A program made the position numbers and the translations under genes. The notes below the pieces were generated by a model that was not told the origin of the DNA, did not search any database, and saw only the letters and a program-made list of their open reading frames with translations. From assembly GCA_963666515.2 (NCBI GenBank), contig OY762897.2:4288001-4352000 (forward strand): DNA of 64,000 nt. Direction: 5' to 3'. This document shows, one piece after another, positions 1 through 64,000 of the stretch (the stretch's first letter is position 1; every line of letters begins with the position of its first letter). This DNA comes from Candidatus Binatia bacterium (lineage in GTDB: Bacteria; Desulfobacterota; Binatia; UBA9968; JAJDTQ01).

Positions 1-708
1 GGCGTCGTCCTCGGCCACCACCACGAAACGCCCGAGACCGATCCGGGGCAGGACCGCCCCATCCTCCCCGTGAACCTCCCGCCACACCTCCCGGAACCGG
101 TCGGTGAAGCTCCGCGTGGGAGCGGCCGGGTCCAGGCTCACGATGTTGAGCCCCCGGCGCGCGGCCCGCTCGGCGCTCTCGGTGGAATGGACGCCGTACC
201 ACAGCGGCGGATGGGGCTTCTGCAACGGCTCCAGCTCCATGGGCACGTCCGTGAAGGTGAAGAACTCGCCGGTGAAGTCCAGAGTCTTCCGGGTCAACCC
301 TCGCAGGACGAGGTCGAGCCCCTCGGCGTAGATCCGCTGCGCCTCCTCCGGGTTCTGCCCGTACACCGCCAGCTCGATGGGGGAAGAGCCGCGGCCGAAA
401 CCGATGTCGAGGCGCCCGCCGCTCATCTGGTCAAGCATGCAGATCTCCTCGATGAGCCGGAGTGGATGGTAGAGCGGCAGCGCATAGACCATCGGCCCGA
501 AGCGAAGCCGCCGGGTGCGCTGGGCCACGGCGGCGAGGAACACGCTGGGGGACGGCGCCATGCCCAGCGGCGTCGAGTGGTGCTCCGCCACGTGGTAGGC
601 GTAGAACCCTTCGCGCTCGTACGCCTCGATGAGCGTCAGGCGCGCCTCGTAGTAGTCCCTCAACGGCAGGTCGCCGCGGTCCAGATGATCGAATACGCCG
701 AAATCCAT
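1..708 (-). CDS. LLM-class (luciferase-like) flavin-dependent oxidoreductase, 3' end runs off the window
   Basis: Not in ORF track. Manual translation from ATG at 708: MDFGVFDHLD...YHVAEHHSTPLGMAPSPSVFLAAVAQRTRRLRFG...HPLRLIEEICMLDQMSGGRLDIGFGRG, typical LLM motifs. Confidence 0.9.
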   Translation of the reverse strand, partial: MDFGVFDHLDRGDLPLRDYYEARLTLIEAYEREGFYAYHVAEHHSTPLGMAPSPSVFLAAVAQRTRRLRFGPMVYALPLYHPLRLIEEICMLDQMSGGRLDIGFGRGSSPIELAVYGQNPEEAQRIYAEGLDLVLRGLTRKTLDFTGEFFTFTDVPMELEPLQKPHPPLWYGVHSTESAERAARRGLNIVSLDPAAPTRSFTDRFREVWREVHGEDGAVLPRIGLGRFVVVAEDDA

Positions 709-981
709 GGGTGGGGCCGGTGCCGCACGGGAAAGAGCCGGTTTCGGATTACGACAGTCCGTGGATGCTGTCAACCGGCGTTTCCCCTCGTGCACGTCGT
801 TTCAGAAAGCCGGGGCACGAGGCTTCGGCCTCCCCGGCACAGGGCCTGACGCGTCCTCCTGGACAGCACCGGCGAAGAATGACATAAGTTGAAGGAAGTT
901 CAGCCCGTTCCCGGTCCCGACAGCACCACTTCCCGCAGTTCCTTTCAACGGGTCCCGCTGACGCGGTCGGCAGGAACCACC

Positions 982-1797
982 ATGCCCGACATCATCCTGT
1001 CCGACATCGTCCTCTACCTCGTATCCGGCGTCGTGCTGGGCTTTCTCATCGGCCTGACCGGCATCGGCGGCGGGGTGCTCACGGTGCCGTTCCTGCTGCT
1101 CGTCATCAAGCTGGAGCCCATCGCCGCGGTGGGGACGGCGGGCCTCTACGGCGTCCTCACCAAGATATGGGCCGCGGTCCGGCACTACCGGCAGGGGACC
1201 GTCAACCTGGACGTGGGCGTGCGGTTCTTTCTCGCCGCGGTCCCGGGAATCCTGGCGGGCTCACTGGCGGTGAAGTGGAGCCGGGTCTCGCTTTCCCCGA
1301 GCGGGGTCGAGACGCTCCAGGACATCGTGAGCTACATGGTCCTGGCGTCCATCTGCTTCGCGCTGGTGGCGCTGCTGTTAGACTACGACCGGCTGGACAC
1401 CCGCTTCCTCTCGTCCAGGAGGGGGGCCGCGGTGAAGTTCCCGTGCCTGTTTCTGGTGGGCGCGGTGATGGGGATGACGTCCATCGGAGGAGGCATCCTG
1501 ATCATTCCTTCGCTGCTGCTCTTCTACCGGGAGACGTCCCGCTACGTCGGCACGTCCATCTTCGTGGCGCTTCTCCTGATGACGGTGATGTCGGCCCTTT
1601 ACGCGTTCATCGGCCGGGGTCAGGGCGTCACCGACGTCGATTTCACCGCCGCCGTCTTCATGTCCGCGGGGTCCTTGGCCGGGGTCTACTACGGCGCCGC
1701 GCTGTGCAAGCGGATGCACCCGAGACGGCTTCAGGCCGTGGTGGTCGGGGTGATCGTCCTCGCCGCGGTGATGATGGTGGCCGACCGGTTCTGGTAG
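982..1797 (+). CDS. Sulfite exporter TauE/SafE family membrane protein
   Basis: Hydrophobic, two GxxGxGGG repeats (GLTGIGGG, GMTSIGGG), AVGT motif; ATG at 982 chosen as start. Confidence 0.85.
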   Translation: MPDIILSDIVLYLVSGVVLGFLIGLTGIGGGVLTVPFLLLVIKLEPIAAVGTAGLYGVLTKIWAAVRHYRQGTVNLDVGVRFFLAAVPGILAGSLAVKWSRVSLSPSGVETLQDIVSYMVLASICFALVALLLDYDRLDTRFLSSRRGAAVKFPCLFLVGAVMGMTSIGGGILIIPSLLLFYRETSRYVGTSIFVALLLMTVMSALYAFIGRGQGVTDVDFTAAVFMSAGSLAGVYYGAALCKRMHPRRLQAVVVGVIVLAAVMMVADRFW

Positions 1798-1949
1798 CTC
1801 CGCCCGGCCCCGGCGCCTCCGCCCGCGGGCCGCGCCGCCGAAGATTTGACCCGAGGCCGCCCAGGAACTATTACAAGTAGATTAAATCAGGCACGACGCG
1901 CGTGCCACGCGGGCTCGGAGGTAGAGCCTGCCCCCTTTCATCCTGACAG

Positions 1950-3899
1950 ATGGCGACCAACGACAGGCCGGCAAACGGTCCGGCTTCCGGCAACGGAATC
2001 GACTCCGACGTAGGGAAGTACGTATACGCGCGTACGTACGCCGGCATGGCCCTCGACAAGGACCGTGACGCGGGTGACGACGCCGCGGTGGTGTGGCGCA
2101 TCTTCAAGCTGGCCGCGCAGCGGCGGGTGCGGCTGGCGCTGGCGGCGGTGACGATCGTGGCGGCGGGGTTCTTCCAGCTCCTGATCCCCCAGTACCTGGG
2201 CGACGCCGTGGACGGCGCCGTCATGCTGCTGGGGAGCGCGTCGGTCTCCGCGCAAGAAGCGCGGGACGTCCTCTACGAAACGGCGCTGCTGCTGCTGGGC
2301 GCCTCGGTCCTGCGCGGCCTGTTCACCCTGACCCACAACTACTGCGGCGAAACGCTCGGGCATCAACTCGCCTACCGGCTCCGGATGGCCTTCTACGACA
2401 AGCTGCAGCATCTGAACTTCTCCTTTCACGACCGTGTCCATACCGGCGAGCTCATCACCCGCGGGATGCTGGACCTGGAAGGGGTGCGCTCCTTCATGAA
2501 CATGGGCCCGCTGCGGCTGCTGCTGTTCTCCGTGCTGATCGGGGTGGGAGCCTACCTGATGCTGTCCACGGACGTGTTCCTGGGAGTCCTGAGCCTCAGC
2601 TTCGTGCCGTTCGTCGCGTGGCGCTCCACCACCGCCCGGCTGCGGCTGCGGGAGATGTGGTTCGCCTTGCAGGAGCGCATGGCCGTGCTCGGCCGGATCA
2701 TGGACGAGAACCTCACCGGCATCCGGGTGGTGCGGGCGTTCGGCGCCGAGTCCCACGAGCTGGACAAGTACCAGGCCGCCTCGGATCACGCGCTGGCGCT
2801 GGCGGCCCGGCGCATCCGCACCCGCGTTTCCGCCGCTACTTCCATGAACTTCGCGTTTTTCGTCGCCATGGGCCTGGTGCTGTGGGTCGGGGGATTGCGC
2901 GTGATCAACGGCGCCATCACCGTGGGCACCCTGACGGAGTTCATCTTCTTCATGACCCTTCTCCAGCAGCCGGTGCGCCAGCTCGGCATGGTGGTGAACG
3001 CGTTCGCCAGGGCGTCCACCTGCGGCTCGCGGCTGTTCGCGGTGCTGGACCTGGAGCCGCCCATACGCGACCGCGACGGCGCGACGTCGCTGCAGGTCAC
3101 GGACGGTGTCCTGGAATTCGAGGACGTCTCCTTTGCCTATGCGGGCGAAGGGGCGCCGCCGGTCCTCCGCGGAGTCTCGTTCCGGGTGGAACGGGGCAAG
3201 ACCCTCGGCATCGTCGGCCCTCCCGGCAGCGGCAAGTCCACCATCGCCCATCTCCTTCCGCGCTACTACGACGTGTCCGGCGGGCGCATCACGGTGGACG
3301 GCCAGGACATTCGCGGCGTCACCCTCGACTCCCTGCGCCGGACGGTGCGCGTGGTCCAGCAGGATACGTTCCTGTTCACGTCGTCTCTGGAGAACAACAT
3401 CGCCTACGGCGACCCGTGGGCCGATGACGGCGCCATCCGGGACTCCGCGGCCACCGCCCGGATCGACGGGTTCATCGACCAGTTGCCTGACCGCTACGAG
3501 ACCCTGGTGGGCGAGCGCGGGGTGTCGCTGTCCGGCGGGCAGAAGCAGCGCGTGGCCATTGCCCGCACCGCGATGTTGCGGCCGGCGGTGCTGGTGCTGG
3601 ACGATTCCATGGCCGCCATCGACGCGGGTACCGAGCAGCGCATCCGCGAAGCCTTGAAGGAGCACACCGCAAGCTGCGCCACGCTCATCGTTTCCCACCG
3701 TCTGGGGGCGTTGCGGCACGCCGACGAGATCATCTTCATCGAGGACGGTCGCGTCATGGAACGCGGCACCCACGACGAGTTGGTGGCGCTGCGCGGGAGA
3801 TACGCCGCGCTGTTCGCCCTCCAGACCCTGGACGGCCCGCTCCAGGATGTCGTTGACCTTGCGGCCGAAGCCGGCGCCCGGGAGGGGACGGGAGCATGA
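1950..3899 (+). CDS. ABC exporter, fused TMD-NBD (subunit with degenerate Walker B of a heterodimer)
   Basis: Six TM region, Walker A GPPGSGKS, LSGGQKQR, Walker B LVLDDS (Asp replaces catalytic Glu). Confidence 0.92.
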   Translation: MATNDRPANGPASGNGIDSDVGKYVYARTYAGMALDKDRDAGDDAAVVWRIFKLAAQRRVRLALAAVTIVAAGFFQLLIPQYLGDAVDGAVMLLGSASVSAQEARDVLYETALLLLGASVLRGLFTLTHNYCGETLGHQLAYRLRMAFYDKLQHLNFSFHDRVHTGELITRGMLDLEGVRSFMNMGPLRLLLFSVLIGVGAYLMLSTDVFLGVLSLSFVPFVAWRSTTARLRLREMWFALQERMAVLGRIMDENLTGIRVVRAFGAESHELDKYQAASDHALALAARRIRTRVSAATSMNFAFFVAMGLVLWVGGLRVINGAITVGTLTEFIFFMTLLQQPVRQLGMVVNAFARASTCGSRLFAVLDLEPPIRDRDGATSLQVTDGVLEFEDVSFAYAGEGAPPVLRGVSFRVERGKTLGIVGPPGSGKSTIAHLLPRYYDVSGGRITVDGQDIRGVTLDSLRRTVRVVQQDTFLFTSSLENNIAYGDPWADDGAIRDSAATARIDGFIDQLPDRYETLVGERGVSLSGGQKQRVAIARTAMLRPAVLVLDDSMAAIDAGTEQRIREALKEHTASCATLIVSHRLGALRHADEIIFIEDGRVMERGTHDELVALRGRYAALFALQTLDGPLQDVVDLAAEAGAREGTGA

Positions 3900-5773
3900 C
3901 GCCGACCAGGACATGGGGCGGCCGGACGCGCCCGCCGAAGGCCGTGGTGGGCTCGCAGATCAGCCGCGACGAGGAGATGTTCGGCGCTGCCTTCGACCGT
4001 CACGTGATACGGCGTTTCCTGGCCTATGTCCATCCCTACCGGCGGCGTCTCTACACCGCCATCGGCGCCCTGCTGCTCTTCACCGGCGCCCAGTTGGCCA
4101 TCCCCCTGGTGGTCCGTTACGCCATCGACTACGCCATCGTTGCCGGCGACGCCGGGCTGCTGGGCTTCGCCGTCGCCGTCTTCTTCGCGGTGATCCTCGT
4201 GAATTATGCGGCCAACTTCACCCAGGACTGGCTCGTGAGCTTCGCCGGCGAGCAGGTCATCTTCGACCTGCGCCGCGCCATGTTCGCCCATCTGCAATAC
4301 GTCGCCCTGGCCTTCATGGACAAGACCGAAGTGGGGCGCATGATGTCGCGGCTGCAGGGAGACGTGTACTCGCTCCAGGAGTTCCTGGAAAACTCCATCA
4401 CGGCCCTGGGCGATCTCCTGCTGTTGTTCGGCATCGTCGCCATCATGCTGTGGCTGGACTTCGATCTCGGCCTGCTGACGCTGTCGGTGGTGCCGGTGCT
4501 CCTGCTGGTCCGCATGGTATGGCTGCCGCGCGCCCGGGTTGCCTTCCGCTACGCGCGGGAGACCAATTCCATCGCCAACGGCGCCCTGGCCGAAGGCATT
4601 CACGCCGTACGCACCGTGCAGGGCATGCGGCGGGAGGCCGTCAACTTCCATCTCTACGACGAGAAGGGGACGGAGAACCTCAATGCCCACCTGCGGTCGG
4701 CCCAGTATGCCCAGGTGCTGGTGCCCATCGTCGATACGTTGACCGGCGTGGCCCTCGGAGTGGTGGTGGTGGTGGGCGGCGCCCTGGTGCTCGACGACTC
4801 CCTGGACCTCGGCGTGATGGCGGCGTTTCTGCTCTACGTGCAGCGGTTCTTCGACCCCATCCGCTCCCTCACCATCCAGTACAGCGTCATGCAACGGGCC
4901 ATGGCCTCGGGCCAGCGCATCTTCGAGGTGCTGGACGTGCCGCTGGCCGTCCAGGACAAGCCCGACGCCATCGCACCCGAGGACGTCGCCGGCCGGATCG
5001 AGTTCCGTGACGTCACTTTCGGCTACGAGAAGCACCTGCCGGTGCTGAAGAACGTCAACTTCACCATCGAGCCCGGCGAGACGGTGGCGCTGGTGGGGCC
5101 CACCGGCTCCGGCAAGACCAGCACGACGGCGCTGCTGCACCGCTTCTACGACGTGTGGGAAGGGGCCGTCCTGCTCGACGGCCGCGACGTGCGGGACTAC
5201 GCATCCGCGGCGCTGGGCCGGCACATCGCCATGGTGCTGCAGGACCCGTTCCTGTTCACCGGGACGATCCGGGACAACATCCGCTTCCGCACCACCCACG
5301 CCACCGACCGGGACGTGGAGCGGGCAGCGAGGATCGTCGGCGCCCATGAGTTCATCATGCGCTGGCCGGACGGCTACGACACCATGCTCGAACAGGGGGG
5401 CGGCAACCTGTCGCTGGGACAGCGCCAGCTTCTGAGCTTCGCCCGCGCGCTGGTGGCGGACGCCCGGGTGCTGGTGCTGGACGAAGCCACCGCCAACATC
5501 GATTCCTACACCGAGCGGCAGATCCAGATCGGTCTTGCCGCGCTGCTGGAAGGCCGCACCGGCATCGTCATCGCCCACCGGCTTGCCACGATCCGCGACG
5601 CCGACCGCATCATCGTGCTGCAGGACGGCCGCATCGTCGAGACCGGCACCCACCAGGAGCTGACCGCGCGGAAAGGCCTCTACGCGCGGCTGTACGCTCT
5701 CAACTACACTTCTTTCGACGACCTGCCGGAGGATCTGGTCAAGGACGCGGTGGGGGAGACGGCCCGTTCCTAG
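3896..5773 (+). CDS. ABC exporter, fused TMD-NBD (partner subunit)
   Basis: GPTGSGKT, LSLGQRQ, LVLDEAT, IAHRL; ATGA overlap with upstream gene. Confidence 0.92.
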   Translation: MTPTRTWGGRTRPPKAVVGSQISRDEEMFGAAFDRHVIRRFLAYVHPYRRRLYTAIGALLLFTGAQLAIPLVVRYAIDYAIVAGDAGLLGFAVAVFFAVILVNYAANFTQDWLVSFAGEQVIFDLRRAMFAHLQYVALAFMDKTEVGRMMSRLQGDVYSLQEFLENSITALGDLLLLFGIVAIMLWLDFDLGLLTLSVVPVLLLVRMVWLPRARVAFRYARETNSIANGALAEGIHAVRTVQGMRREAVNFHLYDEKGTENLNAHLRSAQYAQVLVPIVDTLTGVALGVVVVVGGALVLDDSLDLGVMAAFLLYVQRFFDPIRSLTIQYSVMQRAMASGQRIFEVLDVPLAVQDKPDAIAPEDVAGRIEFRDVTFGYEKHLPVLKNVNFTIEPGETVALVGPTGSGKTSTTALLHRFYDVWEGAVLLDGRDVRDYASAALGRHIAMVLQDPFLFTGTIRDNIRFRTTHATDRDVERAARIVGAHEFIMRWPDGYDTMLEQGGGNLSLGQRQLLSFARALVADARVLVLDEATANIDSYTERQIQIGLAALLEGRTGIVIAHRLATIRDADRIIVLQDGRIVETGTHQELTARKGLYARLYALNYTSFDDLPEDLVKDAVGETARS

Positions 5774-5785
5774 CGGGACGGGGCC

Positions 5786-6373
5786 CTAGCCCGCCTCGGG
5801 CAACAGGTCGCCCGCCTGTTTGATGATGGACTGCAACAGTCCCTGGTCCGGACGGCTGCGCGCAAGCACCAGCATACCCAGGAAAAGTGTGTGGAGGGTT
5901 CGCGCCGTGGAAGCCGGGTCCACGGTATCCGAGATCTCGTCGGAGGCCTGCCCCCGTTCGATCGAGGTCTGGAAGAAGTCCTCGACGTCGGCAAACCCGT
6001 CGACCACGACGGACCCGATCTCGGGGTCGTGAGGCGAAAGCTCGAGCGCCGTGTTGACCAGAAAGCAGCCGTCGCGGGAACCTTGATCCAGCACCGTCTC
6101 GGCGACGAACTCGAACGGGTTCAGCACCGCTTGGCGCGGCGGTTTCGACGACGAAAGATCCGCATAGTAATTCGCGCGCTCCGTGTAGTAGTGGCGCAAC
6201 GCCCTCATGAACAGGGAACGCTTTCCGCCGAAGGTCCCGTAAAGGCTGCCCCGCCCGATGCCCATACCGTCCACGAGATCCTGTATGGAAGTCGCCTTGT
6301 AGCCATGGACCCAGAAGAGCCGCATCGCCTTCATCAAGGCCTCGTGCTCGTCGAACTCCTTTGGTCTACCCAT
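5786..6373 (-). CDS. TetR/AcrR family transcriptional regulator
   Basis: MGRPKEFD...FWVHGYKATSIQDLVDGMGIGRGSLYGTFGGK HTH; GCFLVN motif. Confidence 0.92.
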   Translation of the reverse strand: MGRPKEFDEHEALMKAMRLFWVHGYKATSIQDLVDGMGIGRGSLYGTFGGKRSLFMRALRHYYTERANYYADLSSSKPPRQAVLNPFEFVAETVLDQGSRDGCFLVNTALELSPHDPEIGSVVVDGFADVEDFFQTSIERGQASDEISDTVDPASTARTLHTLFLGMLVLARSRPDQGLLQSIIKQAGDLLPEAG

Positions 6374-6545
6374 AAACGGTTTCCCTTCACGCGCCTACCT
6401 TGTCGTCCAAGGGAATGCACGGGTCTCAGCAGACTAGTCCTGCGACTTCATGCCGTGAAGCGGAGGGTGCGATATTACAATATTGGTATAGCTGAAATCA
6501 ACCAGTGCAAAGAACAATGATTTCCGATTCGCGAAGGGACAGATA

Positions 6546-6567
6546 CCGCCACTTCGCGAAGTGGCGG
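6546..6567. terminator. Perfect 22-bp palindrome, probable terminator of the minus-strand dpp/oxidase operon
   Basis: ccgccacttcg|cgaagtggcgg, about 50 bp past the stop at 6615. Confidence 0.5.
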
Positions 6568-6614
6568 ATTGCTGATTCACGAAGTGAAGCATTAACTGTT
6601 GACGAAAACAAGGA

Positions 6615-7844
6615 CTAAAATGGATAGGGCAGGAGGTGGGTTTCGGCGTTCAGGTCGTGGATCGAGCCGCAACCCAGGAGCCGCATGGTGTCCTCGATCT
6701 CCTTCCTGAGGATGGCGAACGCCTTGCGGACACCGGCTTCGCCGCCCGCGCCGAGCCCGTAGACGTAGGCCCGTCCGGCGAGCACGGCGTCGGCTCCGTG
6801 CGCGAGCGCAATCACCAAGTCGGAACCGGACCGCACGCCTCCGTCCAGCAGCACCCTGACGCCGGAGCCCTTGAGCGCGGGCGCGATCTCCTTCAGCATG
6901 TACAGGGTGGGGTAGACGCGGTCCATCTGGCGTCCGCCGTGGTTGGAGACGACGACCGCGTCCGCGCCATGCTCCGCGGCCAGCAAGGCGTCCTCCGCGC
7001 ACTGCACGCCCTTGATGACCACCGGCCTGTCCCCGCCCCAGATTTCCCGCACCCACGGCAGGTGCTCCCAGGTGACCGCGGAAGCTCGTAGCTGCGTGCC
7101 GATGTCGGTGTACGGCATCGGCGTGCCGTCGTTCAGGATGACGTTGCGGAACTGCATCATCCCGCCGTCGGAGCAGTAGCTCTTGAGCCACGAGCGGTAG
7201 CGCACCATCTGCGGCGCGAACCTCAGCTTCTGCATCGGCGTGCCGCCGATGGCCCGGGACGCCCCCATCCACTCGTGGTGCGCGCGGTTGCCGGGGACGG
7301 CCGTGTCGATGGTCAGGACGAGAGCCGAGTAGCCCGCGTTCTTCGCCCGCTCGATGCCGCGGGCCGCAACCTCCGGTCCGCCGACGAGATAGAGCTGGAA
7401 CCAGCACGGCCCCTTCGTGGCGGCCCGGACTTCCTCCAGGTCCGTTCCCGTCAGCGTGGAGAGCGTGCAGATGGTCCCGGCCTCGCCCGCGGCCCTGGCC
7501 GCCACCGCCTCGCCGCGGGGCCAGATCATCCGGGGGCTGCCGATGGGTCCGGCGATCACCGGCAGGTCGATCTCGTGCCCGAGAATCTCGGTGCGCATCT
7601 CCACCGAATCGAGCCGCACCCCGGACCTCGGCTTGAACCGTTCCCGCCGGAACGCCTCGACGTTGTCCCTGAGCGTGATCTCGTTGTCGGCCCCACCGCG
7701 GTAGTACTCCCTGACGATGGGCGGCACGCGCCGCTCCATCACCTGGCGGAGATGATCCACCGTCACGCACCGCTCGACCTCTCTTGCCCAGCGTTTCTCG
7801 GCGCGCGCGTGGGCGCGTCTCAGGTAGGGTCCCAGCAGGAACAT
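6615..7844 (-). CDS. FMN-dependent alpha-hydroxy-acid oxidase/dehydrogenase (lactate/mandelate dehydrogenase family)
   Basis: YYRGGA, WFQLY, LTID, VIKG, SNHGGRQ, DGGVRSGSD motifs. Confidence 0.92.
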   Translation of the reverse strand: MFLLGPYLRRAHARAEKRWAREVERCVTVDHLRQVMERRVPPIVREYYRGGADNEITLRDNVEAFRRERFKPRSGVRLDSVEMRTEILGHEIDLPVIAGPIGSPRMIWPRGEAVAARAAGEAGTICTLSTLTGTDLEEVRAATKGPCWFQLYLVGGPEVAARGIERAKNAGYSALVLTIDTAVPGNRAHHEWMGASRAIGGTPMQKLRFAPQMVRYRSWLKSYCSDGGMMQFRNVILNDGTPMPYTDIGTQLRASAVTWEHLPWVREIWGGDRPVVIKGVQCAEDALLAAEHGADAVVVSNHGGRQMDRVYPTLYMLKEIAPALKGSGVRVLLDGGVRSGSDLVIALAHGADAVLAGRAYVYGLGAGGEAGVRKAFAILRKEIEDTMRLLGCGSIHDLNAETHLLPYPF

Positions 7845-7868
7845 GTCCGTTCGCCCCTCTTGTCTCCC

Positions 7869-8876
7869 TCAGCCATCCGGAATCCCCGTGCGCGGGCATC
7901 GCGCCGACCGGCCCGGGGCCAGTTCCTCCAGGTCCGGCACCCGCTCGCGGCAGGCGGCTACGACCCTCGGGCATCGGGGACCGAAGGCGCAGCCCGGAGG
8001 CATGTCCAGGAGGTCCGGGGGCGCGCCGGGTATCGGCGCCAGCTTGCCGCGCTCGCTGCCGGCATGGACCGTGGAGTTGAGGAGGCCGATGGTGTAGGGG
8101 TGCCGCGGCGCGTCGATGACCTCGGCCATGGCGCCGGTCTCCACGAAGCGCCCGGCGTACATTACCGCCACCCGGTCGGAGATCTCGCACGCCACCCCCA
8201 GGTCATGGGTGACGAAGATCGTCGCCATGCCCAGCTCGCGCTGCAGCTCCCGCAGCAGCAGCAGGATCTGAATCTGCACGGTGGCGTCCAGCGCGGTGGT
8301 GGGCTCGTCCGCCAGCAGCAGCTTGGGCCGGCAGGACAAGGCCAGGGCGATCATGACCCGTTGCCGCAGCCCGCCCGACAGCTCGTGCGGGTAGGCGTCC
8401 AGCCGCCGGCGCGCCGAAGGCACCTGGACGAGTTCCAGCATCTCCAGCGCCCGCGCCCGCCCGGTCGACCACGAGATGCCCTCGTGCCACACCACCACCT
8501 CCGCGATCTGGTGGCCGACGGTGAACACCGGGTCCAGCGCCGTCATGGGCTCCTGGAAGATCATTGAAACCTGGGTGCCGCGAATGGCCCGCAGCCGGTC
8601 CGCGTCCAGGGCGAGGACGTCGACGCCGTCCAGCAACACCGTTCCCCCGATGCGCGCCGTGGGCGGCAGCAGTTGCACCAGGGCGCGCATGGTCACGGTC
8701 TTACCCGAGCCGGATTCGCCCAGGAAACAGAGGGTCTCGCCCAGGTGCAGGTCGAAATCGACGCCGTTGATGGCGCGCAGCGTCATGCCCTCGCTCAGGA
8801 ACTCCACCGAGAGGTCCCGGACCGACAGGAACGTGCCGGCGCGGCCGTCCGCGGGCGTGAGGCCGTCGGTACTCAC
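7869..8876 (-). CDS. Peptide/nickel ABC importer ATP-binding subunit (DppD-like)
   Basis: GESGSGKT, LSGGLRQR, ADEPTTALD, C-terminal GCAFGPRC; GTG start at 8876 overlaps the upstream stop. Confidence 0.9.
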   Translation of the reverse strand: MSTDGLTPADGRAGTFLSVRDLSVEFLSEGMTLRAINGVDFDLHLGETLCFLGESGSGKTVTMRALVQLLPPTARIGGTVLLDGVDVLALDADRLRAIRGTQVSMIFQEPMTALDPVFTVGHQIAEVVVWHEGISWSTGRARALEMLELVQVPSARRRLDAYPHELSGGLRQRVMIALALSCRPKLLLADEPTTALDATVQIQILLLLRELQRELGMATIFVTHDLGVACEISDRVAVMYAGRFVETGAMAEVIDAPRHPYTIGLLNSTVHAGSERGKLAPIPGAPPDLLDMPPGCAFGPRCPRVVAACRERVPDLEELAPGRSARCPRTGIPDG

Positions 8877-9979
8877 CGCCGGCTCCCCCCGGTTTCGAGC
8901 GCGGTTCCGGCGCCGCGTTCCGGCGCCTGGCCGTGGCCGCTGCCCGGCACCAGCGCGTGGCACGCGGCCAGGTGGGCCGGTTCCGCGCCGAAGCGGTCCA
9001 GCACCGGGTCGACGGACGCGCACACGGGCTCCGCCAGCGGGCAGCGGGTGCGGAAGCGGCATCCGGAAGGCGGGTTGATGGGACTCGGGAGATCCCCCGC
9101 CACCGGCGGCGCGTCGATGCGCCGGCGCGGGTCCATGCTGAGGCGGGAGGCGATGAGCGCCCGCGTGTACGGGTGACCCGGGTGGCCGTACACCTTGTCC
9201 ACCGGCCCGATCTCCACCACCTTGCCGAGATACATCACCAGCACCCGGTCGCTGATGAAACGCACCACGTTGAGGTCGTGGGAGATGAAGACGTAGGTAA
9301 GGCCCAGACGCTCCTTGATCTCGATGAGGAGGTTCAGCACCTGCGCCTCCACCGACTTGTCCAGCGACGACACGGCCTCGTCGAGAAGCAGGAGGCGGGG
9401 ATTCAGGGCCAGCGCCCGCGCCACGTTCACGCGCTGCCGCTGGCCGCCCGAAAGCTCATGGGGATAGCGGTCGGCGAAGATGGCGGGTTCGAGGCCCACG
9501 AACTCCAGGACCTCGGCGGCGCGCCGGCGCGCCTCCGCCCGCCTGACGCCCCGGGCGGCCAGACCGAAGCTGACCTCCTCGGCCATGGTGTGGCGCGGGT
9601 TGAGCGAGGAGTAGCTGTCCTGGAACACCATCTGCACGTTGCGCCGGAGCGTGCGCAGGGACATGCCGTCGCGTCCGCCGACGTCGCGCCCGTCCAGCAG
9701 CATCTCCCCGTCATCCGGCTCGATCAGGCGCATGAGCAGCCGCGCGGTGGTGGACTTGCCGCAGCCGGACTCTCCCACCACGCCCAGGGTCTCCCCCGTG
9801 GCGACGGTGAAGCTGATGCCGTCCACGGCCTGCACGTACGCCGGCCCGACGCCCCCCGAGCCGCCCCTCAACCGGAAGTACTTCCGCAGCCCGCTGACGC
9901 TGAGGATCGGGCGGCCGTCGCCGTGCGGGTCCGTTGCCGCGCGCGCGGGCGGGTCCGCGGTTGCCGGGGTCGCGTTCAC
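8873..9979 (-). CDS. Peptide/nickel ABC importer ATP-binding subunit (DppF-like)
   Basis: GESGCGKST, LSGGQRQR, PPSGCRFRTRCP. Confidence 0.9.
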   Translation of the reverse strand: MNATPATADPPARAATDPHGDGRPILSVSGLRKYFRLRGGSGGVGPAYVQAVDGISFTVATGETLGVVGESGCGKSTTARLLMRLIEPDDGEMLLDGRDVGGRDGMSLRTLRRNVQMVFQDSYSSLNPRHTMAEEVSFGLAARGVRRAEARRRAAEVLEFVGLEPAIFADRYPHELSGGQRQRVNVARALALNPRLLLLDEAVSSLDKSVEAQVLNLLIEIKERLGLTYVFISHDLNVVRFISDRVLVMYLGKVVEIGPVDKVYGHPGHPYTRALIASRLSMDPRRRIDAPPVAGDLPSPINPPSGCRFRTRCPLAEPVCASVDPVLDRFGAEPAHLAACHALVPGSGHGQAPERGAGTALETGGSRR

Positions 9980-10881
9980 GGCTTGACGTCCATGGCCGTG
10001 CGGAGGCCGTCGCTCAGGAGGTTGAAGCACACCGAGGCGACGAGGATCATCACGCCCGGCAGCACCGCGTTCACCGGCGCCAGGAAGATGGACTGGCGCA
10101 GCGTGTTCAGCATCAGCCCCCAGTCCGCCAGAGGCGGCGATATGCCGAGCCCCAGGAACGAAAGACCCGAGGCCAGCACGATGGAGAGCCCGATGAGGCT
10201 CGACGCGTAGGTGAGGATGGGGCTGGCGACGTTGGTCAGCACGTGCCCCACGATGATCCGGGGCGCGGACGCGCCGGTGGCGCGGGCGGCCTCGACGAAG
10301 TCCTGAGCGCGTATCTGCGTGGTGGCCGCCTCCGCCACCCGTGTGATGGGCGGGATGAAGACAAGCGAGAGCGATATCAGCACGTTGAACACCCCCGCGC
10401 CCAGGGCGCCGGCGAGGCCCACCGCCAGCAGCACCGACGGAAACGCGAAGAAGACGTCGGCCACGCGCATGATCACCATGTTGGTCTTGCCGCCGAAGTA
10501 GCCGGCGACGATGCCGAGGATGCTGCCCGCGAGGGTTGCGACGAGGATGGGCAGCAGGCCCATGAGGAGCGAGATGCGCCCGCCGTAGACCAGCCGGGTG
10601 AACATGTCGCGTCCGAGCTCGTCGGTGCCGAGGACGAACCCCGGTGTCAGGACCGGTTTCAGCCGGTTGACGATGCTGGAGGTATAGGGCTCATGGGGCG
10701 TGATCCAGGGCGCGAGGATCGCTGCGGCGATGATCACGGACAGGATGCCCAGGCAGCCCATGGACACCGGATCGTGCAGCAGCCGCCGGCGCGCCGCCTG
10801 CCAGTAGGTGCGCTGGATGCGCTTGTGCGGCTCGACGGTCCGGGCCGGCGCCTCGCCGGCATAGGTTGCTGGGGTGCTCAT
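9976..10881 (-). CDS. Peptide ABC importer permease (DppC-like)
   Basis: LGTDELGRD, EAARATGAS (EAA loop), LSFLGLG; start MSTPATY. Confidence 0.9.
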   Translation of the reverse strand: MSTPATYAGEAPARTVEPHKRIQRTYWQAARRRLLHDPVSMGCLGILSVIIAAAILAPWITPHEPYTSSIVNRLKPVLTPGFVLGTDELGRDMFTRLVYGGRISLLMGLLPILVATLAGSILGIVAGYFGGKTNMVIMRVADVFFAFPSVLLAVGLAGALGAGVFNVLISLSLVFIPPITRVAEAATTQIRAQDFVEAARATGASAPRIIVGHVLTNVASPILTYASSLIGLSIVLASGLSFLGLGISPPLADWGLMLNTLRQSIFLAPVNAVLPGVMILVASVCFNLLSDGLRTAMDVKP

Positions 10882-10898
10882 GTCTCTTGCTGCGCCCT

Positions 10899-11843
10899 TC
10901 ACTGCCGCGTCATGCGCGGGTCGAGAAACGGCTGCGCCAGGTCCACCAGGAAGTTCAACATCACGAAGAACGTGGCCAGCACCAGGATGGTGCCCTGAAG
11001 CACGGGGATGTCGCGGTAGGCGATGGCGTTGTTCAGGAGATAGCCGGTGCCGGGCCAGGCAAAGACCGTCTCCACCAGGATCGAGCCCCCCACCAGGTGA
11101 CCCAACTGGATGCCGATGATGGCCAGCACCGTCGGGGAGGCGTTCTTGATGACGTGGAGGAACGTCCGCCGGGGCGGCAGGCCGTTGGCCTGCAGCGTCT
11201 GGACGAATTCCTGCTTGCGCACGTCGATGACCGTCGCGCGCACGCTGCGGGCGATGATGCCCGTGGGGATGAGCGCCAGGGTGACCCCCGGCAGGATCAT
11301 GTGGCGGATGTCGTTCAGGCCGAAGCCGCCGCTGGGCGGCGCCTTGCCCATGGCCGGCAGAAGGCCTAAGGTCACCGCGAGGATGGCGATCAGCACCAGC
11401 CCGACCCAGTAGTGCGGCACCGACACGCCGATGATGGCCGTGGTGGTGATGGCCCGGTCGGTCACCAGCCGGCGCGTGTAGCCCGCCAGAAGGCCCAGGC
11501 CGATGCCGCCCAGGAGGCTCAGGCCGATGCCGAAGGCGGCGAGCTGGAACGTGTTGACCATGGCCGGGACGATCTCGTCCAGCACCGGCCGGTTGGCCAC
11601 CTGCGACAGCCCCAGATCGCCGCTCAGCACGTTGAAGAGCCACAGCAGGTACTGCACCGGCACCGGCTTGTCGAAGCCGTAGGAGCGCTTGATCTGCTCG
11701 ATGACCTGGTCGGAAGCGAACTCCGGCATGACGGCCGTCAGCGGGTCGCCGGGCGCCAGATGGAGCAATGAAAAGCAGACGATGGATACGCCGAGCAGAA
11801 TCGGCAGGACGTACGCCAACCGCCGCAGGACATACCAGAGCAT
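10899..11843 (-). CDS. Peptide ABC importer permease (DppB-like)
   Basis: PGDP, GDLGLS, ETVFAWPG, RDIPVLQG, LDPR. Confidence 0.92.
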   Translation of the reverse strand: MLWYVLRRLAYVLPILLGVSIVCFSLLHLAPGDPLTAVMPEFASDQVIEQIKRSYGFDKPVPVQYLLWLFNVLSGDLGLSQVANRPVLDEIVPAMVNTFQLAAFGIGLSLLGGIGLGLLAGYTRRLVTDRAITTTAIIGVSVPHYWVGLVLIAILAVTLGLLPAMGKAPPSGGFGLNDIRHMILPGVTLALIPTGIIARSVRATVIDVRKQEFVQTLQANGLPPRRTFLHVIKNASPTVLAIIGIQLGHLVGGSILVETVFAWPGTGYLLNNAIAYRDIPVLQGTILVLATFFVMLNFLVDLAQPFLDPRMTRQ

Positions 11844-11884
11844 TGGCTACGCGTCCAAGGTCCGTGTCGTGTCCCGTGCCGGAA

Positions 11885-11908
11885 ATCCGCGCATTTCGAT
11901 GCGCGGAT
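11885..11908. promoter_or_regulatory. Intercistronic hairpin after the substrate-binding gene (probable mRNA stabiliser or attenuator)
   Basis: atccgcgcat-ttcg-atgcgcggat, with further pairing in the flanks. Confidence 0.5.
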
Positions 11909-11926
11909 TCCGGGACGGAACACTCA

Positions 11927-13657
11927 CTACCTCTCGATACGGATCCGCGTGAAGTCCTGGAACCAGCTCTGCGCCTGGATGAACCCCTTGACGTGGGCGG
12001 CCAGTCCGCGGGGATTCATGTCGTGCACCACCCACACCCACACCGCGTTGTCCACCAGGTAGGAGTGCAGCTCGCCGAGACGCTTGTTCTGTTCCTTGGT
12101 CTCGAAGGCGTCCAGCGCGTTCCGCGCGAGCTGGTCCGCCTTGGCGTCGGCGAAGTGGCCCCAGTTGTAGCCCTTGACGCGGTTCTCGCTGTGATAGGTC
12201 TGGCCGATGAGGCCGAATACCGGGTACTGGATCGACCAACTGTAGTTGATGGCGTCCACGCCCTTGTTGAGGTCTCCTTCGGCGCCCGCGAACCGCCTTG
12301 AGCGCAGGGCTTCCCAGTCCACGGTCGAGAGGGACATGTTGATGCCCACCTCGCGGAAGTTCTCCTGGATGAACTCGTTCATGGGCAGCGGCTGCATCTG
12401 GCCGGAACCCGCCGCGGACATCGTGACGTTGACCTTGACCGGGTTGCTCTTGCTGTAGCCCGCCTCCGCCATGAGCTTCCGCGCGCCGTCCGGGTCGTAC
12501 TTGACCTTGAAGGTGGGGTTGCCGAACCAGGGATGGTCCGGGGTCACCATGCCCTGCGCCGGCACGGCCAGGCCGCCCAGGAACTTCGTCAGGGTTTCCC
12601 GGTCGATGGCCAGGTTGGCGGCCTTGCGGATGCGGATGTCGCTGAAGGGCGAGCTCTTCAGGTGGCTCACCATGTACGGCCAGATGTGCGGGTAGACGTT
12701 GGTGGTCACCTGCATGCCGGCCCCCTTCACCGTGGGAACGGCGTCCGGCGGCAGCGCCTCCACCAGGTCCACCTGGCCGGACAGCAGCGCCGACACCCGC
12801 GTGTTGGCGTCGGGCATGGGGCGCAGCACCATGCGGTCGTGCTGCGGCACCATGGACTTGTTCCAGTAGTCGGCGTTCCGCACCAGCTCGGCGCGGTTGC
12901 GCGGCACCAGCAGCACCAGCTTGTAGGGTCCCGTGCCGGACGGCGCGAAGGCGACCTTGGTCCAGTCGCGCCCGAGCTTCTCCCACTGCCGCGGGCTGGA
13001 GTAGAAGATGTTCACCAGCTCGTAGAGCAGGGTGCCGTTGGGCCTCTTCGTGGTGACTTCCAGGGTGAAGTCGTCGATGGCCTTGGCGCTCTTTACGCTG
13101 ACCAGCCAGTTGGCGGCGTTCCGCGCCTGAAGCCGGTCGTAGTGCGCCGCGTTCGGGTTCATGGACTTCTCGAAGTTCCACAGGACGTCGTGCGCCGTGA
13201 ACTGGCTGCCGTCGTGGAACTTGACGTCGTTGCGCAGTTTGAAGGTCCAGCGGTTGCGGTTCTTGGGGTCCACCGACCAGCTCGTGGCGAGGTTGGGGAG
13301 CAGCCCCGAAGGCTTGTCCGCCTGGGAGAGATCCCACGTCAACAGCGCGTCGTAGATGGACCGGTTGATGAACCGGCCGCCCTCGGCGCCGCCGCTTGCC
13401 TGCCCGGTGGTGACCGGGATGTCGGACAAGGTCATGGCGATGCGGAGCACCTTCTCGCCGCTCTGGCCATAGGCCATGCCCCCAGGCCAGGCGAGCGCTC
13501 CCGCGCCCACCGCCATCATCTTGAGCAGCGTCCGCCGCTGCAGGGTCCCGTCGATCACGCCGGTGAAGTCCGATGATGCAGGTTCCGGTGAGACGACGGC
13601 CATCGACTCTCTGTCACGCAGTGAAGCCATGGTCGATCCTCCTTTATGGCCTGACAC
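11927..13657 (-). CDS. ABC family-5 substrate-binding protein, probable Tat substrate
   Basis: RRTLLK plus hydrophobic signal, FKLRNDVKFHDG, GTGPYKL; exact start uncertain. Confidence 0.9.
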   Translation of the reverse strand: MSGHKGGSTMASLRDRESMAVVSPEPASSDFTGVIDGTLQRRTLLKMMAVGAGALAWPGGMAYGQSGEKVLRIAMTLSDIPVTTGQASGGAEGGRFINRSIYDALLTWDLSQADKPSGLLPNLATSWSVDPKNRNRWTFKLRNDVKFHDGSQFTAHDVLWNFEKSMNPNAAHYDRLQARNAANWLVSVKSAKAIDDFTLEVTTKRPNGTLLYELVNIFYSSPRQWEKLGRDWTKVAFAPSGTGPYKLVLLVPRNRAELVRNADYWNKSMVPQHDRMVLRPMPDANTRVSALLSGQVDLVEALPPDAVPTVKGAGMQVTTNVYPHIWPYMVSHLKSSPFSDIRIRKAANLAIDRETLTKFLGGLAVPAQGMVTPDHPWFGNPTFKVKYDPDGARKLMAEAGYSKSNPVKVNVTMSAAGSGQMQPLPMNEFIQENFREVGINMSLSTVDWEALRSRRFAGAEGDLNKGVDAINYSWSIQYPVFGLIGQTYHSENRVKGYNWGHFADAKADQLARNALDAFETKEQNKRLGELHSYLVDNAVWVWVVHDMNPRGLAAHVKGFIQAQSWFQDFTRIRIER

Positions 13658-13740
13658 GATATGAACACCCTGTGATATCGACTGCGGCCATCATACTCCG
13701 ATGGGGAGGGCGGTCAAGGGAGTTTTGAGGGGGCTCGCGG

Positions 13741-14643
13741 CTATCTTTGCTTCGGATCCAGCGCGTCGCGCAGGCCGTCGCCGAGGAAGTTGAGGCTGAA
13801 GAGGGTGGCGGCGAGGAAGGTGGCGGGGAAGACGAGGGTCCAGGGCTGGGTTTCCATTTGGGTGGCGCCTTCGCTGATGAGGACGCCCCAGCTCGTCATG
13901 GGCTCCTGGATGCCCAGGCCGAGGAAGCTCAGGAAGCTCTCGAAGAGGATGGCGCGGGGGACGGTGAGGGTGGCGAAGACCGCCACGGGGCCGACGACGT
14001 TGGGGATCACGTGGCGCAGGACGATCCACGCCGGCGCGGCGCCCATGGCCCGGGCGGCCTCGACGAACTCCCGGCGTTTGATGGAGAGGGTCTCGCCGCG
14101 CACGATGCGCGCCATGTCGAGCCATTCCACCATGCCGATGGCGACGAAGATCAGCACCACGTGGCGGCCGAAGTAGACCATCAGCAGGATCACGAAGAAC
14201 ATGAAGGGCAGGGCGTAGAGGATGTCCACGAACCGCATCATCAGCGAGTCGGTGACCCCGCCGAAGTAGCCGGAGACCGTGCCCCAGGCGACGCCCACGA
14301 GGACGCTCACCACCGACGCCGCGAGCCCTACCGACAGCGAGATGCGTCCGGCGTAGAGCGTGCGCAGGAACAGGTCCCGGCCGTTGGCGTCGGTGCCGAA
14401 CGGGTGTCCCCCGGCCAGGGTGGGGCCGGTGCCGATGGCGTCCCAGAAGATATCGTCGATGGCGTAGGGCGAGAGCATCGGGACGGCCACCGAGAGGACG
14501 GCGAGGACGCCGAGCGTGGCAAGGCCCGCCATGGCGGCGCGGTGCCGCCCGATCTGGGCCGCGGCGTCGCGCCAGGGGCTGCGGCCGCCGTCGGCCCGAC
14601 GGCTCCGGGTTCCCGTTCCCGGCTCGATCATGCCGCACCCCAC
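13741..14643 (-). CDS. oppC: Oligopeptide ABC permease OppC
   Basis: FGTDANGRDL, EAARAMGA, ESFLSFLGLGIQEPMTSWG. Confidence 0.88.
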   Translation of the reverse strand: MGCGMIEPGTGTRSRRADGGRSPWRDAAAQIGRHRAAMAGLATLGVLAVLSVAVPMLSPYAIDDIFWDAIGTGPTLAGGHPFGTDANGRDLFLRTLYAGRISLSVGLAASVVSVLVGVAWGTVSGYFGGVTDSLMMRFVDILYALPFMFFVILLMVYFGRHVVLIFVAIGMVEWLDMARIVRGETLSIKRREFVEAARAMGAAPAWIVLRHVIPNVVGPVAVFATLTVPRAILFESFLSFLGLGIQEPMTSWGVLISEGATQMETQPWTLVFPATFLAATLFSLNFLGDGLRDALDPKQR

Positions 14644-14658
14644 GGCAGGTTCATATCG

Positions 14659-15585
14659 CTATCCATGAGACCGCACCCGCGGGTCCAGGACGCCGTAGAG
14701 CAGATCCACTACCAGGTTGAGCGCGATGATGAGGGCGCCGTAGGTGACCACGACGCCCATGACCAGGGTGTAGTCGCGGTTGAGGGCGCCCTGGACGAAG
14801 TAGCGGCCGAGGCCGGGGATGCCGAAGATCTGCTCGATCACCACCGAGCCGGTGACGATGGCCGCGGTGGCCGGTCCGAGGTAGGAGACCACCGGCGTCA
14901 GCGCGTTCTTGAGGGCGTGGCGGAAGACGACGCGCCGTTCCGTGAGCCCCTTGGCGCGGCCGGTGCGGATGAAGTCGGCGTTCAGCACCTCGATCATGCT
15001 GCCGCGTGACAGCCGCGCGATGTAGGCCACCTGGGGCAGCGCCAGGGAAATCACCGGCAGCAGCAGGTGGCGGATGCCGCCGTCGCCCAGGCCGCCCACG
15101 GGCAGGAGGTTCAGGTACACGCCGATGACCAGCGACAGCAGCGGCGCCACCACGAAGTTGGGGACCGCGATGCCGGTCATGGCCACCCCCATGACCAGGT
15201 GGTCCGCCAGCGAGTTGCGCCGCTGCGCGGCCCAGGCGCCGAGGCCGACCCCGAAAAGCACCGCCGCGGCCATGGCCAGCACGCCGATCTTGAGCGACAC
15301 CGGGAACCCGGCGGCGATCAGCTCGGTGACGGTGAAGTCGCGGTACTTGAAGGACGGGCCGAAGTCACCCCGGGCAAGGCCCTTGAGGTAGCGGACGAAC
15401 TGTTGCGGCAGGGGCTCGTCGAGGTGGTAGACGCGGTTCAGGTTGGCCGAGATCTCGGGCGGGACCACCCGCTCCCGGTCGAAGGGTCCGCCCGGCGCCA
15501 GCCGGATCATGAAGAACGCGATGGCGATGATGATGAACAGCGTCGGCACCGCCGACGCCAGCCGCCGTATCACATAGGTCCACAA
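14659..15585 (-). CDS. oppB: Oligopeptide ABC permease OppB
   Basis: RLAPGGPFD, GDFGPSFKY, EQIFGIPGLGRYFVQGALNRDY. Confidence 0.9.
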   Translation of the reverse strand: MWTYVIRRLASAVPTLFIIIAIAFFMIRLAPGGPFDRERVVPPEISANLNRVYHLDEPLPQQFVRYLKGLARGDFGPSFKYRDFTVTELIAAGFPVSLKIGVLAMAAAVLFGVGLGAWAAQRRNSLADHLVMGVAMTGIAVPNFVVAPLLSLVIGVYLNLLPVGGLGDGGIRHLLLPVISLALPQVAYIARLSRGSMIEVLNADFIRTGRAKGLTERRVVFRHALKNALTPVVSYLGPATAAIVTGSVVIEQIFGIPGLGRYFVQGALNRDYTLVMGVVVTYGALIIALNLVVDLLYGVLDPRVRSHG

Positions 15586-15640
15586 GGGAGGTCCACGAGG
15601 TCTGGCGGGCCGCGCGCGGGGGAACCCGGGGTCCCGCCGG

Positions 15641-17278
15641 TCAGGGCGCCAGCGACAGGTGCCGGGTCGGGTGCACGTCCATCACGTTGTCCACCCACCC
15701 CTTGACCCGCGGGCTCACCAGGTGCTGGGTCGTGTAGTGGTAGATGGGGATGATGGGCATGTCCTTCAGGAGAATGCTCTCCGCCTTCTGCATGAGCTGC
15801 GCCCGAACTTCCAGGTCGGCTTCCGTCTCCGCCTTCCGCATGAGGGCGTCGTACTCGGGGTTGGCGTATCCCGCGGGGTTCATGGAGCCCACGGCGCCCT
15901 TGAGCAGCTCCAGGAAGGTGTTGGCGTCGTTGTAGTCGCCGATCCAGCCGGCCCGGAGCACGTCGAACTGCATGGCGCGCCGGGTCGTGAGGTAGACCTT
16001 CCATTCCTGGTTGAACAGCTCCGTACGGACGCCCAGGGCCTTTTTCCACATGCCCGATATGGCGATGGCGATGCGCTTGTGGTTGTCGCTGGTGTTGTAC
16101 AGGATCTGCACCTTCAGCGGGTTGTCCCTGGAGTAGCCGGCTTCGGCGTAGAGCTTCTTCGCACGGGCCAAGCGCTCGGCCTTGGAAAGGCCCGCCCACG
16201 GAACCTTCGCGCCGGCGTACTGGTTCACGCCCGGAGGCACCCAGGCGTACGCGGGGATCTCGCCCCCCTTGGTGACCTTGCCGGTGAGGATTTCCCGGTC
16301 GATGGTCATGGCCAGCGCGTTGCGGAGCCCCGGCCGGTCGCGGAACGGCGCCTTGGTCAGGTTGAGGGCGTAGTAGTAGGTGCCGAGATAGGCGGTGTTG
16401 CGGAATTGCCCGGCGAGGTTCTTCTCCACCCACGCAATCTGGTCGGGGGGCACGTCATAGGTGACGTCCAGCTCGCCGCTCCGGAACCGCTTCAGCTCGG
16501 TGCTCGTGTCCTCGGTGGGGTGGAACACCACCGCGTCGAGGCGCAGGTTGGCGGCGTCCCAGTAGTGCGGGTTGCGCTCCAGGCGGATGTGGCTCTGGGG
16601 CACCCATTCGGCCAGGCGGTAGGCGCCGTTGGAGACCATGTTGCCGGCGCGGGTCCACTTGTCGCCGTGGCGCTCTAGGGTCCCGGGATGCACGGGGTAG
16701 GCGTGCGGGTGCGTGAGCATGCCGATGAAGTAGGGCGTCGGCGCCTTGAGGGTCACCTTCAGGGTGTGCGCGTCCACGGCCTCCACACCGAGCCGGTCCA
16801 GCTCCTTGATCGTGCCCTTGGTGATCTCCTCGCCGTTGGCGATGGGCCAGAGGATGAAGGCGTAACCCGAGCCCACCGCCGGATCCACGCCCCGCCTCAG
16901 CGCGAAGACGAAGTCGTGAGCGGTCACCGGATCGCCGTTGGACCACTTGGCGTTTTTGCGGAGACGGAACGTGTACACCTTGCCGTCGTCGCTCAGGGTC
17001 CAGCTCTCCGCCACCCCCGGGATGTGCGAGCCGTCCGCGGCTTCCGCCACCAGGCCCTCGAAGAGGTCGCGCTGGATGCCGGCCGCGGGAACGCCCGACG
17101 ACTTGTGCACGTCCAGGGTTTCCGGCTCCGCGCCGTTGCCCCGCTGGAGCGTGTTTCCGGCCGCGTGGGCGGGGGGAGCGCCGAGCGACAGCGCCGCGAG
17201 GAGGGCGGCGGCCAGCGTCGTGACGGCGAGCGTGCAGGCGAACGTTCCGAGGCGGTGTCTCGCAGGCGGTTCATGCAT
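15641..17278 (-). CDS. oppA: Oligopeptide-binding protein OppA
   Basis: Signal peptide, GNGAEPETLD, FRLRKNAKWSNGDPVTAHDF, RAGWIGDYND. Confidence 0.9.
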   Translation of the reverse strand: MHEPPARHRLGTFACTLAVTTLAAALLAALSLGAPPAHAAGNTLQRGNGAEPETLDVHKSSGVPAAGIQRDLFEGLVAEAADGSHIPGVAESWTLSDDGKVYTFRLRKNAKWSNGDPVTAHDFVFALRRGVDPAVGSGYAFILWPIANGEEITKGTIKELDRLGVEAVDAHTLKVTLKAPTPYFIGMLTHPHAYPVHPGTLERHGDKWTRAGNMVSNGAYRLAEWVPQSHIRLERNPHYWDAANLRLDAVVFHPTEDTSTELKRFRSGELDVTYDVPPDQIAWVEKNLAGQFRNTAYLGTYYYALNLTKAPFRDRPGLRNALAMTIDREILTGKVTKGGEIPAYAWVPPGVNQYAGAKVPWAGLSKAERLARAKKLYAEAGYSRDNPLKVQILYNTSDNHKRIAIAISGMWKKALGVRTELFNQEWKVYLTTRRAMQFDVLRAGWIGDYNDANTFLELLKGAVGSMNPAGYANPEYDALMRKAETEADLEVRAQLMQKAESILLKDMPIIPIYHYTTQHLVSPRVKGWVDNVMDVHPTRHLSLAP

Positions 17279-17599
17279 GTCAGGAGCCTCCCGTGGATTC
17301 GGTTCGATCGAGGGCCAGTCTCTATCGAAAGGCTAACACAGCGCCCTCCGGCCGTCCACGCGAGGCCCCGCAACGCACGGTGACGGCCCGTCGGTTCCGT
17401 GCGCGCGGATCGGGCGCGCTTGACAAGCCGCCTGCGTATCGAGTCTAATGCCTCATTCATACCAACGGTTTTTCTACCGTCTTGTGCCCGCCATCGCCCC
17501 GGCCAATGCGGATACGGTGTCCGCCGCCATCCCGCTCCACACGTCAGAGGGTCACATGGGGCTCCCTTTCAGGCGACAACCAAGCCAGTGGAGACAACC

Positions 17600-19198
17600 A
17601 TGCATCATGATTCACGGCAGTCCAGTTACAAGCTCGGTCAGGACAACATCACCCCCTTCGGACTCGACATCCACAATCCGGTATTCCTGATCTCCGGCCT
17701 CACCATCGTCCTGTTCATCCTTTACGCGCTGATGCTCCAGGAGCACGCCGCGGCCCTTTTCGGCTGGCTGCGTCCGGCCATCACCAGCACCTTCGACTGG
17801 TTCTTCCTGTTGAGCGGCAACCTGTTCGTGATCTTCGCCCTGCTGTTGATCTTCCTGCCCGTCGGCAAGGTCCGCCTCGGCGGCCAGGACGCCACCCCGG
17901 ACTTCAGCTACAGCGGCTGGTTCGCCATGCTGTTCGCCGCCGGCATGGGCATCGGGCTCATGTACTTCGGCGTCTCCGAGCCGCTGTCGCACTACGCGTC
18001 GTCCCTGGGCGGCACCGCGGTGGAGAACGGCGCGCGCACCGACTGGGCGCCGCTGGGCGCCGCCGCCGGCAGCGCCGCGGACGCGCGCGACCTGGCCATG
18101 GCCGCGACCATCTTCCACTGGGGGCTGCACCCGTGGGCGATCTACGCGGTGGTGGCCCTGGCGCTGGCGTTCTTCGCCTACAACCACAACCTGCCGCTGA
18201 CCCTGCGCTCGGCGTTCTACCCGATCCTGGGCGATCGGGTGTGGGGCTGGTGGGGGCACGTGGTGGATACGCTGGCGGTGTTCGCGACCCTGTTCGGTCT
18301 CGCCACCTCGCTCGGCTTCGGCACCATGCAGGCGCTGGCGGGCTTCAACCACCTGTACGGCTGGGGCACCGGCGCGGTGGCCATCGTGGTGCTCATCACC
18401 GTCATCACCGCCACCGCCCTCGTCTCGGTGCTGCGCGGCCTCGACGGCGGCGTCAAGGTGCTGTCCGAGGTCAATATGGTGCTGGCCTTCCTGCTGCTGA
18501 TGGTGATCATCTTCGTCGGCCCCACCCTGGATATTTTCGCCACCGCGGTGAGCGGCGGCATCGCCTACCTGAAGGAGTTGATCCCGCTGTCGAACCCCTT
18601 CGGCCGCGACGACTCCAACTTCGTCCAGGGCTGGACCTCGTTCTACTGGGCCTGGTGGATCTCCTGGTCGCCCTTCGTCGGCATGTTCATCGCCCGGGTC
18701 TCGCGCGGCCGCACGGTGCGCGAGTTCGTGATCTGCGTGATCCTGATACCGACCGTGGTGTGCACCCTGTGGATGGCCGCGTTCGGCGGCACGGCGATCT
18801 CTCAGGTCATCGCCGACCCGGCGACGTCGGTGGCCAAGGCGGCCCAGGAGGTCAAGCTGTTCGTGATGGCCGAGCAGTTCCCGCTCGCCGGAGTGCTCTC
18901 GTTCATCGGCATCGTCCTGGTGCTGGTGTTCTTCGTCACCTCGTCGGATTCGGGCTCGCTGGTGATCGACACCATCACCGCGGGCGGCAAGACCGAGGCG
19001 CCCAAGAGCCAGCGGGTGTTCTGGGCCACTTTCGAGGGCGTGGTGGCGGCGGTGTTGCTGCTGGTGGGCGGGGCCGAAGCCCTGGGCGCGCTGCAGGCCA
19101 TGACGGTCTCCACCGGACTGCCGTTCACCGTCGTGCTGCTGGCCATGTGCTACAGCACCTGGGTGGGCCTGCAGGCGGCCTCGAAGCAGCTCAGGTAG
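17600..19198 (+). CDS. BCCT family transporter, BetP-like (probably glycine betaine)
   Basis: AAGMGIG, FHWGLHPWAIY, WTSFYWAWWISWSPFVGMFIAR, TSSDS. Confidence 0.9.
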   Translation: MHHDSRQSSYKLGQDNITPFGLDIHNPVFLISGLTIVLFILYALMLQEHAAALFGWLRPAITSTFDWFFLLSGNLFVIFALLLIFLPVGKVRLGGQDATPDFSYSGWFAMLFAAGMGIGLMYFGVSEPLSHYASSLGGTAVENGARTDWAPLGAAAGSAADARDLAMAATIFHWGLHPWAIYAVVALALAFFAYNHNLPLTLRSAFYPILGDRVWGWWGHVVDTLAVFATLFGLATSLGFGTMQALAGFNHLYGWGTGAVAIVVLITVITATALVSVLRGLDGGVKVLSEVNMVLAFLLLMVIIFVGPTLDIFATAVSGGIAYLKELIPLSNPFGRDDSNFVQGWTSFYWAWWISWSPFVGMFIARVSRGRTVREFVICVILIPTVVCTLWMAAFGGTAISQVIADPATSVAKAAQEVKLFVMAEQFPLAGVLSFIGIVLVLVFFVTSSDSGSLVIDTITAGGKTEAPKSQRVFWATFEGVVAAVLLLVGGAEALGALQAMTVSTGLPFTVVLLAMCYSTWVGLQAASKQLR

Positions 19199-19261
19199 GC
19201 TGGCGCGCAGACGGACCGCGGCCGCCCCATGACGGGAGGCCGCGGTCGAGCCGCGTCCCGT

Positions 19262-20077
19262 TCAGAAGCTGGCCGCCGCCGGCTTGGGCGTTCCCGGAAA
19301 CAGCCCGTGCCGGGTGAGGAACTCGATCATGAAGCGGTCGAACAGCCACGGCTGCTCGATCTGGCAGGCGTGCCCGGCGCCGGGCAGCACCTTCATCTCA
19401 CAGCCGGGTATGCGCTCCTGCAGCGCCGCCGCGGTCGGGTGGGAATTGTCCTCGCTGCCGCTGAGGATGACGACTGGGCAGGCGATGCCCGAGTGATGGC
19501 CCTCGGGCTCCGGTTTCTGCATCGCCCGGAACTGGTGCAGGATCGTCTCCACGTCGGCGAAGTCATTGCGCTCCGCGAACAGGTTGGCGAAGAAATGCGC
19601 CAGCGGCGTCGCGCGAAACGCCGGGCTCAGGTCCTCGAACGTGTACGCCCAGCGATAGCCGATGCCCTTTTCGCCATAGGCCGCGATGCGCCGCTTCGCG
19701 AACTCTTTCTCGGGCGTGTACCCGGTCCCCGACAGGATCATCGCCGCGGTCCGGTCCGGGCGCTGGTGATACATGTACGGGCTGATGGAAGACCCCACCG
19801 AGCACCCCACCAGGACCGCGGTCTCTCCGGGCAGCGCGTCGTCGATGGCCTCCCAGCACGCCTCCGCCATGTCATCCATGGTCAGCCCGGCGGCGGCCTT
19901 GGGCGATCGCCCGTACCCCGGAATGTCGATGGCGATGCACCGGTACCAGGTCGACAGGTGCGCCATCTGGAAGATCCAGCACGACTGGTCCATCGGGTTC
20001 GGATGGATGAACGCCATCACCGGCCCCGTGCGCCCCATGCGCTCGTAGTAGAGCGGTCCTTCGATGTGGTTCGCCAT
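19262..20077 (-). CDS. Alpha/beta-fold hydrolase
   Basis: DIPGYGRS, GCSVG nucleophile elbow, AGH near the C-terminus. Confidence 0.85.
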   Translation of the reverse strand: MANHIEGPLYYERMGRTGPVMAFIHPNPMDQSCWIFQMAHLSTWYRCIAIDIPGYGRSPKAAAGLTMDDMAEACWEAIDDALPGETAVLVGCSVGSSISPYMYHQRPDRTAAMILSGTGYTPEKEFAKRRIAAYGEKGIGYRWAYTFEDLSPAFRATPLAHFFANLFAERNDFADVETILHQFRAMQKPEPEGHHSGIACPVVILSGSEDNSHPTAAALQERIPGCEMKVLPGAGHACQIEQPWLFDRFMIEFLTRHGLFPGTPKPAAASF

Positions 20078-20123
20078 GTCAAGCCTCCTTCTTTATGGTT
20101 CAGTACCTTGCGTTGATTTCCCT

Positions 20124-20146
20124 TGACCAGTCATATAGTCTGGTCA
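20124..20146. promoter_or_regulatory. Inverted-repeat operator of the phd-vapC promoter
   Basis: tgaccag-N9-ctggtca ending just before the ATG at 20148; encloses a TATAGT -10-like box, so the mRNA may be leaderless. Confidence 0.55.
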
Positions 20147-20147
20147 C

Positions 20148-20396
20148 ATGAGAGAAATCAATGCCTCGGAATTCAAGGCAAAATGCTTGGCCATCCTCGA
20201 TGAAGTCGTACAGACGGGACAGGCGGTTACGATCCTGAAACGCGGCAAGCCGGTGGCCCAGCTCGTCCCGCCGGTCCCCAGGCAGCACCGCTACCCGCAG
20301 CATGCGCTCTTTGGAACGGTGGAGGTGCACGGAGATATCGTGGGGCCGGTCCTGGATGCCGACTTCTGGGAGGCCGAGGCGGGGAAGACGGGGTGA
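20148..20396 (+). CDS. Phd/YefM family antitoxin
   Basis: MREINASEFKAKCLAILDEV...VTILKRGKPVAQLVP. Confidence 0.9.
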   Translation: MREINASEFKAKCLAILDEVVQTGQAVTILKRGKPVAQLVPPVPRQHRYPQHALFGTVEVHGDIVGPVLDADFWEAEAGKTG

Positions 20397-20788
20397 AGGC
20401 GCTCCTCGATACGCACATTCTGATTGACTGGATGGGCGCGGACCGCCATCTTTCGGCGGAGCAGGAAGAAGTCCTTCGACAGGCCGCTCCCGAGAATCCG
20501 CTGTGGGTGTCCGACATCAGCCTGTGGGAGATTGCCACGCTGTACAATCTCAAGCGGCTCTCCTTTCATTTGCCGCTGAGGGAGTGGCTCGAGGCCGCCA
20601 CCGCCCCGCCCCTGGTGCAGCGGGTCGGCATCTCACCCGCGGTTGCCGCGGCCGTGGCCGCCCTTCCCGCGGCCTTTCATCGCGACCCTGCTGACCGGGT
20701 CATCGTCGCCTCGGCGCAGCTTCTCGGCGCAACCGTGCTGACACGCGACGCCCGCATCATCCAATCCCGGCTCGTCCCGACCCTGTAG
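20393..20788 (+). CDS. VapC/PIN toxin
   Basis: LLDTH, SLWEI, HRDPADR, LTRD; overlaps the antitoxin stop. Confidence 0.9.
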   Translation: MKALLDTHILIDWMGADRHLSAEQEEVLRQAAPENPLWVSDISLWEIATLYNLKRLSFHLPLREWLEAATAPPLVQRVGISPAVAAAVAALPAAFHRDPADRVIVASAQLLGATVLTRDARIIQSRLVPTL

Positions 20789-20794
20789 GGATTC

Positions 20795-23700
20795 TCAGGC
20801 CCGGGTGTCAACGGTCTGCGGGAACCGCGTCCGAATAAACGCGTCAGCGTCCGCCTCCGACAGCCTGACGGTCCCCGGACCGCTCCGCACGAAGAAGTCT
20901 CCGTCCGCCGCCGCTTCAACCCCCTTCCACCTCAACAACACCGGCTCCGGGCTCCGCTGGCAGCTCACCACGCATACGCCTTTGCCCTCCACGATCTGGA
21001 CCTTGGGGTCGATGCAGGTGCCGGCGCGGGGGCCGAGGCCGTTGCGGACGGCCTGGGCCAAGTGGAGCATGAACTTGTCGTCGTTGTCGAGGCGGTCGCG
21101 TTCGATGCCGACCACGGCGCCGTCGTCGGCGACGCCCAGGAGGAGGTCGCCGCCCTCGGTGTTGAGGAACGCGGCGATGGTCTTGAGGGCGGCGTGGGTG
21201 ATCTGCTTGTCGTCCTTGCGGTCTTCTTTGAGGTTCCAGCGGAGCGTGGACTTGAACTCCAGGGTCTTGGACTCGCCCTGCTTGATGAGGTCCTCGGCGC
21301 TTCGGTGGCCGCGCAGGTACTGGTCGAAGAGGAAGTCCTTGACCACGTCGCCGAAGGCGCGGTCGTCGGTGATGCGCTTGTACAGGTCGAAGTTGGAATC
21401 GACGATCTCCTGGATCACCTGCTCGACCTTGTGGTTGAAGGTCAGCCGCACGTTCTCGCGCGTGTTCACCCGCGCCGCGGCGTCCAGGGCGGCGTCGCCG
21501 GCGAGCCGGTCCATCATCCGGCCGAGGGTGACGCGGTGTTCCGGGCCGAGGTTCAGGCCGAAGCGCTCGTTCAGCGCGGCGATGATGCGCGACAGCGTCT
21601 CCAGCTCTTCCGGCGCCGGTCCCGCGGGGTCCTTGGGGCCGATGGGATCGAGCACGCCCGTGCTGCGGTCGAGGCCGATCCTGCCGCTCCCGGTCTGCTG
21701 CACCCGGTACGACTCCATGTCGATGTTCCGCTGCACCTCGCGCGGCAGTTCGTCCCGGTCGGGCGGCAGCAGGCGGCGCAGGTGCCGCGCGAAGACGTAG
21801 AGCTTCTCCAGGTCGGCGTCGGCAAAGGGCAGTATCTGTGAAAGGAAGGCGTAGAGCCGCTCGTAGTCGGTGAGGTGTCCCCGGAATTCCTGGCGCTGGT
21901 CCCGGTGGAGGTTCTGAAAGCGCTCCACCACCGGCGCGAGCGCGGCATGGAGCCGGTCCTGGGAGGCCTTGGCGTTGAACCAGACCCTGGCGAAGCCGTC
22001 CACGTCGCTTTGCGCATAGACCGGAAACTCGCCCAGCCGGGTCTGGATGCCGTAGAGCAGGTTGGGATCGGTGGCTTCCGACAGGAGCGTGGTCTCGTAG
22101 TAGGGCTGGAAGCCGTCCCTGATCGCGTCCGCCTCGTTGGCGAAGTCGAGGACCACCGCGCCGTGTTTCTCGGGGTGCGTGCGATTGAGCCGGGAAAGGG
22201 TCTGCACCGCGTTCACGCCGCCGAGCTTCTTGTCCACGTACATGGTGTGCAGCAGCGGCTGGTCGAAACCGGTCTGGAACTTGTTGGCGACGATCAGGAA
22301 CCGGTAGTCCTGTCCCTCGAAGGTGCTGGCGGTCTGCGTCTCCCGCACCCCGTTCATCCCGGCCTCCGTGTAGGAGGCGCCGCCGTCCCTGACCGTCCCG
22401 GAAAACGCCACGAGCGCCTTGAACGGATAGCCCCGCTCGGCCAGGTATTCGTCCACCGCCAGCTTGTAGCGCACGGCGTGCAGGCGCGAGCGGGTGACGA
22501 TCATGGCCTTGGCCCGGCCGCCGATCCGGTCCTGCACCCCCTCGGCGAAGTGCTCCACCATGATGCGCACCTTCTCGCCGATGGCGTGGGGATGAAGCTC
22601 GACGAAGGACTTCAGCAGGAACTCGGCCTTGCGCTTGTCGTAGCGCGGGTCGTCCGCGATGGTCTTGAGCAGCCGCCACTGGGCTTCGTAGGTCGTATAG
22701 TTTGTCAGCACGTCGAGGATGAACCCCTCCTCGATGGCCTGGCGCATGCTGTACAGGTGGAACGGCGCGAACGAGCCGTCCTCGCGTTCCGTCCCGAAGA
22801 GTTCCAGCGTCTTGTTCTTGGGAGTCGCGGTGAAGGCGAAGGTGGAGACGTTGGGCATGCGCCCGCGCTTCTGCATCTCCGCGAGGATCGTGTTCTCGAT
22901 CTCCTCCTCGGGCGTCTCGGCCTGGGATTCCTCGCTCTCGGCCTCTTCGAGGGACGCCGGCGACAGCACCGCCTTGAGGCTCTTGGTGCTCTCGCCCGAC
23001 TGCGACGAGTGCGCTTCGTCCACGATGAGGCCGAAGCGCTTGCCGGGCAACTCGCCGATCTCCTGGGCGATGACCGGGAACTTCTGGAGCGTGGTGACGA
23101 TGATGGTCTTGCCCGACTCCAGCGCATCCTTGAGCTGGCGCGAGGTGGTGTCGATGTTCTCCACCACCCCCAGGGTCTGCTCGAACTGCCGCACGGTAGC
23201 CTGGAGCTGCCGGTCGAGCACCCTGCGGTCGGTGATGACCACGATGGTGTCGAAGACCCTGCGGTCATCCGGCCCGTGCAGCGTGGAGAGCTGGTGAGCG
23301 AGCCAGGCGATGGTGAAGCTCTTGCCGCTCCCGGCCGAGTGCTGGATGAGGTAGCGGTGTCCGGCCCCCATGACCCGCGCGTCGGTCACGAGCCGCCGCA
23401 CGCAGTCGAGCTGCTGGTAGCGCGGGAAGATGAGGGAGCGCTTGCCGGTCTTGCGGCCCTTGTCGTCTTCCTCCTCGACCTCGTGGACGAACTGGCGCAC
23501 CAGGTCCAGGACGCTGTCCCGCGCCCAGGTCTCTTCCCAGAGATAGCCGGTGGCGTAGCCGTCCCGGGTCGGCGGCACCGGCGGGTTCCCGGCGCCGCCG
23601 AACTTGCCCCGGTTGAAGGGCAGGAAGCGCGTCTTGGCCCCGGCCAGGTGCGTGGTGACATAGACCAGGTCCGTGTCCACCGCGAAGTGGCCGAGGCAAC

Positions 23701-24331
23701 GGCCGTAGGCCAGCAACGGCTCCCCGCGCGGATCGCGGTCGGTCTTGTACTGGTGGATGGCGTCCTCGACGGTCTGGCCGCTGAGCGGGTTCTTGAGTTC
23801 GGCGGTGAAGAGCGGGATGCCGTTCAGGAACAGCACCAAGTCCAGGCTCTTCTCGTTCCTCGTGCTGTACCGGACTTGGCGCGCCACCGCGAAGAAGTTC
23901 GCCGCGTACAGCCGCCGGGTCTCCTGGTTGAGCCCGCTGGCCGGGCGGAAGAAGGCGAGCCGGAACGCGCACCCCATGTCCTTCACGCCGCCCCGCAGGA
24001 CGCTCAGCGCCCCGCGGCGCTCGATCTCGGACGAGAGGCGCTTGAGAAACCGCTCTTTCACCCGCGCGCCGTAGTGCTGGGACAGCTTCTCCCATTCCTT
24101 GGGCTGGGTGGCCAGGATGAAGTCCACGACGTCGGCGGGCAGGAGGCAAAGTTCCCGGTCGTAGTCGTCCGTACGCCGCCGGTGATAGCCGCCGGGCTGC
24201 ATCCAGGGGTCGCCGAAGGATGTGGGTTCCTCGGCGATGGCGGGTTCGCCCGGGACCTCGTCCGGGCCGTGGCGGAGGAGGGCCGCCTCGATGGCGTCCT
24301 CGAAGGCGCGTTCGGAGACGACGGGGGTCAT
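20795..24331 (-). CDS. hsdR: Type I restriction endonuclease subunit R with C-terminal Schlafen/AlbA_2 domain
   Basis: Nuclease DLVLFLNGIPLFTAELKN, QHSAGSGKS, DEAH, FTATP, TGFDQP, QTLSRLNR; C-terminus GESKTLEFKS...AFLNTEGGDLLLGVADDG. Confidence 0.93.
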   Translation of the reverse strand: MTPVVSERAFEDAIEAALLRHGPDEVPGEPAIAEEPTSFGDPWMQPGGYHRRRTDDYDRELCLLPADVVDFILATQPKEWEKLSQHYGARVKERFLKRLSSEIERRGALSVLRGGVKDMGCAFRLAFFRPASGLNQETRRLYAANFFAVARQVRYSTRNEKSLDLVLFLNGIPLFTAELKNPLSGQTVEDAIHQYKTDRDPRGEPLLAYGRCLGHFAVDTDLVYVTTHLAGAKTRFLPFNRGKFGGAGNPPVPPTRDGYATGYLWEETWARDSVLDLVRQFVHEVEEEDDKGRKTGKRSLIFPRYQQLDCVRRLVTDARVMGAGHRYLIQHSAGSGKSFTIAWLAHQLSTLHGPDDRRVFDTIVVITDRRVLDRQLQATVRQFEQTLGVVENIDTTSRQLKDALESGKTIIVTTLQKFPVIAQEIGELPGKRFGLIVDEAHSSQSGESTKSLKAVLSPASLEEAESEESQAETPEEEIENTILAEMQKRGRMPNVSTFAFTATPKNKTLELFGTEREDGSFAPFHLYSMRQAIEEGFILDVLTNYTTYEAQWRLLKTIADDPRYDKRKAEFLLKSFVELHPHAIGEKVRIMVEHFAEGVQDRIGGRAKAMIVTRSRLHAVRYKLAVDEYLAERGYPFKALVAFSGTVRDGGASYTEAGMNGVRETQTASTFEGQDYRFLIVANKFQTGFDQPLLHTMYVDKKLGGVNAVQTLSRLNRTHPEKHGAVVLDFANEADAIRDGFQPYYETTLLSEATDPNLLYGIQTRLGEFPVYAQSDVDGFARVWFNAKASQDRLHAALAPVVERFQNLHRDQRQEFRGHLTDYERLYAFLSQILPFADADLEKLYVFARHLRRLLPPDRDELPREVQRNIDMESYRVQQTGSGRIGLDRSTGVLDPIGPKDPAGPAPEELETLSRIIAALNERFGLNLGPEHRVTLGRMMDRLAGDAALDAAARVNTRENVRLTFNHKVEQVIQEIVDSNFDLYKRITDDRAFGDVVKDFLFDQYLRGHRSAEDLIKQGESKTLEFKSTLRWNLKEDRKDDKQITHAALKTIAAFLNTEGGDLLLGVADDGAVVGIERDRLDNDDKFMLHLAQAVRNGLGPRAGTCIDPKVQIVEGKGVCVVSCQRSPEPVLLRWKGVEAAADGDFFVRSGPGTVRLSEADADAFIRTRFPQTVDTRA

Positions 24332-25683
24332 GGGGCGACTCCGGGTGTTGGGTCCGCTTCGTCCCTGACATCGATCTTGCCGGTGACGGCAGCGGAGATG
24401 AGGGCGGCGCGGAGTTCCTTGAGGCGGTCGATGGCCGCACGGATTTTGTCTATGAGGGCATCAATTCGGGTAGTTTCATGGTCGAGGAAAATGGCGATGG
24501 CTGCTTGTTCTTCTGAGGGAGGGAAGGGGAAGCGGTAGTGCGAGAGCTGGATTGCCGTAAGGTGGTCTATCGTATTCGGATTCCCTCCTGCCACGAAGAC
24601 GCCGCCCTTGGCCAGCGCGTACATGACGTAGTAGAAGAAACGGGGAATATCTTCGTTTGAATGCGGCCTTACACGATGCAGAGCCTTCTGGTAGAAACAA
24701 TCTCCGACATTCCCTTCCCAGATAGCTGTTCTACCGACGTCACCACCTTCGCAAACGAGCAAGTCGCCTGCTTCGAGTTTGTAGCGGTCTCGTTCTTCCG
24801 GACTGAAATCCATTTGGGGTAGGTCGTCCGTGTTCACAGAGTCCCATTGGACGTCAATGTTTCTGACATACTGTCCCAGGTAGTTTCCACTGATCCGTTT
24901 CGCGTCGAGCATCTTGCCGAGCGCCACCTTGTAACGCGTGTACACGGGAGCGACCTTCCAAGCGGCTGGGATCTTTCCTAGCCACTCAACTCCGGAATCC
25001 TTCATCTTGCCGTCAGGGTCGAGCCCCTTGGTGACAGCCCGTGTGATGAGGGCAGTGCGCTTCTCCTGGAGCAACTCGATCAGCCGCTCCTTCTTCGCCA
25101 CCAGCGCATCAATCTTTGCCGTCTCGCGGTCGAGGAAGGTCGCGATGGCGCGCTCTTCCCACAGCGGCGGCAGCGCGATACTTAGGTTCGCGACACTTCC
25201 TACCGTCACTGCGTCATATGTGCTGCCCGTTGCTTGGGACCTGAGGCCATCGCGGAGCACCAATAGCAAGTAGTAGGTGAAGCGCGACTCCAGAACTGAG
25301 GTAGGATGGATTGCACATAGGCCACGACCGATGCGGTAGACCTGATCGGCAATGTTTATCGCACCGACTGGCGCTCGAACGGAGAGTAGAATGTCATCCA
25401 CCTGAGCCGTTTTAGGTGCCCCCTCACACGCGAGTTGGGGCATCGGGTTGATACTTCCGAACTCAGCGTTTCCCTGTAAAAAGGGAAACCTATTCGAAAA
25501 CGTAGATACGACCTCAGACGGAGGAGACTGTCCGGCTATGATGTCTGCTGCGAATTTTAGCCGTTTGACCTCCCAGTGGACTGGTATCTGCCCCAACCAC
25601 TCGACTACGGAGTCCTTGTAGTGTGGGTAAGGTTTCGAGCACTCCACCAAGTTGGGATATTTGTGCTCTTGTTGATGAGTCAC
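24328..25683 (-). CDS. hsdS: Type I R-M specificity subunit S
   Basis: Two KDSxVEWLGxIP conserved regions, PPxxEx/EQ helices, ALITRAVT and ALISAAVTGKID; GTG start at 25683 behind GGAGG. Confidence 0.9.
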   Translation of the reverse strand: MTHQQEHKYPNLVECSKPYPHYKDSVVEWLGQIPVHWEVKRLKFAADIIAGQSPPSEVVSTFSNRFPFLQGNAEFGSINPMPQLACEGAPKTAQVDDILLSVRAPVGAINIADQVYRIGRGLCAIHPTSVLESRFTYYLLLVLRDGLRSQATGSTYDAVTVGSVANLSIALPPLWEERAIATFLDRETAKIDALVAKKERLIELLQEKRTALITRAVTKGLDPDGKMKDSGVEWLGKIPAAWKVAPVYTRYKVALGKMLDAKRISGNYLGQYVRNIDVQWDSVNTDDLPQMDFSPEERDRYKLEAGDLLVCEGGDVGRTAIWEGNVGDCFYQKALHRVRPHSNEDIPRFFYYVMYALAKGGVFVAGGNPNTIDHLTAIQLSHYRFPFPPSEEQAAIAIFLDHETTRIDALIDKIRAAIDRLKELRAALISAAVTGKIDVRDEADPTPGVAP

Positions 25684-26099
25684 GTAGCCTCCGTGGCCGC
25701 GAATTCGATTCAAGAATGGCGATGGACCATGGGGTCTTGTACGGAAGCCGGTTGCCAAGGTCCACCAGCTTGCCAATGCCACTCAAACCGTGAGCCCAGC
25801 ACAATGTTTTCAAGGACCGGCGCTACGAATTGCAGTACTCGGTCTCCAATGACCGAGAATGCCTCGGGCGGTGGTGCCAGGAGCGCTTTCTCTTGTCGAT
25901 AGCGCTTCCAAAGGTCGTCCCGTTTGGTGTCGGAGTAGAATTCTGGGGTCAGGGCATCCGGGGTGTGCGGTGGCCAGACGGTGCCACGCCGCGCAAGACA
26001 TGCCTGGATCGCCTCGTGCATTTCTGCGCCGTTGAAGTCAAACGTTTCCGAGAGCGCCCAGATGTCATGGAAATCCTTCATGCGACTGTTGAGTTTCCC

Positions 26100-27760
26100 C
26101 GTCAGTTGCAAAACGCCCTCTTGAAGAGCCCGCTCAGGCCGTCCTACAAAGGCTCTCCGGTGTCATACGGCAAATAGCTCAGGCTCACCATCTGTGAAGC
26201 TAAGCCACAGCCGCCCGTGAGATAAAATCGAGGGGGGTTGTTGCGACATTTTTTCGAACAAAACGAGGTGAGCTCAAGGATGTGGTCTCCGAAACTGATA
26301 TAATCATCGTTGGTATCATCCCAATACCCGATGAAACGGAGACCACGAAATGAAACTTAGCAGAACCGCGGTTCGAGGTAAAGCCACGCTGGGCATGGAG
26401 GTTCGATTCGAGCCGCAGAAACTGACATCGTATTCGGGGCTCATCCTCTTTCAGTGCTTCTTTTCCCACCTGGGTCTCAAGGAGCGGCTGGGGCGGTGCT
26501 TCCGCCACCTGAAAGCCAATCCGATCTACGGTCACCACGTCGTGTTGCTGCTGCTGGTGGTGCATCTCATCATCGGACACCGACAGTTGCAAGACTTGGC
26601 GTACTACCGGGATGATGAACTGGTCCGGCGGTTGCTTGGGCTGAAACGCTTGCCGGACGTGTCTACCGTGAGCCGCTCGCTGAAGAGTGCCGACGCGTGC
26701 AGCGTCGACAACGTCCGCGCCGAGTCGAGAACGGTGGTCATCGAGCGCCTGGTGGCCGAAGGTTTCGCGACTATCACCCTGGACTTCGACGGCTCGGTCT
26801 TGAGCACCGGGCGCCACGCCGAGGGCACCGCGGTGGGGTTCAACAAGAAGAAGAAAGGGGCGCGCAGCTACTACCCCCTGTTTTGCACCGTGGCCCAGAC
26901 CGACCAGGTGCTCGACGTGCACCATCGGCCGGGAAACGTCCATGACTCCAAGGGCGCCGATGCCTTCATCCAGGGCTGTGTGTGCACCGTGCGCGCAAGC
27001 CTGCCCCGGGCCAGGATCGAGGTGCGCATGGACAGCGCCTTCTTCAGCAGGGATATCGTCGACCGGCTTCACTCCCTGGGTGTCACCTTCACCGTCTCGG
27101 TGCCCTTCGAGCGCTTGGCCGAACTGAAGGGGATGATCGAAGGCAGACAACGATGGCGGCCCATGGCCAATGGACTCGGCTACTTCGAGACCCGCTGGAA
27201 GCCCAAGTCCTGGAACACCCGCTATCGCTTCGTCTTCATCAGAAAACCCGTCCGATACCAGGACAAGGAGGAAATCCAACTCGACCTCTTCAAGCCGGTC
27301 TCCCATGGGTACGAGTTCAAGGTCATCGTCACCAACAAGAGAATCCGCCCACGCAACGTGGCGCTCTTCCACGAAGGACGGGGATCCCAAGAGGGTATCT
27401 TCGCCGAGTTGAAGTCCCACTGCCAAATGGGCTACGTGCCCGTCAAAACACGCGTCGGGAACCAGTTGTACATGTTCGCCAGCATCCTCGCTCACAACCT
27501 CACCCGCGAACTCCAGATGCGAATCCACCCCCGTGAGCGTTCCACCACAGCCAAGCGCCCCGCCCTGTGGTGCTTCCGCGAAATCGGAACCCTGCGCCGT
27601 ACCCTCATTCAACGAGCCGGACGTATCATTCGCCCCGCCGGCAAGCTCATCCTGTCGATGAATACCAATCCGAATCTCGAAGCAGAACTGCGTCACGCCC
27701 TCGCAGCCCTCACGCCCCGCGCCTGACTCTTAAATTCAGCCGTGGTTTTTGCAACAATCG
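26100..27760 (+). mobile_element. IS1380-family insertion sequence
   Basis: Imperfect TIR cgtcagttgcaaaa / ttttgcaacaatcg; direct repeat agtttccc at 26092-26099 and 27761-27768. Confidence 0.85.
26350..27726 (+). CDS. IS1380-family DDE transposase
   Basis: TLDFDGS, SYYPL, RPGN, VRMDSAF, RGSQEGIFAELK. Confidence 0.9.
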   Translation: MKLSRTAVRGKATLGMEVRFEPQKLTSYSGLILFQCFFSHLGLKERLGRCFRHLKANPIYGHHVVLLLLVVHLIIGHRQLQDLAYYRDDELVRRLLGLKRLPDVSTVSRSLKSADACSVDNVRAESRTVVIERLVAEGFATITLDFDGSVLSTGRHAEGTAVGFNKKKKGARSYYPLFCTVAQTDQVLDVHHRPGNVHDSKGADAFIQGCVCTVRASLPRARIEVRMDSAFFSRDIVDRLHSLGVTFTVSVPFERLAELKGMIEGRQRWRPMANGLGYFETRWKPKSWNTRYRFVFIRKPVRYQDKEEIQLDLFKPVSHGYEFKVIVTNKRIRPRNVALFHEGRGSQEGIFAELKSHCQMGYVPVKTRVGNQLYMFASILAHNLTRELQMRIHPRERSTTAKRPALWCFREIGTLRRTLIQRAGRIIRPAGKLILSMNTNPNLEAELRHALAALTPRA

Positions 27761-28325
27761 AGTTTCCCCAGTCGCACCATGGCATCGATCTTTTCGGCAA
27801 TGCTCGCAACCAGTGGATATACTTGGAGGGAAGGTGCGGGCAGGCCGTCGAGCAGCGTCTGCATTCTGGCTTCTCGCGGGCCAGGTGTGATGGCATCGCC
27901 GAAGCCGAAGTCGATCTGGGTGGGGATTCGTGCTTGTCCGAGGCGGCAGACCAGCTTGACGCGCTGGCCCTGATAGGGTTGTCCTGGGCGGATGGACGAA
28001 ACCCGTATGCTATTCAGGTCAAAGATCAAACCATCCTCGGCACAGGTGACTGTGCAGATGGCAGCCACAGTCTCTCGAATGGACGTCTCATCGCTGCGAC
28101 AGAAGGCCAACAGATCGACGTCACGGGTGCCGCGATAGGGGTCCTCCATCCAGACGGACAGTAGAGTGGCTCCCTTCAGGATGCACCGGTCACGCACCGG
28201 CGACACGCCGAGGCGGTAAAGGAACCTCTCGCAGGCGTACCGGGCAAGGAGGAGTTGGAACTCCTCACCACTTTTTTTCGACTTGTTGTACAAGCGGGCT
28301 CTGATCGATGCCGCAACGTCGTTGC

Positions 28326-28931
28326 TCATTCGACGCCGACCTCCAGGGCGGTGCTCAGACGGCGCGAAGGTAGTTCCTCAAGTGTTCGGAACAGCGAATC
28401 CACCGTAACCTTTTGTTCCCGCAGGGCGTCGCGCAGGGCTTCAAGCGCGGTCTCTCGCCCGATCAGGTGTTCAAATCGGAAACAATCGACGATCGTGCGA
28501 GCCGGAGAGGTGATGCGTGCCGGAACCCCCTCGAACACGGTGTTCTGAACCCCATAGGTCCAGGCAGCGCCGCTGAACCGGACGAGGCGGGTACGGAACT
28601 GCGGCAGCCTGGGAGGTCTCGCCTTGTGGTGAATGGCGATCCAGACTTGGTGTGGAAGCTGGGTGCCGATCTCGTAGATGTTGAGTGCCGTAAGCAGGCA
28701 AACGACGGCGTTGGGCACACGAGCACAGACCGCGGCTACGGTAGCGTATTCGGTCGGTTCAGCGCTGGCGAGCCTGTAAAGTCCGCGTTGGATCCGCTCG
28801 ACGGCCCCCGCCTTGACCAGTTGGTCGAGTTGGTCGAAGGTAATCCCCAAGTCGGCGATCTGGCTCGGACGGAAGAAGACACCGAGGCCAGCCTTCTGAA
28901 GGCGGTCTTTGTCCAGGTCAATGATGGTCAT
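28326..28931 (-). CDS. AbiEi-family type IV antitoxin / regulator
   Basis: RIQRGLY wHTH, CLLTAL, ITSPARTIVDCFR; translationally coupled to abiEii. Confidence 0.88.
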   Translation of the reverse strand: MTIIDLDKDRLQKAGLGVFFRPSQIADLGITFDQLDQLVKAGAVERIQRGLYRLASAEPTEYATVAAVCARVPNAVVCLLTALNIYEIGTQLPHQVWIAIHHKARPPRLPQFRTRLVRFSGAAWTYGVQNTVFEGVPARITSPARTIVDCFRFEHLIGRETALEALRDALREQKVTVDSLFRTLEELPSRRLSTALEVGVE

Positions 28932-28941
28932 CGTCTAAAAA

Positions 28942-28968
28942 GTCGGCATTTTATTTCAAATTGCCGAC
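28942..28968. promoter_or_regulatory. Putative AbiEi operator (GTCGGCA-N13-TGCCGAC)
   Basis: Inverted repeat 10 bp upstream of abiEi; same arms recur at 32129-32154. Confidence 0.65.
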
Positions 28969-29090
28969 ATTATACAGGCATGCGGTAGGGTCTTGCAACC
29001 GAAATCTGACGCGGAGGGCGACGAGCGTTTTGTGCGAAGGGCAACTACAGAGCCATCCCATAGGATGGATGCTAAAGAATGTCAGGGGAT

Positions 29091-29600
29091 TTACAGCATT
29101 TCATGACGCTTTTCGACCAGGAATCGTGCGGCGTTCGACTCCATCCACTGACGCAACAGAGCCGCGTTGTATTGGTACTCCCCGAGCTTCGCGCCGGTCA
29201 TCTTGTCGAACCGATCGATGAAGTCTTTCCGAACGCCTATTTTGATATGACTTGGCATGTCGCGGGTCGCTGGCGCGATATAGGCGTCAACGATAGCACC
29301 AGCACCGAGGTAGTCTACGGCTGCGGCGGTAGCGTCGCTCTCATCGGTCGAATCCCGTGGCGGTTGCGTCTTGAGCGCTCGCCCAAAGAGCCTCCGGACA
29401 AGTGCCCAAGGCCCCGTCAGGACTATAGGATAGCTCGTTATTAGAATCGTCAGAAAGAAAAGAGCCGCGCCAGTGAACCAAATCCCTGCTGGTACCTCTG
29501 GCCACATTTGTTCCGCACCTCGTTCTGCAAAAAGGCTGGTGAAGAACCCCAGGAAAGCCCGAATATGCTTCTCCTTCTCCATCCGGTCATCGTAGCACAC
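29091..29600 (-). CDS. Hypothetical membrane-anchored protein
   Basis: 169-aa ORF with a hydrophobic segment; no recognised motif. Confidence 0.45.
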   Translation of the reverse strand: MCYDDRMEKEKHIRAFLGFFTSLFAERGAEQMWPEVPAGIWFTGAALFFLTILITSYPIVLTGPWALVRRLFGRALKTQPPRDSTDESDATAAAVDYLGAGAIVDAYIAPATRDMPSHIKIGVRKDFIDRFDKMTGAKLGEYQYNAALLRQWMESNAARFLVEKRHEML

Positions 29601-29603
29601 ACG

Positions 29604-30220
29604 CTATTTGGGCACTATTGCAAGGGCTTGTACGTCTCCGCGCCTACGATCACAAAGACTGAACCAGTTCAGGAGTGCTTTGGCGTGCGGGCTAGCGCCC
29701 TCAACGCGCGCTGGATCAGTCCGTGTCAGCAACGCGAAGGAGACGCTGCCCTTGGAATACTGCACCTCGCCGTCGCCTTGCGAAGGGCGTCGAGCACGGT
29801 TCCCTTGGGTACGTGCCCCAACTCGGCCCATTTCCCAAGAGCATTTTCCGCGAAGCGTGAGCCGAAGTATTGCCGCAACGCATCGTGATCGGCCAGGAAC
29901 CAAGTTTCCATGACTTGGACCATCAGGAAGGCATCTTCACCAGCGCCGACGGGCTTGTTCCAGCCGTCGTGGATTGAAGGTGTTGCCAAGCTGAGTGACC
30001 AGCCTTGACCGGGCTTTCGCTGTCTACGAGGAGAAGAGGAACAACACCTGTACCCCGTCCCGCGGCATCTCTCTAAAACGGTTGAACGTCTGTGTCCGTG
30101 AGCCGCCTCGCACCACTTTGGGCATGCGGCCGGCAAGTCCAGCCCGTCCAACCCTTACGAAAATTGCGCGTCCAGGCGCCGGTTGTCTCCTCCGCCCTCG
30201 ATGTAGAGCGTTGCTGTCAC
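29604..30220 (-). pseudogene. DUF4276-like protein, frameshifted
   Basis: GTG start overlaps the ATPase stop; reads VTATLYIEGGGD, extra base in the A run at 30160-30163, then pieces in other frames (FLMVQVMETWFLAD, YSKG). Confidence 0.7.
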
Positions 30221-31461
30221 CAACGGTTTCCTCCCAACTGGCCGGAACTCCAGAGATTGCCGAGTGTGTAGTCCGGCGGCCACTTGGTGAGATCATCCTT
30301 GTCAAGCCGTCTCATCTCGGTTTGTCCGTCGTGCTTTTCGCAGACCACGACGCTCTCCGGTGTGTCGGTCAAGGCGTCTACAAGCACGTCCGAGTGGGTC
30401 GTCACGATCAGTTGACTGCGTTTGGATGCCGCGACCAGCAGGTCGGTCAACGTCGGCAACAAGTCCGGGTGGAGCCCGAGCTCCGGCTCCTCGATCACGA
30501 TCAGCGGCGGCGGTTCAGGATGCAGGAGGATCGCCAACAGACAAAGGTATCGGAGTGTCCCGTCCGACAGCCGCGTGACGGGTATCTCCCGGTTGTCGGA
30601 TTCCTCCAGGAACAGGGTCACCGTACCCCCTACCACCGGGCACTTGATGTCTACGATCCCGTCGTAGAGCTTTCTCAAAGCTGCAATGAGTTGCCTCTTG
30701 CTGTCGCTGGGAAAGTTGGACAGCACGGGTGCCAAGTTGGTGCATCCTTCGTTGAGGAAATCGGAGCGCTCGTGGGCGCTCGCCGGTTGGCGCAAGCTCG
30801 TGGCAAGGCCGAAGGACCAACGCCGGTAGAGGCGGATGCGTTCATACTCGCCTTTCAGATGCCAAAGGGCCGGGTATTCGGGAGTTGCAGCCCAGGCCAG
30901 GAACGACTTTTCCGGTTCAACCTCGCTCGCGAAGTCCACGGCGCCTGGGCGAAGTCGTGAAGCAACACGCGGGGTTGACCACTCACCGGGGCGTTGTTTT
31001 CGCTCGGCGTCCTTTCGTCGCGCCTCGGCGGTTGTTTTTGCGATCTCCGAGGCAGTCGCCGCATCCTGAGGAGGGCGGTAGTAGGACAAGCCGGCGCGTT
31101 CGTCGGTTTGGGTCCCCGACGGCTCGACCCGCTCGTTCGTGACCTCCGAACGGCCGTTTCGTCCGGCAATCGTAAGGGAATGCTTCAGGGTGCCGGAGGG
31201 CGGATAGCCGACGGTGGTTTCCATTGTGATGGATGACGGCGCATTGGGACCGCTCCACAACCACTCCCGAAATCCGCCGAGACGTGAGATCGATTCCGTA
31301 ATGCTGCGCGGTGCGGTTTGCAGGAGTGCAACTGCCTCCAGGAAGTTGGACTTCCCCGATCCGTTCGGTCCGATGAGGACGTTCAGCGGTTCCAAGGGCA
31401 AATCGACGCCCACAGGTCCGAATGACAGGAGACCGGCGACGTTCAATCTATGGATCAGCAT
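30217..31461 (-). CDS. AAA_21-type ABC ATPase (defence-associated)
   Basis: GPNGSGKSN, LSDGTLR, IEEPELGLHP, TTHS. Confidence 0.88.
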   Translation of the reverse strand: MLIHRLNVAGLLSFGPVGVDLPLEPLNVLIGPNGSGKSNFLEAVALLQTAPRSITESISRLGGFREWLWSGPNAPSSITMETTVGYPPSGTLKHSLTIAGRNGRSEVTNERVEPSGTQTDERAGLSYYRPPQDAATASEIAKTTAEARRKDAERKQRPGEWSTPRVASRLRPGAVDFASEVEPEKSFLAWAATPEYPALWHLKGEYERIRLYRRWSFGLATSLRQPASAHERSDFLNEGCTNLAPVLSNFPSDSKRQLIAALRKLYDGIVDIKCPVVGGTVTLFLEESDNREIPVTRLSDGTLRYLCLLAILLHPEPPPLIVIEEPELGLHPDLLPTLTDLLVAASKRSQLIVTTHSDVLVDALTDTPESVVVCEKHDGQTEMRRLDKDDLTKWPPDYTLGNLWSSGQLGGNRW

Positions 31462-31504
31462 TTGGCTCTATTCTGTCCGCACCTTTACGATTGCACCTGG
31501 GGCA

Positions 31505-32110
31505 TCATCTCGCCAGTGCGTAAAGGTATGGGTCAATGACCGTCTGCACGCGGCAGACTTCGGCAGCGCGCACGATTTCACTCACAGTCGTGATGTTTGA
31601 GCGAACGGCATCGTGTAGCGCCTCCATGGCGATGTCGAGACCGAACTTGTTTCTGTAGCGAAAACAGTCCACCACCGTTCGGGCCGGTGAGGTGATTCGG
31701 AACGGCACGCCCAGCGCCGACCTGTGCATCACGCCGTATTCGAGCATCGCACCAGAGAAGCGAAGGATGCGAACCTGGGCGGGAGGATGGGTGGGCTTGC
31801 GGGCCTTGCGGTCGATGGCGATCCAGACTTGATGAGGCAGTTGGGTCCCGATGTCATGAAAGAGAAGCGCCGTCAGCAGACACATGATGGCGTTGGGGAC
31901 GGCTGCCGCTACCATCGCGAGGGTCTCGAGCTCCGTTGGTTCGACCTCGGAGAGTCTGTAAAGCCCGTGCCCGAAGTTCTCGACGAGCCCCCTGGAAACC
32001 AAGTTCTGGAGTTGGCGATGCGAGACTCCCAGCGATGCAAGGTCTCGCGGCCGGAAGAATGTGCCGAGACCCGCTTCCCGTAGCTGGTTGGTATCGAGTT
32101 GATCGGCCAT
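31505..32110 (-). CDS. Second AbiEi-family antitoxin/regulator, no adjacent abiEii
   Basis: Paralogous to 28326-28931 (AGLGxFFRP, GLYRL, IGTQLPHQVWIAI, ITSPARTVVDCFR). Confidence 0.85.
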   Translation of the reverse strand: MADQLDTNQLREAGLGTFFRPRDLASLGVSHRQLQNLVSRGLVENFGHGLYRLSEVEPTELETLAMVAAAVPNAIMCLLTALLFHDIGTQLPHQVWIAIDRKARKPTHPPAQVRILRFSGAMLEYGVMHRSALGVPFRITSPARTVVDCFRYRNKFGLDIAMEALHDAVRSNITTVSEIVRAAEVCRVQTVIDPYLYALAR

Positions 32111-32128
32111 CTGCGTAGGATAACAGAT

Positions 32129-32154
32129 GTCGGCATAGCCTGCTAACTGCCGAC
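32129..32154. promoter_or_regulatory. Putative AbiEi operator (GTCGGCA-N12-TGCCGAC)
   Basis: Same inverted-repeat arms as upstream of the first abiEi. Confidence 0.65.
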
Positions 32155-32199
32155 AGTTGCTATTAGCGGTATCGCCGCAAAATCCGCTTCACAGGAGTT

Positions 32200-32698
32200 G
32201 AGGGCAAGGGGGCTGATTTCGGGGCACAGGGGGTGCAAGGCGAACAACGCCATTGCGCCGGAGGTTCGAGCGGAGATGCTGGCGCTGGTGCGGGAGCGTT
32301 ACGAGGATTTCTCACCGACCCTGGCAACGGAGAAGCTCCGGGAAGTGTACGGCCATCGGGTGTAGGCGGAGACCCTGTGCATGTGGATGGTCGAAGAGGG
32401 GCTGTGGTGGACACAGAGGGGCCGGGGGATGCGGGTGCATCAGAGCCGCCCCCGGCGCCAAGCACTGGACGAGTTGGTGCAGATCGACGGCTCTCCGCAC
32501 CGGTGGTTCGAGGACCGGGGGCCTTCCTGCACCCTGATCGTGTTCATCGACGACGCCACCAGTCAGCTCATGGCCCTGCGCTTCGTCGACAGTGCCCGGA
32601 CGCTTCAGCACAAGCACCCCAAACACAAACCCTCCCCAGACGACTCCTGGAACCGCTGGAAACGCCTTCTCCCCCACAAACGTCCCGGCTCCCCCTGA
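32200..32698 (+). pseudogene. ISNCY/IS1202-like (rve) transposase remnant
   Basis: RERYEDFSPTLATEKL, internal TAG, LVQIDGSPHRWFEDRG, VFIDDATS, then an abrupt jump to a C-terminal-like HKP; limits approximate. Confidence 0.7.
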
Positions 32699-32962
32699 CC
32701 CATGCCTCGGCTGGTTGGGTACTTCCTCAGTTTGAATCTGCCCTGAACAGGCCGACTGGTATACTGCTCTTTCGAGGACTGGGGAAAAACGGAGAAACTG
32801 CCTGGATGGAAAACTGATGGAGAACCGCAGATCCGCTACGCTCCACCGCTAGGTGCTGGGCCGGAGAGTTCAGGTTCAGGAGGGCAAAAAAGGGCGTAGG
32901 GGGTTGACCTCCGGTTTAGATTTAGCTAAACATATGTATCTTGGGTACGAGGCGAATATGTT

Positions 32963-33352
32963 TTGAGTGCGGGTGATCTGGTTGCAGCAGAAGGTGAGTG
33001 GGGTAGGGTCGTTTGGGCGACGGACGATTCCGGTAAAAGCCCTGCCCGGGAATTCTTTTTGCGGCAAAAAGATCAGGACCGCCACAGGGTTCTGGCTCTC
33101 TTCCGTCGGTTGGTGAAATTCGGGAATATCAAGAATCGTGACCGATTCAAGAAGCTCGACGATGTAGATGGGTGGGCTCTGTTTGAGTTCAAGTCCTACC
33201 AGCTCAGATTCATCGGGGCTTTTCGTCCAGGCGGGAACTTCATCATTGCCCATGCCCTTCGCAAGAAACAACCCAACCATAGGCGAAGGGACCTGGAGAC
33301 CGCGGCGAGAATACTAGAAGACTACACAGCAAGGAGGGATGCCCATGCGTGA
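32963..33352 (+). CDS. RelE/ParE-superfamily (Gp49-like) toxin
   Basis: GKSPAREFF, FKKL, LFEFK, LRFI, HALRKK; directly upstream of an HTH gene. Confidence 0.7.
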   Translation: MSAGDLVAAEGEWGRVVWATDDSGKSPAREFFLRQKDQDRHRVLALFRRLVKFGNIKNRDRFKKLDDVDGWALFEFKSYQLRFIGAFRPGGNFIIAHALRKKQPNHRRRDLETAARILEDYTARRDAHA

Positions 33353-33677
33353 GCGCGATAACGAGTCTGAACGCTTGATTCAGCAGGAAGAGTTGATCCT
33401 GGATGTCACGGAGACGATGGTTGAGGTCTTGGAGGAAGTCGGCGTGACCAGAAAAGTACTGGCGGAACGCCTGGGCTGCACTCTCGGCTACGTATCCCAA
33501 CTGCTGAGTGGAAAGAATCTCACCCTTCGGACGATTTCTGACGTTGCTTTCGTTCTCAATTTGAGGCCGTCTTTCGTCTTGACGCGGGAGGGTGCGGGGG
33601 AGGGTGCGGAAAACGTGCCGGTCGAGGCGCATACGGTGTGCTTGCCTGATTCGCGGCCACCCACTCCCTGTGAGTGA
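33345..33677 (+). CDS. XRE-family HTH antitoxin
   Basis: LAERLGCTLGYVSQLLSGKNLTLRTISDVA. Confidence 0.8.
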   Translation: MRERDNESERLIQQEELILDVTETMVEVLEEVGVTRKVLAERLGCTLGYVSQLLSGKNLTLRTISDVAFVLNLRPSFVLTREGAGEGAENVPVEAHTVCLPDSRPPTPCE

Positions 33678-33725
33678 AGGCCGGCCAGTCAACTACTGGC
33701 CGGAAGTCCAGTCCGCATGTCCTCC

Positions 33726-33753
33726 TGAACCGCCCCGGGTTTACCGGAGACTC
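33726..33753 (+). mobile_element. Orphan IS3-family terminal inverted repeat
   Basis: tgaaccgccccgggtttaccggagact resembles IS3/IS51-group ends; near-identical copy at 52183. Confidence 0.55.
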
Positions 33754-33860
33754 CAATCTTGAGAGGATGGGCTGGGTCGGGATTCTTACGACAATGCCCC
33801 GGGCCGGCAGCCAACAGGCATTTCAATCTCAGTTCAAGTGCAACACCAAGGTTGAAGTGG

Positions 33861-34193
33861 CTAACTGTCTTGAGCGACTCCCCATATAGACTGAAGAAGG
33901 CTTCTCAACTGGTTCCTGGCGAACGCGGGGGTGGCAGCGTGGTCCAGCCACCGAACCGCAACTTCCTCGGCTTGGGCAAACTGCTTGGCCTTGTAGTGCA
34001 GCGAGACCGCGCTCACCACAGAGATGCCGAGCGTCCGCGTTTTGGACGCGTCCAGGTCGGCAAGGGCACTTACCTCGGCATCGGCGGCACGGGCATACAA
34101 GTCGAAAGCTTCTTGCTTCCGACCTTCGCGCAGGGCCGCTTGTGCGTCAGAAGCCAGACGCTCACTGACCTCGTGGTGTTCGATCCAGGACAT
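33861..34193 (-). CDS. Hypothetical helical protein, possibly truncated
   Basis: MSWIEHHEVSERLAS... 110 aa, starts right after the hsdM fragment. Confidence 0.5.
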   Translation of the reverse strand: MSWIEHHEVSERLASDAQAALREGRKQEAFDLYARAADAEVSALADLDASKTRTLGISVVSAVSLHYKAKQFAQAEEVAVRWLDHAATPAFARNQLRSLLQSIWGVAQDS

Positions 34194-34194
34194 T

Positions 34195-34446
34195 GAGCTT
34201 GCTGATGGTGTTGTAGAAGGCGAAGCCCGAGGCCGTGCGAAGCGCTCCGTCCGGGTCATGCAGTCCGCGCTGGTTCAACTCCGCCTAGCGCTTGAGCGCC
34301 TCCCCCTTGGGGTCCGCCAGCACGCAGTCGAGCCGGCGCAGCACTGTCAGCGGCAGGATGACGTCCTGATACTTCCTGCGCTTGAAGCTGTCGCGGATCA
34401 GGTCCGCGACGCTCCAGAGGAAGCTGACGATCTCGCTGTGGTTCAT
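34195..34446 (-). pseudogene. 5' fragment of a second hsdM
   Basis: MNHSEIVSFLWSVADLIRDSFKRRKYQDVILPLTVLRRLDCVLAD near-identical to the start of hsdM at 43122; premature TAG and internal deletion. Confidence 0.88.
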
Positions 34447-34697
34447 GGGGCTACTCTTTCACCTGTCTTTCTCTGCGGCGGCTGCCTGTGACTGCTCGCC
34501 AAGCACACTGAGCCCCCAGACGAAGTCATGGTACCGTAGCCAGTGCGACAAGCGCAAACGGGGGCGTCAGAAAATTGGCACCTAACTAGAATCCTTGATC
34601 GACAGGATCTTGACTCAGGAAGACAAGATATTTGAACTGGACTTCGTTCGTACATGAATACTATCGTAGGCCATCGCGAGTTGTAACGCTCGGTAGT

Positions 34698-36305
34698 TTA
34701 AGCGACGAGCTTCGCCTCATCGCAAATGGCATCGAGGTTCCTGGTGATGGCGGCAAAGCGCCGATGGGTCTTGGTATTGCCGCTCACGGCGTCGGGCGCA
34801 AGATGGGCCAGGCCGGGGCGAAGGATGCGGTTGTAGACACGCGTGTAGAACATCGCCACCTTGAGGCCGTGTTCGGTCAAGTGGTAGCGGTAGGCGCCGG
34901 GGATGCGCTCGATCAGGCCGTGCAGGCGCAGGCGTCTCAGGTCGTAACTCATTCGGCCCGGGCGCATTGGACTGGGATCGAGGCCCAGGAGTGCACCGAG
35001 GTGCCCGCGCAGGTCGCGGTTGGAGAAGCCGCGGGCCGAAAGAGTGAACAAGAGCAGGGCCTGCATCAGAGCCTGCACGCGCTCATCGGCGAAGCGCAGG
35101 GCCGAGGCGCGTTGTCCGTGGAACTCCAGGCCGCGTTGATGGCGTTGGAGTTCGTCTTCACCCAGGGCACAGTCGTGGCTGATGGTTTCTATCTGCAACA
35201 GACGACGGTTGGCTGTGAAGCCGACCTGGCACAACGCCGCCAGGTTAGACAGCCGCCGGCCCAGGGCGAAGTCATAGGTGTCGTTGACGGTGGTCTCGGT
35301 GCGCAGCGCCTGCCCTTCCTTGTGGTACTGCTTGATGCGCGAGTGCTTGTAGTCCACGTGCAAGGAAGGGGTGACGCCTGCGGTGATGACCCGGGTACGG
35401 AACCGACCGGGGGTGCGCCGGGTGACCCGGCGCTGGAAGATCAACTGCACCTGGCTGGGGCGACCGAGATCGAGGTTCTCGCGGATCACGTCCTCGAAAA
35501 AGACGCGGCCCGAGGCCGGGCGGTCGAGCACCTGGGTCAGGCTGAACTCCGCTTGCAGGATGGAGATGTCGTAGCGCAGACCGGCGCGACGGTCCTGAGG
35601 CGTATACGGATGCGGCAGGCGATCGAACCACTTGCGCGCCAGTCTGTCGATGAAAGCGGCATCGAAGCCTTCGCAGATCTGTTGCAGCGCCTCGGGGTCT
35701 CCGCAGCAGCGCACGCCGTTGTCCAAAGCCTCGAACGGGATGCCGCGCTCGCGCAACTGGCACTTGGCGTACTCGTTGCCGTTGAGGCACAGCTTGCCGT
35801 TGTACGGGAAGTAGGTGCAGAACTTGATGAAGAACGGCCCCGCCTGTTTGTCCACGCAATAGAAATACACATGGTTGACCATCGCGGTAGACGAGACCAC
35901 CCACGGATAGGTGACCCCGGTGTCCGGGTTCCGGCGCCGCTCGGTGCGCATCACACGGGCCTTCTCCTGCGCTATCCCGATGTACAAAACCCCTTCGGTT
36001 CCCTTGAACCGCCCCAGGTACTCCTGCGTCACCTCGTCCTTGCGCTGGCCCTTCTTGAAGTGCACCACCTCGATCTGCTCCCGCTCCGCAAAGTCCTTCA
36101 CCGCCTGCACGAACTCCCGACTCTTGGGCGCCAGCGCCACCGTCGACGCAAACCGCTGGCCATGGTGCTTGTGCAGATACCCCACTACCCCGCCCACGCT
36201 CTGCAACTGCGGCACATACAGGTTCAAGTACAGGCGATCCACCGACTCGTATTCCAGCGTCACGTGATCGCGCAATACTTCCGCTACGGTTTGTGGTAGG
36301 CTCAT
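34698..36305 (-). CDS. 535-aa putative transposase/replication-initiator-like protein with C-terminal winged HTH
   Basis: MSLPQTVAEVL start; IKQYHKEGQALRTETT motif; C-terminal GFSNRDLR...SYDLRRLRLHGLIERIPGAYRYHLT; no DDE, HUH or recombinase motif recognised. Confidence 0.7.
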   Translation of the reverse strand: MSLPQTVAEVLRDHVTLEYESVDRLYLNLYVPQLQSVGGVVGYLHKHHGQRFASTVALAPKSREFVQAVKDFAEREQIEVVHFKKGQRKDEVTQEYLGRFKGTEGVLYIGIAQEKARVMRTERRRNPDTGVTYPWVVSSTAMVNHVYFYCVDKQAGPFFIKFCTYFPYNGKLCLNGNEYAKCQLRERGIPFEALDNGVRCCGDPEALQQICEGFDAAFIDRLARKWFDRLPHPYTPQDRRAGLRYDISILQAEFSLTQVLDRPASGRVFFEDVIRENLDLGRPSQVQLIFQRRVTRRTPGRFRTRVITAGVTPSLHVDYKHSRIKQYHKEGQALRTETTVNDTYDFALGRRLSNLAALCQVGFTANRRLLQIETISHDCALGEDELQRHQRGLEFHGQRASALRFADERVQALMQALLLFTLSARGFSNRDLRGHLGALLGLDPSPMRPGRMSYDLRRLRLHGLIERIPGAYRYHLTEHGLKVAMFYTRVYNRILRPGLAHLAPDAVSGNTKTHRRFAAITRNLDAICDEAKLVA

Positions 36306-36309
36306 GTCC

Positions 36310-36451
36310 GGCTCCGGTTGCTTCGGGCTTTTATGCCCATTTGACCCTTTGAGGTCCGACCTTGCAAGGTCCCATGACCAGGGATTCAATCCCTGCTACA
36401 AGCGACCGGAGCCAATCCCCTTACCCCCTCGTCGGTCTGAGGCGAAGCCTC
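36310..36451 (-). other. Multi-branched structured leader (RNA or ssDNA)
   Basis: 14-bp closing stem 36310-36323/36400-36413 enclosing four hairpins, plus a terminal hairpin at 36439-36451. Confidence 0.65.
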
Positions 36452-36493
36452 GCTAGTTGATTTGACATGTAATTTGGGAATTATAAAGAATAC

Positions 36494-36522
36494 TTGACAG
36501 CCCCTCCGTAATCCTGTATGCT
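36494..36522 (+). promoter_or_regulatory. Sigma70-like promoter of the IS1595 transposase
   Basis: TTGACA-17 bp-TATGCT overlapping the left TIR. Confidence 0.6.
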
Positions 36523-36550
36523 CATTACATCAACTCAAGGGAGCACGGCA

Positions 36551-37537
36551 ATGGGCAAACAGAAGGCACCGGGCAAGAGTTACCGCAAGGGGTTGTCGGT
36601 ATTCGAGCTGTTCGAGATGTTCCCGGACGAGGCGGCGGCGCGCCGCTGGTTCGAGGGCGTCCGGTGGGCTGCTGGCCGGTACTGCGGGCACTGCGGGTCC
36701 GACGACACGCATGAGGTTCCCAACGAGAAGCCCATGCCGTACCGCTGCCGGACCTGCCGCAAGTACTTCAGCGTGAAGGTCGGGACCCCGATGGAGTCCA
36801 GCAAGCTCCCGCTCCGCAAGTGGGTGGTCGCCATGTACCTGATGACCACGAACCTGAAGGGCGTCTCCAGCATGAAGATTCACCGGGACCTGAAGGTCAG
36901 CCAGCCCACGGCCTGGTTCATGATTCACCGTATCCGTGAGACGTGGAACGCCGAAGGCGGCAAGCCGTTCCGTGGCCCGGTCGAAGTGGACGAGACGTAC
37001 ATGGGCGGCAAGGAGAAGAACAAGCACTCCAGCAAGAAGTCCAAGGCCGGGCGCGGAGCCGTGGGCAAGACCGCGGTGGTTGGCATGAAGGACCGCGACA
37101 CCAACACCGTCAGCGCCGAGGTGATAGAGAGCGCCGATGGACTGACCCTGAAAGAGTTCGTGCTGGATCAGACCGGCCCGAGAACGCGCGTGTTCACGGA
37201 CGAGCACAAGGGCTACCAGGGGCTGCCGAACCACCAGACCGTCAAGCACTCGGTCGGCGAGTACGTGGACGGCATGGCGCACACCAACGGGATCGAGTCC
37301 TTCTGGTCGTTGCTCAAGCGTGGCTACAAGGGCACCTACCACAAGATGAGCGCCAAGCACCTTCAGCGGTATGTCAACGAGTTCTCCGGGCGGCACAACG
37401 TCCGGTCCAGGGACACCCTGGAACAGATGGCGGCTATCGCCCGCGGGTTCACCGGGAAGCGGCTCCGGCTCCAGGACCTCACCGGCGCGCCGGACAAGGA
37501 CGTGCCGGTAGCGGATGCTGGCAGCGATGTGTTCTAA
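36551..37537 (+). CDS. IS1595-family transposase
   Basis: Zn ribbon CGHC...CRTC, VEVDETY, FTDE, HTNGIESFWSLLKRG, YVNEF. Confidence 0.93.
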   Translation: MGKQKAPGKSYRKGLSVFELFEMFPDEAAARRWFEGVRWAAGRYCGHCGSDDTHEVPNEKPMPYRCRTCRKYFSVKVGTPMESSKLPLRKWVVAMYLMTTNLKGVSSMKIHRDLKVSQPTAWFMIHRIRETWNAEGGKPFRGPVEVDETYMGGKEKNKHSSKKSKAGRGAVGKTAVVGMKDRDTNTVSAEVIESADGLTLKEFVLDQTGPRTRVFTDEHKGYQGLPNHQTVKHSVGEYVDGMAHTNGIESFWSLLKRGYKGTYHKMSAKHLQRYVNEFSGRHNVRSRDTLEQMAAIARGFTGKRLRLQDLTGAPDKDVPVADAGSDVF

Positions 37538-37740
37538 GCTCTCGTCATCTCCGCGCGCGCCTTCGCCTTTTCGTGCTCCCATGCTTCATGTAGAAGCTCC
37601 CACGCAACAACAACGCGCGCCAGTCCGGTTAACGGACTCGGCTGTTCGTTGGGAGCGGCCTGCCTCTGGATGGCCGTGCTGTAGCGGTCATCCGCCACAT
37701 CCATGCGGTAGTTGAACTCGGCTTCCGTGAACCACGCCAT
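37534..37740 (-). CDS. Small hypothetical passenger protein
   Basis: 68 aa, GGAGG SD upstream, converges on the transposase stop. Confidence 0.45.
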   Translation of the reverse strand: MAWFTEAEFNYRMDVADDRYSTAIQRQAAPNEQPSPLTGLARVVVAWELLHEAWEHEKAKARAEMTRA

Positions 37741-38222
37741 AAGGCACCTCCGCGTCTAGTTGTGGAGGTGGTTGACAGGGTACACGGGATGCGTTACAAG
37801 GGAGGGGTCACGCCATGACACACCTCGCCTTGTAGGCACCTCCCTGCCAACTCCCTCGGTTGACAAGGACGACATAGAGCCCCTGGTTGCAGCCGGGGGT
37901 TTTGTCGTTCTGGCCAGTGTATCACGGCTCTCCAGTTCCGCAAGTTTCTCCTTGCCATCCGGCCCGTTCCGGTCTAGTCTCGCACCCGACCCATCATTCA
38001 GCGCAGGTCCCTGTGTCGGGTCCTTCGCGGAATACAAGAGCCCGTCCATGGTGCGGAGTAGCTTCCCGCACCTGGGTGAATACGCGGAACATTCACCAGC
38101 CTGTGCTGATGATGGGTCAACGGCCCGGCAATCCCGCCGGGTCGCGGCTCAGCAACGGCGCCTTGCCCACCGGGATGGATTCAACGGAACACCCACCGGG
38201 TTCCCCGCCAAGGAGGTGTTCC

Positions 38223-38807
38223 ATGCGCGCCCTTCTCGCCACCCTCACGGTGGTCTTGTTCTCGTATGCCTCGGCATTCGCCCATACGCCGCAAAAATGC
38301 GTGGCGCTGTTCCACGAAGCGGCGAAGATCAACCAGGACGCGGTTGACTGGGGCGAGCGCGTGCAGGGGACCAGCCTTGAAATGCTGGACAGCCGCGTCG
38401 GCTCTCACCGCGACCGCTACCGCCGCTACGACAGCAACCGCGTCGAAAAGCATGCCGATCTGCTCGCTCAGTTTTGGGGACGGCTCACGAAGCGTGACCT
38501 AGCCATCGCCGAAGCGGTGAAGTGCGTGGACGGGCAAGGCGCGACACCGGCCAAGGCCAAGGCGCCCGACTACCGTGCGGAGATCATCGAACACGCCATC
38601 GAGCCATGCCTTCTGGCAAAAGTTCGGCAGCAGGGACTGGACAAGACACTGGGGGAAGCGAAGGCGCTATCCCTCATGAAGCTGATGACGAAGAAATCCA
38701 CGGAGAGGTCCGTCCGGGCCTTGGAGCCCATTGTCCGTGGCAAGAACTGGAAGAGTCGAAAGGCTCTCTACGGCCAGAGCGCGGCAATCTGCGCCAAGTC
38801 GAAGTGA
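38223..38807 (+). CDS. Secreted Cys-containing hypothetical passenger protein
   Basis: AAGGAGG SD; signal peptide MRALLATLTVVLFSYASAFA; four Cys. Confidence 0.7.
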   Translation: MRALLATLTVVLFSYASAFAHTPQKCVALFHEAAKINQDAVDWGERVQGTSLEMLDSRVGSHRDRYRRYDSNRVEKHADLLAQFWGRLTKRDLAIAEAVKCVDGQGATPAKAKAPDYRAEIIEHAIEPCLLAKVRQQGLDKTLGEAKALSLMKLMTKKSTERSVRALEPIVRGKNWKSRKALYGQSAAICAKSK

Positions 38808-38814
38808 GGTTCCC

Positions 38815-39219
38815 ATGCTCATTCTCGTCTTGCTGTTGTCGTCAGGCTTGGCTCACGGCGCGGGGATCGAGGTTCCGGCCCGCGTCGTGAGCGTCTACGA
38901 CGGCGACACGGTGAAGGTGGAAGCCGCCATGTGGCCCGGCATGACCTGGAACGGCAGCGTTCGCGTCCGCGGCGTCGATACCCCGGAACTCCGTGGCAAG
39001 TGCGAAGCCGAGAAGGTCAAGGCCAAGGTGGCCCGCGACTTCGTGCGCGTCCGGATCGGCAAGCGGGTGGTACTGACCGACGTTCAGAAGGGCAAGTACG
39101 CCGGACGCGTGGTCGCGGGAATCAGGCTGGCGGACGGGTCCGACCTGACAGCCTTACTGATCCGGCAAGGCCACGGACGACCTTATGGCGGCGGACGGCG
39201 GCGCGGGTGGTGCCCATGA
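38815..39219 (+). CDS. Thermonuclease (SNase-like) family protein with signal peptide
   Basis: VVSVYDGDT, VRVRGVDTPE, GKYAGRVVA, LIRQGHG. Confidence 0.85.
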   Translation: MLILVLLLSSGLAHGAGIEVPARVVSVYDGDTVKVEAAMWPGMTWNGSVRVRGVDTPELRGKCEAEKVKAKVARDFVRVRIGKRVVLTDVQKGKYAGRVVAGIRLADGSDLTALLIRQGHGRPYGGGRRRGWCP

Positions 39220-39232
39220 CCCAAGGGCGGTT

Positions 39233-39487
39233 TTAGCTGCGAAGGCTTTCCAGGGCTTCCTGCCCCGTCCACGTCAGGCTGCCCACTTCGTAGCGCGGGA
39301 ACCGTTCCTCGGCACCGGATACGACCTCCACATCATCGAGGTATCCGGCCTGATCGCACAGCTTGATGTGGTAGCTGATCTCTTCGGGGGTGAACTTCTT
39401 GCAGACAGGGAGCGGCGCGGGCGAGAGCGTGGTTTTCTGTTCGACGTGCTCCAGAATCCAGCGGATCAAGGACATGTTGCGTTCCAT
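39233..39487 (-). CDS. DUF2513-like winged-helix protein
   Basis: MERNMSLIRWILEHVE...ISYHIKLCDQAGYL...LTWTGQEALESLR. Confidence 0.7.
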   Translation of the reverse strand: MERNMSLIRWILEHVEQKTTLSPAPLPVCKKFTPEEISYHIKLCDQAGYLDDVEVVSGAEERFPRYEVGSLTWTGQEALESLRS

Positions 39488-39563
39488 CGGGCTCCCCTTT
39501 TCCTCCCATCCTATCACCCGGAACCCGTTGCTTCCAGTCTCCGCTTTCTGGTAGTGTCGCCCG

Positions 39564-39713
39564 ATGCCTACAAAGCCCGCCAAGAAGCCGAAGCCCGAAC
39601 ACCGCCCGATGCCGGAGGATGCCCGCGACTTGGCGCGGGCGATGTTCCGGGCGGCGGATCGGAAGTTGAAGAAGGAAGGGGCAGCACAGAAGCCCGCTGC
39701 CCAGGGGCGCTAG
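39564..39713 (+). CDS. 49-aa basic peptide near the IS1595 right end
   Basis: Manual translation MPTKPAKKPKPEHRPMPEDARDLARAMFRAADRKLKK...; below the ORF track cutoff. Confidence 0.4.
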   Translation: MPTKPAKKPKPEHRPMPEDARDLARAMFRAADRKLKKEGAAQKPAAQGR

Positions 39714-39860
39714 GTTCGCCCCTCCAGCCTACCGGCGCGAATCGGCGCCGTCAACTATTCTTTATAATTCCCTGTAATTTTGAGGGGACAGGTTGTCGCC
39801 AGATGCTTGTTTCGGCTGACGGACTGCTGTAAGGTATCAAACGGTCAGGAATGGACAGCC

Positions 39861-40163
39861 GTGAGAATCGTCAGCCGGAAAGCGTTGAAGGAATTTTGGG
39901 AGCGGCCCAGCCGTAGCGATGCTGAGGGTCCCCTCCGTTCATGGTACAAGGAAGTGGAGAAGTCCGACTGGGCGACGCCGGCAGACATCAAGGCACAGTT
40001 TCGCTCTGCGAGCTTCCTCGCAAACAACCGGGTGGTGTTCAACATTGCCGGCAACAAGTACCGGCTGATCGTATGGGTAAACTATCCCGCCCGTTTGATG
40101 CTTGTTCGTTTTATTGGCAACCACAGGGAGTATGACGGGATCTCGGACCCATCGAAGATATGA
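39861..40163 (+). CDS. higB: HigB-family mRNA interferase toxin
   Basis: RIVSRKALKEFW, WATPADIK, RVVFNIAGNKYRLI, FIGNHREYD. Confidence 0.9.
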   Translation: MRIVSRKALKEFWERPSRSDAEGPLRSWYKEVEKSDWATPADIKAQFRSASFLANNRVVFNIAGNKYRLIVWVNYPARLMLVRFIGNHREYDGISDPSKI

Positions 40164-40178
40164 AGTACGAGGCAGACT

Positions 40179-40877
40179 ATGGATCTTAGACGGATCAAGA
40201 CCGAAGCGGATCATCGGGCCGCTGTCGCTGAAATTGAAGCGCTGATGGGCGCTGAGCCGGGTAGCGAGGCGTTCGGCCAGCTTGAACGGCTCGCGAAGTT
40301 AGTGGACGCTTACGAGGCCAAAACTCACCCAATAGCGGCACCGGAACCGATTGACGCATTTATCTTCCACCTGGAGCAACTTCGGGACCCTCGCGTCCAG
40401 ATTTCCAACTACCCCAACGTTTCAAGCAAACTGAAGGAGTTGGGCTGCTCGCCGCCCAAGGGCATTGGTATCCTACCCGATCGGTTTGACACCCTTACAT
40501 CCAAGGACGCCTTCGCACGGGTATCTTTGACAGGCCCGGTAGTGAAACTGCTCAAAGAGAACAAGATACCAGTTTCGATAATTAAACGGGAAGGGCAGAC
40601 ACTGCCGACCAGTCGCACTGCCTCGTCCAAATGGGTCGCGCCGACCCTCCTGGTATCTGCTGCGCTCTGGTTGCAGAATCCTGAGGCTGTCTCTCTTGCC
40701 CTTGGCGTAGTCGCCAACTATTTGGCCGACCGATTCAAGGGGACAAAGGCCGAGTTAGATATAGTGCTCCAGGAGGACGGATCAAGGCCGTGCAAGAAAA
40801 TCAGCTACAAAGGACCCGTTGAAGGACTGAAAGAACTGCCTGAAATTATCAAGTCGGCAAGCCGTCCTTCGCGTTGA
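40179..40877 (+). CDS. HigA N-terminal region fused to an unrelated domain (no HTH)
   Basis: IKTEADHRAAVAEIEALM...LVDAYEAKTHPIAAPEPID, then about 165 aa of non-HTH sequence. Confidence 0.7.
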   Translation: MDLRRIKTEADHRAAVAEIEALMGAEPGSEAFGQLERLAKLVDAYEAKTHPIAAPEPIDAFIFHLEQLRDPRVQISNYPNVSSKLKELGCSPPKGIGILPDRFDTLTSKDAFARVSLTGPVVKLLKENKIPVSIIKREGQTLPTSRTASSKWVAPTLLVSAALWLQNPEAVSLALGVVANYLADRFKGTKAELDIVLQEDGSRPCKKISYKGPVEGLKELPEIIKSASRPSR

Positions 40878-40947
40878 CAACCCTGAGCCGCGTGATGGCC
40901 CGCCGGTCCTGACATGGGGTTTTCAAAGAAACCCGCGAACACACGGG

Positions 40948-43122
40948 TCAGTGTCGTAGTTGACCGGCCCGCATGTCCTTCAACATCTCCAGGATGTCAT
41001 CCTCGATAGCCTGGATGTCCGCCTCGATCTCCGCGATGGGCCGGGGCGCCTTGTAGCGGTAGAAGTAGCGGTTGAAGTTGATCTCGTAGCCGACGAGTCC
41101 GACCTTGGCGTCCCGGTGGTCCCGTTTCGACGTGTCGATCCAGGCGTCCGGGACATGGGGCTTGACCTCGTGCTCGAAGAACGCCCGGACGCTGGCGGGC
41201 ACGCCATCGGCGTCCGCGGGGTCCTCTCCCTCCGGGAGCGGCACGCGCTCGGTGTCCCGAAGCTCCGGGTCGGGTTCCGGCCTGCCGTCCGCGTCGCGAC
41301 AGATATCCGCCTTCTCGTCGCGTTCGGCGAGGGCCGTGAGGATTGCCTTCTTCACCGGCGCCGGCAGCTTGATGCCGGCCTTGGTGGTGGCCGTCGTGAG
41401 TGCCGCAAGAAAGGCCTCGCGGTCCTTGCAGATGGTATCGGGCATCCGCTTGAGCATGGTGCGGATGGCTTCCTGCCGCGCGCGGCCCTCGGCCTCCTCC
41501 CTGGCTCCGGCGTCGCCGCGCCTCCTCGATTTCGCCAGGTTCTGAAAGCCCTTCTGCTCGTCCAGACGGGCGATGCGCTCGGGGCTTGCGTGGAAGTTGA
41601 GCCGTAGCGGGCGCTCGACGGTGATCTTGCGGAAGCCGAACCGGGTGGTGGGAAAGATGCGGCTGACGGTCACTTCCTCTTCGTTCCCGTCCTCCGTGCG
41701 CGTGCGTGTCTCGCCGTCCTTGTGACCGGACCGGAGACTCAGCACTTCCGCGGCCATTTCCGGCGGTATCTCGCGCCGCTTGTCGCCGAGGCTCCGGCGC
41801 ATGGGCGACCAGAGGGAAGTGGCGTCGATGAGCTGCACCTTTCCCCGTCGTTCGGGCGTCTTGCGGTTGGTCAGGAGCCACACGTAGGTGGCGATGCCCG
41901 TGTTGTAGAAGAGCTGCTCGGGCAGGGCGATGAGCGCCTCCAGCAGGTCGTTCTCCAGGATGAAGCGCCGGATCTCGCTCTCGCCGCTGCCGGCGTCGCC
42001 GGTAAACAGGGGCGAGCCGTTCATGATGATGGCGATGCGCGCGCCGCCCTGGTCCGGCGGCCTCGCGTGCGCGAGCATGTGCAGCAGGAACAGGGTCTGC
42101 CCGTCGCTGATACGCGGAAGGCCCGGCCCGAAGCGTCCGCCCGGACCGCGCTGGTGCTCCGTCTCGACCGTCTCCTGGTCCCGTTTCCAGTCCTTGCCGT
42201 AAGGCGGGTTGGCGATCAGGTAGTCGAAGGTCTGGCCGGGGTGGCGGTCGTTGGACAGGGTGCTTCCGAAGGCGATGTTCTCGGCGTCGCGGCCCGTCGG
42301 GTCCTTCATGAAGATGTCCGACTTGGACACCGCCCAGGTCTCCGGGTTCACTTCCTGTCCGAAAAGGTGGATGTCGGCCGCGGCGTTGATGGCGGGTCGA
42401 AGCAGGTCCGTCCCGGTCGCGCCGCCGTTTCGCCGCACTCCGACCGTGACGTGTTCCTTGGCGATCATCAGCATGCCGCCGGAGCCGCAGCAGGGGTCGT
42501 ACACGCTGCGGATGGCGCCCGGAGCGGCGATGAGGCTCTCGTCTCCGGCCAGCATGAGGTCCACCATCAGGTGGACGACGTCGCGGGGCGTGAAGTGCTC
42601 GCCGGGGTTCTCGTCCAGCGCCTCGTTGAACCGTCGGATCAACTCCTCGAAGATCGTCCCCATGGTCGGGTTGTCGATCCGGTCCGGGTGCAGGTCCACG
42701 TTCTTGAAGCGCTCCAGCACCTGGAACAGCAGGCCGGCTTCTTCGAGCTTGCTGATGGTGTTGTCGAAGTCGAAGTGCTCCAGCACGCTGCGCATGTTCC
42801 CGCTGAAGCCGGCGATGTAGTTCCGAAGGTTCGCCGCCACCTGCGGCGCGTCGCCCAGCAGCTTGTCGAAGTCGTAGCGCGAGGTGTTGTAGAAGGCGAA
42901 GCCCGATGCCGTGCGCAGCGCCCCGTCGAGGTCGTGCAGCCCGCGCTGGCTCAACTCCGCCTGGCGCCTGAGCACCGCCTCCTTGGTGTCCGCCAGCACG
43001 CAGTCGAGCCGGCGCAGCACCGTCAGCGGCAGGATGACATCCTGGTACTTCCCGCGCTTGAAGCTGTCCCGGATCAGGTCCGCGACGCTCCAGAGAAAGC
43101 TGACGATCTCGCTGTGGTTCAT
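40948..43122 (-). CDS. hsdM: Type I R-M methyltransferase subunit M
   Basis: GEHFTPRDVV, YDPCCGSGGML, ANPPY, LFYNTGIATY, GYEINFNRYFY. Confidence 0.95.
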   Translation of the reverse strand: MNHSEIVSFLWSVADLIRDSFKRGKYQDVILPLTVLRRLDCVLADTKEAVLRRQAELSQRGLHDLDGALRTASGFAFYNTSRYDFDKLLGDAPQVAANLRNYIAGFSGNMRSVLEHFDFDNTISKLEEAGLLFQVLERFKNVDLHPDRIDNPTMGTIFEELIRRFNEALDENPGEHFTPRDVVHLMVDLMLAGDESLIAAPGAIRSVYDPCCGSGGMLMIAKEHVTVGVRRNGGATGTDLLRPAINAAADIHLFGQEVNPETWAVSKSDIFMKDPTGRDAENIAFGSTLSNDRHPGQTFDYLIANPPYGKDWKRDQETVETEHQRGPGGRFGPGLPRISDGQTLFLLHMLAHARPPDQGGARIAIIMNGSPLFTGDAGSGESEIRRFILENDLLEALIALPEQLFYNTGIATYVWLLTNRKTPERRGKVQLIDATSLWSPMRRSLGDKRREIPPEMAAEVLSLRSGHKDGETRTRTEDGNEEEVTVSRIFPTTRFGFRKITVERPLRLNFHASPERIARLDEQKGFQNLAKSRRRGDAGAREEAEGRARQEAIRTMLKRMPDTICKDREAFLAALTTATTKAGIKLPAPVKKAILTALAERDEKADICRDADGRPEPDPELRDTERVPLPEGEDPADADGVPASVRAFFEHEVKPHVPDAWIDTSKRDHRDAKVGLVGYEINFNRYFYRYKAPRPIAEIEADIQAIEDDILEMLKDMRAGQLRH

Positions 43123-43154
43123 GAGGCTACTGACACAAGGGCCGGGGCCAAGGC

Positions 43155-43220
43155 TCAAGCCTCTCGGTCAGCGGCGAATGCCAAGCAGGCGTGGATGTCG
43201 GCACGCTCGAGATCCGCGTC
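43155..43220 (-). pseudogene. C-terminal remnant of a DUF433-like antitoxin
   Basis: Reads DADLERADIHACLAFAADREA*, matching the DUF433 C-terminal pattern; no 5' part present. Confidence 0.5.
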
Positions 43221-43690
43221 TACCCCGCCCGCATCCCCGCCAGCGCGTCTACGATGGCGTCCGCGTCCAGCCCCATCTCCAGGATCTCGATGTTTTCGGC
43301 GTACTGGTCGGGGTCGATGGCGGCTTTCACGTGGGGCTCGAAGACGTGGTAGGCCGGGAGGCCGAGTTCGATGCCGGCGAGGGGTCCGGCGTAGGAGGGG
43401 TCGCCGGTGGTGACGGTCTCGAACTGAACCTGGCTGCTCTCGGTGGTGGGGGCGCCGAGCAGCACGACGATGCCGTCCTTTCCGAATTCTTCCGCGAGTT
43501 CCTTGATTCGACCTTGATCCTCAAGGTCCATGGCCCCAGCGGCTGTTCAGACGAAGCACTGGGTGGCGGCGTACGCGACCTCGCCTCCCAGTCCCGCGAT
43601 GGCCTGCTCGATGACCGGGGCGGGGACGCCGTCCCGCTCTCCCAGGATGATCAGCTTCTTGCCGTTGAGGGTGATGGGTTGTGCGGTCAT
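43220..43690 (-). CDS. grdA: Glycine/sarcosine/betaine reductase selenoprotein A (Sec at codon 48)
   Basis: KKLIILGERDGVPAP...TQCFV-UGA-TAAGAMDLEDQ...GDPSYAGPLAG; in-frame TGA at 43549-43547. Confidence 0.92.
43510..43528 (-). promoter_or_regulatory. Putative bacterial SECIS hairpin
   Basis: GACCUUGA-GGA-UCAAGGUC, stem starting 19 nt after the UGA. Confidence 0.7.
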
Positions 43691-43711
43691 GGGTTTCTCC
43701 TCGCTTTTCGT

Positions 43712-45160
43712 CTATCCCCCGTTCCGTTCGATCAGCACCGACATGCCGTCCGTCAGTTCGGTCATCTGGCCCAGGAACAGGCTGGCGCGGGCCACCAGCA
43801 TGCAGTTCCGAATCGCGCCGGCGGCCATCTCCCGGAGCGCGTGGGGCACGTAGACGAAGCCGGAGGCGATGTGCCCCTGGGTGGGGGCGTAGCCGCATAC
43901 CCCCTTGGCGCGGGCGAAGCTGGCGATGTCGCTCCGGTCGATCTCCTTGGCCATGGCCAGCATGGCGGCCATCATCTTGTAGTTGCGGGCGGCCACGTCG
44001 CCGGCCTTGGCGGACACCGTGATGTCCGGGTTGTGCAGCTCGGTCACCACCCGGTCGAGCCGGTCCACGCCCCATTCTAGCCGCCGCAAGGGCTCCAGGA
44101 CAAGCTCCCGGAACTGCTTGTCGAGGGCGGCCCCGGCCTTGACGGGATGGCGGCCGACGGCCTGCAGGTTCACCGTCGGGCTGCGGCCGTCGTCGCGGCC
44201 GATCCACACGGCCACCGCGGACAGCGCGTCCTCCAGCACCGGGATGCCCTGCTCCAGGTGGTAGAGGGACTTCATGCCGAGCTTGGGGAGCGACCCGCCG
44301 CCCACCACGACGACGTTCTCGAATACGCCGCTCTCCACCAGCGAGGCGCCGATGACCATGGCGGGAATGGGCGCGGCGCAGAAGTCCTTGATGTCGATGC
44401 CGGTGCCGAGGTCGCATCCGGCGAACTCGGTGATGGCCTTGGCCATGTTGCCGCCGCCCCGCTGGTAGCGGTCGCCCACGGCCTCCTCCGAGCAGCTCAG
44501 CACGAGGTCCACGTCGCTCACGCCCAGGCCGTCCACGTGGTCCAGCAACTCGTGCACGGCCAGAGCGCCGGAGACCTTGCAGCAGAGGTTCTCCAGCAGC
44601 ACCGCGGCCGACAGCGCCTCGTCCTCGGAATGGCCCGTTTTCACCACCCCCACGGGCGCGCCCTCGCCGCCGGCGAAGAGCGGCAGGCTGCCGGAGGCTT
44701 CCAGCGCAACGTCGAGCTGCGCGTCGGTGAGCAGTGCCGGCGCCGCCGACGCCAGCGGCGCCGTAAGCGGCGATTCCGCCAGCACGGGCCCCATCTCCTC
44801 CCAGAACCGCTCGCGTAGCAGCACGTGCTTGAACGGATCCGCGCAGGCAAGCAGGGCGAGGAAACGGCGTTCCTCCATGATGTGCCCGAACGGCGCATCG
44901 CCGCCGTCCGCCTCGGCCAGCTTGTCGAACCAGGGCTGCTCCACCTCCCACAGCCGCGCCGGCGACTGGCTGCCGATGAACACCTGGTTGGGCAGGTAGC
45001 GGCAGGCTTCGTCGTAGCCCCACAGGCCACGCGTCAGCTCGGCCAGGAACTCCGGGCGGGCGTTGGCTTCCCGGAACGGCTTCGAGCCGTAGCGGACCAA
45101 AGTCGGAGTGTGCGCGAGGGAGGTGGCCGCGCCCCGGATGACGGGTCGATTCGTCGGCAT
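43712..45160 (-). CDS. grdC: Glycine/sarcosine/betaine reductase component C subunit beta (FabH-like)
   Basis: LAHTP, LLENL, CSEEAVGDRYQRGGGNMAKAI, FCAAP, KLGM, HNPDIT, APTQGHIAS, SLFLGQMTELTDGMS. Confidence 0.88.
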   Translation of the reverse strand: MPTNRPVIRGAATSLAHTPTLVRYGSKPFREANARPEFLAELTRGLWGYDEACRYLPNQVFIGSQSPARLWEVEQPWFDKLAEADGGDAPFGHIMEERRFLALLACADPFKHVLLRERFWEEMGPVLAESPLTAPLASAAPALLTDAQLDVALEASGSLPLFAGGEGAPVGVVKTGHSEDEALSAAVLLENLCCKVSGALAVHELLDHVDGLGVSDVDLVLSCSEEAVGDRYQRGGGNMAKAITEFAGCDLGTGIDIKDFCAAPIPAMVIGASLVESGVFENVVVVGGGSLPKLGMKSLYHLEQGIPVLEDALSAVAVWIGRDDGRSPTVNLQAVGRHPVKAGAALDKQFRELVLEPLRRLEWGVDRLDRVVTELHNPDITVSAKAGDVAARNYKMMAAMLAMAKEIDRSDIASFARAKGVCGYAPTQGHIASGFVYVPHALREMAAGAIRNCMLVARASLFLGQMTELTDGMSVLIERNGG

Positions 45161-45265
45161 GGGAGGGAACTTATAACGTCCGGAAAAGGTGGGCAAGGGC
45201 GCCGGGCGCGCCGTCCGCGGCCTGAATGCCCGTTCGAGTTGCGCAAGACCGGCGAGCCTCAAAGC

Positions 45266-45328
45266 CTGGATACCGGGTCAAGCCCGGTATGACGCGGAGG
45301 AGGATACCGGGTCAAGCCCGGTATGACG
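45266..45328. repeat. Two tandem CGTC-type REP palindromes
   Basis: ggataccgggtcaagcccggtatgacg at 45268 and 45302. Confidence 0.8.
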
Positions 45329-45486
45329 ATTCGGGCATCGGCGACGGTTACGGTGGCACGCCAAACCCCGATTTCCGTTCTCTCGACTCGCCGCGTTCCT
45401 TGTAATAAGATCCGCGAATGCAAATAGGGCCGGTCGCCGGAACCGCCTCACGCGGCACCGGCCAGCCGCACCCGCGGGAGGAAACC

Positions 45487-46932
45487 ATGAACGATTCGAA
45501 ACAGAAGCAGTTCGCCATGGACGCCGTCGAGGAGAACGGGACCAACATCGCCCTCCTCGGCGACAACATCTTCTATTTCGCCGAGCTTGGGATGCAGGAG
45601 TTCCGCACCACCGGGCTCATGACGGAGATACTGGAGCAGGCGGGCTTCGAGATCGAGCGGAACATCTCGGGGATTCCCACGGCGTTCATCGCCACCTACG
45701 GGTCGGGCAAGCCGGTGGTGGCGCTGCACACGGAGTTCGACGCCACGCCCTCCAGCTCGCAGATGCCGGGGGTGGCGGAGCAGAAGCCCATCATCGACGG
45801 CGCGCCGGGGCACACCGAGGGGCACAACGTCAACGCCGCGGTGATGATCGGCGCCGCGGTGGCGGTCAAGAAGACCATGGAGCAGTTCGACATCCAGGGG
45901 ACGCTCCGGGTCTACGGCGCCCCGGCCGAGGAGCAGCTCGTGAGCCGCCCGTATTTCGTGCGAGACGGCTATTTCAAGGACGTGGACGTGGCGCTGCACG
46001 ACCACATCGGCTCCAACCTGGGAACCGTGTACGGCCTGCGGCAGTACGCGCTCATCTCCGCGGAGTTCACCTTCAAGGGCGAGAGCGCCCACGCCGCCAC
46101 CTCGCCCTGGAACGCCCGCGACGCGCTGGACGCCGCGGTGCTCATGGACATCGGCTGGGACAAGCTGCGGGAGCACCTGGAACCCTCCCAGCGTAGCCAC
46201 CGGGTCATCAGCAACGGCGGCGACCAGCCCAACGTCATCCCCAACACCGCCACCATCTGGTGGTTCTTCCGCGAGGCCACCGCGGAGCGCGCCCGCGCCC
46301 TGTTCGAGAAGGCCAAGCGCGTCGCCCAGGGCGCGGCCACCATGACCGACACCTCCTACTCGGTGAACGTGCTGAGCGCGGTGGCGCCCACCCGCTGCAA
46401 CCGCGTGCTGGCCGAGGTGATCCAGCAGAACATCGAGGCCGTGGGCATGCCGCAGTGGAGCGAGGACGAGCAGAAGCTCGTCACCGACGTGCAGTCCAAG
46501 GTCAACGTCAAGGCCACGGGAATGCCCACGCAGGTGGCCCAGCTCCGGGAAGCGGTGCAGTCCGTGTCCGCCAACGACTCCGGCGACGTGTGCTGGGTGG
46601 TGCCGTCCGGCGTGGTGAACTTCCCGTCCAACATACCGGGCATCGCCTACCACCACTGGGGCGCGGGCGTGTCGCTGGCCACCTCCGTGGCCCACAAGGG
46701 CGCGGTGGCCGGGGCCAAGACCATGGCCGCCTCGGCCGTCGACCTCCTGATGGACCCGCAACTGGTGGCGCGCGCCAGGGAGACCTTCAAGGAAGAGATC
46801 GGCGGCGTGGAGTACCGCCCGCTGCTGCCCGACGACCAGCAGCCGCCACTGGAACTGAACCGCGCCATCATGGAGCGCTACCGCTCGGCCATGGAAGCCC
46901 ACTATCCGAAGGAGAAGCCGGCATTCAGCTAA
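45487..46932 (+). CDS. M20 amidohydrolase (AbgB-like)
   Basis: AELGMQEF, GHTEGHN, PAEE, HAATSPW, DALDA, DSGDV. Confidence 0.88.
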   Translation: MNDSKQKQFAMDAVEENGTNIALLGDNIFYFAELGMQEFRTTGLMTEILEQAGFEIERNISGIPTAFIATYGSGKPVVALHTEFDATPSSSQMPGVAEQKPIIDGAPGHTEGHNVNAAVMIGAAVAVKKTMEQFDIQGTLRVYGAPAEEQLVSRPYFVRDGYFKDVDVALHDHIGSNLGTVYGLRQYALISAEFTFKGESAHAATSPWNARDALDAAVLMDIGWDKLREHLEPSQRSHRVISNGGDQPNVIPNTATIWWFFREATAERARALFEKAKRVAQGAATMTDTSYSVNVLSAVAPTRCNRVLAEVIQQNIEAVGMPQWSEDEQKLVTDVQSKVNVKATGMPTQVAQLREAVQSVSANDSGDVCWVVPSGVVNFPSNIPGIAYHHWGAGVSLATSVAHKGAVAGAKTMAASAVDLLMDPQLVARARETFKEEIGGVEYRPLLPDDQQPPLELNRAIMERYRSAMEAHYPKEKPAFS

Positions 46933-47078
46933 AGCTGCCCGCGCGGGCCGGGTCTGTGGCCGGCAACGATCCGTATCCCAGGGAGGAATCCGCATTCGGC
47001 TAACGCGGTCGCGTCCCGTGAACCGAAGGCCGGGCAGGTCGCGAAGCCGGAAAGGAGGACTCCGCATTCAGCTAACGC
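46903..47078 (+). repeat. Three degenerate 25-33 bp direct repeats, 71-72 bp period
   Basis: ggagaagccggcattcagctaaagc (46911), ggaggaatccgcattcggctaacgc (46982), ggaggactccgcattcagctaacgc (47054). Confidence 0.7.
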
Positions 47079-48571
47079 TACCGCTCCAGGGGCCGGAAAT
47101 CCGCCTGCGCGCGCTGCTCGACCGCGTCACCGCGGGCGAGAGGGTCCACCGCCGGCCCCGCCTCCGTCCGTCGCTGGTGGACAAGGTGCTGCGGGACCCG
47201 TTCTGGGTCTGGTGCCAGTACCACGCGCCCAAGGCAGAGGCGGTGAACGAAATCGGCCGCTACGAGCAGATGCGCTACCGCCGCGGCGTCGAGCACGAGG
47301 ACGCCTGGGTGGCTGCGCACTATCCCGACGCCCTGGCCATCAGGCCCGACTTCGGCCACGAGGCTCTCGTCCGTACCCTCCGCGCCATGCTCGACGGCGT
47401 TCCCGCCATCCACCAGCCACAACTCTGGGACCTGGGCCGCGACGTCTACGGCCGCGGCGACCTGCTGGTGCGCGACGACAGCCACGGCTCGGACCTGGGC
47501 CCCTACCACTACCGGGTCATCGAGATAAAGCGGGCGCGCAGGCTCAGGGACGGGTACGCGCTCCAGGCGGCCTTGTACAACCGCACCGTGGGCGCCATCC
47601 AGGGCTACACGCCGAGCCACGTGACCGTGGCGTTGCGGCACGAGGTCCAACCGGTGGACGTCGCCGGGCTCGGGAAACAGATGGACGACGTGGTAGCGTG
47701 CTGGGCCCGGCTGCGGGACGGCGCCGTGGAGCAGCCCGAGACCCGACGGCCGCCCGAGGTCACCGACTCGCCCTGGCGGGTGTACGGCAACAAGCTCGTG
47801 CACGAGCGCCGTGACCTGGTTCTGCTGGCCGGAGTCCGAGCGCCGGAGCGGGCGAAGCTCAGAGCCGCGGGCATCCGCCGCGTGGACGATTTGTGGAGCC
47901 GCTCACTCGAAGAGATCAACGATATCCTGGGTCCGCACCACGGCGCCACCGCCTGCAACGTGGCGCAGAGCTACAGGACCGGACAGCACGTCCCAAGGCC
48001 GGGCTGCGAGCTGCGCATCCCCCGGGCCAAACGGCTCTTGTACTTCGACTTCGAGACCTCCGACGACATGCATCCCGCCATGCCGCCCCACGTCTACCTC
48101 ATCGGCTGCTGGGACGGTTCCCGCGACCAGTTCGTCAGGTTCCTCGCCCGCGGCCCCGAGGACGAAATGGAGATATTCGAGGGGTTCCTCGACTACGTGG
48201 GGGACGATATCGAAGCCGTGCGCCTGTACCACTGGACCGACTACGAGGTCTGGCAGATGAAGGCCGTCATGCGCCGCTGGCCGCGGCTGGAGTGGCGGCT
48301 GGCGCGGCTCATGGGCTCCTGTGTCGACCTGAAGCAGTGCATCCAGGACGCCGTCTACCTGCCGGTGCCCAGCTTCTCCATCAAGAGCGTCGCCCCGGCC
48401 CTGGGCTTCCACTGGCGGCAGCAGGGATTCGGCGCCTACGACGCGTTGCTCTGCTACTGGGACTCCCTCGAAACCGGCGACCGCTCCCTGGCCGAAAAGG
48501 CCGTCCGCTACAACGAGGACGACTGCCTCGCCATGTGGCACGTAGATCAGAGGCTCACCGGGGGCGCATAA
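47018..48571 (+). CDS. TM0106-family RecB-like nuclease with C-terminal RNase H-like domain
   Basis: GRGDLLVR...VIEIK (PD-(D/E)xK), YFDFET, SIKSVAP, YNEDDC; start uncertain. Confidence 0.8.
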   Translation: MNRRPGRSRSRKGGLRIQLTLPLQGPEIRLRALLDRVTAGERVHRRPRLRPSLVDKVLRDPFWVWCQYHAPKAEAVNEIGRYEQMRYRRGVEHEDAWVAAHYPDALAIRPDFGHEALVRTLRAMLDGVPAIHQPQLWDLGRDVYGRGDLLVRDDSHGSDLGPYHYRVIEIKRARRLRDGYALQAALYNRTVGAIQGYTPSHVTVALRHEVQPVDVAGLGKQMDDVVACWARLRDGAVEQPETRRPPEVTDSPWRVYGNKLVHERRDLVLLAGVRAPERAKLRAAGIRRVDDLWSRSLEEINDILGPHHGATACNVAQSYRTGQHVPRPGCELRIPRAKRLLYFDFETSDDMHPAMPPHVYLIGCWDGSRDQFVRFLARGPEDEMEIFEGFLDYVGDDIEAVRLYHWTDYEVWQMKAVMRRWPRLEWRLARLMGSCVDLKQCIQDAVYLPVPSFSIKSVAPALGFHWRQQGFGAYDALLCYWDSLETGDRSLAEKAVRYNEDDCLAMWHVDQRLTGGA

Positions 48572-48580
48572 CCGAAACGT

Positions 48581-48765
48581 CTGGACCCCGGATCAAGTCC
48601 GGGGTGACGGATTCGCGGATCAGGCCCGGGGTGACCGATTCACGAGTCCAGCCCGGGTGACGGATGAGGGTAAGGTCACCCCGGTCCCCCATAACGTCAC
48701 CCTGGTCCCCTATAACCTCACCCCGGTCCCCCATAACGTCACCCCGGACTTGATCCGGGGTCCAG
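48581..48765. repeat. REPIN-like composite: perfect 28-bp inverted REP pair enclosing decayed REPs and three 21-bp tandem units
   Basis: ctggaccccggatcaagtccggggtgac at 48581-48608 and its reverse complement at 48738-48765; gtcaccccggtcccccataac-like units at 48675-48737. Confidence 0.85.
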
Positions 48766-48784
48766 GAAGGGTGGGCCGGCGGGG

Positions 48785-49384
48785 CTATCCCTTCCTGGCA
48801 ATCATCCGGGCCTCGTCCAGGTCCCGGCCGCCCGTCCGCCGCAGGATCGCCGCCTCGTACCCGTCCATGAGCGGCGTGACGATGCCGCTTTGCTTCGCGT
48901 CCATGAGGTAGCGGATCCCGTCCCTCCCCGTGGCGCCCGATGGCGCCCTGGCGCTCGCGATAGCCAGACGCGCCAGCAGTTCGGGCGTCGGCTCCTCGAT
49001 GTTCGCCCGCAACGCCGCGTGGAACACCACGTCCAGCCCGGCGAAGCCGTCCAACCGCCCCAGGAAGGCGCTGTCCGGATCGGACGGGTCCACGTCCGCG
49101 TAGCGGTCGCCGCTGCCCACCCGGTTCCGTTCCCGCCGGTAGAGCATGTCCTGGGCCGCGGTCTCGGAAACCGAATCGTCCAGCACCAGCACCACCCCGG
49201 CGACCCGCGCTCCGCCCCGCTCCACCGGCACCAGCGTCGGCGCCCGGTCGCGCACGCGGCTGCTGCGGGAGAACTCCACCCGGAACGGCGTCTCCACGCC
49301 GCCGATGCGGCGCACCGTCACCGGCCCGATCTCCGCCCCCGGATTGGGTATCAACGAACCATACGCGAGAATGCCGATGGTCAT
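48785..49384 (-). CDS. Gamma-glutamylcyclotransferase/ChaC-like protein
   Basis: N-terminal ILAYGSL, APTLVP, RRE, GIRYL. Confidence 0.55.
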   Translation of the reverse strand: MTIGILAYGSLIPNPGAEIGPVTVRRIGGVETPFRVEFSRSSRVRDRAPTLVPVERGGARVAGVVLVLDDSVSETAAQDMLYRRERNRVGSGDRYADVDPSDPDSAFLGRLDGFAGLDVVFHAALRANIEEPTPELLARLAIASARAPSGATGRDGIRYLMDAKQSGIVTPLMDGYEAAILRRTGGRDLDEARMIARKG

Positions 49385-49492
49385 GAGGGTTCATTCTCGC
49401 AGTGCGCCCGTGGCGCTGCAAGGTCGGATTTCGCTCGACGTAAGGAGAGCCGAAGCCGGGAATTCTTGGAAATACGGAGTCTCAACTACTGA

Positions 49493-49518
49493 AATTCAGG
49501 AGTCTGACTTCCTGAATT
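49493..49518. promoter_or_regulatory. Inverted repeat upstream of the XRE-IrrE gene, putative operator
   Basis: aattcagga-N8-tcctgaatt. Confidence 0.5.
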
Positions 49519-49582
49519 GTCGAAACACAGTGGAGTCCATTCTTGCATTCCGCAATATGCAAGGCTATACAGAAAGCCAACC

Positions 49583-50689
49583 ATGACTGCACATCAAATC
49601 GGTTCCAGAATAAAGGCCCTGCGCGAAGACCGTAACCTCTCTCAGGAGGGTCTCGCCCGTTTGCTTGGGTTCAAAGACCGGCAGACCATTTCGGCCATCG
49701 AGACCGGCATACGGCGCGTGACCGCGAAAGAACTCCTGCTTGCGGTCGAGAAGCTCGACGCGCCCCTGGAATACTTCACGGATCCTTTTCTACTGGCCGG
49801 CGAGGGACGGTTTTCGTGGAGACAGTCGGGTGTCGAGGCGGGACAACTCGCGGAGTATGAACGTGGCGCCGGGCGTTGGATCGCCGCGTTCCGGGTGCTG
49901 GCTTCGCAAGTCGGACGGCACGCCCCGCTGTTGCGCCGAGCGCTGGGCCTCACCCGCCATTCCCGTTTCGAGGACGCGATGCAGGCTGGCGAACGGTTCG
50001 TCAGCGAATTGGCGTTGGGTCCCGTGCCGGCGTTGCGTTTGGCAGAGGTCATGGAAAGAGAGCTCGGCATTCTCGTTCTCATGGTCGATGCCTCGGAGGG
50101 GATTTCAGGCGCAGCCTGCCGTTTACCGGAGTTGGACGCGGTTCTGATCGCGCGCCGCGAAGTGCCCGGGCGTCGGCACTTCGACTTGGCCCACGAGTTG
50201 TTCCACATCCTCACATGGGACGCCATGCCACCAGACCACGCCGAGGAAGCCCTTGATACCGGCGGCAACCGAGTGGAGCAACTTGCCAACAACTTCGCGG
50301 CTGCGGTGCTCATGCCGGCACACTCGTTGGCACCGTTCGGCAACTGGTCGGACTTGGCCGAGGCAGATATGATCCAGCGCTTGAACTCCGTAGCCGACGA
50401 ACTCCACGTGACCTCCTCTGCCTTGAGATGGCGGCTCGTCGCTCTTGGGGAGTTGACGGCGGCGGTGGCGCGTTCATTGCCGGAGCCGGCATTGCGGAAC
50501 AACGGGCATGAGGCGGTGAACACGCCGGCGCCGCCTTTGTTCTCGAAACCGTTTGTGGAGGTGCTCGCTCTCGCCATTGACGAGGGCTTGGTTTCGGTGC
50601 GGCGCGCGGCCGCTCTTCTTGATACGACTGTCGAGGACCTTGGCGATCTTTTCCGGATGCACGAGGTCGAAAGTCCGGTCGAGTTGTGA
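49583..50689 (+). CDS. XRE-HTH plus ImmA/IrrE metallopeptidase
   Basis: LSQEGLARLLG...ISAIETG; FDLAHELFH (HExxH); EQLANNFAAAVLMP. Confidence 0.9.
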   Translation: MTAHQIGSRIKALREDRNLSQEGLARLLGFKDRQTISAIETGIRRVTAKELLLAVEKLDAPLEYFTDPFLLAGEGRFSWRQSGVEAGQLAEYERGAGRWIAAFRVLASQVGRHAPLLRRALGLTRHSRFEDAMQAGERFVSELALGPVPALRLAEVMERELGILVLMVDASEGISGAACRLPELDAVLIARREVPGRRHFDLAHELFHILTWDAMPPDHAEEALDTGGNRVEQLANNFAAAVLMPAHSLAPFGNWSDLAEADMIQRLNSVADELHVTSSALRWRLVALGELTAAVARSLPEPALRNNGHEAVNTPAPPLFSKPFVEVLALAIDEGLVSVRRAAALLDTTVEDLGDLFRMHEVESPVEL

Positions 50690-50695
50690 GGTGCC

Positions 50696-51211
50696 ATGGC
50701 GCGACACTCGGGTCCCGTGCTCGTCGACACCAATGTCATCCTGGAAGCACACCGGGTAGACGCATGGCGTGCGCTTACTGGCGGTTATCGCGTGGAAACT
50801 GTCGAAGATTGCGTGACCGAAACGCAGACCGGATTCCAGAAACGTCGTCCGGAGCAGCAGATTGACGAGAGGAGACTACGCTCCTCTCTCACCGCAGTCC
50901 ATTCCGTCGGAAACCGCGAGCGCGCCGAGTTGGCGGTCCAAGCGGGCGACATAGCGTTGGACACCGGCGAGGCGGCGCTCTGGGCGCACGCTCTCTACCG
51001 GGAGGACGCCTGGGTCCTGTGCGGACCGGACAAGGCCAGTCTTCGTTGTGGCGTTCACCTTGGGTTTCGCGAGCGGCTGGTGTCGTTGCAACAGCTTCTT
51101 GAGGAAGTCGGCCACCGTCCAAAATCGTCGCTGCGGACGGCCTACACCCGACAGTGGCACGAAAGGACGCTTTCACAGATCGTCCTGGTCGAGCGCCGTG
51201 GAGGCAAATAG
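50696..51211 (+). CDS. PIN-like protein
   Basis: VLVDTNVIL, LDTGEAAL, DKA; 6 bp after the IrrE gene. Confidence 0.65.
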   Translation: MARHSGPVLVDTNVILEAHRVDAWRALTGGYRVETVEDCVTETQTGFQKRRPEQQIDERRLRSSLTAVHSVGNRERAELAVQAGDIALDTGEAALWAHALYREDAWVLCGPDKASLRCGVHLGFRERLVSLQQLLEEVGHRPKSSLRTAYTRQWHERTLSQIVLVERRGGK

Positions 51212-51415
51212 TGATATGCAAAGTGTCCCTACCCGACGAAACAGCGTCGGCTCGATAACACGCACTCGGAGAAGGTGCACGGCCGACGACGAAACCAATG
51301 TCCCTTGCATCTTGCTTTGTAGTTGAGCTATACAGTCCAATATCAGGTTTTCTACTCGAGACATGATAATGACTGCAAGTTCTTCTACAAAAAATGGGGA
51401 AAGAGGGTAGGTAGT

Positions 51416-52030
51416 ATGCCTGAAGGAATTGTATATGTCCTGACGAATGAAGCCATGCCGGGATATATTAAGATTGGAAGGACCGGTGAAGATTTACTGA
51501 AGCGGATGCGGGACCTCGATTCCACCGGGATACCTCTACCGTTCGCATGCTTTTTCGCGAAACAAGTAGCTGATGCGGAATTTGTAGAGAAGAAATTGCA
51601 CGAAACGTTCGCCGATGTTCGTGTGAGACACAAGCGCGAGTTCTTCACCATCGACCCTCTACGTGTTCGGTCGGCGATGGACTTGGTTACGGGCCAAGAG
51701 GTCACCCCGAAGGATGACGTAGTTCAAGATGATGACGATGAAAAGTCGTTAGAAAAGGCACGAAAAAGAAAGGCAAACTTTAACTTCGACATGGTCAATA
51801 TCCCGCATAGTTCCGAACTGGTTTTCATTAAAGACCAGCAGGTGACTTGCACCGTCATCGACAACAAGAAGGTACTGTTTGAGGGTGAAGAGACAAGTCT
51901 TTCCGCTGCAGCGCTGACCGCGGCGAGAAAACTGGGTTACAACTGGCCGAGTGTGGCAGGGCCGAATTATTGGACTTACGAGGGTGAAACCCTTGACGAA
52001 CGTAGGCTCCGCATGGAAACAGACGGCTGA
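51416..52030 (+). CDS. GIY-YIG (T5orf172-type) nuclease with RAMA-like C-terminus
   Basis: GIVYVLTNEAMPGYIKIGRT, STGIPLPF, EKKLH, REFF; SLSAAA...GPNYW. Confidence 0.8.
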   Translation: MPEGIVYVLTNEAMPGYIKIGRTGEDLLKRMRDLDSTGIPLPFACFFAKQVADAEFVEKKLHETFADVRVRHKREFFTIDPLRVRSAMDLVTGQEVTPKDDVVQDDDDEKSLEKARKRKANFNFDMVNIPHSSELVFIKDQQVTCTVIDNKKVLFEGEETSLSAAALTAARKLGYNWPSVAGPNYWTYEGETLDERRLRMETDG

Positions 52031-52182
52031 CGAACGACACAAGAATTTTGCTGAGTGGTTGCGAAGATATCTTGACAACAGGCGGCTGGCCCGGAGATTT
52101 CATACCCCCTTGGTCTCGATGCCAAGGCGATGGCTGTCCGATGGTTTCTCTTTGTGCCATCTTCCCATTCTGCACAAACCTC

Positions 52183-52206
52183 TGAACCGTTCCGGGTTTA
52201 CCGGAG
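52183..52206 (+). mobile_element. Orphan IS3-family terminal inverted repeat
   Basis: tgaaccgttccgggtttaccggag, 22/24 identical to 33726. Confidence 0.5.
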
Positions 52207-52510
52207 ATGCCCAGCGGGCTGATCCTCATCAATGCGCTGTTGACTTGGCTATTCGGATTGGGGCGCGCCGCGAGGCCGCTGTAGACCGTACTGCCGCAAT
52301 CGAAGGGGTCCGAGTCGAGCCAAGTGGGATAGGCCGTTCTGGCCTCCTGGGGATCGTATCGGCCATGGTTGACGATCATTCGGGCGAGCGACAGCGCCAT
52401 CTCCGAGTCGTCCGTCGGTTGACCGGGATGGTTTCCCAGGTGCCGCCGTTCGCCAACTCTCGGACGTCATGGGGTATCCTGAGTCACTCGACCCGTCCGG
52501 CCTGACTGAC
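52205..52510 (-). pseudogene. ADP-ribosylglycohydrolase fragment
   Basis: GGTW...GQPTDDSEMAL...NSALMRISPLGI, cut at the IS end; no start region. Confidence 0.75.
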
Positions 52511-52671
52511 ACAAACCGTACGGCGCCCCCTGTAGGTTGTATTCGATTCCCGACGAAGAAAGTCTACCAATTGGACTGATTTCCCTGCTTCACCCGCCAC
52601 CGCACTTGGGTTTAAGTTGACCCGCTTCCTGTCAAAGGTTGCAATCAGTAGCCTATGCGCTACCATACGGT

Positions 52672-53004
52672 ATGGGTGAAGCACGTCCCCGACAGGTTGT
52701 GGCGTATGTGACGAGGGATGGGATCACCCCGTTTGCGGATTGGCTGCGGAGCCTCGGGGACCGAAAGGCGCGAAACGGTATTCGGGTCAGGATTGCACGG
52801 CTTCGTTTGGGCAATCTCGGTGATTACAAGCCTGTGGGCGGCGGCGTGTTGGAACTGCGTGTGGATGTTGGACCGGGTTATCGGGTGTACGTTGGACGGG
52901 ATGGACCCCGTTTCATCCTCTTGCTGTCTGGCGGAACGAAGAAAACTCAGACGGAAGATATAAGAAAGGCTCAGGAGTATTGGGCTGACTACCTCGGAGG
53001 GTAG
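52672..53004 (+). CDS. RelE/ParE-family addiction module toxin (HI1419-like)
   Basis: GNLGDYKPVGGGVLELRVDVGPGYRVY, LLLSGGTKKTQ. Confidence 0.9.
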   Translation: MGEARPRQVVAYVTRDGITPFADWLRSLGDRKARNGIRVRIARLRLGNLGDYKPVGGGVLELRVDVGPGYRVYVGRDGPRFILLLSGGTKKTQTEDIRKAQEYWADYLGG

Positions 53005-53008
53005 GCGT

Positions 53009-53350
53009 ATGGCGAGACGAACGGTTCCTTACGAAGACATCCTCCATCGGGACCTCCAGGACCCCGAGGAAGCGGCGGCCTATCTGACCGCTGCTCTTGA
53101 AGACAGGTCCGAGAACGGATCGGATGTGTTCCTGCTGGCCCTGCGCGATGTTGCGAAAGCTCGTGGAATCAGGCAACTCGCTAAGGATACCCACTTGAGC
53201 CGTGAGAGCCTTTACCGGACGCTTTCGCGGAAGGGCAATCCCCGGTTCTCCACTCTTGACGCCGTGCTGGAAAGCTTGGGGCTGAAGCTGTCGGTGGAGG
53301 TCATAGCGAATGCCAAGGTTCCGCCGGGCAGAGCCGGTACGGCGCTGTGA
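53009..53350 (+). CDS. Addiction module antidote, HTH (HI1420-like)
   Basis: AAYLTAAL, ALRDVAKARG, LSRESLYRTLSRKGNPRFST. Confidence 0.9.
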   Translation: MARRTVPYEDILHRDLQDPEEAAAYLTAALEDRSENGSDVFLLALRDVAKARGIRQLAKDTHLSRESLYRTLSRKGNPRFSTLDAVLESLGLKLSVEVIANAKVPPGRAGTAL

Positions 53351-53434
53351 AATGGCGTGAATTGTCAACGACGGCCGTAGAGGCTATAAATCCCGCCATT
53401 CCCGGCCCGTGCTTTGCCGGGGCTCCGATCCGCC

Positions 53435-54292
53435 ATGACCATTCCCGCTTTCGACCTGCTGAAACCCGGCTCCGTGGCTGAAGCCAGCGAGATGCTGCTT
53501 GAGCACGGCGACGAGGCGCGGCCCATTGCCGGGGGCACCACGCTGGTGATCCTGATGAAGCAGCGGGCGCTACGCTTCTCGCACCTGGTGGACCTGCAGT
53601 CGATTCCGGGACTCGAACGAATCACGGACAACGACGACGGGCTGAGCATCGGGGCGCTGGCCACCCACCGCTCGGTGGAGCGCTCGCCGCTGGTGCAGCG
53701 GCGGGCGCCTGCCCTGGCCCAGGCGTTCAGCCACGTGGGCAACGTGCGCATCCGGGAAACGGCGTCGGTGGGCGGCAACCTGGCGCACGCGGACTACCGG
53801 CTGGACCCGCCGCCGGCGCTGCTGGTTCACGGCGCGGAGGTGGTGCTGGCGAGAGCCGGGGGCACCCGCGTGGTGGCGTTGAAGGACTTCTATCGCGGCA
53901 TGTACGAGACGGCGCTGGAGCCGGGAGAAATCCTGGTGGAGGTGCGGGTGCCGCATGTGGCCCCGGCGGCCCGGACGGTTTACTCCCGGTTCAGCTCGCT
54001 CTCGGCCAACGACTGGCCGTGTATCGGGGTCGCGGCGCTTCTGTCCCTGGACGGTGGAAGTGTCGGTGAGCTTGCACTAGGTCTCAGCGGCGTGGCGGAA
54101 GCGCCGCTTCTGGCCGCGGGTCTGGACCGGTTCCAGGGCGAACGCTGCTCCGAGGAACTCTGGGACGCGGTGTGCGACGCCGTCGACGAACAGATATCTC
54201 CGGTGTCGGACCTGCGCGGCAGCGCGGACTACAAGCGGGAGATGACCCGGGTGTGGGTCAGGCGGACGCTCGGGGAGCTGGCGTCTTCGTGA
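53435..54292 (+). CDS. Xanthine dehydrogenase family FAD-binding (medium) subunit
   Basis: IAGGTTL, SIGALAT, SVGGNLAHAD, DLRGSADYK. Confidence 0.9.
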   Translation: MTIPAFDLLKPGSVAEASEMLLEHGDEARPIAGGTTLVILMKQRALRFSHLVDLQSIPGLERITDNDDGLSIGALATHRSVERSPLVQRRAPALAQAFSHVGNVRIRETASVGGNLAHADYRLDPPPALLVHGAEVVLARAGGTRVVALKDFYRGMYETALEPGEILVEVRVPHVAPAARTVYSRFSSLSANDWPCIGVAALLSLDGGSVGELALGLSGVAEAPLLAAGLDRFQGERCSEELWDAVCDAVDEQISPVSDLRGSADYKREMTRVWVRRTLGELASS

Positions 54293-54301
54293 GGTGAATC
54301 C

Positions 54302-56635
54302 GTGGCGGATTATTCCATCGTCGGCAAGCCGGTCGACCGGCGGGACGCCGTCCAGAAGGTGACGGGGCGGGCGCTGCACGTGGGCAACATGGAGCCGCCC
54401 GGGCTGCTGCACGTGGCGGTGCTCAGGAGCCCGCATCCGCACGCGCGTATCGTCCGCATCGACAAGTCCCGGGCCGAGGCCCAACCCGGCGTGGCCGCGG
54501 TGCTCACGGGCGCGGACATCGCCGCCATGCCGGGCATCACGCCCTACCACGGGCCGGCGTTCGCGGACCAGCCGGTGCTGGCCATCGACCGGGTGCGGCA
54601 CGAGGGCGAGCAGGTGGTGGCGGTGGCCGCGGAGAGCCGGCGCGCCGCGGAGGAGGCGCTGGAATCGGTGGAAGTGGCGTACGAGACCTTGCCGGTGGTG
54701 CTGGACGTGCTCGACGCCATCAGGCCGGACGCGCCCATCGTCCACGACGAGATACGGCCTTCCGGGGCTTTCGCGGACCTGGCCCACGTCAAGGCCGGCG
54801 ACCGTTCCAACATCTGCTACCACTACAAGCTCCGCAAGGGCGACGTGGACAAGGCGTTCGCCGAGGCGGACCGCATCTTCGAGGACGTGTTTACGGCGCC
54901 GCCGGCCCAGCACGTGCCCATGGAGCCGCACGTGTCGCTGGCCTATGTGGACGAGAGCGGACGCATCAACATCCACACCGCCAGCCAGTCGCCGTCCTTC
55001 GTCCGCGGCGAGCTGGCGCGCATGCTGGGCGTGCCCATGAACCGCATCCGGGTGCGGGTGCCCTACCTGGGCGGCGGCTACGGCGCCAAGCTCTACAACA
55101 AGCTCGAGCCCATCGTGGCGATACTGGCCATGAAGACCGGCCGGCCGGTGAAGTACAGCCTGAGCCGCGAGGAGGAGTTCCAGACCGTCACCAAGCACGG
55201 CGTGGTAGTGAAGCTCAAGACCGCGGTCAGGGGCTCGGCCATGACCGCGCGCAAGTGCGAGGTCTACTGGGACACCGGCGCCTTCGCCGAGATCGGCCCG
55301 CGCATCGTGCACAAGTCGGGCTACACGTCCTCCGGCCCGTACAAGATCCCCAACGTCTCCATCGACTCCTACTGCGTCTACACCAACAAGCCGCCGGCCG
55401 GGCCGTTCCGGGGCTTCGGCGTGCCCCAGGTGATCTGGGCCTACGACTCGCAGATGGACATCGTGGCCCGGGGCCTGGGCGTGGACCCGGTGGAGTTCCG
55501 CCTGGAGCACGCGCTGGAGGAAGGGGACCTGTTCGTCACCGGGACGCCGATTCACGCTTGCGGCCTCAAGGAAGCGGTGCAGCGCGCCGCTGACGCCGTG
55601 GAGTGGGACAAGCCCAAGGAACCCGCTTCGGGAACGAAGCGCCGCGGCAAAGGCATCGCCTGCGGCGTGAAGGCCGTGCTCACCCCCTCCATCTCCGGCG
55701 CCATCGTCATCCTCAACGCCGACGGCAGCGCCAACGTGCTGAGCAGCACGGTGGAGATGGGCCAGGGCTCCGAGAGCCTGCTGGCGCAGATCGCGGCCGA
55801 GGAGCTGGGGATATCCTTCGACAAGGTCCACGTGGTCCAGCCCGACACCGACGTCACCCCCTACGACACCATCAGCGCGGGCAGCCGCTCCACTTACCAC
55901 ATGGGCAACGCCGTGCGCACGGCCGCGGCCAACGTCAAGGCGGAGCTGTTCGAGGCCGTAGCGGGCAAGCTGGAGATCGACGCCGCCGACCTGGAAGCGT
56001 GCGACGGTCGCGTGTTCGTGCGCGGCGCCGAGGAGCGCGGCATGACCGTCACCGAAGCGTTCCTGGCCAGGTTCGGAAGCCTCGGCACCACCATGGTCGG
56101 GGAAGGACTGTGCCAGCCGGTGGTGACGCCCATGGACCCCGAGACCGGCATGTCCGAGAAGTGCACCGAGTACTGGTTCGCCTCGGCCAGCGCGGTGGAA
56201 GTGGAGGTGGACCTGGAGACCGGCCGCCTGGAGGTGCTGCAGTTCCACGCCGCCGGCGACGCCGGCACCGCCATCAACCCCAAGTACTGCGAGCAGCAGC
56301 TCGTGGGCGCGGCTACCATGCACTTGGGCCTGACCTTGTTCGAGCAGATGGTTTTCCAGGACGGACAGCTCCTCAACGGCTCCCTGCTGGACTACCAGAT
56401 CGCCTCCATCAAGGACGTGCCCGCGGCCTGCAACCCCATCGTGGTGCAGGTGCCCCACAAGGACGGCCCCTTCGGCGCCAAGGGCATCGGCGAGACCGGC
56501 GCCCTGACCGTGGCCGCGGCCGTGGCCAACGCGCTGGAGGACGCCGTGGGTGTGCGCGTGCGCGACATTCCGCTGACCGCGGAGCGGATATATGAGGCAC
56601 TCAAGGCGGCGGGGAAGGTGAACGGTAGCGAGTAA
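54302..56635 (+). CDS. Xanthine dehydrogenase family molybdopterin-binding (large) subunit
   Basis: HVPMEPH, LGGGYGAK, GPFRGFGVPQ, EMGQG, AGSRST, AKGIGE. Confidence 0.92.
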   Translation: MADYSIVGKPVDRRDAVQKVTGRALHVGNMEPPGLLHVAVLRSPHPHARIVRIDKSRAEAQPGVAAVLTGADIAAMPGITPYHGPAFADQPVLAIDRVRHEGEQVVAVAAESRRAAEEALESVEVAYETLPVVLDVLDAIRPDAPIVHDEIRPSGAFADLAHVKAGDRSNICYHYKLRKGDVDKAFAEADRIFEDVFTAPPAQHVPMEPHVSLAYVDESGRINIHTASQSPSFVRGELARMLGVPMNRIRVRVPYLGGGYGAKLYNKLEPIVAILAMKTGRPVKYSLSREEEFQTVTKHGVVVKLKTAVRGSAMTARKCEVYWDTGAFAEIGPRIVHKSGYTSSGPYKIPNVSIDSYCVYTNKPPAGPFRGFGVPQVIWAYDSQMDIVARGLGVDPVEFRLEHALEEGDLFVTGTPIHACGLKEAVQRAADAVEWDKPKEPASGTKRRGKGIACGVKAVLTPSISGAIVILNADGSANVLSSTVEMGQGSESLLAQIAAEELGISFDKVHVVQPDTDVTPYDTISAGSRSTYHMGNAVRTAAANVKAELFEAVAGKLEIDAADLEACDGRVFVRGAEERGMTVTEAFLARFGSLGTTMVGEGLCQPVVTPMDPETGMSEKCTEYWFASASAVEVEVDLETGRLEVLQFHAAGDAGTAINPKYCEQQLVGAATMHLGLTLFEQMVFQDGQLLNGSLLDYQIASIKDVPAACNPIVVQVPHKDGPFGAKGIGETGALTVAAAVANALEDAVGVRVRDIPLTAERIYEALKAAGKVNGSE

Positions 56636-56640
56636 CGACT

Positions 56641-56740
56641 CGTCATTCCCGCGAAAGCGGGAATCCAGGGGAGTGGGGCGGGGAAGCTCGGCCATGGCCC
56701 CCTCCACAGCCCCTGGATTCCCGCTTTCGCGGGAATGACG
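56641..56740. repeat. 100-bp REPIN: inverted CGTC-type REP pair
   Basis: cgtcattcccgcgaaagcgggaatccag ...44 bp... ctggattcccgctttcgcgggaatgacg. Confidence 0.88.
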
Positions 56741-56790
56741 TGTTATGGGAAATGCGTGAAGGCCTGACAAGGTTTCACGGAGCCGGGTTT

Positions 56791-57264
56791 ATGGAACGTA
56801 ACATCAGCCTGACGGTGAACGGAGAGCAACACGAGCTGCAGGTCAACGACGCCGACACCCTGCTGGAGGTTCTGCGCGACAGCCTCAAGCTCTGGAGCGT
56901 GCGGGAGTCCTGCGGCGTGGGCGCCTGCGGGAGTTGCACGGTGCTGCTGGACGGAAGGCCGGTAAGCGCGTGCTTCCTGCTCGCTGCGCGCCAGGACAGC
57001 CGTACGGTGGAAACGGTCGAGGGACTGGGCAGCGATGATGCCCTTCACCCCATCCAGCAGGCGTTTCTCGAAAACGACGCCGCCCAGTGCGGCTACTGCA
57101 CCCCCGGCTTCATCATGGCCGCCAAGGCGCTGCTGGAGGAGCACGGCGACCCCAGCGACGACCAGATTCGCGAGTACCTTTCCGGCAACCTGTGCCGTTG
57201 CGGCGGCTACCCCAACATCATGCGCGCGGTCCGCGCCGCGGCGGCACGCATGGGCGGAGGTTGA
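56791..57264 (+). CDS. Xanthine dehydrogenase family 2Fe-2S (small) subunit
   Basis: CGVGACGSCTV, QCGYCTPG, NLCRCGGY. Confidence 0.93.
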   Translation: MERNISLTVNGEQHELQVNDADTLLEVLRDSLKLWSVRESCGVGACGSCTVLLDGRPVSACFLLAARQDSRTVETVEGLGSDDALHPIQQAFLENDAAQCGYCTPGFIMAAKALLEEHGDPSDDQIREYLSGNLCRCGGYPNIMRAVRAAAARMGGG

Positions 57265-57295
57265 GGCCAAGGAGGCCCGGGTCAGTTGGAGAGGG

Positions 57296-57334
57296 CATCC
57301 TTCGACTTCGCTTCGCTACGCTCAGGACGAACGG
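57296..57334. repeat. Single REP-like palindrome
   Basis: ccttcgacttcgcttcgctacgctcaggacgaacgg, intergenic; seen once in this window. Confidence 0.4.
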
Positions 57335-57354
57335 AACAGGTTTCCAGGACAACC

Positions 57355-59709
57355 ATGGATACTGCCCCCAGCCTAGACGGCCTGACAGCCCTGCTGAAGC
57401 CCCGCAACATCGCCCTGATCGGCGCCTCGGAGCGGGCGCCCCACGCGGCCGCGCTCATGCGCAACCTGTTCCGGTTCGGCTTCCCGAAGGAAAACATCTA
57501 CCCGGTCAACCCGCGCTACGAGCAGCTCTTCGATCTGCCGTGCTACCCCTCGGTGGACGCGGTGCCGGGGGACGTGGACTTGGCGGTCATCGCGATCCCG
57601 CGCGACGGCACGGTGCAGGTCGTGGAGGAATGCGCCGCCAAGGGTGTGCGCGCCGCGCTTACCGTTGCCACCGGTTTCGGCGAGTTCGACGAGACCGGCC
57701 GGGGCTATCAGGCGGAGTTGACACGCATCGTGCGCGAGAGCGGCATGGCGCTGGCCGGCCCCAACACCTTGGGCTACGTGGCTCTCGAATGCGGCGCCGC
57801 GCTATGGTCGTCGCCGCTCCCCGAACACCTCACTACCGGGCCCGTGAGCGCGGTGTTCAGCAGCGCCGGCCTCCTCAACCTCTTTCTCAACACCGCATCG
57901 GACCGCTGCCTGGGGTTCCGCTACGCCATCGCCCCCGGCAACCAGGTGGGCGCCGGCTTCACCGATTACCTGCGGGCCGCGGTGGACGACGACGGCACCC
58001 GGGTCATTGTCGCGGTCATCGAGTCCATGAGCCGCCCGCAGGAGATGGCGGGGCTGCTGGACTTGGCGCGGGAGCGTGAGAAGGTGGTGATCGCGCTCAG
58101 GCTCGGGCGCTCCCAGAAGGGCGGACGCGCGGTCGCCTCGCACTCGGGCAACATGGCCACCTCCGGCGCGGTGTGGGACGGGCTGTTCCGGCAGAAGGGC
58201 GTCATCCCGGTGGACAACCTCGACCAGATGCTGGAAGTCACGGCCCTGGCCGTCGGGACGCCGGAGCCGTTCCGCATGGCCGGCGCCGCGGCGCCTGCGA
58301 AGTCCGGGGCGGGTCCCGCGGCAGACCCGCAGCCGTACCGTGCATCCGGTCCGGGCGGCGTCGGCATCGTCACCATCTCGGGCGGCGATTGCAGCTTCCT
58401 GGCCGACATCTGCGAGCGCAACGGCGTGGACCTGCCGGAGCCTTCCGGCGCCACCTACGAGGCGCTACGCAAGTACTTCGACAAGGAGAGCTTCAACGGC
58501 AACCCCCTGGACATCGAGGAACTGCACTGGGCGAACCGCTCCGGTTACCTCGAATGCCTGGAAACCTTCATGGCCGACGACAACTTCGCGGTGGTCTGCT
58601 GCCGCCTGAACCTGCCCAAGAGCCCCAGCGACCGCTTGACGGAGTTGTACCGGGAGTCGACGGCAGCGCTCCGGCGCGGCGGCAAGCCGTTCCTGTTCCT
58701 CTCCCGCGCCAGCGAGCAGCTTGACCGCTCCTGGTTCGAGTTCTTCCGGGAGTTGAAAGTGCCGCTGTTGCTGGAATACGAGAAGTCGCTCTGCGCGGTG
58801 CGCGATGTCCTCGCATTGTCGCGGCGAAGCCCCTCCGCGGACCGCGCTGTTCCGCCTGTCCCAGCGCCGGCCCAGACCGCGGGGCCGTCCACTACCGCAG
58901 CCGAGGTCGTGGCTCCGGCGACAGCCCCGACGGAGGCCGCAACGCCGGGAACGGCTTCGGTGGGGATGGCGCTACGAGCGGATTCGGCAGAAATCGACGC
59001 GATGCAGCGGCTGTTGGCCGGGGGCGACGCCTCTTACGCCACCGTGCGGCGGCTGCTCCGGGCTTATGGCATCCCGGCAGCCCCCGGACAACTGGTCCGG
59101 TCCCGAGAGGAGGCAGTCGAAGCCGCCGAGGCCATCGGGTTCCCGGTAGCCCTGAAAGTTGAATCCGCGGATCTGCCCCACAAGACCGAGGCGGGCGGCG
59201 TGCGGCTCGACTTGGCGAGCGCCGACGAGGTGGCGCAGTCTTACGACCGGCTGCTGGAGGAAGTGGGGAAGAAGGCGCCGGATGCCCGCATCGACGGGGT
59301 TCTCGCGCAGAAGATGGTGCAAGGGGTGGCCGAAGTCATCATCGGCACCTCGCGCACGCCGGACCTGGGCATCTGCCTCGTGTTCGGCCTGGGGGGCATC
59401 TACACCGAGGTGCTGAAGGACGTGGCCTTCCGGCTGCCCCCGCTGGGTCTCGCCGAAGCCCACGACATGATCCGGGATATCCGCACCTACCCGTTGCTCA
59501 CGGGTGTGCGCGGCCGGCCCAGGGCCGACGTCGCGGCCCTGGCGGAGACCATCGTGGCGCTGTCCCGGCTGGCGCTGGACTTTCGTGAGGAAGTGGACGA
59601 AATCGAGTTCAACCCGCTGATGGTCCTGCCGGAGGGGCAGGGGGTGCTGGCCGTGGACACGCTGATCCGATGTGTCGGGGCACAGGACTCTGAAGGAGCG
59701 CCAACATGA
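57355..59709 (+). CDS. Acetate-CoA ligase (NDP-forming acyl-CoA synthetase) family, fused alpha-beta
   Basis: IGAS, GPNTLG, SHSG phospho-His motif, ISGG, NPLD, ATP-grasp HKTEAGGV, EFNPL. Confidence 0.9.
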   Translation: MDTAPSLDGLTALLKPRNIALIGASERAPHAAALMRNLFRFGFPKENIYPVNPRYEQLFDLPCYPSVDAVPGDVDLAVIAIPRDGTVQVVEECAAKGVRAALTVATGFGEFDETGRGYQAELTRIVRESGMALAGPNTLGYVALECGAALWSSPLPEHLTTGPVSAVFSSAGLLNLFLNTASDRCLGFRYAIAPGNQVGAGFTDYLRAAVDDDGTRVIVAVIESMSRPQEMAGLLDLAREREKVVIALRLGRSQKGGRAVASHSGNMATSGAVWDGLFRQKGVIPVDNLDQMLEVTALAVGTPEPFRMAGAAAPAKSGAGPAADPQPYRASGPGGVGIVTISGGDCSFLADICERNGVDLPEPSGATYEALRKYFDKESFNGNPLDIEELHWANRSGYLECLETFMADDNFAVVCCRLNLPKSPSDRLTELYRESTAALRRGGKPFLFLSRASEQLDRSWFEFFRELKVPLLLEYEKSLCAVRDVLALSRRSPSADRAVPPVPAPAQTAGPSTTAAEVVAPATAPTEAATPGTASVGMALRADSAEIDAMQRLLAGGDASYATVRRLLRAYGIPAAPGQLVRSREEAVEAAEAIGFPVALKVESADLPHKTEAGGVRLDLASADEVAQSYDRLLEEVGKKAPDARIDGVLAQKMVQGVAEVIIGTSRTPDLGICLVFGLGGIYTEVLKDVAFRLPPLGLAEAHDMIRDIRTYPLLTGVRGRPRADVAALAETIVALSRLALDFREEVDEIEFNPLMVLPEGQGVLAVDTLIRCVGAQDSEGAPT

Positions 59710-60770
59710 AGATCACGGACATACAGCTCGAAGCTCTGGAGCTGCCGTACAAGAAACCCCTCATCACCGCCACCAACCAGTTCTACTCGTCCAACGGGTA
59801 TCTGGTGAGCGCGGAGGCGGACTCGGGGCACACCGGCTACGGTTACATCGACGTGTTTCCCAGGACCGGCGAGACCCCCGCTTCGGTCCGCTACGCCATC
59901 GAGGAGATCATGCGCCCGCTCTTGGTGGGACAGCCCATTGAGGAGCTGAACCGGCTGAACCAGCTCATCAATTTCCGCATGGTGGACAACCGGCGCGCCA
60001 AGGGCGGCATGGACATGGCGCTGTACGACCTCTTGGGCAAGTGCTACGGCGCGCCCCTTTACGTGCTCCTGGGCGGGCTGGTGCGCAAGGAGATCACGGT
60101 CATCAAGATGGTGAGCGTGGGGTCGCCGATGGAGATGGCGAGGGAGTGCCGCGAGCTGGTGGGCGAAGGCTACCGCGCGCTGAAGCTCAAGGTCAGGGGC
60201 GAGGTGGGGCTGGACCTCGCGCGGGTGACCGCTGTGCGCGACGCGGTGGGACCCGACATCTACATCAAGGTGGACGCCAACGAAGCCTTCGACGCCAAAT
60301 CCGCCATCCGCATGGCCGCGGGCATGGCCGAGCTTGGGGTGTCGGTGTTCGAGCAGCCGCTGTCACGGCACCATGACGTGGCGCTCGCCGAGGTCAAGGC
60401 CCAGTCGAGCATCAAGATCGAGGCCGACCAGTCGGCAAGCGCGGTGCACGATGCCTTCAGGCTCATCCGTGACAACGCCTGCGACTCCATCAACACCGGC
60501 ATCCTCAAGGCCGGCGGCATCCAGCAGGCGCGCCAGATCACCGACATGTGCGCCCTGACCGGAACCGAGTGCGGCCTCAGCAACATCGCGGCCTGCATGG
60601 TGGGCGACGCCGCCCTGCTGCACTTGGCCCTCAGCTCTCCCGGCGTGTCCGAGTTCTGCGAGATCGGCGAGTGCGAGGCCCTCACCGGCGACCCGTTCAC
60701 CGGCATCAAGGTGGTGGACGGCAAGCTCGGGGTCCCGGAAGGCCCGGGGCTGGGCGTCACCCGGAACTGA
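59706..60770 (+). CDS. Enolase superfamily enzyme (muconate lactonizing/dipeptide epimerase subgroup)
   Basis: DMALYDLLGK, KLK, DANE, EQP, ADQS, PEGPGLG. Confidence 0.88.
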   Translation: MKITDIQLEALELPYKKPLITATNQFYSSNGYLVSAEADSGHTGYGYIDVFPRTGETPASVRYAIEEIMRPLLVGQPIEELNRLNQLINFRMVDNRRAKGGMDMALYDLLGKCYGAPLYVLLGGLVRKEITVIKMVSVGSPMEMARECRELVGEGYRALKLKVRGEVGLDLARVTAVRDAVGPDIYIKVDANEAFDAKSAIRMAAGMAELGVSVFEQPLSRHHDVALAEVKAQSSIKIEADQSASAVHDAFRLIRDNACDSINTGILKAGGIQQARQITDMCALTGTECGLSNIAACMVGDAALLHLALSSPGVSEFCEIGECEALTGDPFTGIKVVDGKLGVPEGPGLGVTRN

Positions 60771-60930
60771 CGCGCTTCACTTCCGTACTTTCGAGAAACA
60801 ATCGGTGGAAACGCGGTTTGACAAAGCGGTAGGACGCGCGGAACTTGAGGAAATCCGCACTGCCCTGATCGAAGCGGAGGAAAGCGGCAAACCGCAGCCC
60901 TTTGATGGCGAGCTGTTCAAACGGGAAGCG

Positions 60931-61953
60931 ATGAGCCGACGTTCCGATGACGGTCGGACGCCCTTGGCCAATCTGGCGCCCCCCGGATTCGCTCCCCGCT
61001 TCCCGTGGCTGGGCGGCGACTTGCAGACGCTCCGTTACTATTTCTTTCCTTGCAGCGAGGATTTGTCAGCTTGGCCGTCGGAACGCTTGAGCTTCCCCGT
61101 TCCGGGTGAGGAAGGCGACACGATGCTTGCCATGTTGCATCGCCCGAAGCGCCCGACGGACCGCCCCTTGGTCATCCTCGTGCACGGCCTCACCGGGTGC
61201 GAGGGCAGCTCCTACATGTTCGAGACCACGCGCTCGTTCCTCACCCTCGGATATCCCGTCATGCGCCTCAACCTTCGGGGCGCGGGCCCGTCGCGTGACA
61301 CTTGCCGCAGAAGCTATTGCGCGGGCTCCGGAGACAACGTCGCAGCGGTGCTGTCGGCCCTCGACATCGAGGAGGCCCGCCGCGGAGTCGTGCTGATCGG
61401 GTTCTCCATGGGCGGCACCGTGATCCTGCACTGTCTGGCGCGGCTGGCGCGCGGAGTCTCGCCTATCTGCGCGGTGACGGTCTCGATGCCGCTCGACCTG
61501 GCGGCCGTCATCCGCAGGCTGATGAGCCCCCGCAACGTGCTGTATCATCGGTGGCTGCTGGCGCGCATGAAGGAGGCGGTCATCGGCGGCGCCTCCGAGA
61601 TTTCCCCGAAGCAACAGGCGGCCGTGCTGGACGCGCACAGCATCCGTGATTTCGACAACGCTTTCACTGCGCCTCACCACGGCTTCGCGGACTGCGACGA
61701 CTATTACACGCGCTGCTCCGTCACCGGATTGCTGGAGCGCATCGACACTCCGTTGCTGCTGCTTCACGCCAGGAACGATCCCTGGATTCCGGCCGATCCC
61801 TACGAAGACATCCGCCACAACACGCCCTCCAACGTGACCCTGCTGCTCACCGACAACGGCGGCCACGTGGGTTTCCACGACCGCCGCAACGCCACCCCCT
61901 GGTACAACACCGTCATCCAGGCGTACCTGGAGCGGCTCCTTCCTTCCATCTGA
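60931..61953 (+). CDS. YheT-like alpha/beta hydrolase
   Basis: GGDLQT, VHGLTGC, GFSMGG, NDP, GGHVGF. Confidence 0.85.
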   Translation: MSRRSDDGRTPLANLAPPGFAPRFPWLGGDLQTLRYYFFPCSEDLSAWPSERLSFPVPGEEGDTMLAMLHRPKRPTDRPLVILVHGLTGCEGSSYMFETTRSFLTLGYPVMRLNLRGAGPSRDTCRRSYCAGSGDNVAAVLSALDIEEARRGVVLIGFSMGGTVILHCLARLARGVSPICAVTVSMPLDLAAVIRRLMSPRNVLYHRWLLARMKEAVIGGASEISPKQQAAVLDAHSIRDFDNAFTAPHHGFADCDDYYTRCSVTGLLERIDTPLLLLHARNDPWIPADPYEDIRHNTPSNVTLLLTDNGGHVGFHDRRNATPWYNTVIQAYLERLLPSI

Positions 61954-62045
61954 AACACGGACGGTTGCCGTCGTGTTTCGTGCGAGAATATCATTCCCGC
62001 GGAACAGGCTGTGTCGAAATTCGTGGGGCAGAGGCGTACCGCATT

Positions 62046-62145
62046 CGTCATTCCGGCGAAAGCCGGAATCCAGAGGCGGAGTGGCGATGTAAGGCCGTTA
62101 CCGCCTTCCACCACCCCCTGGATTCCGGCTTTCGCCGGAATGACG
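62046..62145. repeat. 100-bp REPIN: inverted CGTC-type REP pair
   Basis: cgtcattccggcgaaagccggaatccag ...44 bp... ctggattccggctttcgccggaatgacg. Confidence 0.88.
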
Positions 62146-62227
62146 AATGCGGCATGACGCAGCCTCCTCATACCCAGGACGCGGAAGAGGGAATCCAGGA
62201 GGGCCGAGGTGGGGAAACACGGAGGTA

Positions 62228-63091
62228 CTACCGGCTCAGGATGATGGAGATGGTGCCGGTCATGACCGCCAAGGTGCCGGTGACGGTGCGGGTGTTGATG
62301 CGCTCGAGGCCGCGCAGGAAGACGACGGTGAGGATCAGGGTCCACAGGGGGCTCGAGGCGACGATGGGAGACACCACAACGACACGGCCGAGGCTGACGG
62401 CGATGAGGGACAGCAGTGAGCCGGCGGATTCGAAGAAGCCAGAAAGGATGAACGGGGGCACCGCGCTGCGGTTGAGCACGAACTGCTCAGACCGGAGACG
62501 AACCTGGACGTACGGGCCCAGTGAGACGAAGGACACGATGGCCAGGATGGCGGCGAAATAGAGGGGTTCGTTGGAGATGTCGAAGGCGATGCGCCTGATC
62601 GGGAACGCGATGCCGGCGAACAGGGCCGCGGTGAGCGAAAAGATCCCCTCCCACCAGCGATAGCGCAAGCCCGATTCCGCCGGTTGCCAGGAGATCAACG
62701 CAATGCCGCCCACCACTAGAAGGGTGCCGGCGATGATCCCAAGGCTTGCATGCTCCCCCAGGAAGACGATGGCGATGACGGCGCTCCACAGCGGGTAGGT
62801 GTTGCGCAGGGGTTCGGCCCGTGCCGCTCCCAGCCGGTGGATGCCGGTCAACTGGAGCAGGCTCGTGGCGGTCTGCAGCACCCCCAACCCCACGAACAGC
62901 AGCAGCGGCGTCCACTCGACGTGGGGTATCCCGCCCATCAGGAACACCCCGCTCCAGAACACCACCGTGCGCAGGCAGAGCAGCACGCAGGCCGCGGTCA
63001 ACGGCGAAGAGTGGTGCATCCCCATGCGCGCGGTGATGGAGCCGCAGGAATAGAAGATGGCCGCGGCGAGAGCGATGAATTCGGGTCGCAT
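62228..63091 (-). CDS. DMT/EamA family transporter
   Basis: About 10 TM segments, two repeats ending PLW...FLGE and PLW...FLRGLE. Confidence 0.85.
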   Translation of the reverse strand: MRPEFIALAAAIFYSCGSITARMGMHHSSPLTAACVLLCLRTVVFWSGVFLMGGIPHVEWTPLLLFVGLGVLQTATSLLQLTGIHRLGAARAEPLRNTYPLWSAVIAIVFLGEHASLGIIAGTLLVVGGIALISWQPAESGLRYRWWEGIFSLTAALFAGIAFPIRRIAFDISNEPLYFAAILAIVSFVSLGPYVQVRLRSEQFVLNRSAVPPFILSGFFESAGSLLSLIAVSLGRVVVVSPIVASSPLWTLILTVVFLRGLERINTRTVTGTLAVMTGTISIILSR

Positions 63092-63159
63092 GGGCAGCAC
63101 CTATCGTGCCCCATGCCCCAGGTTGCATCAAGCCCGCGCGTCTCAACGGCGTATGCGGC

Positions 63160-63621
63160 TCACAGCAGCGGCAGGATGGCGCCGAACAGCACGCCTTCGA
63201 ACAGCGTCCGTTGCAGCACCATTTCCAGGCCCACGTACACCAGCGCCCACACCGTCACGGCCGCCACCGCGCACCGCGTCCACGAGAGCCGGGCGAAGCT
63301 CCGCAGGAACAGCAGCATGTAGATGGGGATGGTGGGCTGGAAGCCGATGAGGATCACCAGCACGCAAAAGACTCCAAGCCAGGCTACGATGGGAGCGGCT
63401 TTGTCCCAGGGCGCCACGTCCACGGTGTCGTCGGGCGCCGCGCTCGGGGACAGCAGCTCTCGTCCCAGGCAGAACAGGACGAACGCCAGGGTCGGGATAC
63501 CCAGCACCAGCGGCACCAGCCCGCCCTGTCCCTCGAAGCCGAAGGACGGGATGACCACCACCAGCACCACCGCCAGGTAGAGCAGGTTGACGATCACGTA
63601 GCTGTAGTTCACACGCTTCAT
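63160..63621 (-). CDS. Tripartite tricarboxylate transporter small subunit TctB-like
   Basis: About 150 aa hydrophobic, ATGA-coupled to the TctA-like gene. Confidence 0.7.
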   Translation of the reverse strand: MKRVNYSYVIVNLLYLAVVLVVVIPSFGFEGQGGLVPLVLGIPTLAFVLFCLGRELLSPSAAPDDTVDVAPWDKAAPIVAWLGVFCVLVILIGFQPTIPIYMLLFLRSFARLSWTRCAVAAVTVWALVYVGLEMVLQRTLFEGVLFGAILPLL

Positions 63622-64000
63622 GGCGTCGGGGTCGGGCGCGTGCGCAGCCGCGTGATCAGCGGGATCGCCACCATGGTCAGGATGAGGATCCACGAGATCA
63701 CACTGTTGAAGAAGCCGAGATAGCTGCCGTCGTGGATTCGCAACGTCAACAGGAACGACTTCTCCGCCAGGTTTCCCAGCACGAAGCCGATGACCAGAGG
63801 CAGGATCGGCACGCCCGCCCGCCGCATGGCGAAGCCGAGGATGCCCAGCAGCACCACCAGCACCACGTCCCAGATGTTCTCCCGCAGGATGTAGGTGCCC
63901 GCCAGCGCCACCACCGCGATGATGGCGGAAAGGTAGTGTACCGGCACCCGGGTGATGATGGCCAGGTAGCGGGCCGCCAGCAGGCCGAAGATGCTGGCGA
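63618..64000 (-). CDS. Tripartite tricarboxylate transporter permease TctA-like, 3' part
   Basis: GILGFAMRRAGVPILPLVIGFVLGNLAEKS; runs off the window. Confidence 0.8.
   Translation of the reverse strand, partial: ASIFGLLAARYLAIITRVPVHYLSAIIAVVALAGTYILRENIWDVVLVVLLGILGFAMRRAGVPILPLVIGFVLGNLAEKSFLLTLRIHDGSYLGFFNSVISWILILTMVAIPLITRLRTRPTPTP

Follow-up and report, generated by a model that had tools for sequence, protein, structure and literature searches.

A conserved Schlafen/AlbA_2 domain at the C-terminus of a type I restriction subunit R: a candidate RNase effector within a restriction-modification enzyme

Type I restriction-modification (R-M) enzymes are, by textbook, DNA-only defences. 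In the 64,000 nucleotides of Candidatus Binatia bacterium DNA analysed here (the window), the gene for a restriction subunit R continues in frame into a Schlafen/AlbA_2 domain, which raises the question whether such an enzyme may also act on RNA. On balance, we regard it as probable that the locus encodes a functional type I R-M system, the R subunit of which would contain a built-in, catalytically competent Schlafen RNase effector with the restriction complex as its sensor. This reading draws on sequence, structural models and analogy.

The fusion is encoded by a single open reading frame, the stop codon of which was verified in the sequence. It comprises the following features.

20795..24331, minus strand: hsdR-Slfn, a single ORF of 1178 aa; type I restriction subunit R extended at its C-terminus by a Schlafen/AlbA_2 domain
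23639..23905, minus strand: N-terminal nuclease region of HsdR, PD-(D/E)xK type, residues 143-231 (Pfam HSDR_N, E = 7.1e-17)
22148..23425, minus strand: SF2 translocase motor, residues 303-728 (Pfam SWI2_SNF2, E = 3.3e-26, ResIII, DEAD and T1R_D3-like)
21302..22084, minus strand: C-terminal helical region of HsdR, residues 750-1010, helices in predicted models
20861..21274, minus strand: Schlafen/AlbA_2 domain, residues 1020-1157, one alpha/beta lobe of ~140 residues (Pfam SLFN_AlbA_2, PF04326)
21251..21274, minus strand: predicted catalytic motif, E1020-x4-E1025-x-K1027

An earlier note on this DNA had described a complete HsdR of ~1010 aa followed by an in-frame tail. All three peptides quoted there were found in the translation and the Pfam matches agree: a complete HsdR extends from residue 1 to ~1010, and a C-terminal extension of 168 residues holds the Schlafen domain. 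The segment 20795-21310 (minus strand) corresponds to residues 1008-1178 plus the stop codon. The strand was left unstated in that note; the rest of its description was accurate. G+C content of the Schlafen segment is 0.67 compared to 0.65-0.70 in the remaining hsdR, and because of this lack of a discontinuity a recent read-through is disfavoured.

The HsdR part matches the PADLOC model REase_I (E = 1.5e-32) and, in the PDB, HsdR of EcoR124I (E = 1.6e-13). With 201.2 bits against 284.55, the score for TIGR00348 (hsdR) is below the curated cut-off. Nevertheless, the two other matches still place the protein, as judged from sequence, in a divergent branch of the HsdR family. Residues D164, E178 and K180 of the nuclease as well as the motor motifs Walker A (G334-S-G-K337) and DEAH (D438-E-A-H441, residues 438-441) are invariant in a 53-sequence alignment. 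Within the motor, SWI2_SNF2, ResIII and DEAD match at 303-548 and T1R_D3-like at 674-728. The Pfam scan assigned no family to residues 750-1010, and the end of this helical region coincides with the end of orthologues that lack the Schlafen domain. An AlphaFold model of the whole protein, based on the 53-sequence alignment, was poor (pLDDT 59.2, pTM 0.33), and the placement of the domain relative to HsdR is unreadable from it.

The tail itself had been assigned to the AlbA_2/Schlafen core with an acidic motif (here E1020, E1025 and K1027), and an HMM search, a count of HsdR+AlbA_2 architectures and a structure prediction had been proposed as checks. All of them supported the assignment. The match to PF04326 scored 67.2 bits (gathering cut-off 25.3; E = 2.4e-18) and spans positions 1-117 of the 118 in the profile, which is far beyond chance. 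The AF2 model of the domain reached a pLDDT of 95.2 and a pTM of 0.90, and all 33 Foldseek matches in the PDB with E ≤ 1e-3 were AlbA_2, SAMD9 or Schlafen structures, including 3lmm (E = 7.8e-7), SAMD9 (7ksp and 9o0d), SLFN13 (5yd0), SLFN11 (7zep), SLFN14, SLFN5 and SLFN12. Sequence identity of the domain to the SLFNs in these matches is just 16-21%. In the domain model a linker of ~3 residues lies between the last HsdR helix and the Schlafen domain. None of the PADLOC models covered the Schlafen part.

In full, the motif reads E1020-S-K-T-L-E1025-F-K1027. Motif counts were taken by eye from two alignments of related loci: the window retains E-x4-E-x-K, as do 53 of the 54 loci with a complete domain, and E1025 is invariant throughout a wider clade of 98 sequences. 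D1069 of the GVxDDG stretch is D in 53 of the 54 complete loci and E in the remaining one. In mammalian Schlafens the third acidic residue of the metal-binding triad is D252 of SLFN11 and D248 of SLFN13. In a phmmer alignment the first D of the SLFN 'GVDD' aligns with A1068, and the conserved D1069 follows one position later. Because the third acidic residue of SLFN11/13 is thus aligned with A1068, one before D1069, the metal triad may be incomplete; six loci have D at both positions. The domain further contains a cluster of H1090, C1106, C1120 and C1124. The stretch A1053-A-F-L-N1057-T-E-G-G-D-L-L-L-G-V, with N1057 invariant in the 98-sequence clade, resembles the SAFAN box plus Gly/hydrophobic core of Schlafen proteins, the 'SAFAN' Schlafen box being named in the accessible part of the SLFN-pAgo preprint (bioRxiv 10.64898/2026.05.29.728809). 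According to the available text of two further papers, mutants in the E-x4-(E/D)-x-K motif of RorSlfn5 and CbCash lose tRNA cleavage (PMC13056530; PMC13462974).

A type I R-M operon around the complete HsdR was also confirmed, with hsdS overlapping hsdR and hsdM upstream on the same strand. The neighbouring genes are as follows.

24328..25782, minus strand: hsdS, two target-recognition domains (Pfam Methylase_S, 2 stretches)
25710..28931, minus strand: abiEi + abiEii, with abiEi at 28326-28931 (Pfam AbiEi_4)
27736-28329 and 25710-26111, minus strand: abiEii split in two, N part and C part (AbiEii profile positions 1-150 and 154-229)
26350-27726, plus strand: insertion sequence transposase (DDE_Tnp_1_4), interrupts abiEii
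40948..43158, minus strand: hsdM (Pfam HsdM_N + N6_Mtase; PADLOC MTase_I, 863 bits)

The stop codon of hsdS and the start codon of hsdR overlap as ATGA, and the two genes are predicted to be translationally coupled. PADLOC Specificity_I matches residues 50-478 of the listed hsdS frame (E = 2.3e-110), the true start of which is probably near residue 46. The coding sequence of hsdM is intact; it is located ~15 kb upstream of hsdS and is 64-92% identical to the hsdM genes beside hsdR-Slfn in related loci. Where related loci extend far enough, M, S and R mostly lie on one strand within ~6-10 kb. All 8 related loci inspected encode AbiEi and AbiEii between hsdM and hsdR, and in operons of this family the AbiE pair is what usually fills the gap between hsdM and hsdS. 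Inverted repeats flanking the insertion sequence were not found. Downstream of hsdR, the window and four related loci all differ, without a conserved gene or immunity gene; therefore control of the Schlafen domain must be inside the protein or complex. An Rfam scan gave 0 matches, tRNA genes numbered 0, and promoter- and terminator-like sites occurred at no more than chance level.

Among proteins of HsdR-like length (647-2062 aa), 1616 protein clusters match the domain. PF04326 together with T1R_D3-like is present in 120 of the 120 clusters listed, 94 of which are 1132-1315 aa long; hence the architecture is not a singleton. Of the 70 best species-level loci, which span more than 15 phyla, 58 contain the domain. 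Among the carriers, Pelomicrobium sp. G1 (L025) is in culture. Across phyla it is 66-85% identical to that of the window, compared to 68-86% for the HsdR core, with a mean column identity of 80%; in sequence, its conservation equals that of the HsdR core. The fusion therefore represents a large conserved family that is horizontally widespread and modular by presence and absence. A search of PLSDB plasmids yielded 7 AlbA_2 matches, all of them weak, and ≥80% of the query was covered by 0 of 72,556 records; a search of phage genomes was without match, and matches in BFVD were just to giant-virus and poxvirus Schlafen-like proteins.

Natural variants help to delimit the role of the domain. In ten of the 70 loci the HsdR orthologue lacks it, the reading frame stopping 4-30 residues past the conserved ...FDQYLRxHR. 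Their ends fall precisely on the domain boundary, so that the domain is an add-on outside the HsdR fold; as these orthologues show, the R-M system can do without it. By identities to L021 alone, the domain-less forms appear to make up more than one tight clade. A split form, i.e. a domain-less HsdR with a separate Schlafen gene nearby, is rejected, as it occurs in 0 of the 12 loci lacking a Schlafen match (fetched flanks, E ≤ 1e-5). In a Nitrospiraceae MAG (L024) the residues A, A and T replace E, E and K while domain and gene are otherwise intact, which suggests an additional, non-catalytic value of the Schlafen fold. Three relatives (P0180, P0130, P0165) carry a LexA-like S24 peptidase C-terminal to the Schlafen domain, and in the two sequences inspected (P0180 and P0130) this peptidase has the site AAAG and the serine motif GRSMEP; this tail may be a hint of regulation. 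In another relative (P0272) SNF2 and Helicase_C are fused to a domain of the same clade.

According to the favoured reading, the HsdR part would act on unmodified DNA, which is recognised via M2S, translocated and cut, while the Schlafen part would most likely be a latent metal-dependent tRNA/RNA endonuclease. This RNase arm would add translation shutoff (abortive infection) to restriction, with the restriction complex itself as the sensor. From characterised relatives we infer RNase activity, a tRNA target and pairing with a second Schlafen lobe. The earlier note had considered a PrrC-like fail-safe or a nucleic-acid-binding module; a nuclease role is likelier than it could know, because recent papers, as far as their accessible text goes, describe prokaryotic Schlafen domains as defence tRNases activated by phage cues (PMC13056530; PMC13462974).

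Two triggers can be envisaged. The RNase might be switched on when restriction engages foreign DNA, e.g. when two HsdR motors meet at a stall or collision, or, in a further form, by a DNA-break/ssDNA signal as hinted by the LexA-like S24 tail of some relatives. Alternatively, loss of the methylase core or its inhibition by phage anti-restriction proteins might release the nuclease, following the logic of PrrC. We lean slightly towards the first, since restriction activity as a trigger fits the scant evidence at least as well as the PrrC logic. As a tentative and rather unlikely refinement, the C-terminal Schlafen lobes of the two HsdR subunits would be kept apart in a resting R2M2S1 complex and pair into an active nuclease upon motor stall or collision or a DNA-break/ssDNA signal.

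The strongest alternative is that the AlbA_2 domain is a non-catalytic binding or assembly module, which would help HsdR to hold DNA or RNA or regulate methylase assembly and would cut no RNA. DNA forms named for this function are ends, ssDNA and extruded loops. The AlbA_2 domain of SAMD9 (the 7ksp match) binds DNA, and the NCBI names of the two named relatives listed (one full-length, one a 690-aa piece) are 'RNA-binding domain-containing protein' and 'putative DNA binding domain-containing protein'. Furthermore, the C-terminal helical region, to which the domain is tethered by just ~3 residues, contacts the methylase in EcoR124I HsdR, and L024 retains the domain without E, E and K. Several mammalian SLFNs are also without catalytic residues, as given in the accessible text of PMC13462974. 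Nevertheless, a motif retained by 53 of 54 loci and by the wider clade is more than pure binding would demand, and all prokaryotic Schlafen domains tested to date in the available parts of three reports are nucleases (PMC13056530; PMC13462974; bioRxiv 10.64898/2026.05.29.728809). We consider a purely binding function to be unlikely, although a serious competitor.

It is still less probable that the domain is a second DNase, acting on ssDNA or the translocated duplex to reinforce restriction without any RNase activity. The partner is a DNA translocase, so that local substrate concentration would favour DNA, and the title of PDB entry 7cux describes SLFN5-N as 'involved in ssRNA cleaving and DNA binding'. 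However, the PD-(D/E)xK DNase of HsdR is already intact, RorSlfn5 is reported as inactive on DNA in the accessible text of PMC13056530, and tRNA is cut by CbCash, RzAgo and SAMD9 (9o0d being titled 'tRNase domain') according to the sources at hand. An artefact (read-through, assembly error or decaying pseudogene tail), which a few damaged relatives might suggest (L023 frameshifted within the domain, L018 frameshifted, L040 and L049 truncated), is refuted for practical purposes by an identical in-frame junction that recurs across many phyla (58 of 70 loci) and in each of the 120 clusters listed, by the 80% mean column identity of the domain and by the uniform G+C content.

If the predicted RNase is active, restriction and abortive infection would be wired into one enzyme that is widespread in environmental bacteria (carriers in at least 58 species-level genomes from more than 15 phyla, with protein clusters exceeding a thousand). 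If the paired-lobe arrangement also holds, each restriction event would entail tRNA cleavage, whether local or global, and the protein would amount to a bacterial equivalent of SLFN11 built on an SF2 motor and to a covalent successor of the EcoprrI-PrrC pair. Nature supplies built-in controls: orthologues that lack the domain and one variant in which the motif is dead. Such systems can be overlooked in surveys of R-M and defence because of these NCBI names and because TIGR00348 misses the protein. Prokaryotic Schlafen nucleases have been recognised as tRNase effectors no earlier than 2025-26. According to the Cash authors, over half of the Schlafen homologues associated with defence have a link to R-M or other nucleases; in the accessible text they speculate that these sense structures arising from DNA cleavage, and leave open by what means the many R-M-linked Schlafen proteins are activated (PMC13462974). 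The HsdR-Schlafen fusion provides a clean model for this activation.

Compared to canonical HsdR (EcoR124I, PDB 2w00), the window protein shares the PD-(D/E)xK nuclease, the SF2 motor, the helical region at the C-terminus of HsdR and the grouping with hsdM and hsdS in one operon, but belongs to a divergent subfamily and carries the Schlafen-bearing extension of 168 residues. The locus also differs in the coupling of hsdS and hsdR, with hsdM upstream and the AbiE pair in between.

Among prokaryotic Schlafen effectors, as described in the parts of the sources at hand, RorSlfn5 combines the domain with an Ig-like sensor (PMC13056530), CbCash combines it with Csx15 and is activated by cA4 (PMC13462974), and the SLFN-pAgo RzAgo builds a two-lobed site through dimerisation (bioRxiv 10.64898/2026.05.29.728809). 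The window domain resembles them in Pfam family, fold, single lobe, E-x4-(E/D)-x-K motif, its AAFLN box in place of 'SAFAN', location in a defence island and a larger fused module as a possible sensor. In contrast to them, it is C-terminal and its partner is the HsdR motor/nuclease, itself an effector. An HsdR fusion is absent from the accessible text of these three reports, while Fig. 1d of the preprint (103,533 proteins) may show it. The 17 supplementary files of PMC13056530 contain 0 rows with HsdR Pfam families besides one fragment of 516 aa with T1R_D3-like and AlbA_2, labelled 'P-loop_NTPase.pSlfn'.

EcoprrI-PrrC, and likewise RloC, is an anticodon nuclease whose activity a type I R-M enzyme holds in check; PrrC consists of an ABC-type NTPase with its own ribonuclease module and is activated when Stp of phage T4 inhibits EcoprrI, according to the available parts of the literature (PMC1484252; PMC2610378; PMC3458546). 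By analogy, the window protein would physically link a type I R-M enzyme with a tRNA-directed nuclease, here a predicted one, and PrrC serves as the conceptual model of translation shutoff. Whereas PrrC is a separate protein with a fold unrelated to Schlafen, the putative nuclease domain in the window is covalently part of HsdR, and its sole NTPase switch would be the HsdR motor. Pfam and NCBIfam detected HsdR families and AlbA_2 alone, with neither PrrC homology nor an ABC-NTPase with a PrrC ribonuclease.

In SLFN11, a Schlafen tRNase with a helicase, tRNA cleavage is activated by ssDNA binding, as stated in the accessible Discussion of PMC13056530. Group III Schlafens of this kind thus also unite a Schlafen nuclease and an ATP-dependent nucleic-acid motor in one polypeptide, and by analogy DNA status may gate RNA cleavage in the window protein. 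The SLFN11 helicase is SF1-type, whereas the motor in the window is an SF2 HsdR with its own DNase, the order of the modules is reversed with the motor N-terminal, and one Schlafen lobe is present instead of two.

The hsdR-Slfn gene codes for an HsdR core, up to about residue 1010, that is followed in the same frame by a C-terminal Schlafen/AlbA_2 domain. It comprises the following parts:

20795-24331, minus strand: hsdR-Slfn, an ORF of 1178 aa, with 20795-21310 as its 3′ end
Residues 143-231: HSDR_N nuclease region (Pfam)
Residues 303-548: SF2 motor, matched by SWI2_SNF2, ResIII and DEAD (Pfam)
Residues 674-728: T1R_D3-like domain (Pfam)
Residues 1020-1157: full-length SLFN_AlbA_2 domain (Pfam, 67.2 bits vs. 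a cut-off of 25.3, E 2.4e-18)

The Pfam match bears out the arrangement read in the earlier note, HsdR followed in frame by an AlbA_2 domain, and every peptide cited there was found in the ORF translation, where the acidic motif reads E1020-S-K-T-L-E1025-F-K1027. The curated hsdR model TIGR00348 scored 201 bits, under its cut-off of 284.55. Nevertheless, the matches to PADLOC type I REase models (E 1.5e-32) and to EcoR124I HsdR in the PDB (E 1.6e-13) still identify the HsdR core. An alignment of 53 sequences shows no change in the nuclease residues D164, E178 and K180, in Walker A (G334-K337) or in the DEAH box (438-441). Among the relatives listed only the full-length P0005 and P0066, a 690-aa piece, are named by NCBI, as 'putative DNA binding domain-containing protein' or 'RNA-binding domain-containing protein'. 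Such names, together with the miss by the curated hsdR model, conceal the restriction subunit in standard annotation.

The HsdR-Schlafen fusion is real, conserved and widespread. The Schlafen part alone, searched against proteins of HsdR-like length (647-2062 aa; E ≤1e-3), matched 1616 of 3239 candidate clusters. PF04326 and a T1R_D3-like domain occurred together in all 120 of the clusters listed, of which 94 are 1132-1315 aa long and 26 are shorter pieces; their Schlafen domains share 77-95% identity with that of the window. Scanning one genome per GTDB species gave at least 613 matching stretches, of which at least 602 were confirmed as relatives. The best 70 of these loci (60-86% identity) belong to Gemmatimonadota, Acidobacteriota, Spirochaetia, Planctomycetota, Thermodesulfobacteriota, Nitrospirota, Myxococcota, Rhodothermales, Actinomycetota, several proteobacterial classes and candidate phyla, a spread that indicates horizontal transfer. 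By local tblastn, 58 of the best 70 loci have the Schlafen part immediately behind the core; 54 of these are complete and four are damaged or at a contig end (L010, L023, L049, L052). A singleton read-through, which the earlier note had named as an outcome that would speak against it, is thus at odds with these 58 loci and the 120 listed clusters. Proteins of 1168 aa with HsdR families also form a 53-member cluster in the ESM Atlas, under the name 'RNA-binding domain-containing protein'. The fusion was absent from PLSDB plasmids and GenBank phages, both of which were searched.

By local tblastn the Schlafen part was undetected in the other 12 of the best 70 loci. In ten of them (L003, L021, L028, L031, L034, L035, L055, L056, L059, L061) the HsdR ORF stops 4-30 residues past the conserved ...FDQYLRxHR, while L039 runs off its contig and L040 is truncated. 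A split form, with a Schlafen-less HsdR and a separate Schlafen gene, was seen in the fetched flanks of none of the 12. Over the last 300 core residues L021 shares 89-92% identity with the Schlafen-less Chloroflexota loci L031, L034 and L035, and 71-78% with L061, L055 and L059. L028, L056 and L003 (67, 64 and 44%) are no nearer to L021 than Schlafen-bearing loci (61-73%), so that the domain was probably gained or lost more than once.

The Schlafen/AlbA_2 identity was also upheld by structure prediction. The model of the last 181 residues, built on a 98-sequence alignment (pLDDT 95.2, pTM 0.90), is a compact alpha/beta lobe that begins about three residues past the last HsdR helix. All 33 Foldseek matches in the PDB at E ≤1e-3 were AlbA_2/Schlafen folds, including DIP2311 (3lmm), the SAMD9 DNA-binding/tRNase domain (7ksp, 9o0d), a RecG-related N-domain and the Schlafens SLFN13, SLFN11, SLFN14, SLFN5 and SLFN12.

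Residue conservation was followed in the window and in the 54 loci whose domain is complete. D1062 is invariant, and D1069 (GVxDDG) is retained in 53 of the 54 loci, being E in L018. The third catalytic Asp of mammalian Schlafens aligns with A1068, one residue ahead of D1069. A wider clade of 98 sequences, reaching down to about 40% identity, shows no variation at E1025, N1057, G1066, D1079 or R1149 and at least 90% conservation at E1020 and K1027. In the 55 aligned domains H1090, C1120 and C1124 never vary and C1106 is present in at least 90%; in the wider clade the conservation of H1090 and C1124 still reaches at least 90%. The four residues (window 20958-21064) may form a metal site. The domain and the enzyme core are equally conserved (66-85% and 68-86% identity to the window, respectively) and share the same G+C content. 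Judged by sequence, purifying selection acts on the domain together with the rest of the hsdR-Slfn protein.

E1020, E1025 and K1027 are retained in 53 of the 54 loci. The exception, L024 (Nitrospiraceae MAG; 13058-13537), has A, A and T in their place, with the rest of the domain conserved and its 1222-codon frame open. This natural motif-dead variant keeps two other readings of the domain in play, as a non-catalytic binding module or as a second DNase, and so does the AlbA_2 domain of SAMD9, which binds DNA. Both readings are retained here.

An HMMER scan of 1.84 billion representatives for relatives of the domain returned 6230 proteins at E ≤1e-3 and 193 at E ≤1e-30, and AlbA_2 was present in all 20 representatives picked for a Pfam scan. 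The nearest relatives are fragments of the HsdR-Schlafen fusion. The closest non-HsdR relatives (P0166, P0173-P0178 and many others; 45-50% identity) measure about 400-440 aa; their Schlafen domain is C-terminal, and an unannotated N-terminal part resembles PDB 2r6i (Atu1473; E 1.1e-5). Pfam also revealed SNF2+Helicase_C+AlbA_2 (P0272), TPR- or PLD-like fusions, HsdR+AlbA_2+Peptidase_S24 (P0180, 1329 aa) and AlbA_2+S24 fragments (P0130, P0165). The S24 tails of P0180 and P0130, the two sequences read, have an AAAG stretch ahead and a GRSMEP motif within; in LexA and UmuD, the Ala-Gly site of self-cleavage resembles the former and the catalytic serine motif the latter. As a lead, this suggests that S24-bearing relatives may self-cleave on a DNA-damage (RecA/ssDNA) signal.

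The surroundings of hsdR-Slfn contain the following genes:

40948-43158, same strand as hsdS and hsdR, about 15 kb upstream: hsdM
39780-40877 and 32963-33677: ORFs resembling, by eye, HigB/RelE-type toxin-antitoxin pairs, without family match
38731-39219: staphylococcal-nuclease-like ORF
36518-37537: IS1595 transposase
34698-36389, minus strand: island ORF of 563 aa with normal protein composition
31505-32110: second AbiEi_4 gene
30217-31461: HEC-01-like AAA_21 ATPase
29726-30151: partner of this ATPase
28326-28931: abiEi, intact antitoxin gene
27736-28329: abiEii, N part (profile 1-150)
26350-27726, plus strand: DDE_Tnp_1_4 transposase
25710-26111: abiEii, C part (profile 154-229)
24328-25782: hsdS, its end in ATGA overlap with the hsdR start
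20393-20788, plus strand: PIN-domain toxin, converging on hsdR and ending 6 nt from its stop
20148-20396, plus strand: Phd-family antitoxin, converging on hsdR

About 12 kb of lower-G+C DNA (window 28900-40950) part hsdM from abiEi-hsdS-hsdR, and the hsdM-hsdS interval (G+C 0.58-0.62 vs. 0.65-0.70) is a defence and toxin-antitoxin island; the window flanks are ordinary chromosomal genes. Most related loci of sufficient length carry hsdM and hsdR on one strand, within about 6-10 kb of each other. The toxin gene abiEii, which immediately precedes hsdS, is broken in two by the DDE insertion sequence, around which no terminal inverted repeats were found. The 563-aa ORF had no match in Pfam, NCBIfam or PADLOC, and the plus-strand ORF overlapping it looks like an antisense artefact. 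AbiEi and AbiEii lie between hsdM and hsdR in all eight loci examined; because two of these are Schlafen-less, AbiE belongs to the operon family and not to the Schlafen domain. The G+C content of hsdS (24380-25820; 0.53-0.59), far below that of the adjoining hsdR (0.65-0.70), fits an exchange of specificity genes between hosts.

The gene junctions of the operon act as landing sites for further defence genes. In L021, a Schlafen-less Dehalococcoidia locus, two ThsB-like TIR genes lie between abiEii and hsdS (7105-8665), and the same gaps hold GmrSD and Fic in L014 or TnpB and HicB in L012. The Phd/PIN position next to the hsdR stop is taken elsewhere by Doc/Fic and MazE (L013) or a transposase (L002). 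L001, from a Spirochaetia MAG, has AbiEii and HsdS domains within a single 739-aa open frame (7546-9765); about 8 kb past its hsdR-Slfn, on the downstream side, there is a second, distant AlbA_2-like stretch (21895-22359; 35% identity). Another small islet of low G+C in the window (49517-52030) carries an HTH_3 plus Peptidase_M78 (ImmA/IrrE-like) gene and a T5orf172-domain gene.

Judged from its genes, the type I R-M system of the window is complete, and its R subunit carries at its C-terminus a conserved Schlafen lobe that has the catalytic motif. By analogy with its relatives the lobe would be a metal-dependent RNase, probably a tRNase, and latent, becoming active only together with a second lobe. 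No conserved gene able to serve as antitoxin was found downstream of hsdR in the window and four further loci, and control of the nuclease would therefore be intrinsic. Restriction activity might license it: the two HsdR motors of one complex, or colliding complexes, would join their C-terminal lobes on unmodified DNA, or a DNA-break signal would serve as the cue. Alternatively, the holoenzyme would silence the lobe, and anti-restriction proteins hitting the methylase core would free it, as with PrrC. The S24 variants, together with speculation in PMC13462974, point to licensing by restriction. Restriction-coupled tRNA cleavage, the boldest of the tenable readings, is put forward tentatively, and we hold it to be rather unlikely.

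According to PMC13056530, which defines the E-x4-(E/D)-x-K motif, 5,930 prokaryotic Schlafen proteins fall into 55 architectures, and RorSlfn5 is a Mn2+-dependent tRNase triggered by a T5 tail-assembly chaperone. Its 17 supplementary tables have no row with PF04313, PF04851, PF18766 or PF00270; they include one 516-aa T1R_D3-like+AlbA_2 fragment, filed as 'P-loop_NTPase.pSlfn'. PMC13462974 describes tRNA cleavage by Cash as activated by cA4, lists R-M-linked Schlafen clusters, some of them direct methyltransferase fusions, and places more than half of the defence-linked Schlafen homologues beside R-M or other nucleases, with activation unknown. A full-text literature search found no description of an HsdR-Schlafen fusion, although figures and the bioRxiv/PMC13462974 supplements could mention one; for the HsdR partner and the topology we did not find an earlier description. 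In the SLFN-pAgo preprint a single-lobe bacterial Schlafen domain is activated by dimerising into a two-lobed arrangement, and a Schlafen-ATPase module is fused to a type I S subunit. PMC12839542 calls Schlafen RNases backup suicidal effectors of BREX loci, and the PrrC and RloC abstracts describe the classical anticodon nuclease linked to type I R-M, as well as a tRNase that responds to DNA breaks. The system is of a known kind, that of Schlafen effectors fused to sensing modules and of tRNases coupled to type I R-M.

Follow-up and report, generated by a model that had tools for sequence, protein, structure and literature searches.

The leader upstream of the only gene of an insertion-sequence-like element in the window (the whole 64,000-nucleotide stretch of Candidatus Binatia bacterium contig OY762897.2 that we analyzed) folds into a five-way junction that is conserved among related elements, and we read this junction, with about even confidence, as the structured 5' mRNA leader of the element's protein, which would sequester the ribosome-binding site in cis and lower translation. 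Four observations carry this reading: the fold itself, its conservation and covariation in relatives, the register that it keeps with the start codon, and its absence from derivatives that consist of the element's ends only. From these we infer that the leader is transcribed, that it represses translation, and what might relieve the repression.

A five-way junction upstream of the start codon

The minimum free energy (MFE) fold of positions 36300 to 36460 as RNA contains a five-way junction on the minus strand of the window, at 36310 to 36413, in which a closing stem (P1) encloses four hairpins (P2 to P5):

36400 to 36413, minus strand: P1 5' arm (fold and repeat finder; in the window clade, defined below, 5 of 13 P1 pairs have compensatory changes)
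36379 to 36395, minus strand: hairpin P2, a 7-bp stem with a 3-nt loop (fold; 4 of 6 pairs compensatory in the model-fitted alignment)
36358 to 36371, minus strand: hairpin P3 (fold; compensatory change at 1 of 5 pairs)
36343 to 36356, minus strand: hairpin P4, the extra arm of the window clade (fold; 4 of 4 pairs invariant in 11 sequences)
36325 to 36338, minus strand: hairpin P5 (fold; compensatory change at 1 of 5 pairs)
36310 to 36323, minus strand: P1 3' arm with the Shine-Dalgarno (SD) sequence GGAG, the complement of 36312 to 36315 (sequence, fold, and repeat finder)

The two 14-nt arms of P1 are 93% complementary by the repeat finder, the one exception being a mismatch (C.A) when read on the gene (minus) strand and a wobble (G.T) when read on the plus strand. 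The start codon ATG is the reverse complement of 36303 to 36305; P1 ends at 36310, which leaves 4 unpaired nucleotides before the ATG, and the GGAG within its 3' arm lies 6 nt upstream of the ATG. The initial annotation of this DNA had proposed the same closing stem and the same four hairpins, with the stem ending 4 nt before the ATG and covering the GGAG, and the MFE fold reproduces all of these at the same coordinates. The annotation had drawn the structure from 36306 to 36452; the junction within that extent stands, and 36414 to 36452 proved to be a spacer and a separate terminal hairpin that lie outside it. Folding is also better than that of shuffled sequences, a comparison that the annotation had set for the structure: the leader has an MFE of -66.1 kcal/mol against a shuffle mean of -53.4 (SD 4.1; z = -3.11), and none of 200 dinucleotide shuffles was equally stable. 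Folded as DNA, the plus strand gives the mirror image (z = -3.38; 0 of 200 shuffles).

The junction corresponds to no described RNA family that we could find. A cmscan search of 4,227 Rfam models against both strands of 34000 to 39000 at E ≤ 1 placed no family in or near the leader, and its sole match was a fluoride riboswitch at 35132 to 35198 (plus strand; 16 bits against a gathering score of 34; E = 0.75) that lies inside the open reading frame (ORF). A tRNA-like reading was rejected on stem and loop sizes that are incompatible with a cloverleaf, and a ribozyme reading on the finding that no ribozyme family in Rfam matched the leader. A short upstream ORF in the window's junction (ATG at 36341 to 36339) is unconserved, with ATT in its place in relative L092. 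An apparent second, antisense copy of the junction within the ORF (L042:2757-2866, minus strand, and six similar places; model R1, E = 1e-4 to 6e-3) was treated as chance, since the L042 stretch folds no better than its shuffles (z = -0.65; 49 of 200).

Conservation and covariation among relatives

From 69 genome loci and 72 metagenome loci we collected the leader, taking at most 175 nt ahead of the start; with the window this gave 129 distinct sequences. We scored a junction as present when a Watson-Crick-only fold had a closing stem that ended at most 25 nt from the start and enclosed at least three hairpins. By this measure the junction is present in 119 of the 129 leaders (three hairpins in 80, four in 32, five in 6, and six in 1), and it occurs across Pseudomonadota, Acidobacteriota, Actinomycetes, Verrucomicrobiota, and other groups. 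The ten that failed comprise a junction-less lineage (L028, L035, and L165), a 5'-truncated copy (L130), one with a wrongly placed start (L085), and five that need G.U pairs or carry mutations (L024, L142, L143, L075, and L164). The four-hairpin form of the window is common to it and ten relatives (L013, L026, L092 to L094, and L096 to L100), which together make up the window clade, and 10 of these 11 sequences fold in this way unaided.

Covariation among homologous leaders, which the initial annotation had named as a check on its structure, is present in both clades that we analyzed. In a plain MAFFT alignment of the window clade, 85.4% of cells are paired (shuffles, 81.4 ± 0.6; 0 of 500 as high) and 8 of 33 pairs have changed on both sides, a count matched by 1 of 500 shuffles; MAFFT places P2 one column out of register in five of these sequences, and a model-fitted alignment raises the count to 11 of 33 compensatory pairs (0 of 500 shuffles), distributed as five in P1, four in P2, and one each in P3 and P5. 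The four-way (three-hairpin) clade, with 67 distinct sequences in a model-fitted alignment, has compensatory changes at 17 of 31 pairs (4.5 ± 1.3 in shuffles; 0 of 500 as high), spread over all four helices and including 6 of 14 in P1; pairing stands at 97.2% and falls to 41 to 49% when the partners are slid by one column. Two of these three counts come from model-fitted alignments, which lean towards structure, and the sequences are related to one another, so that the shuffle controls overstate significance and independence. The hairpin P4 is neither supported nor contradicted by covariation because its pairs never vary.

P1 also persists where its sequence does not. Distant clades have wholly different P1 sequences that still pair (CCGCTTGCG with CGCAAGCGG, GGACTCCGT with ACGGAGTCC, and GGCCTCTGG with CCAGAGGCC), and in L146, L056, L039, and L044, where P1 differs, the 3' arm still contains a purine-rich SD, with matching changes in the 5' arm. 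Its conservation in relatives, with compensatory changes, sets the junction apart from a chance fold, and the comparison of leaders indicates that the structure is real and selected.

The element and its ends

The junction lies within an insertion-sequence-like element of about 1.87 kb (34586 to 36456), whose parts on the gene strand are as follows:

34586 to 36456, minus strand: whole insertion-sequence-like element, 1,871 bp including CTAG at both ends (nine 100%-identical copies; empty-site contigs)
36453 to 36456, minus strand: CTAG, the 5' end of the element on the gene strand; CTAA in many relatives (copy comparison)
36439 to 36451, minus strand: 5' subterminal hairpin, GAGGC-3 nt-GCCTC (sequence, folds, and conservation; retained in miniature derivatives)
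36414 to 36438, minus strand: 25-nt spacer from the terminal hairpin to the junction (length varies among relatives)
34698 to 36305, minus strand: single ORF of 535 amino acids (P0001), with a predicted N-terminal TBP-like saddle at about residues 15 to 378 and a predicted C-terminal winged helix at 382 to 506
34586 to 34697, minus strand: 3' non-coding end, with the terminal CTAG at 34586 to 34589 and a local hairpin at 34607 to 34629 around the palindrome TGAGTCAAG

A 2-kb query recovered nine 100%-identical copies of the element from the window's genome, together with two short degenerate pieces at one further site. The aligned copies have sharp boundaries at 34586 and 36456 with CTAG at both ends, and their flanks are unrelated, with only CTAG in common; the nine-copy alignment contains no terminal inverted repeats at the element's ends. 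In two of four DNA-type runs (X3 and X4), contigs pass directly from 34585 to 36453, the two sides having 4 letters in common, an empty-site form from other samples that skips 1,867 bp and keeps a single CTAG; with short sides of 25 and 23 nt, the joint is suggestive of an unoccupied site. Because the empty site has one CTAG and the insertion has one at each end, a target duplication of 2 to 4 bp is indistinguishable from none. The right-hand neighbor, at 36518 to 37534 on the plus strand, is an ordinary IS1595-family transposase gene.

Both ends of the element carry hairpins. The 5' subterminal hairpin is conserved across the family, with a GGGGC/GCCCC version in one clade, and the 3' ends of relatives and of miniature derivatives keep a related motif, AAACTTGACTCA, plus a hairpin; the stability of the whole 115-nt 3' end is ordinary (z = +0.42). 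Among related metagenome contigs, many have about the length of the element itself.

The encoded protein

The 535-amino-acid product P0001 belongs to a large and unnamed family. It matched no family in Pfam or NCBIfam at E ≤ 0.01; PDB sequences gave no named family, with weak MarR-type matches only in a profile search (best E = 0.085); Foldseek returned nothing for the whole model against PDB at E ≤ 1e-3; and the nearest clusters in the ESM Atlas are unnamed. A word-indexed search recovered more than 8,000 matches, of which those named by their source are "hypothetical protein" and most lie on contigs of about 1.8 to 2.9 kb, and the family numbers 10,355 representatives at 50% identity (E ≤ 1e-3). 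Matches on 28 plasmids fall on features annotated as hypothetical or uncharacterized, or in several places on no annotated feature, with the exception of one weak (25%) match under an ArsR regulator.

Two domains are predicted by an AlphaFold model (mean pLDDT 83) for which 27 diverse sequences were the input. Residues 382 to 506 of the predicted model form a winged helix of the PadR/MarR type (Z about 9). The N-terminal domain was also modeled alone (pLDDT 81), and the seven best rows of its comparison with 48,161 chains are all TBP-fold proteins, among them 1mp9_B (Z = 8.3, 182 residues aligned), 7o4i_O (7.7), and 5fur_A (7.5); the Rep_trans rolling-circle initiators 4cij_A (192 aligned) and 4cwc_A (176 aligned), both with Z = 6.4, are likewise among the seven. 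The domain is thus predicted to be a TBP-like pseudo-dimeric saddle, and Z values of this moderate size speak to fold and not to function. A search of the BFVD viral models gave 13 matches at E ≤ 1e-3, A0A2N9QVX7 being one of them, with A0A345MNV4 at 1.4e-3; viral TBPs were also returned, and both of these accessions are named as Rep-Arvir matches in PMC13107129.

Comparison with these initiators suggests what the protein may do. The same 2026 report describes archaeal Rep-Arvir (DUF7845) as a TBP-like catalytic domain followed by a winged helix, with a catalytic tyrosine, essential acidic residues, and a DNA hairpin origin, and gives DNA hairpins at origins as the substrates of Rep_trans and Rep-Arvir enzymes (PMC13107129). 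P0001 likewise has a predicted TBP-like pseudo-dimeric domain, with a winged helix after it as in the described architecture of Rep-Arvir. Across the 27 sequences, whose identity goes down to 29%, residues D23, E114, Y147, E253, K325, Y327, and R335 are invariant and E337 almost invariant; these residues fall in predicted sheet strands, where conserved Asp/Glu and a Tyr in a K-x-Y-x-K context would parallel what is described for Rep_trans and Rep-Arvir enzymes. They may form a putative nuclease active site. None of the 27 diverse members matches the Pfam models of Rep_trans (PF02486) or DUF7845 at E ≤ 1, and we have therefore filed P0001 in neither family. The gene also differs from those of Rep_trans and Rep-Arvir in its setting, since it lies in a 1.87-kb multicopy chromosomal insertion element and not in a plasmid, phage, or conjugative element. 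In the literature we found no insertion sequence with a TBP-fold or Rep_trans-like transposase, nor this leader; the family may already be named in ISfinder. On the predicted structure, the P0001 family may be a new class of transposase.

The junction is tied to the start codon

The position of the junction follows the gene. GGAG occurs within 22 nt of the start in 123 of the 129 leaders, with a spacer of 6 nt in 98 and 7 nt in 17, and in 113 of these 123 the MFE fold pairs three or more of the four GGAG bases. Between the 5'-end motif and P1, the 55 leaders measured have 36 to 89 nt (median, 75; one outlier at 155). Because the GGAG spacer is fixed and the distance to the end varies, the junction is in register with the translation start and not with the end of the element.

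Derivatives that have lost the gene bear on the same point. The 5'-end motif has 23 matches in five genomes (the reversed control has none), and 6 of these 23 places have no homologous ORF alongside. These six include two miniature elements, 127 and 123 nt long, that are 82% alike and occupy different sites, and a third, partial copy exists. They share one internal architecture, a CTAG-bounded 5' hairpin joined to a 3' end with AAACTTGACTCA plus a hairpin; both ends are kept, and a length of 123 to 127 nt is too short to accommodate the junction. The internal join that these miniatures have in common suggests movement of a single miniature ancestor, from which it would follow that the ends suffice in cis. 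Three distinct members of the family lack the junction and retain intact frames of 546 to 557 amino acids behind a leader of about 68 nt (L028, which equals L149; L035; and L165). Taking together the register with the start, the miniatures without a junction, and the junction-less lineage with intact genes, the junction appears to belong with gene expression rather than with DNA mobility.

A putative brake on translation

Under our preferred reading, that the junction is a cis-acting cover of the ribosome-binding site, the G+C-rich closing helix P1 would pair an upstream segment of the element with the GGAG 6 nt before the ATG, so that a transcript carrying the whole leader would have its ribosome-binding site buried. 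The three or four inner hairpins would keep the two distant arms of P1 together, and they could also dock a factor that locks the helix or opens it; the element's own DNA-binding protein is a candidate for this factor. As in SD-sequestering leaders, the SD sits in a helix with an upstream segment of the element, and that helix is under selection by the P1 changes in both clades. The initial annotation had offered a cis-regulatory RNA as one of its readings, and that proposal gains from the placement of the SD in the P1 3' arm at a fixed spacing from the start, from the covarying helices, and from the way that the junction travels with the gene.

The source of the message is part of this picture. 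No sigma-70-like promoter emerged from a scan of the element's gene strand, and for this reason read-through from outside may be a source of transcripts, perhaps the main one. Three further candidates were considered and rejected: TTGCAA-17-TCAAAT inside the junction and the AT-rich linker after P2 (69% A+T against 34% for whole junctions), each inspected by eye, both fail the scan's criteria and are unconserved across clades, and a promoter across a circle junction would draw on a conserved TTGACT near the 3' end that has no -10 at workable spacing (three elements, by eye).

Leaders of this general kind are known from other insertion sequences. In IS10 the antisense RNA-OUT pairs with the mRNA leader and controls translation, read-through transcripts of IS10 and IS50 are silenced by fold-back inhibition with simpler structures, and IS200 has a stem-loop in its 5'-UTR. 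In ISPpu9, the long 5'-UTR of the transposase mRNA folds into a structure that probably takes in the ribosome-binding site and that limits translation of the mRNA made by the element itself; weakening of that structure raised translation, and the antisense RNA Asr9 controls translation by pairing with the leader (PMC8450116). As in the leaders of ISPpu9, IS10/IS50, and IS200, an upstream segment of the element here pairs with the ribosome-binding site of the putative transposase gene, and low translation would be expected, especially from read-through. The present leader differs from these in that its closing helix spans about 75 nt and three to four hairpins where theirs is a single stem-loop, in that its hairpins covary (P4 of the window clade being invariant), and in that the element and its protein lie outside those families.

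Several points count against the preferred reading. A junction with three or four hairpins exceeds what is needed to cover an SD; an SD that is always buried, together with the lack of an internal promoter, leaves production of the protein unexplained; and the gene strand has an excess of A.C mismatches while the two strands are equal in energy, as set out next.

Strand of the folded molecule

Single mismatches within the junction helices, counted on the gene strand, are of the A.C type in 57 cases, of the G.U type in 9, and of other types in 34. They fall mostly in P1, often as a C opposite the A of GGAG, and recur in several clades; on the opposite strand, each A.C mismatch is a G.U or G.T wobble. 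Part of the A.C excess, but not all of it, arises because the SD constrains the 3' arm of P1 and changes accumulate in the 5' arm, and a mismatch at the A of GGAG might be useful in itself, by loosening the helix at the ribosome-binding site. Other signals point to the gene strand: a U.G pair at the base of the last hairpin is present in 59 of 67 sequences of the four-way clade and would be an A.C mismatch on the other strand, and the sense fold has 255 G.U pairs compared with 177 in the antisense fold. Mean energies of whole junctions under RNA parameters are -54.07 for sense and -53.61 for antisense (P = 0.19). The signals contradict each other, the strand test is ambiguous, and we did not use it to decide the strand.

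Other readings of the junction

The junction might do more than restrain translation. It would then be an RNA or single-stranded DNA (ssDNA) partner of a transposase of a new class: a tyrosine nuclease of TBP fold, similar to Rep_trans and carrying a winged helix, which mobilizes an insertion sequence bounded by CTAG and ending in hairpins. We regard this as unlikely. Were it true, the elements would join the HUH Y1 and Y2 elements as a third mechanistic type of prokaryotic transposon that moves by a single-strand or rolling-circle-like route, with a folded cofactor of its own.

A separate reading is a stable non-coding RNA that serves the protein as a scaffold, a donor-end RNA, or a target-recognition RNA, in the manner of the bridge/seek RNAs of IS110/IS1111 or the omega/re RNAs of nucleases related to IS200/IS605. 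The shape of the junction, more elaborate than SD occlusion calls for, would suit such a role, as would its helices, which covary as in functional RNAs and include the invariant P4 of the window clade, and an RNA acting in trans is compatible with miniatures that lack the junction. IS110 elements encode a bridge RNA in their non-coding end, and, as with the IS110/IS1111 bridge and seek RNAs, the structure here lies in a non-coding end of an insertion sequence without terminal inverted repeats (PMC11187229). The RNAs described there have loops complementary to a long, specific target and donor, and a DEDD recombinase as partner (PMC11187229); here the targets share only CTAG, the protein is a predicted TBP-fold and winged-helix protein, and the ribosome-binding site forms part of the structure. 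No family in Pfam or NCBIfam, DEDD_Tnp_IS110 and Transposase_20 included, was matched by P0001, which is thus not recognized as a DEDD or RuvC-type enzyme. Because the nine identical copies lie in nine flanks that are unrelated beyond CTAG, a fixed RNA cannot specify long targets; the guide-like RNA for target choice that the initial annotation had offered as an option is set aside on this ground, and no bridge or guide RNA family matches. The loops vary between close relatives with no evident partner (a 6-nt complementarity between P2 and the 3' end, present in two elements in different arms and absent from a third by eye, was judged to be chance), no Rfam family matched in or near the leader at E ≤ 1, and the junction-less lineage persists. 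We consider a partner RNA distinctly unlikely.

Another reading is a folded ssDNA used in transposition, either a recognition structure for the TBP-fold protein or a site of the single-strand-origin (sso) type at which synthesis of the complementary strand of an ssDNA intermediate is primed. ssDNA transposons of the IS200/IS605 group have subterminal hairpins, no terminal inverted repeats, and a fixed tetranucleotide at their junctions, and the element resembles them in each respect, with subterminal hairpins at both ends, a fixed CTAG, and no terminal inverted repeats; P0001 has no Pfam match to the Y1 HUH transposase (Y1_Tnp) that marks that group. The predicted N-terminal domain resembles both TBP and the Rep_trans initiators, which are nucleases acting on DNA hairpins, either strand of the junction folds well as DNA (plus strand, z = -3.38), and the gene-strand A.C mismatches (57 against 9 of the G.U type) are G.T wobbles on the other strand. 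The available part of PMC13107129 describes no counterpart of the junction in Rep_trans or Rep-Arvir replicons. The miniatures with both ends and the lineage with intact genes do without the junction, which argues against the cis requirement of a single-strand origin; the distance from junction to element end varies from 36 to 89 nt while the register with the start codon is fixed; the conserved U.G pair favors the gene strand; and the terminal hairpins, present in every form, are the probable cis sites of the protein. The ssDNA origin that the initial annotation had considered thus loses ground to the miniatures, the junction-less lineage, and the variable end distance, and retains in its favor the fold of the protein and the mismatch pattern of P1; we judge a role for the junction as folded DNA to be quite improbable.

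Least probable of all is that the selected structure belongs, wholly or in addition, to a plus-strand antisense RNA that crosses the leader and controls translation by pairing, since, although the A.C mismatches concentrated in P1 would be wobble pairs in such an RNA, its fold is as stable as the sense fold, and a terminator-like hairpin with a T run stands on the plus strand at 36313 to 36327, the promoter scan found no promoter-like site on the plus strand inside the element, the T run comes from a P5 loop found in the window only (the loops of relatives differ), the conserved gene-strand U.G pairs would be mismatches, and the sense fold has more G.U pairs.

Implications

That a leader helix can bury the ribosome-binding site and limit an insertion sequence's transposase was known; new here is this RNA family, a covarying four- or five-way junction without an Rfam match, which we favor as a brake on translation. 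Greater novelty may lie in the element and its protein than in the leader: the predicted fold would link the family to rolling-circle nucleases and not to any transposase class that we found in the literature. Current genome annotation misses these elements, and the leader, the terminal hairpins, and the miniatures form a ready set of cis elements. Should the protein prove to be a Rep_trans-like nuclease, the family would constitute an undescribed and widespread superfamily of insertion sequences.

Insertion site and ends of the element

Contigs from two runs link the flanks of the element directly at the joint 34585/36453, skipping 1867 bp and sharing the CTAG, which indicates that the insertion is missing from some samples. 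The element's target includes at least CTAG, and this CTAG-sharing joint fits a 2- to 4-bp duplication and no duplication equally. The 5' end of the element, with ends named on the gene strand, is directly adjoined by an IS1595-family transposase gene (36518-37534, plus strand, within 36457-37537, plus strand), accompanied by two sigma-70-like promoter matches at 36462-36522; contig depth over 36457-37537 is far below that over the element.

At the 3' end, the near-palindrome TTGA(C/G)TCAA precedes a hairpin that covaries, and approximately 10 nt separate this hairpin from the terminal CTAG. The near-palindrome and hairpin arrangement (34607-34629, minus strand, in the window) is conserved at the 3' ends of relatives and retained in miniature derivatives, and the near-palindrome may be a binding site of the winged-helix domain of the encoded protein.

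Miniature and degenerate copies

Three miniature copies were recovered:

L172:1397-1523, minus strand, miniature element of 127 nt
L192:1501-1623, plus strand, miniature element of 123 nt
G005:C3:60412-60470, partial copy of a miniature element

The 127- and 123-nt miniatures occupy different sites in the same genome and are 82% alike. These two miniatures each keep both ends of the element, namely, a hairpin bounded by CTAG at the 5' end and the AAACTTGACTCA motif, a hairpin, and CTAG at the 3' end, while the gene and the junction are missing. The window's own genome (G000) also holds a degenerate remnant of the element at G000:C1:2645424-2645643, which shares 90 to 92% identity with the element over two separate segments and is matched weakly by the covariance model of the leader fold (37.7 bits; E value of 5e-6).

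Variation in leaders and start codons

Across 101 leaders, the multiloop linker that joins the first junction hairpin to the second (36372-36378 in the window) is 69% A+T (449 of 653 nt), compared with 53% in the other junction linkers and 34% in whole junctions; frequent forms resemble TATAAG, CATGAG, and GTATTT.

In one clade (the L060-L086 group of loci), the element's first 24 nt recur as a perfectly complementary inverted repeat located 8 nt upstream from the junction, giving a long additional helix at the 5' end. An example is as follows:

L064:546-640, stretch with the inverted 24-nt repeat

One genome carries a solo 83-nt palindrome of this type with no adjoining gene (L177:1501-1583).

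A separate lineage (L028, identical to L149; L035; and L165) has intact frames of 546 to 557 amino acids and a leader of ~68 nt that lacks the junction; translation in this lineage likely starts at an ATG located 8 codons before the usual family start. In another clade (L039, L041, L047, L050, L052, L088, L159, and L162), a non-start codon, TCG or TCC, aligns with the family ATG and is overlapped by an ATC one base upstream; the usual position of GGAG and of the closing stem is kept, and translation may begin at an unusual codon or at a shifted site.

The encoded protein

The 535-amino-acid protein (34698-36305, minus strand) belongs to an unannotated and very large family, with 10,355 representatives (50% identity) at an E value of ≤1e-3. 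Residues D23, E114, Y147, E253, K325, Y327, and R335 are invariant in an alignment of 27 diverse homologues. The predicted fold combines a TBP-like saddle with a winged helix and resembles the Rep_trans and Rep-Arvir rolling-circle nucleases, and the protein may represent a new class of transposase.
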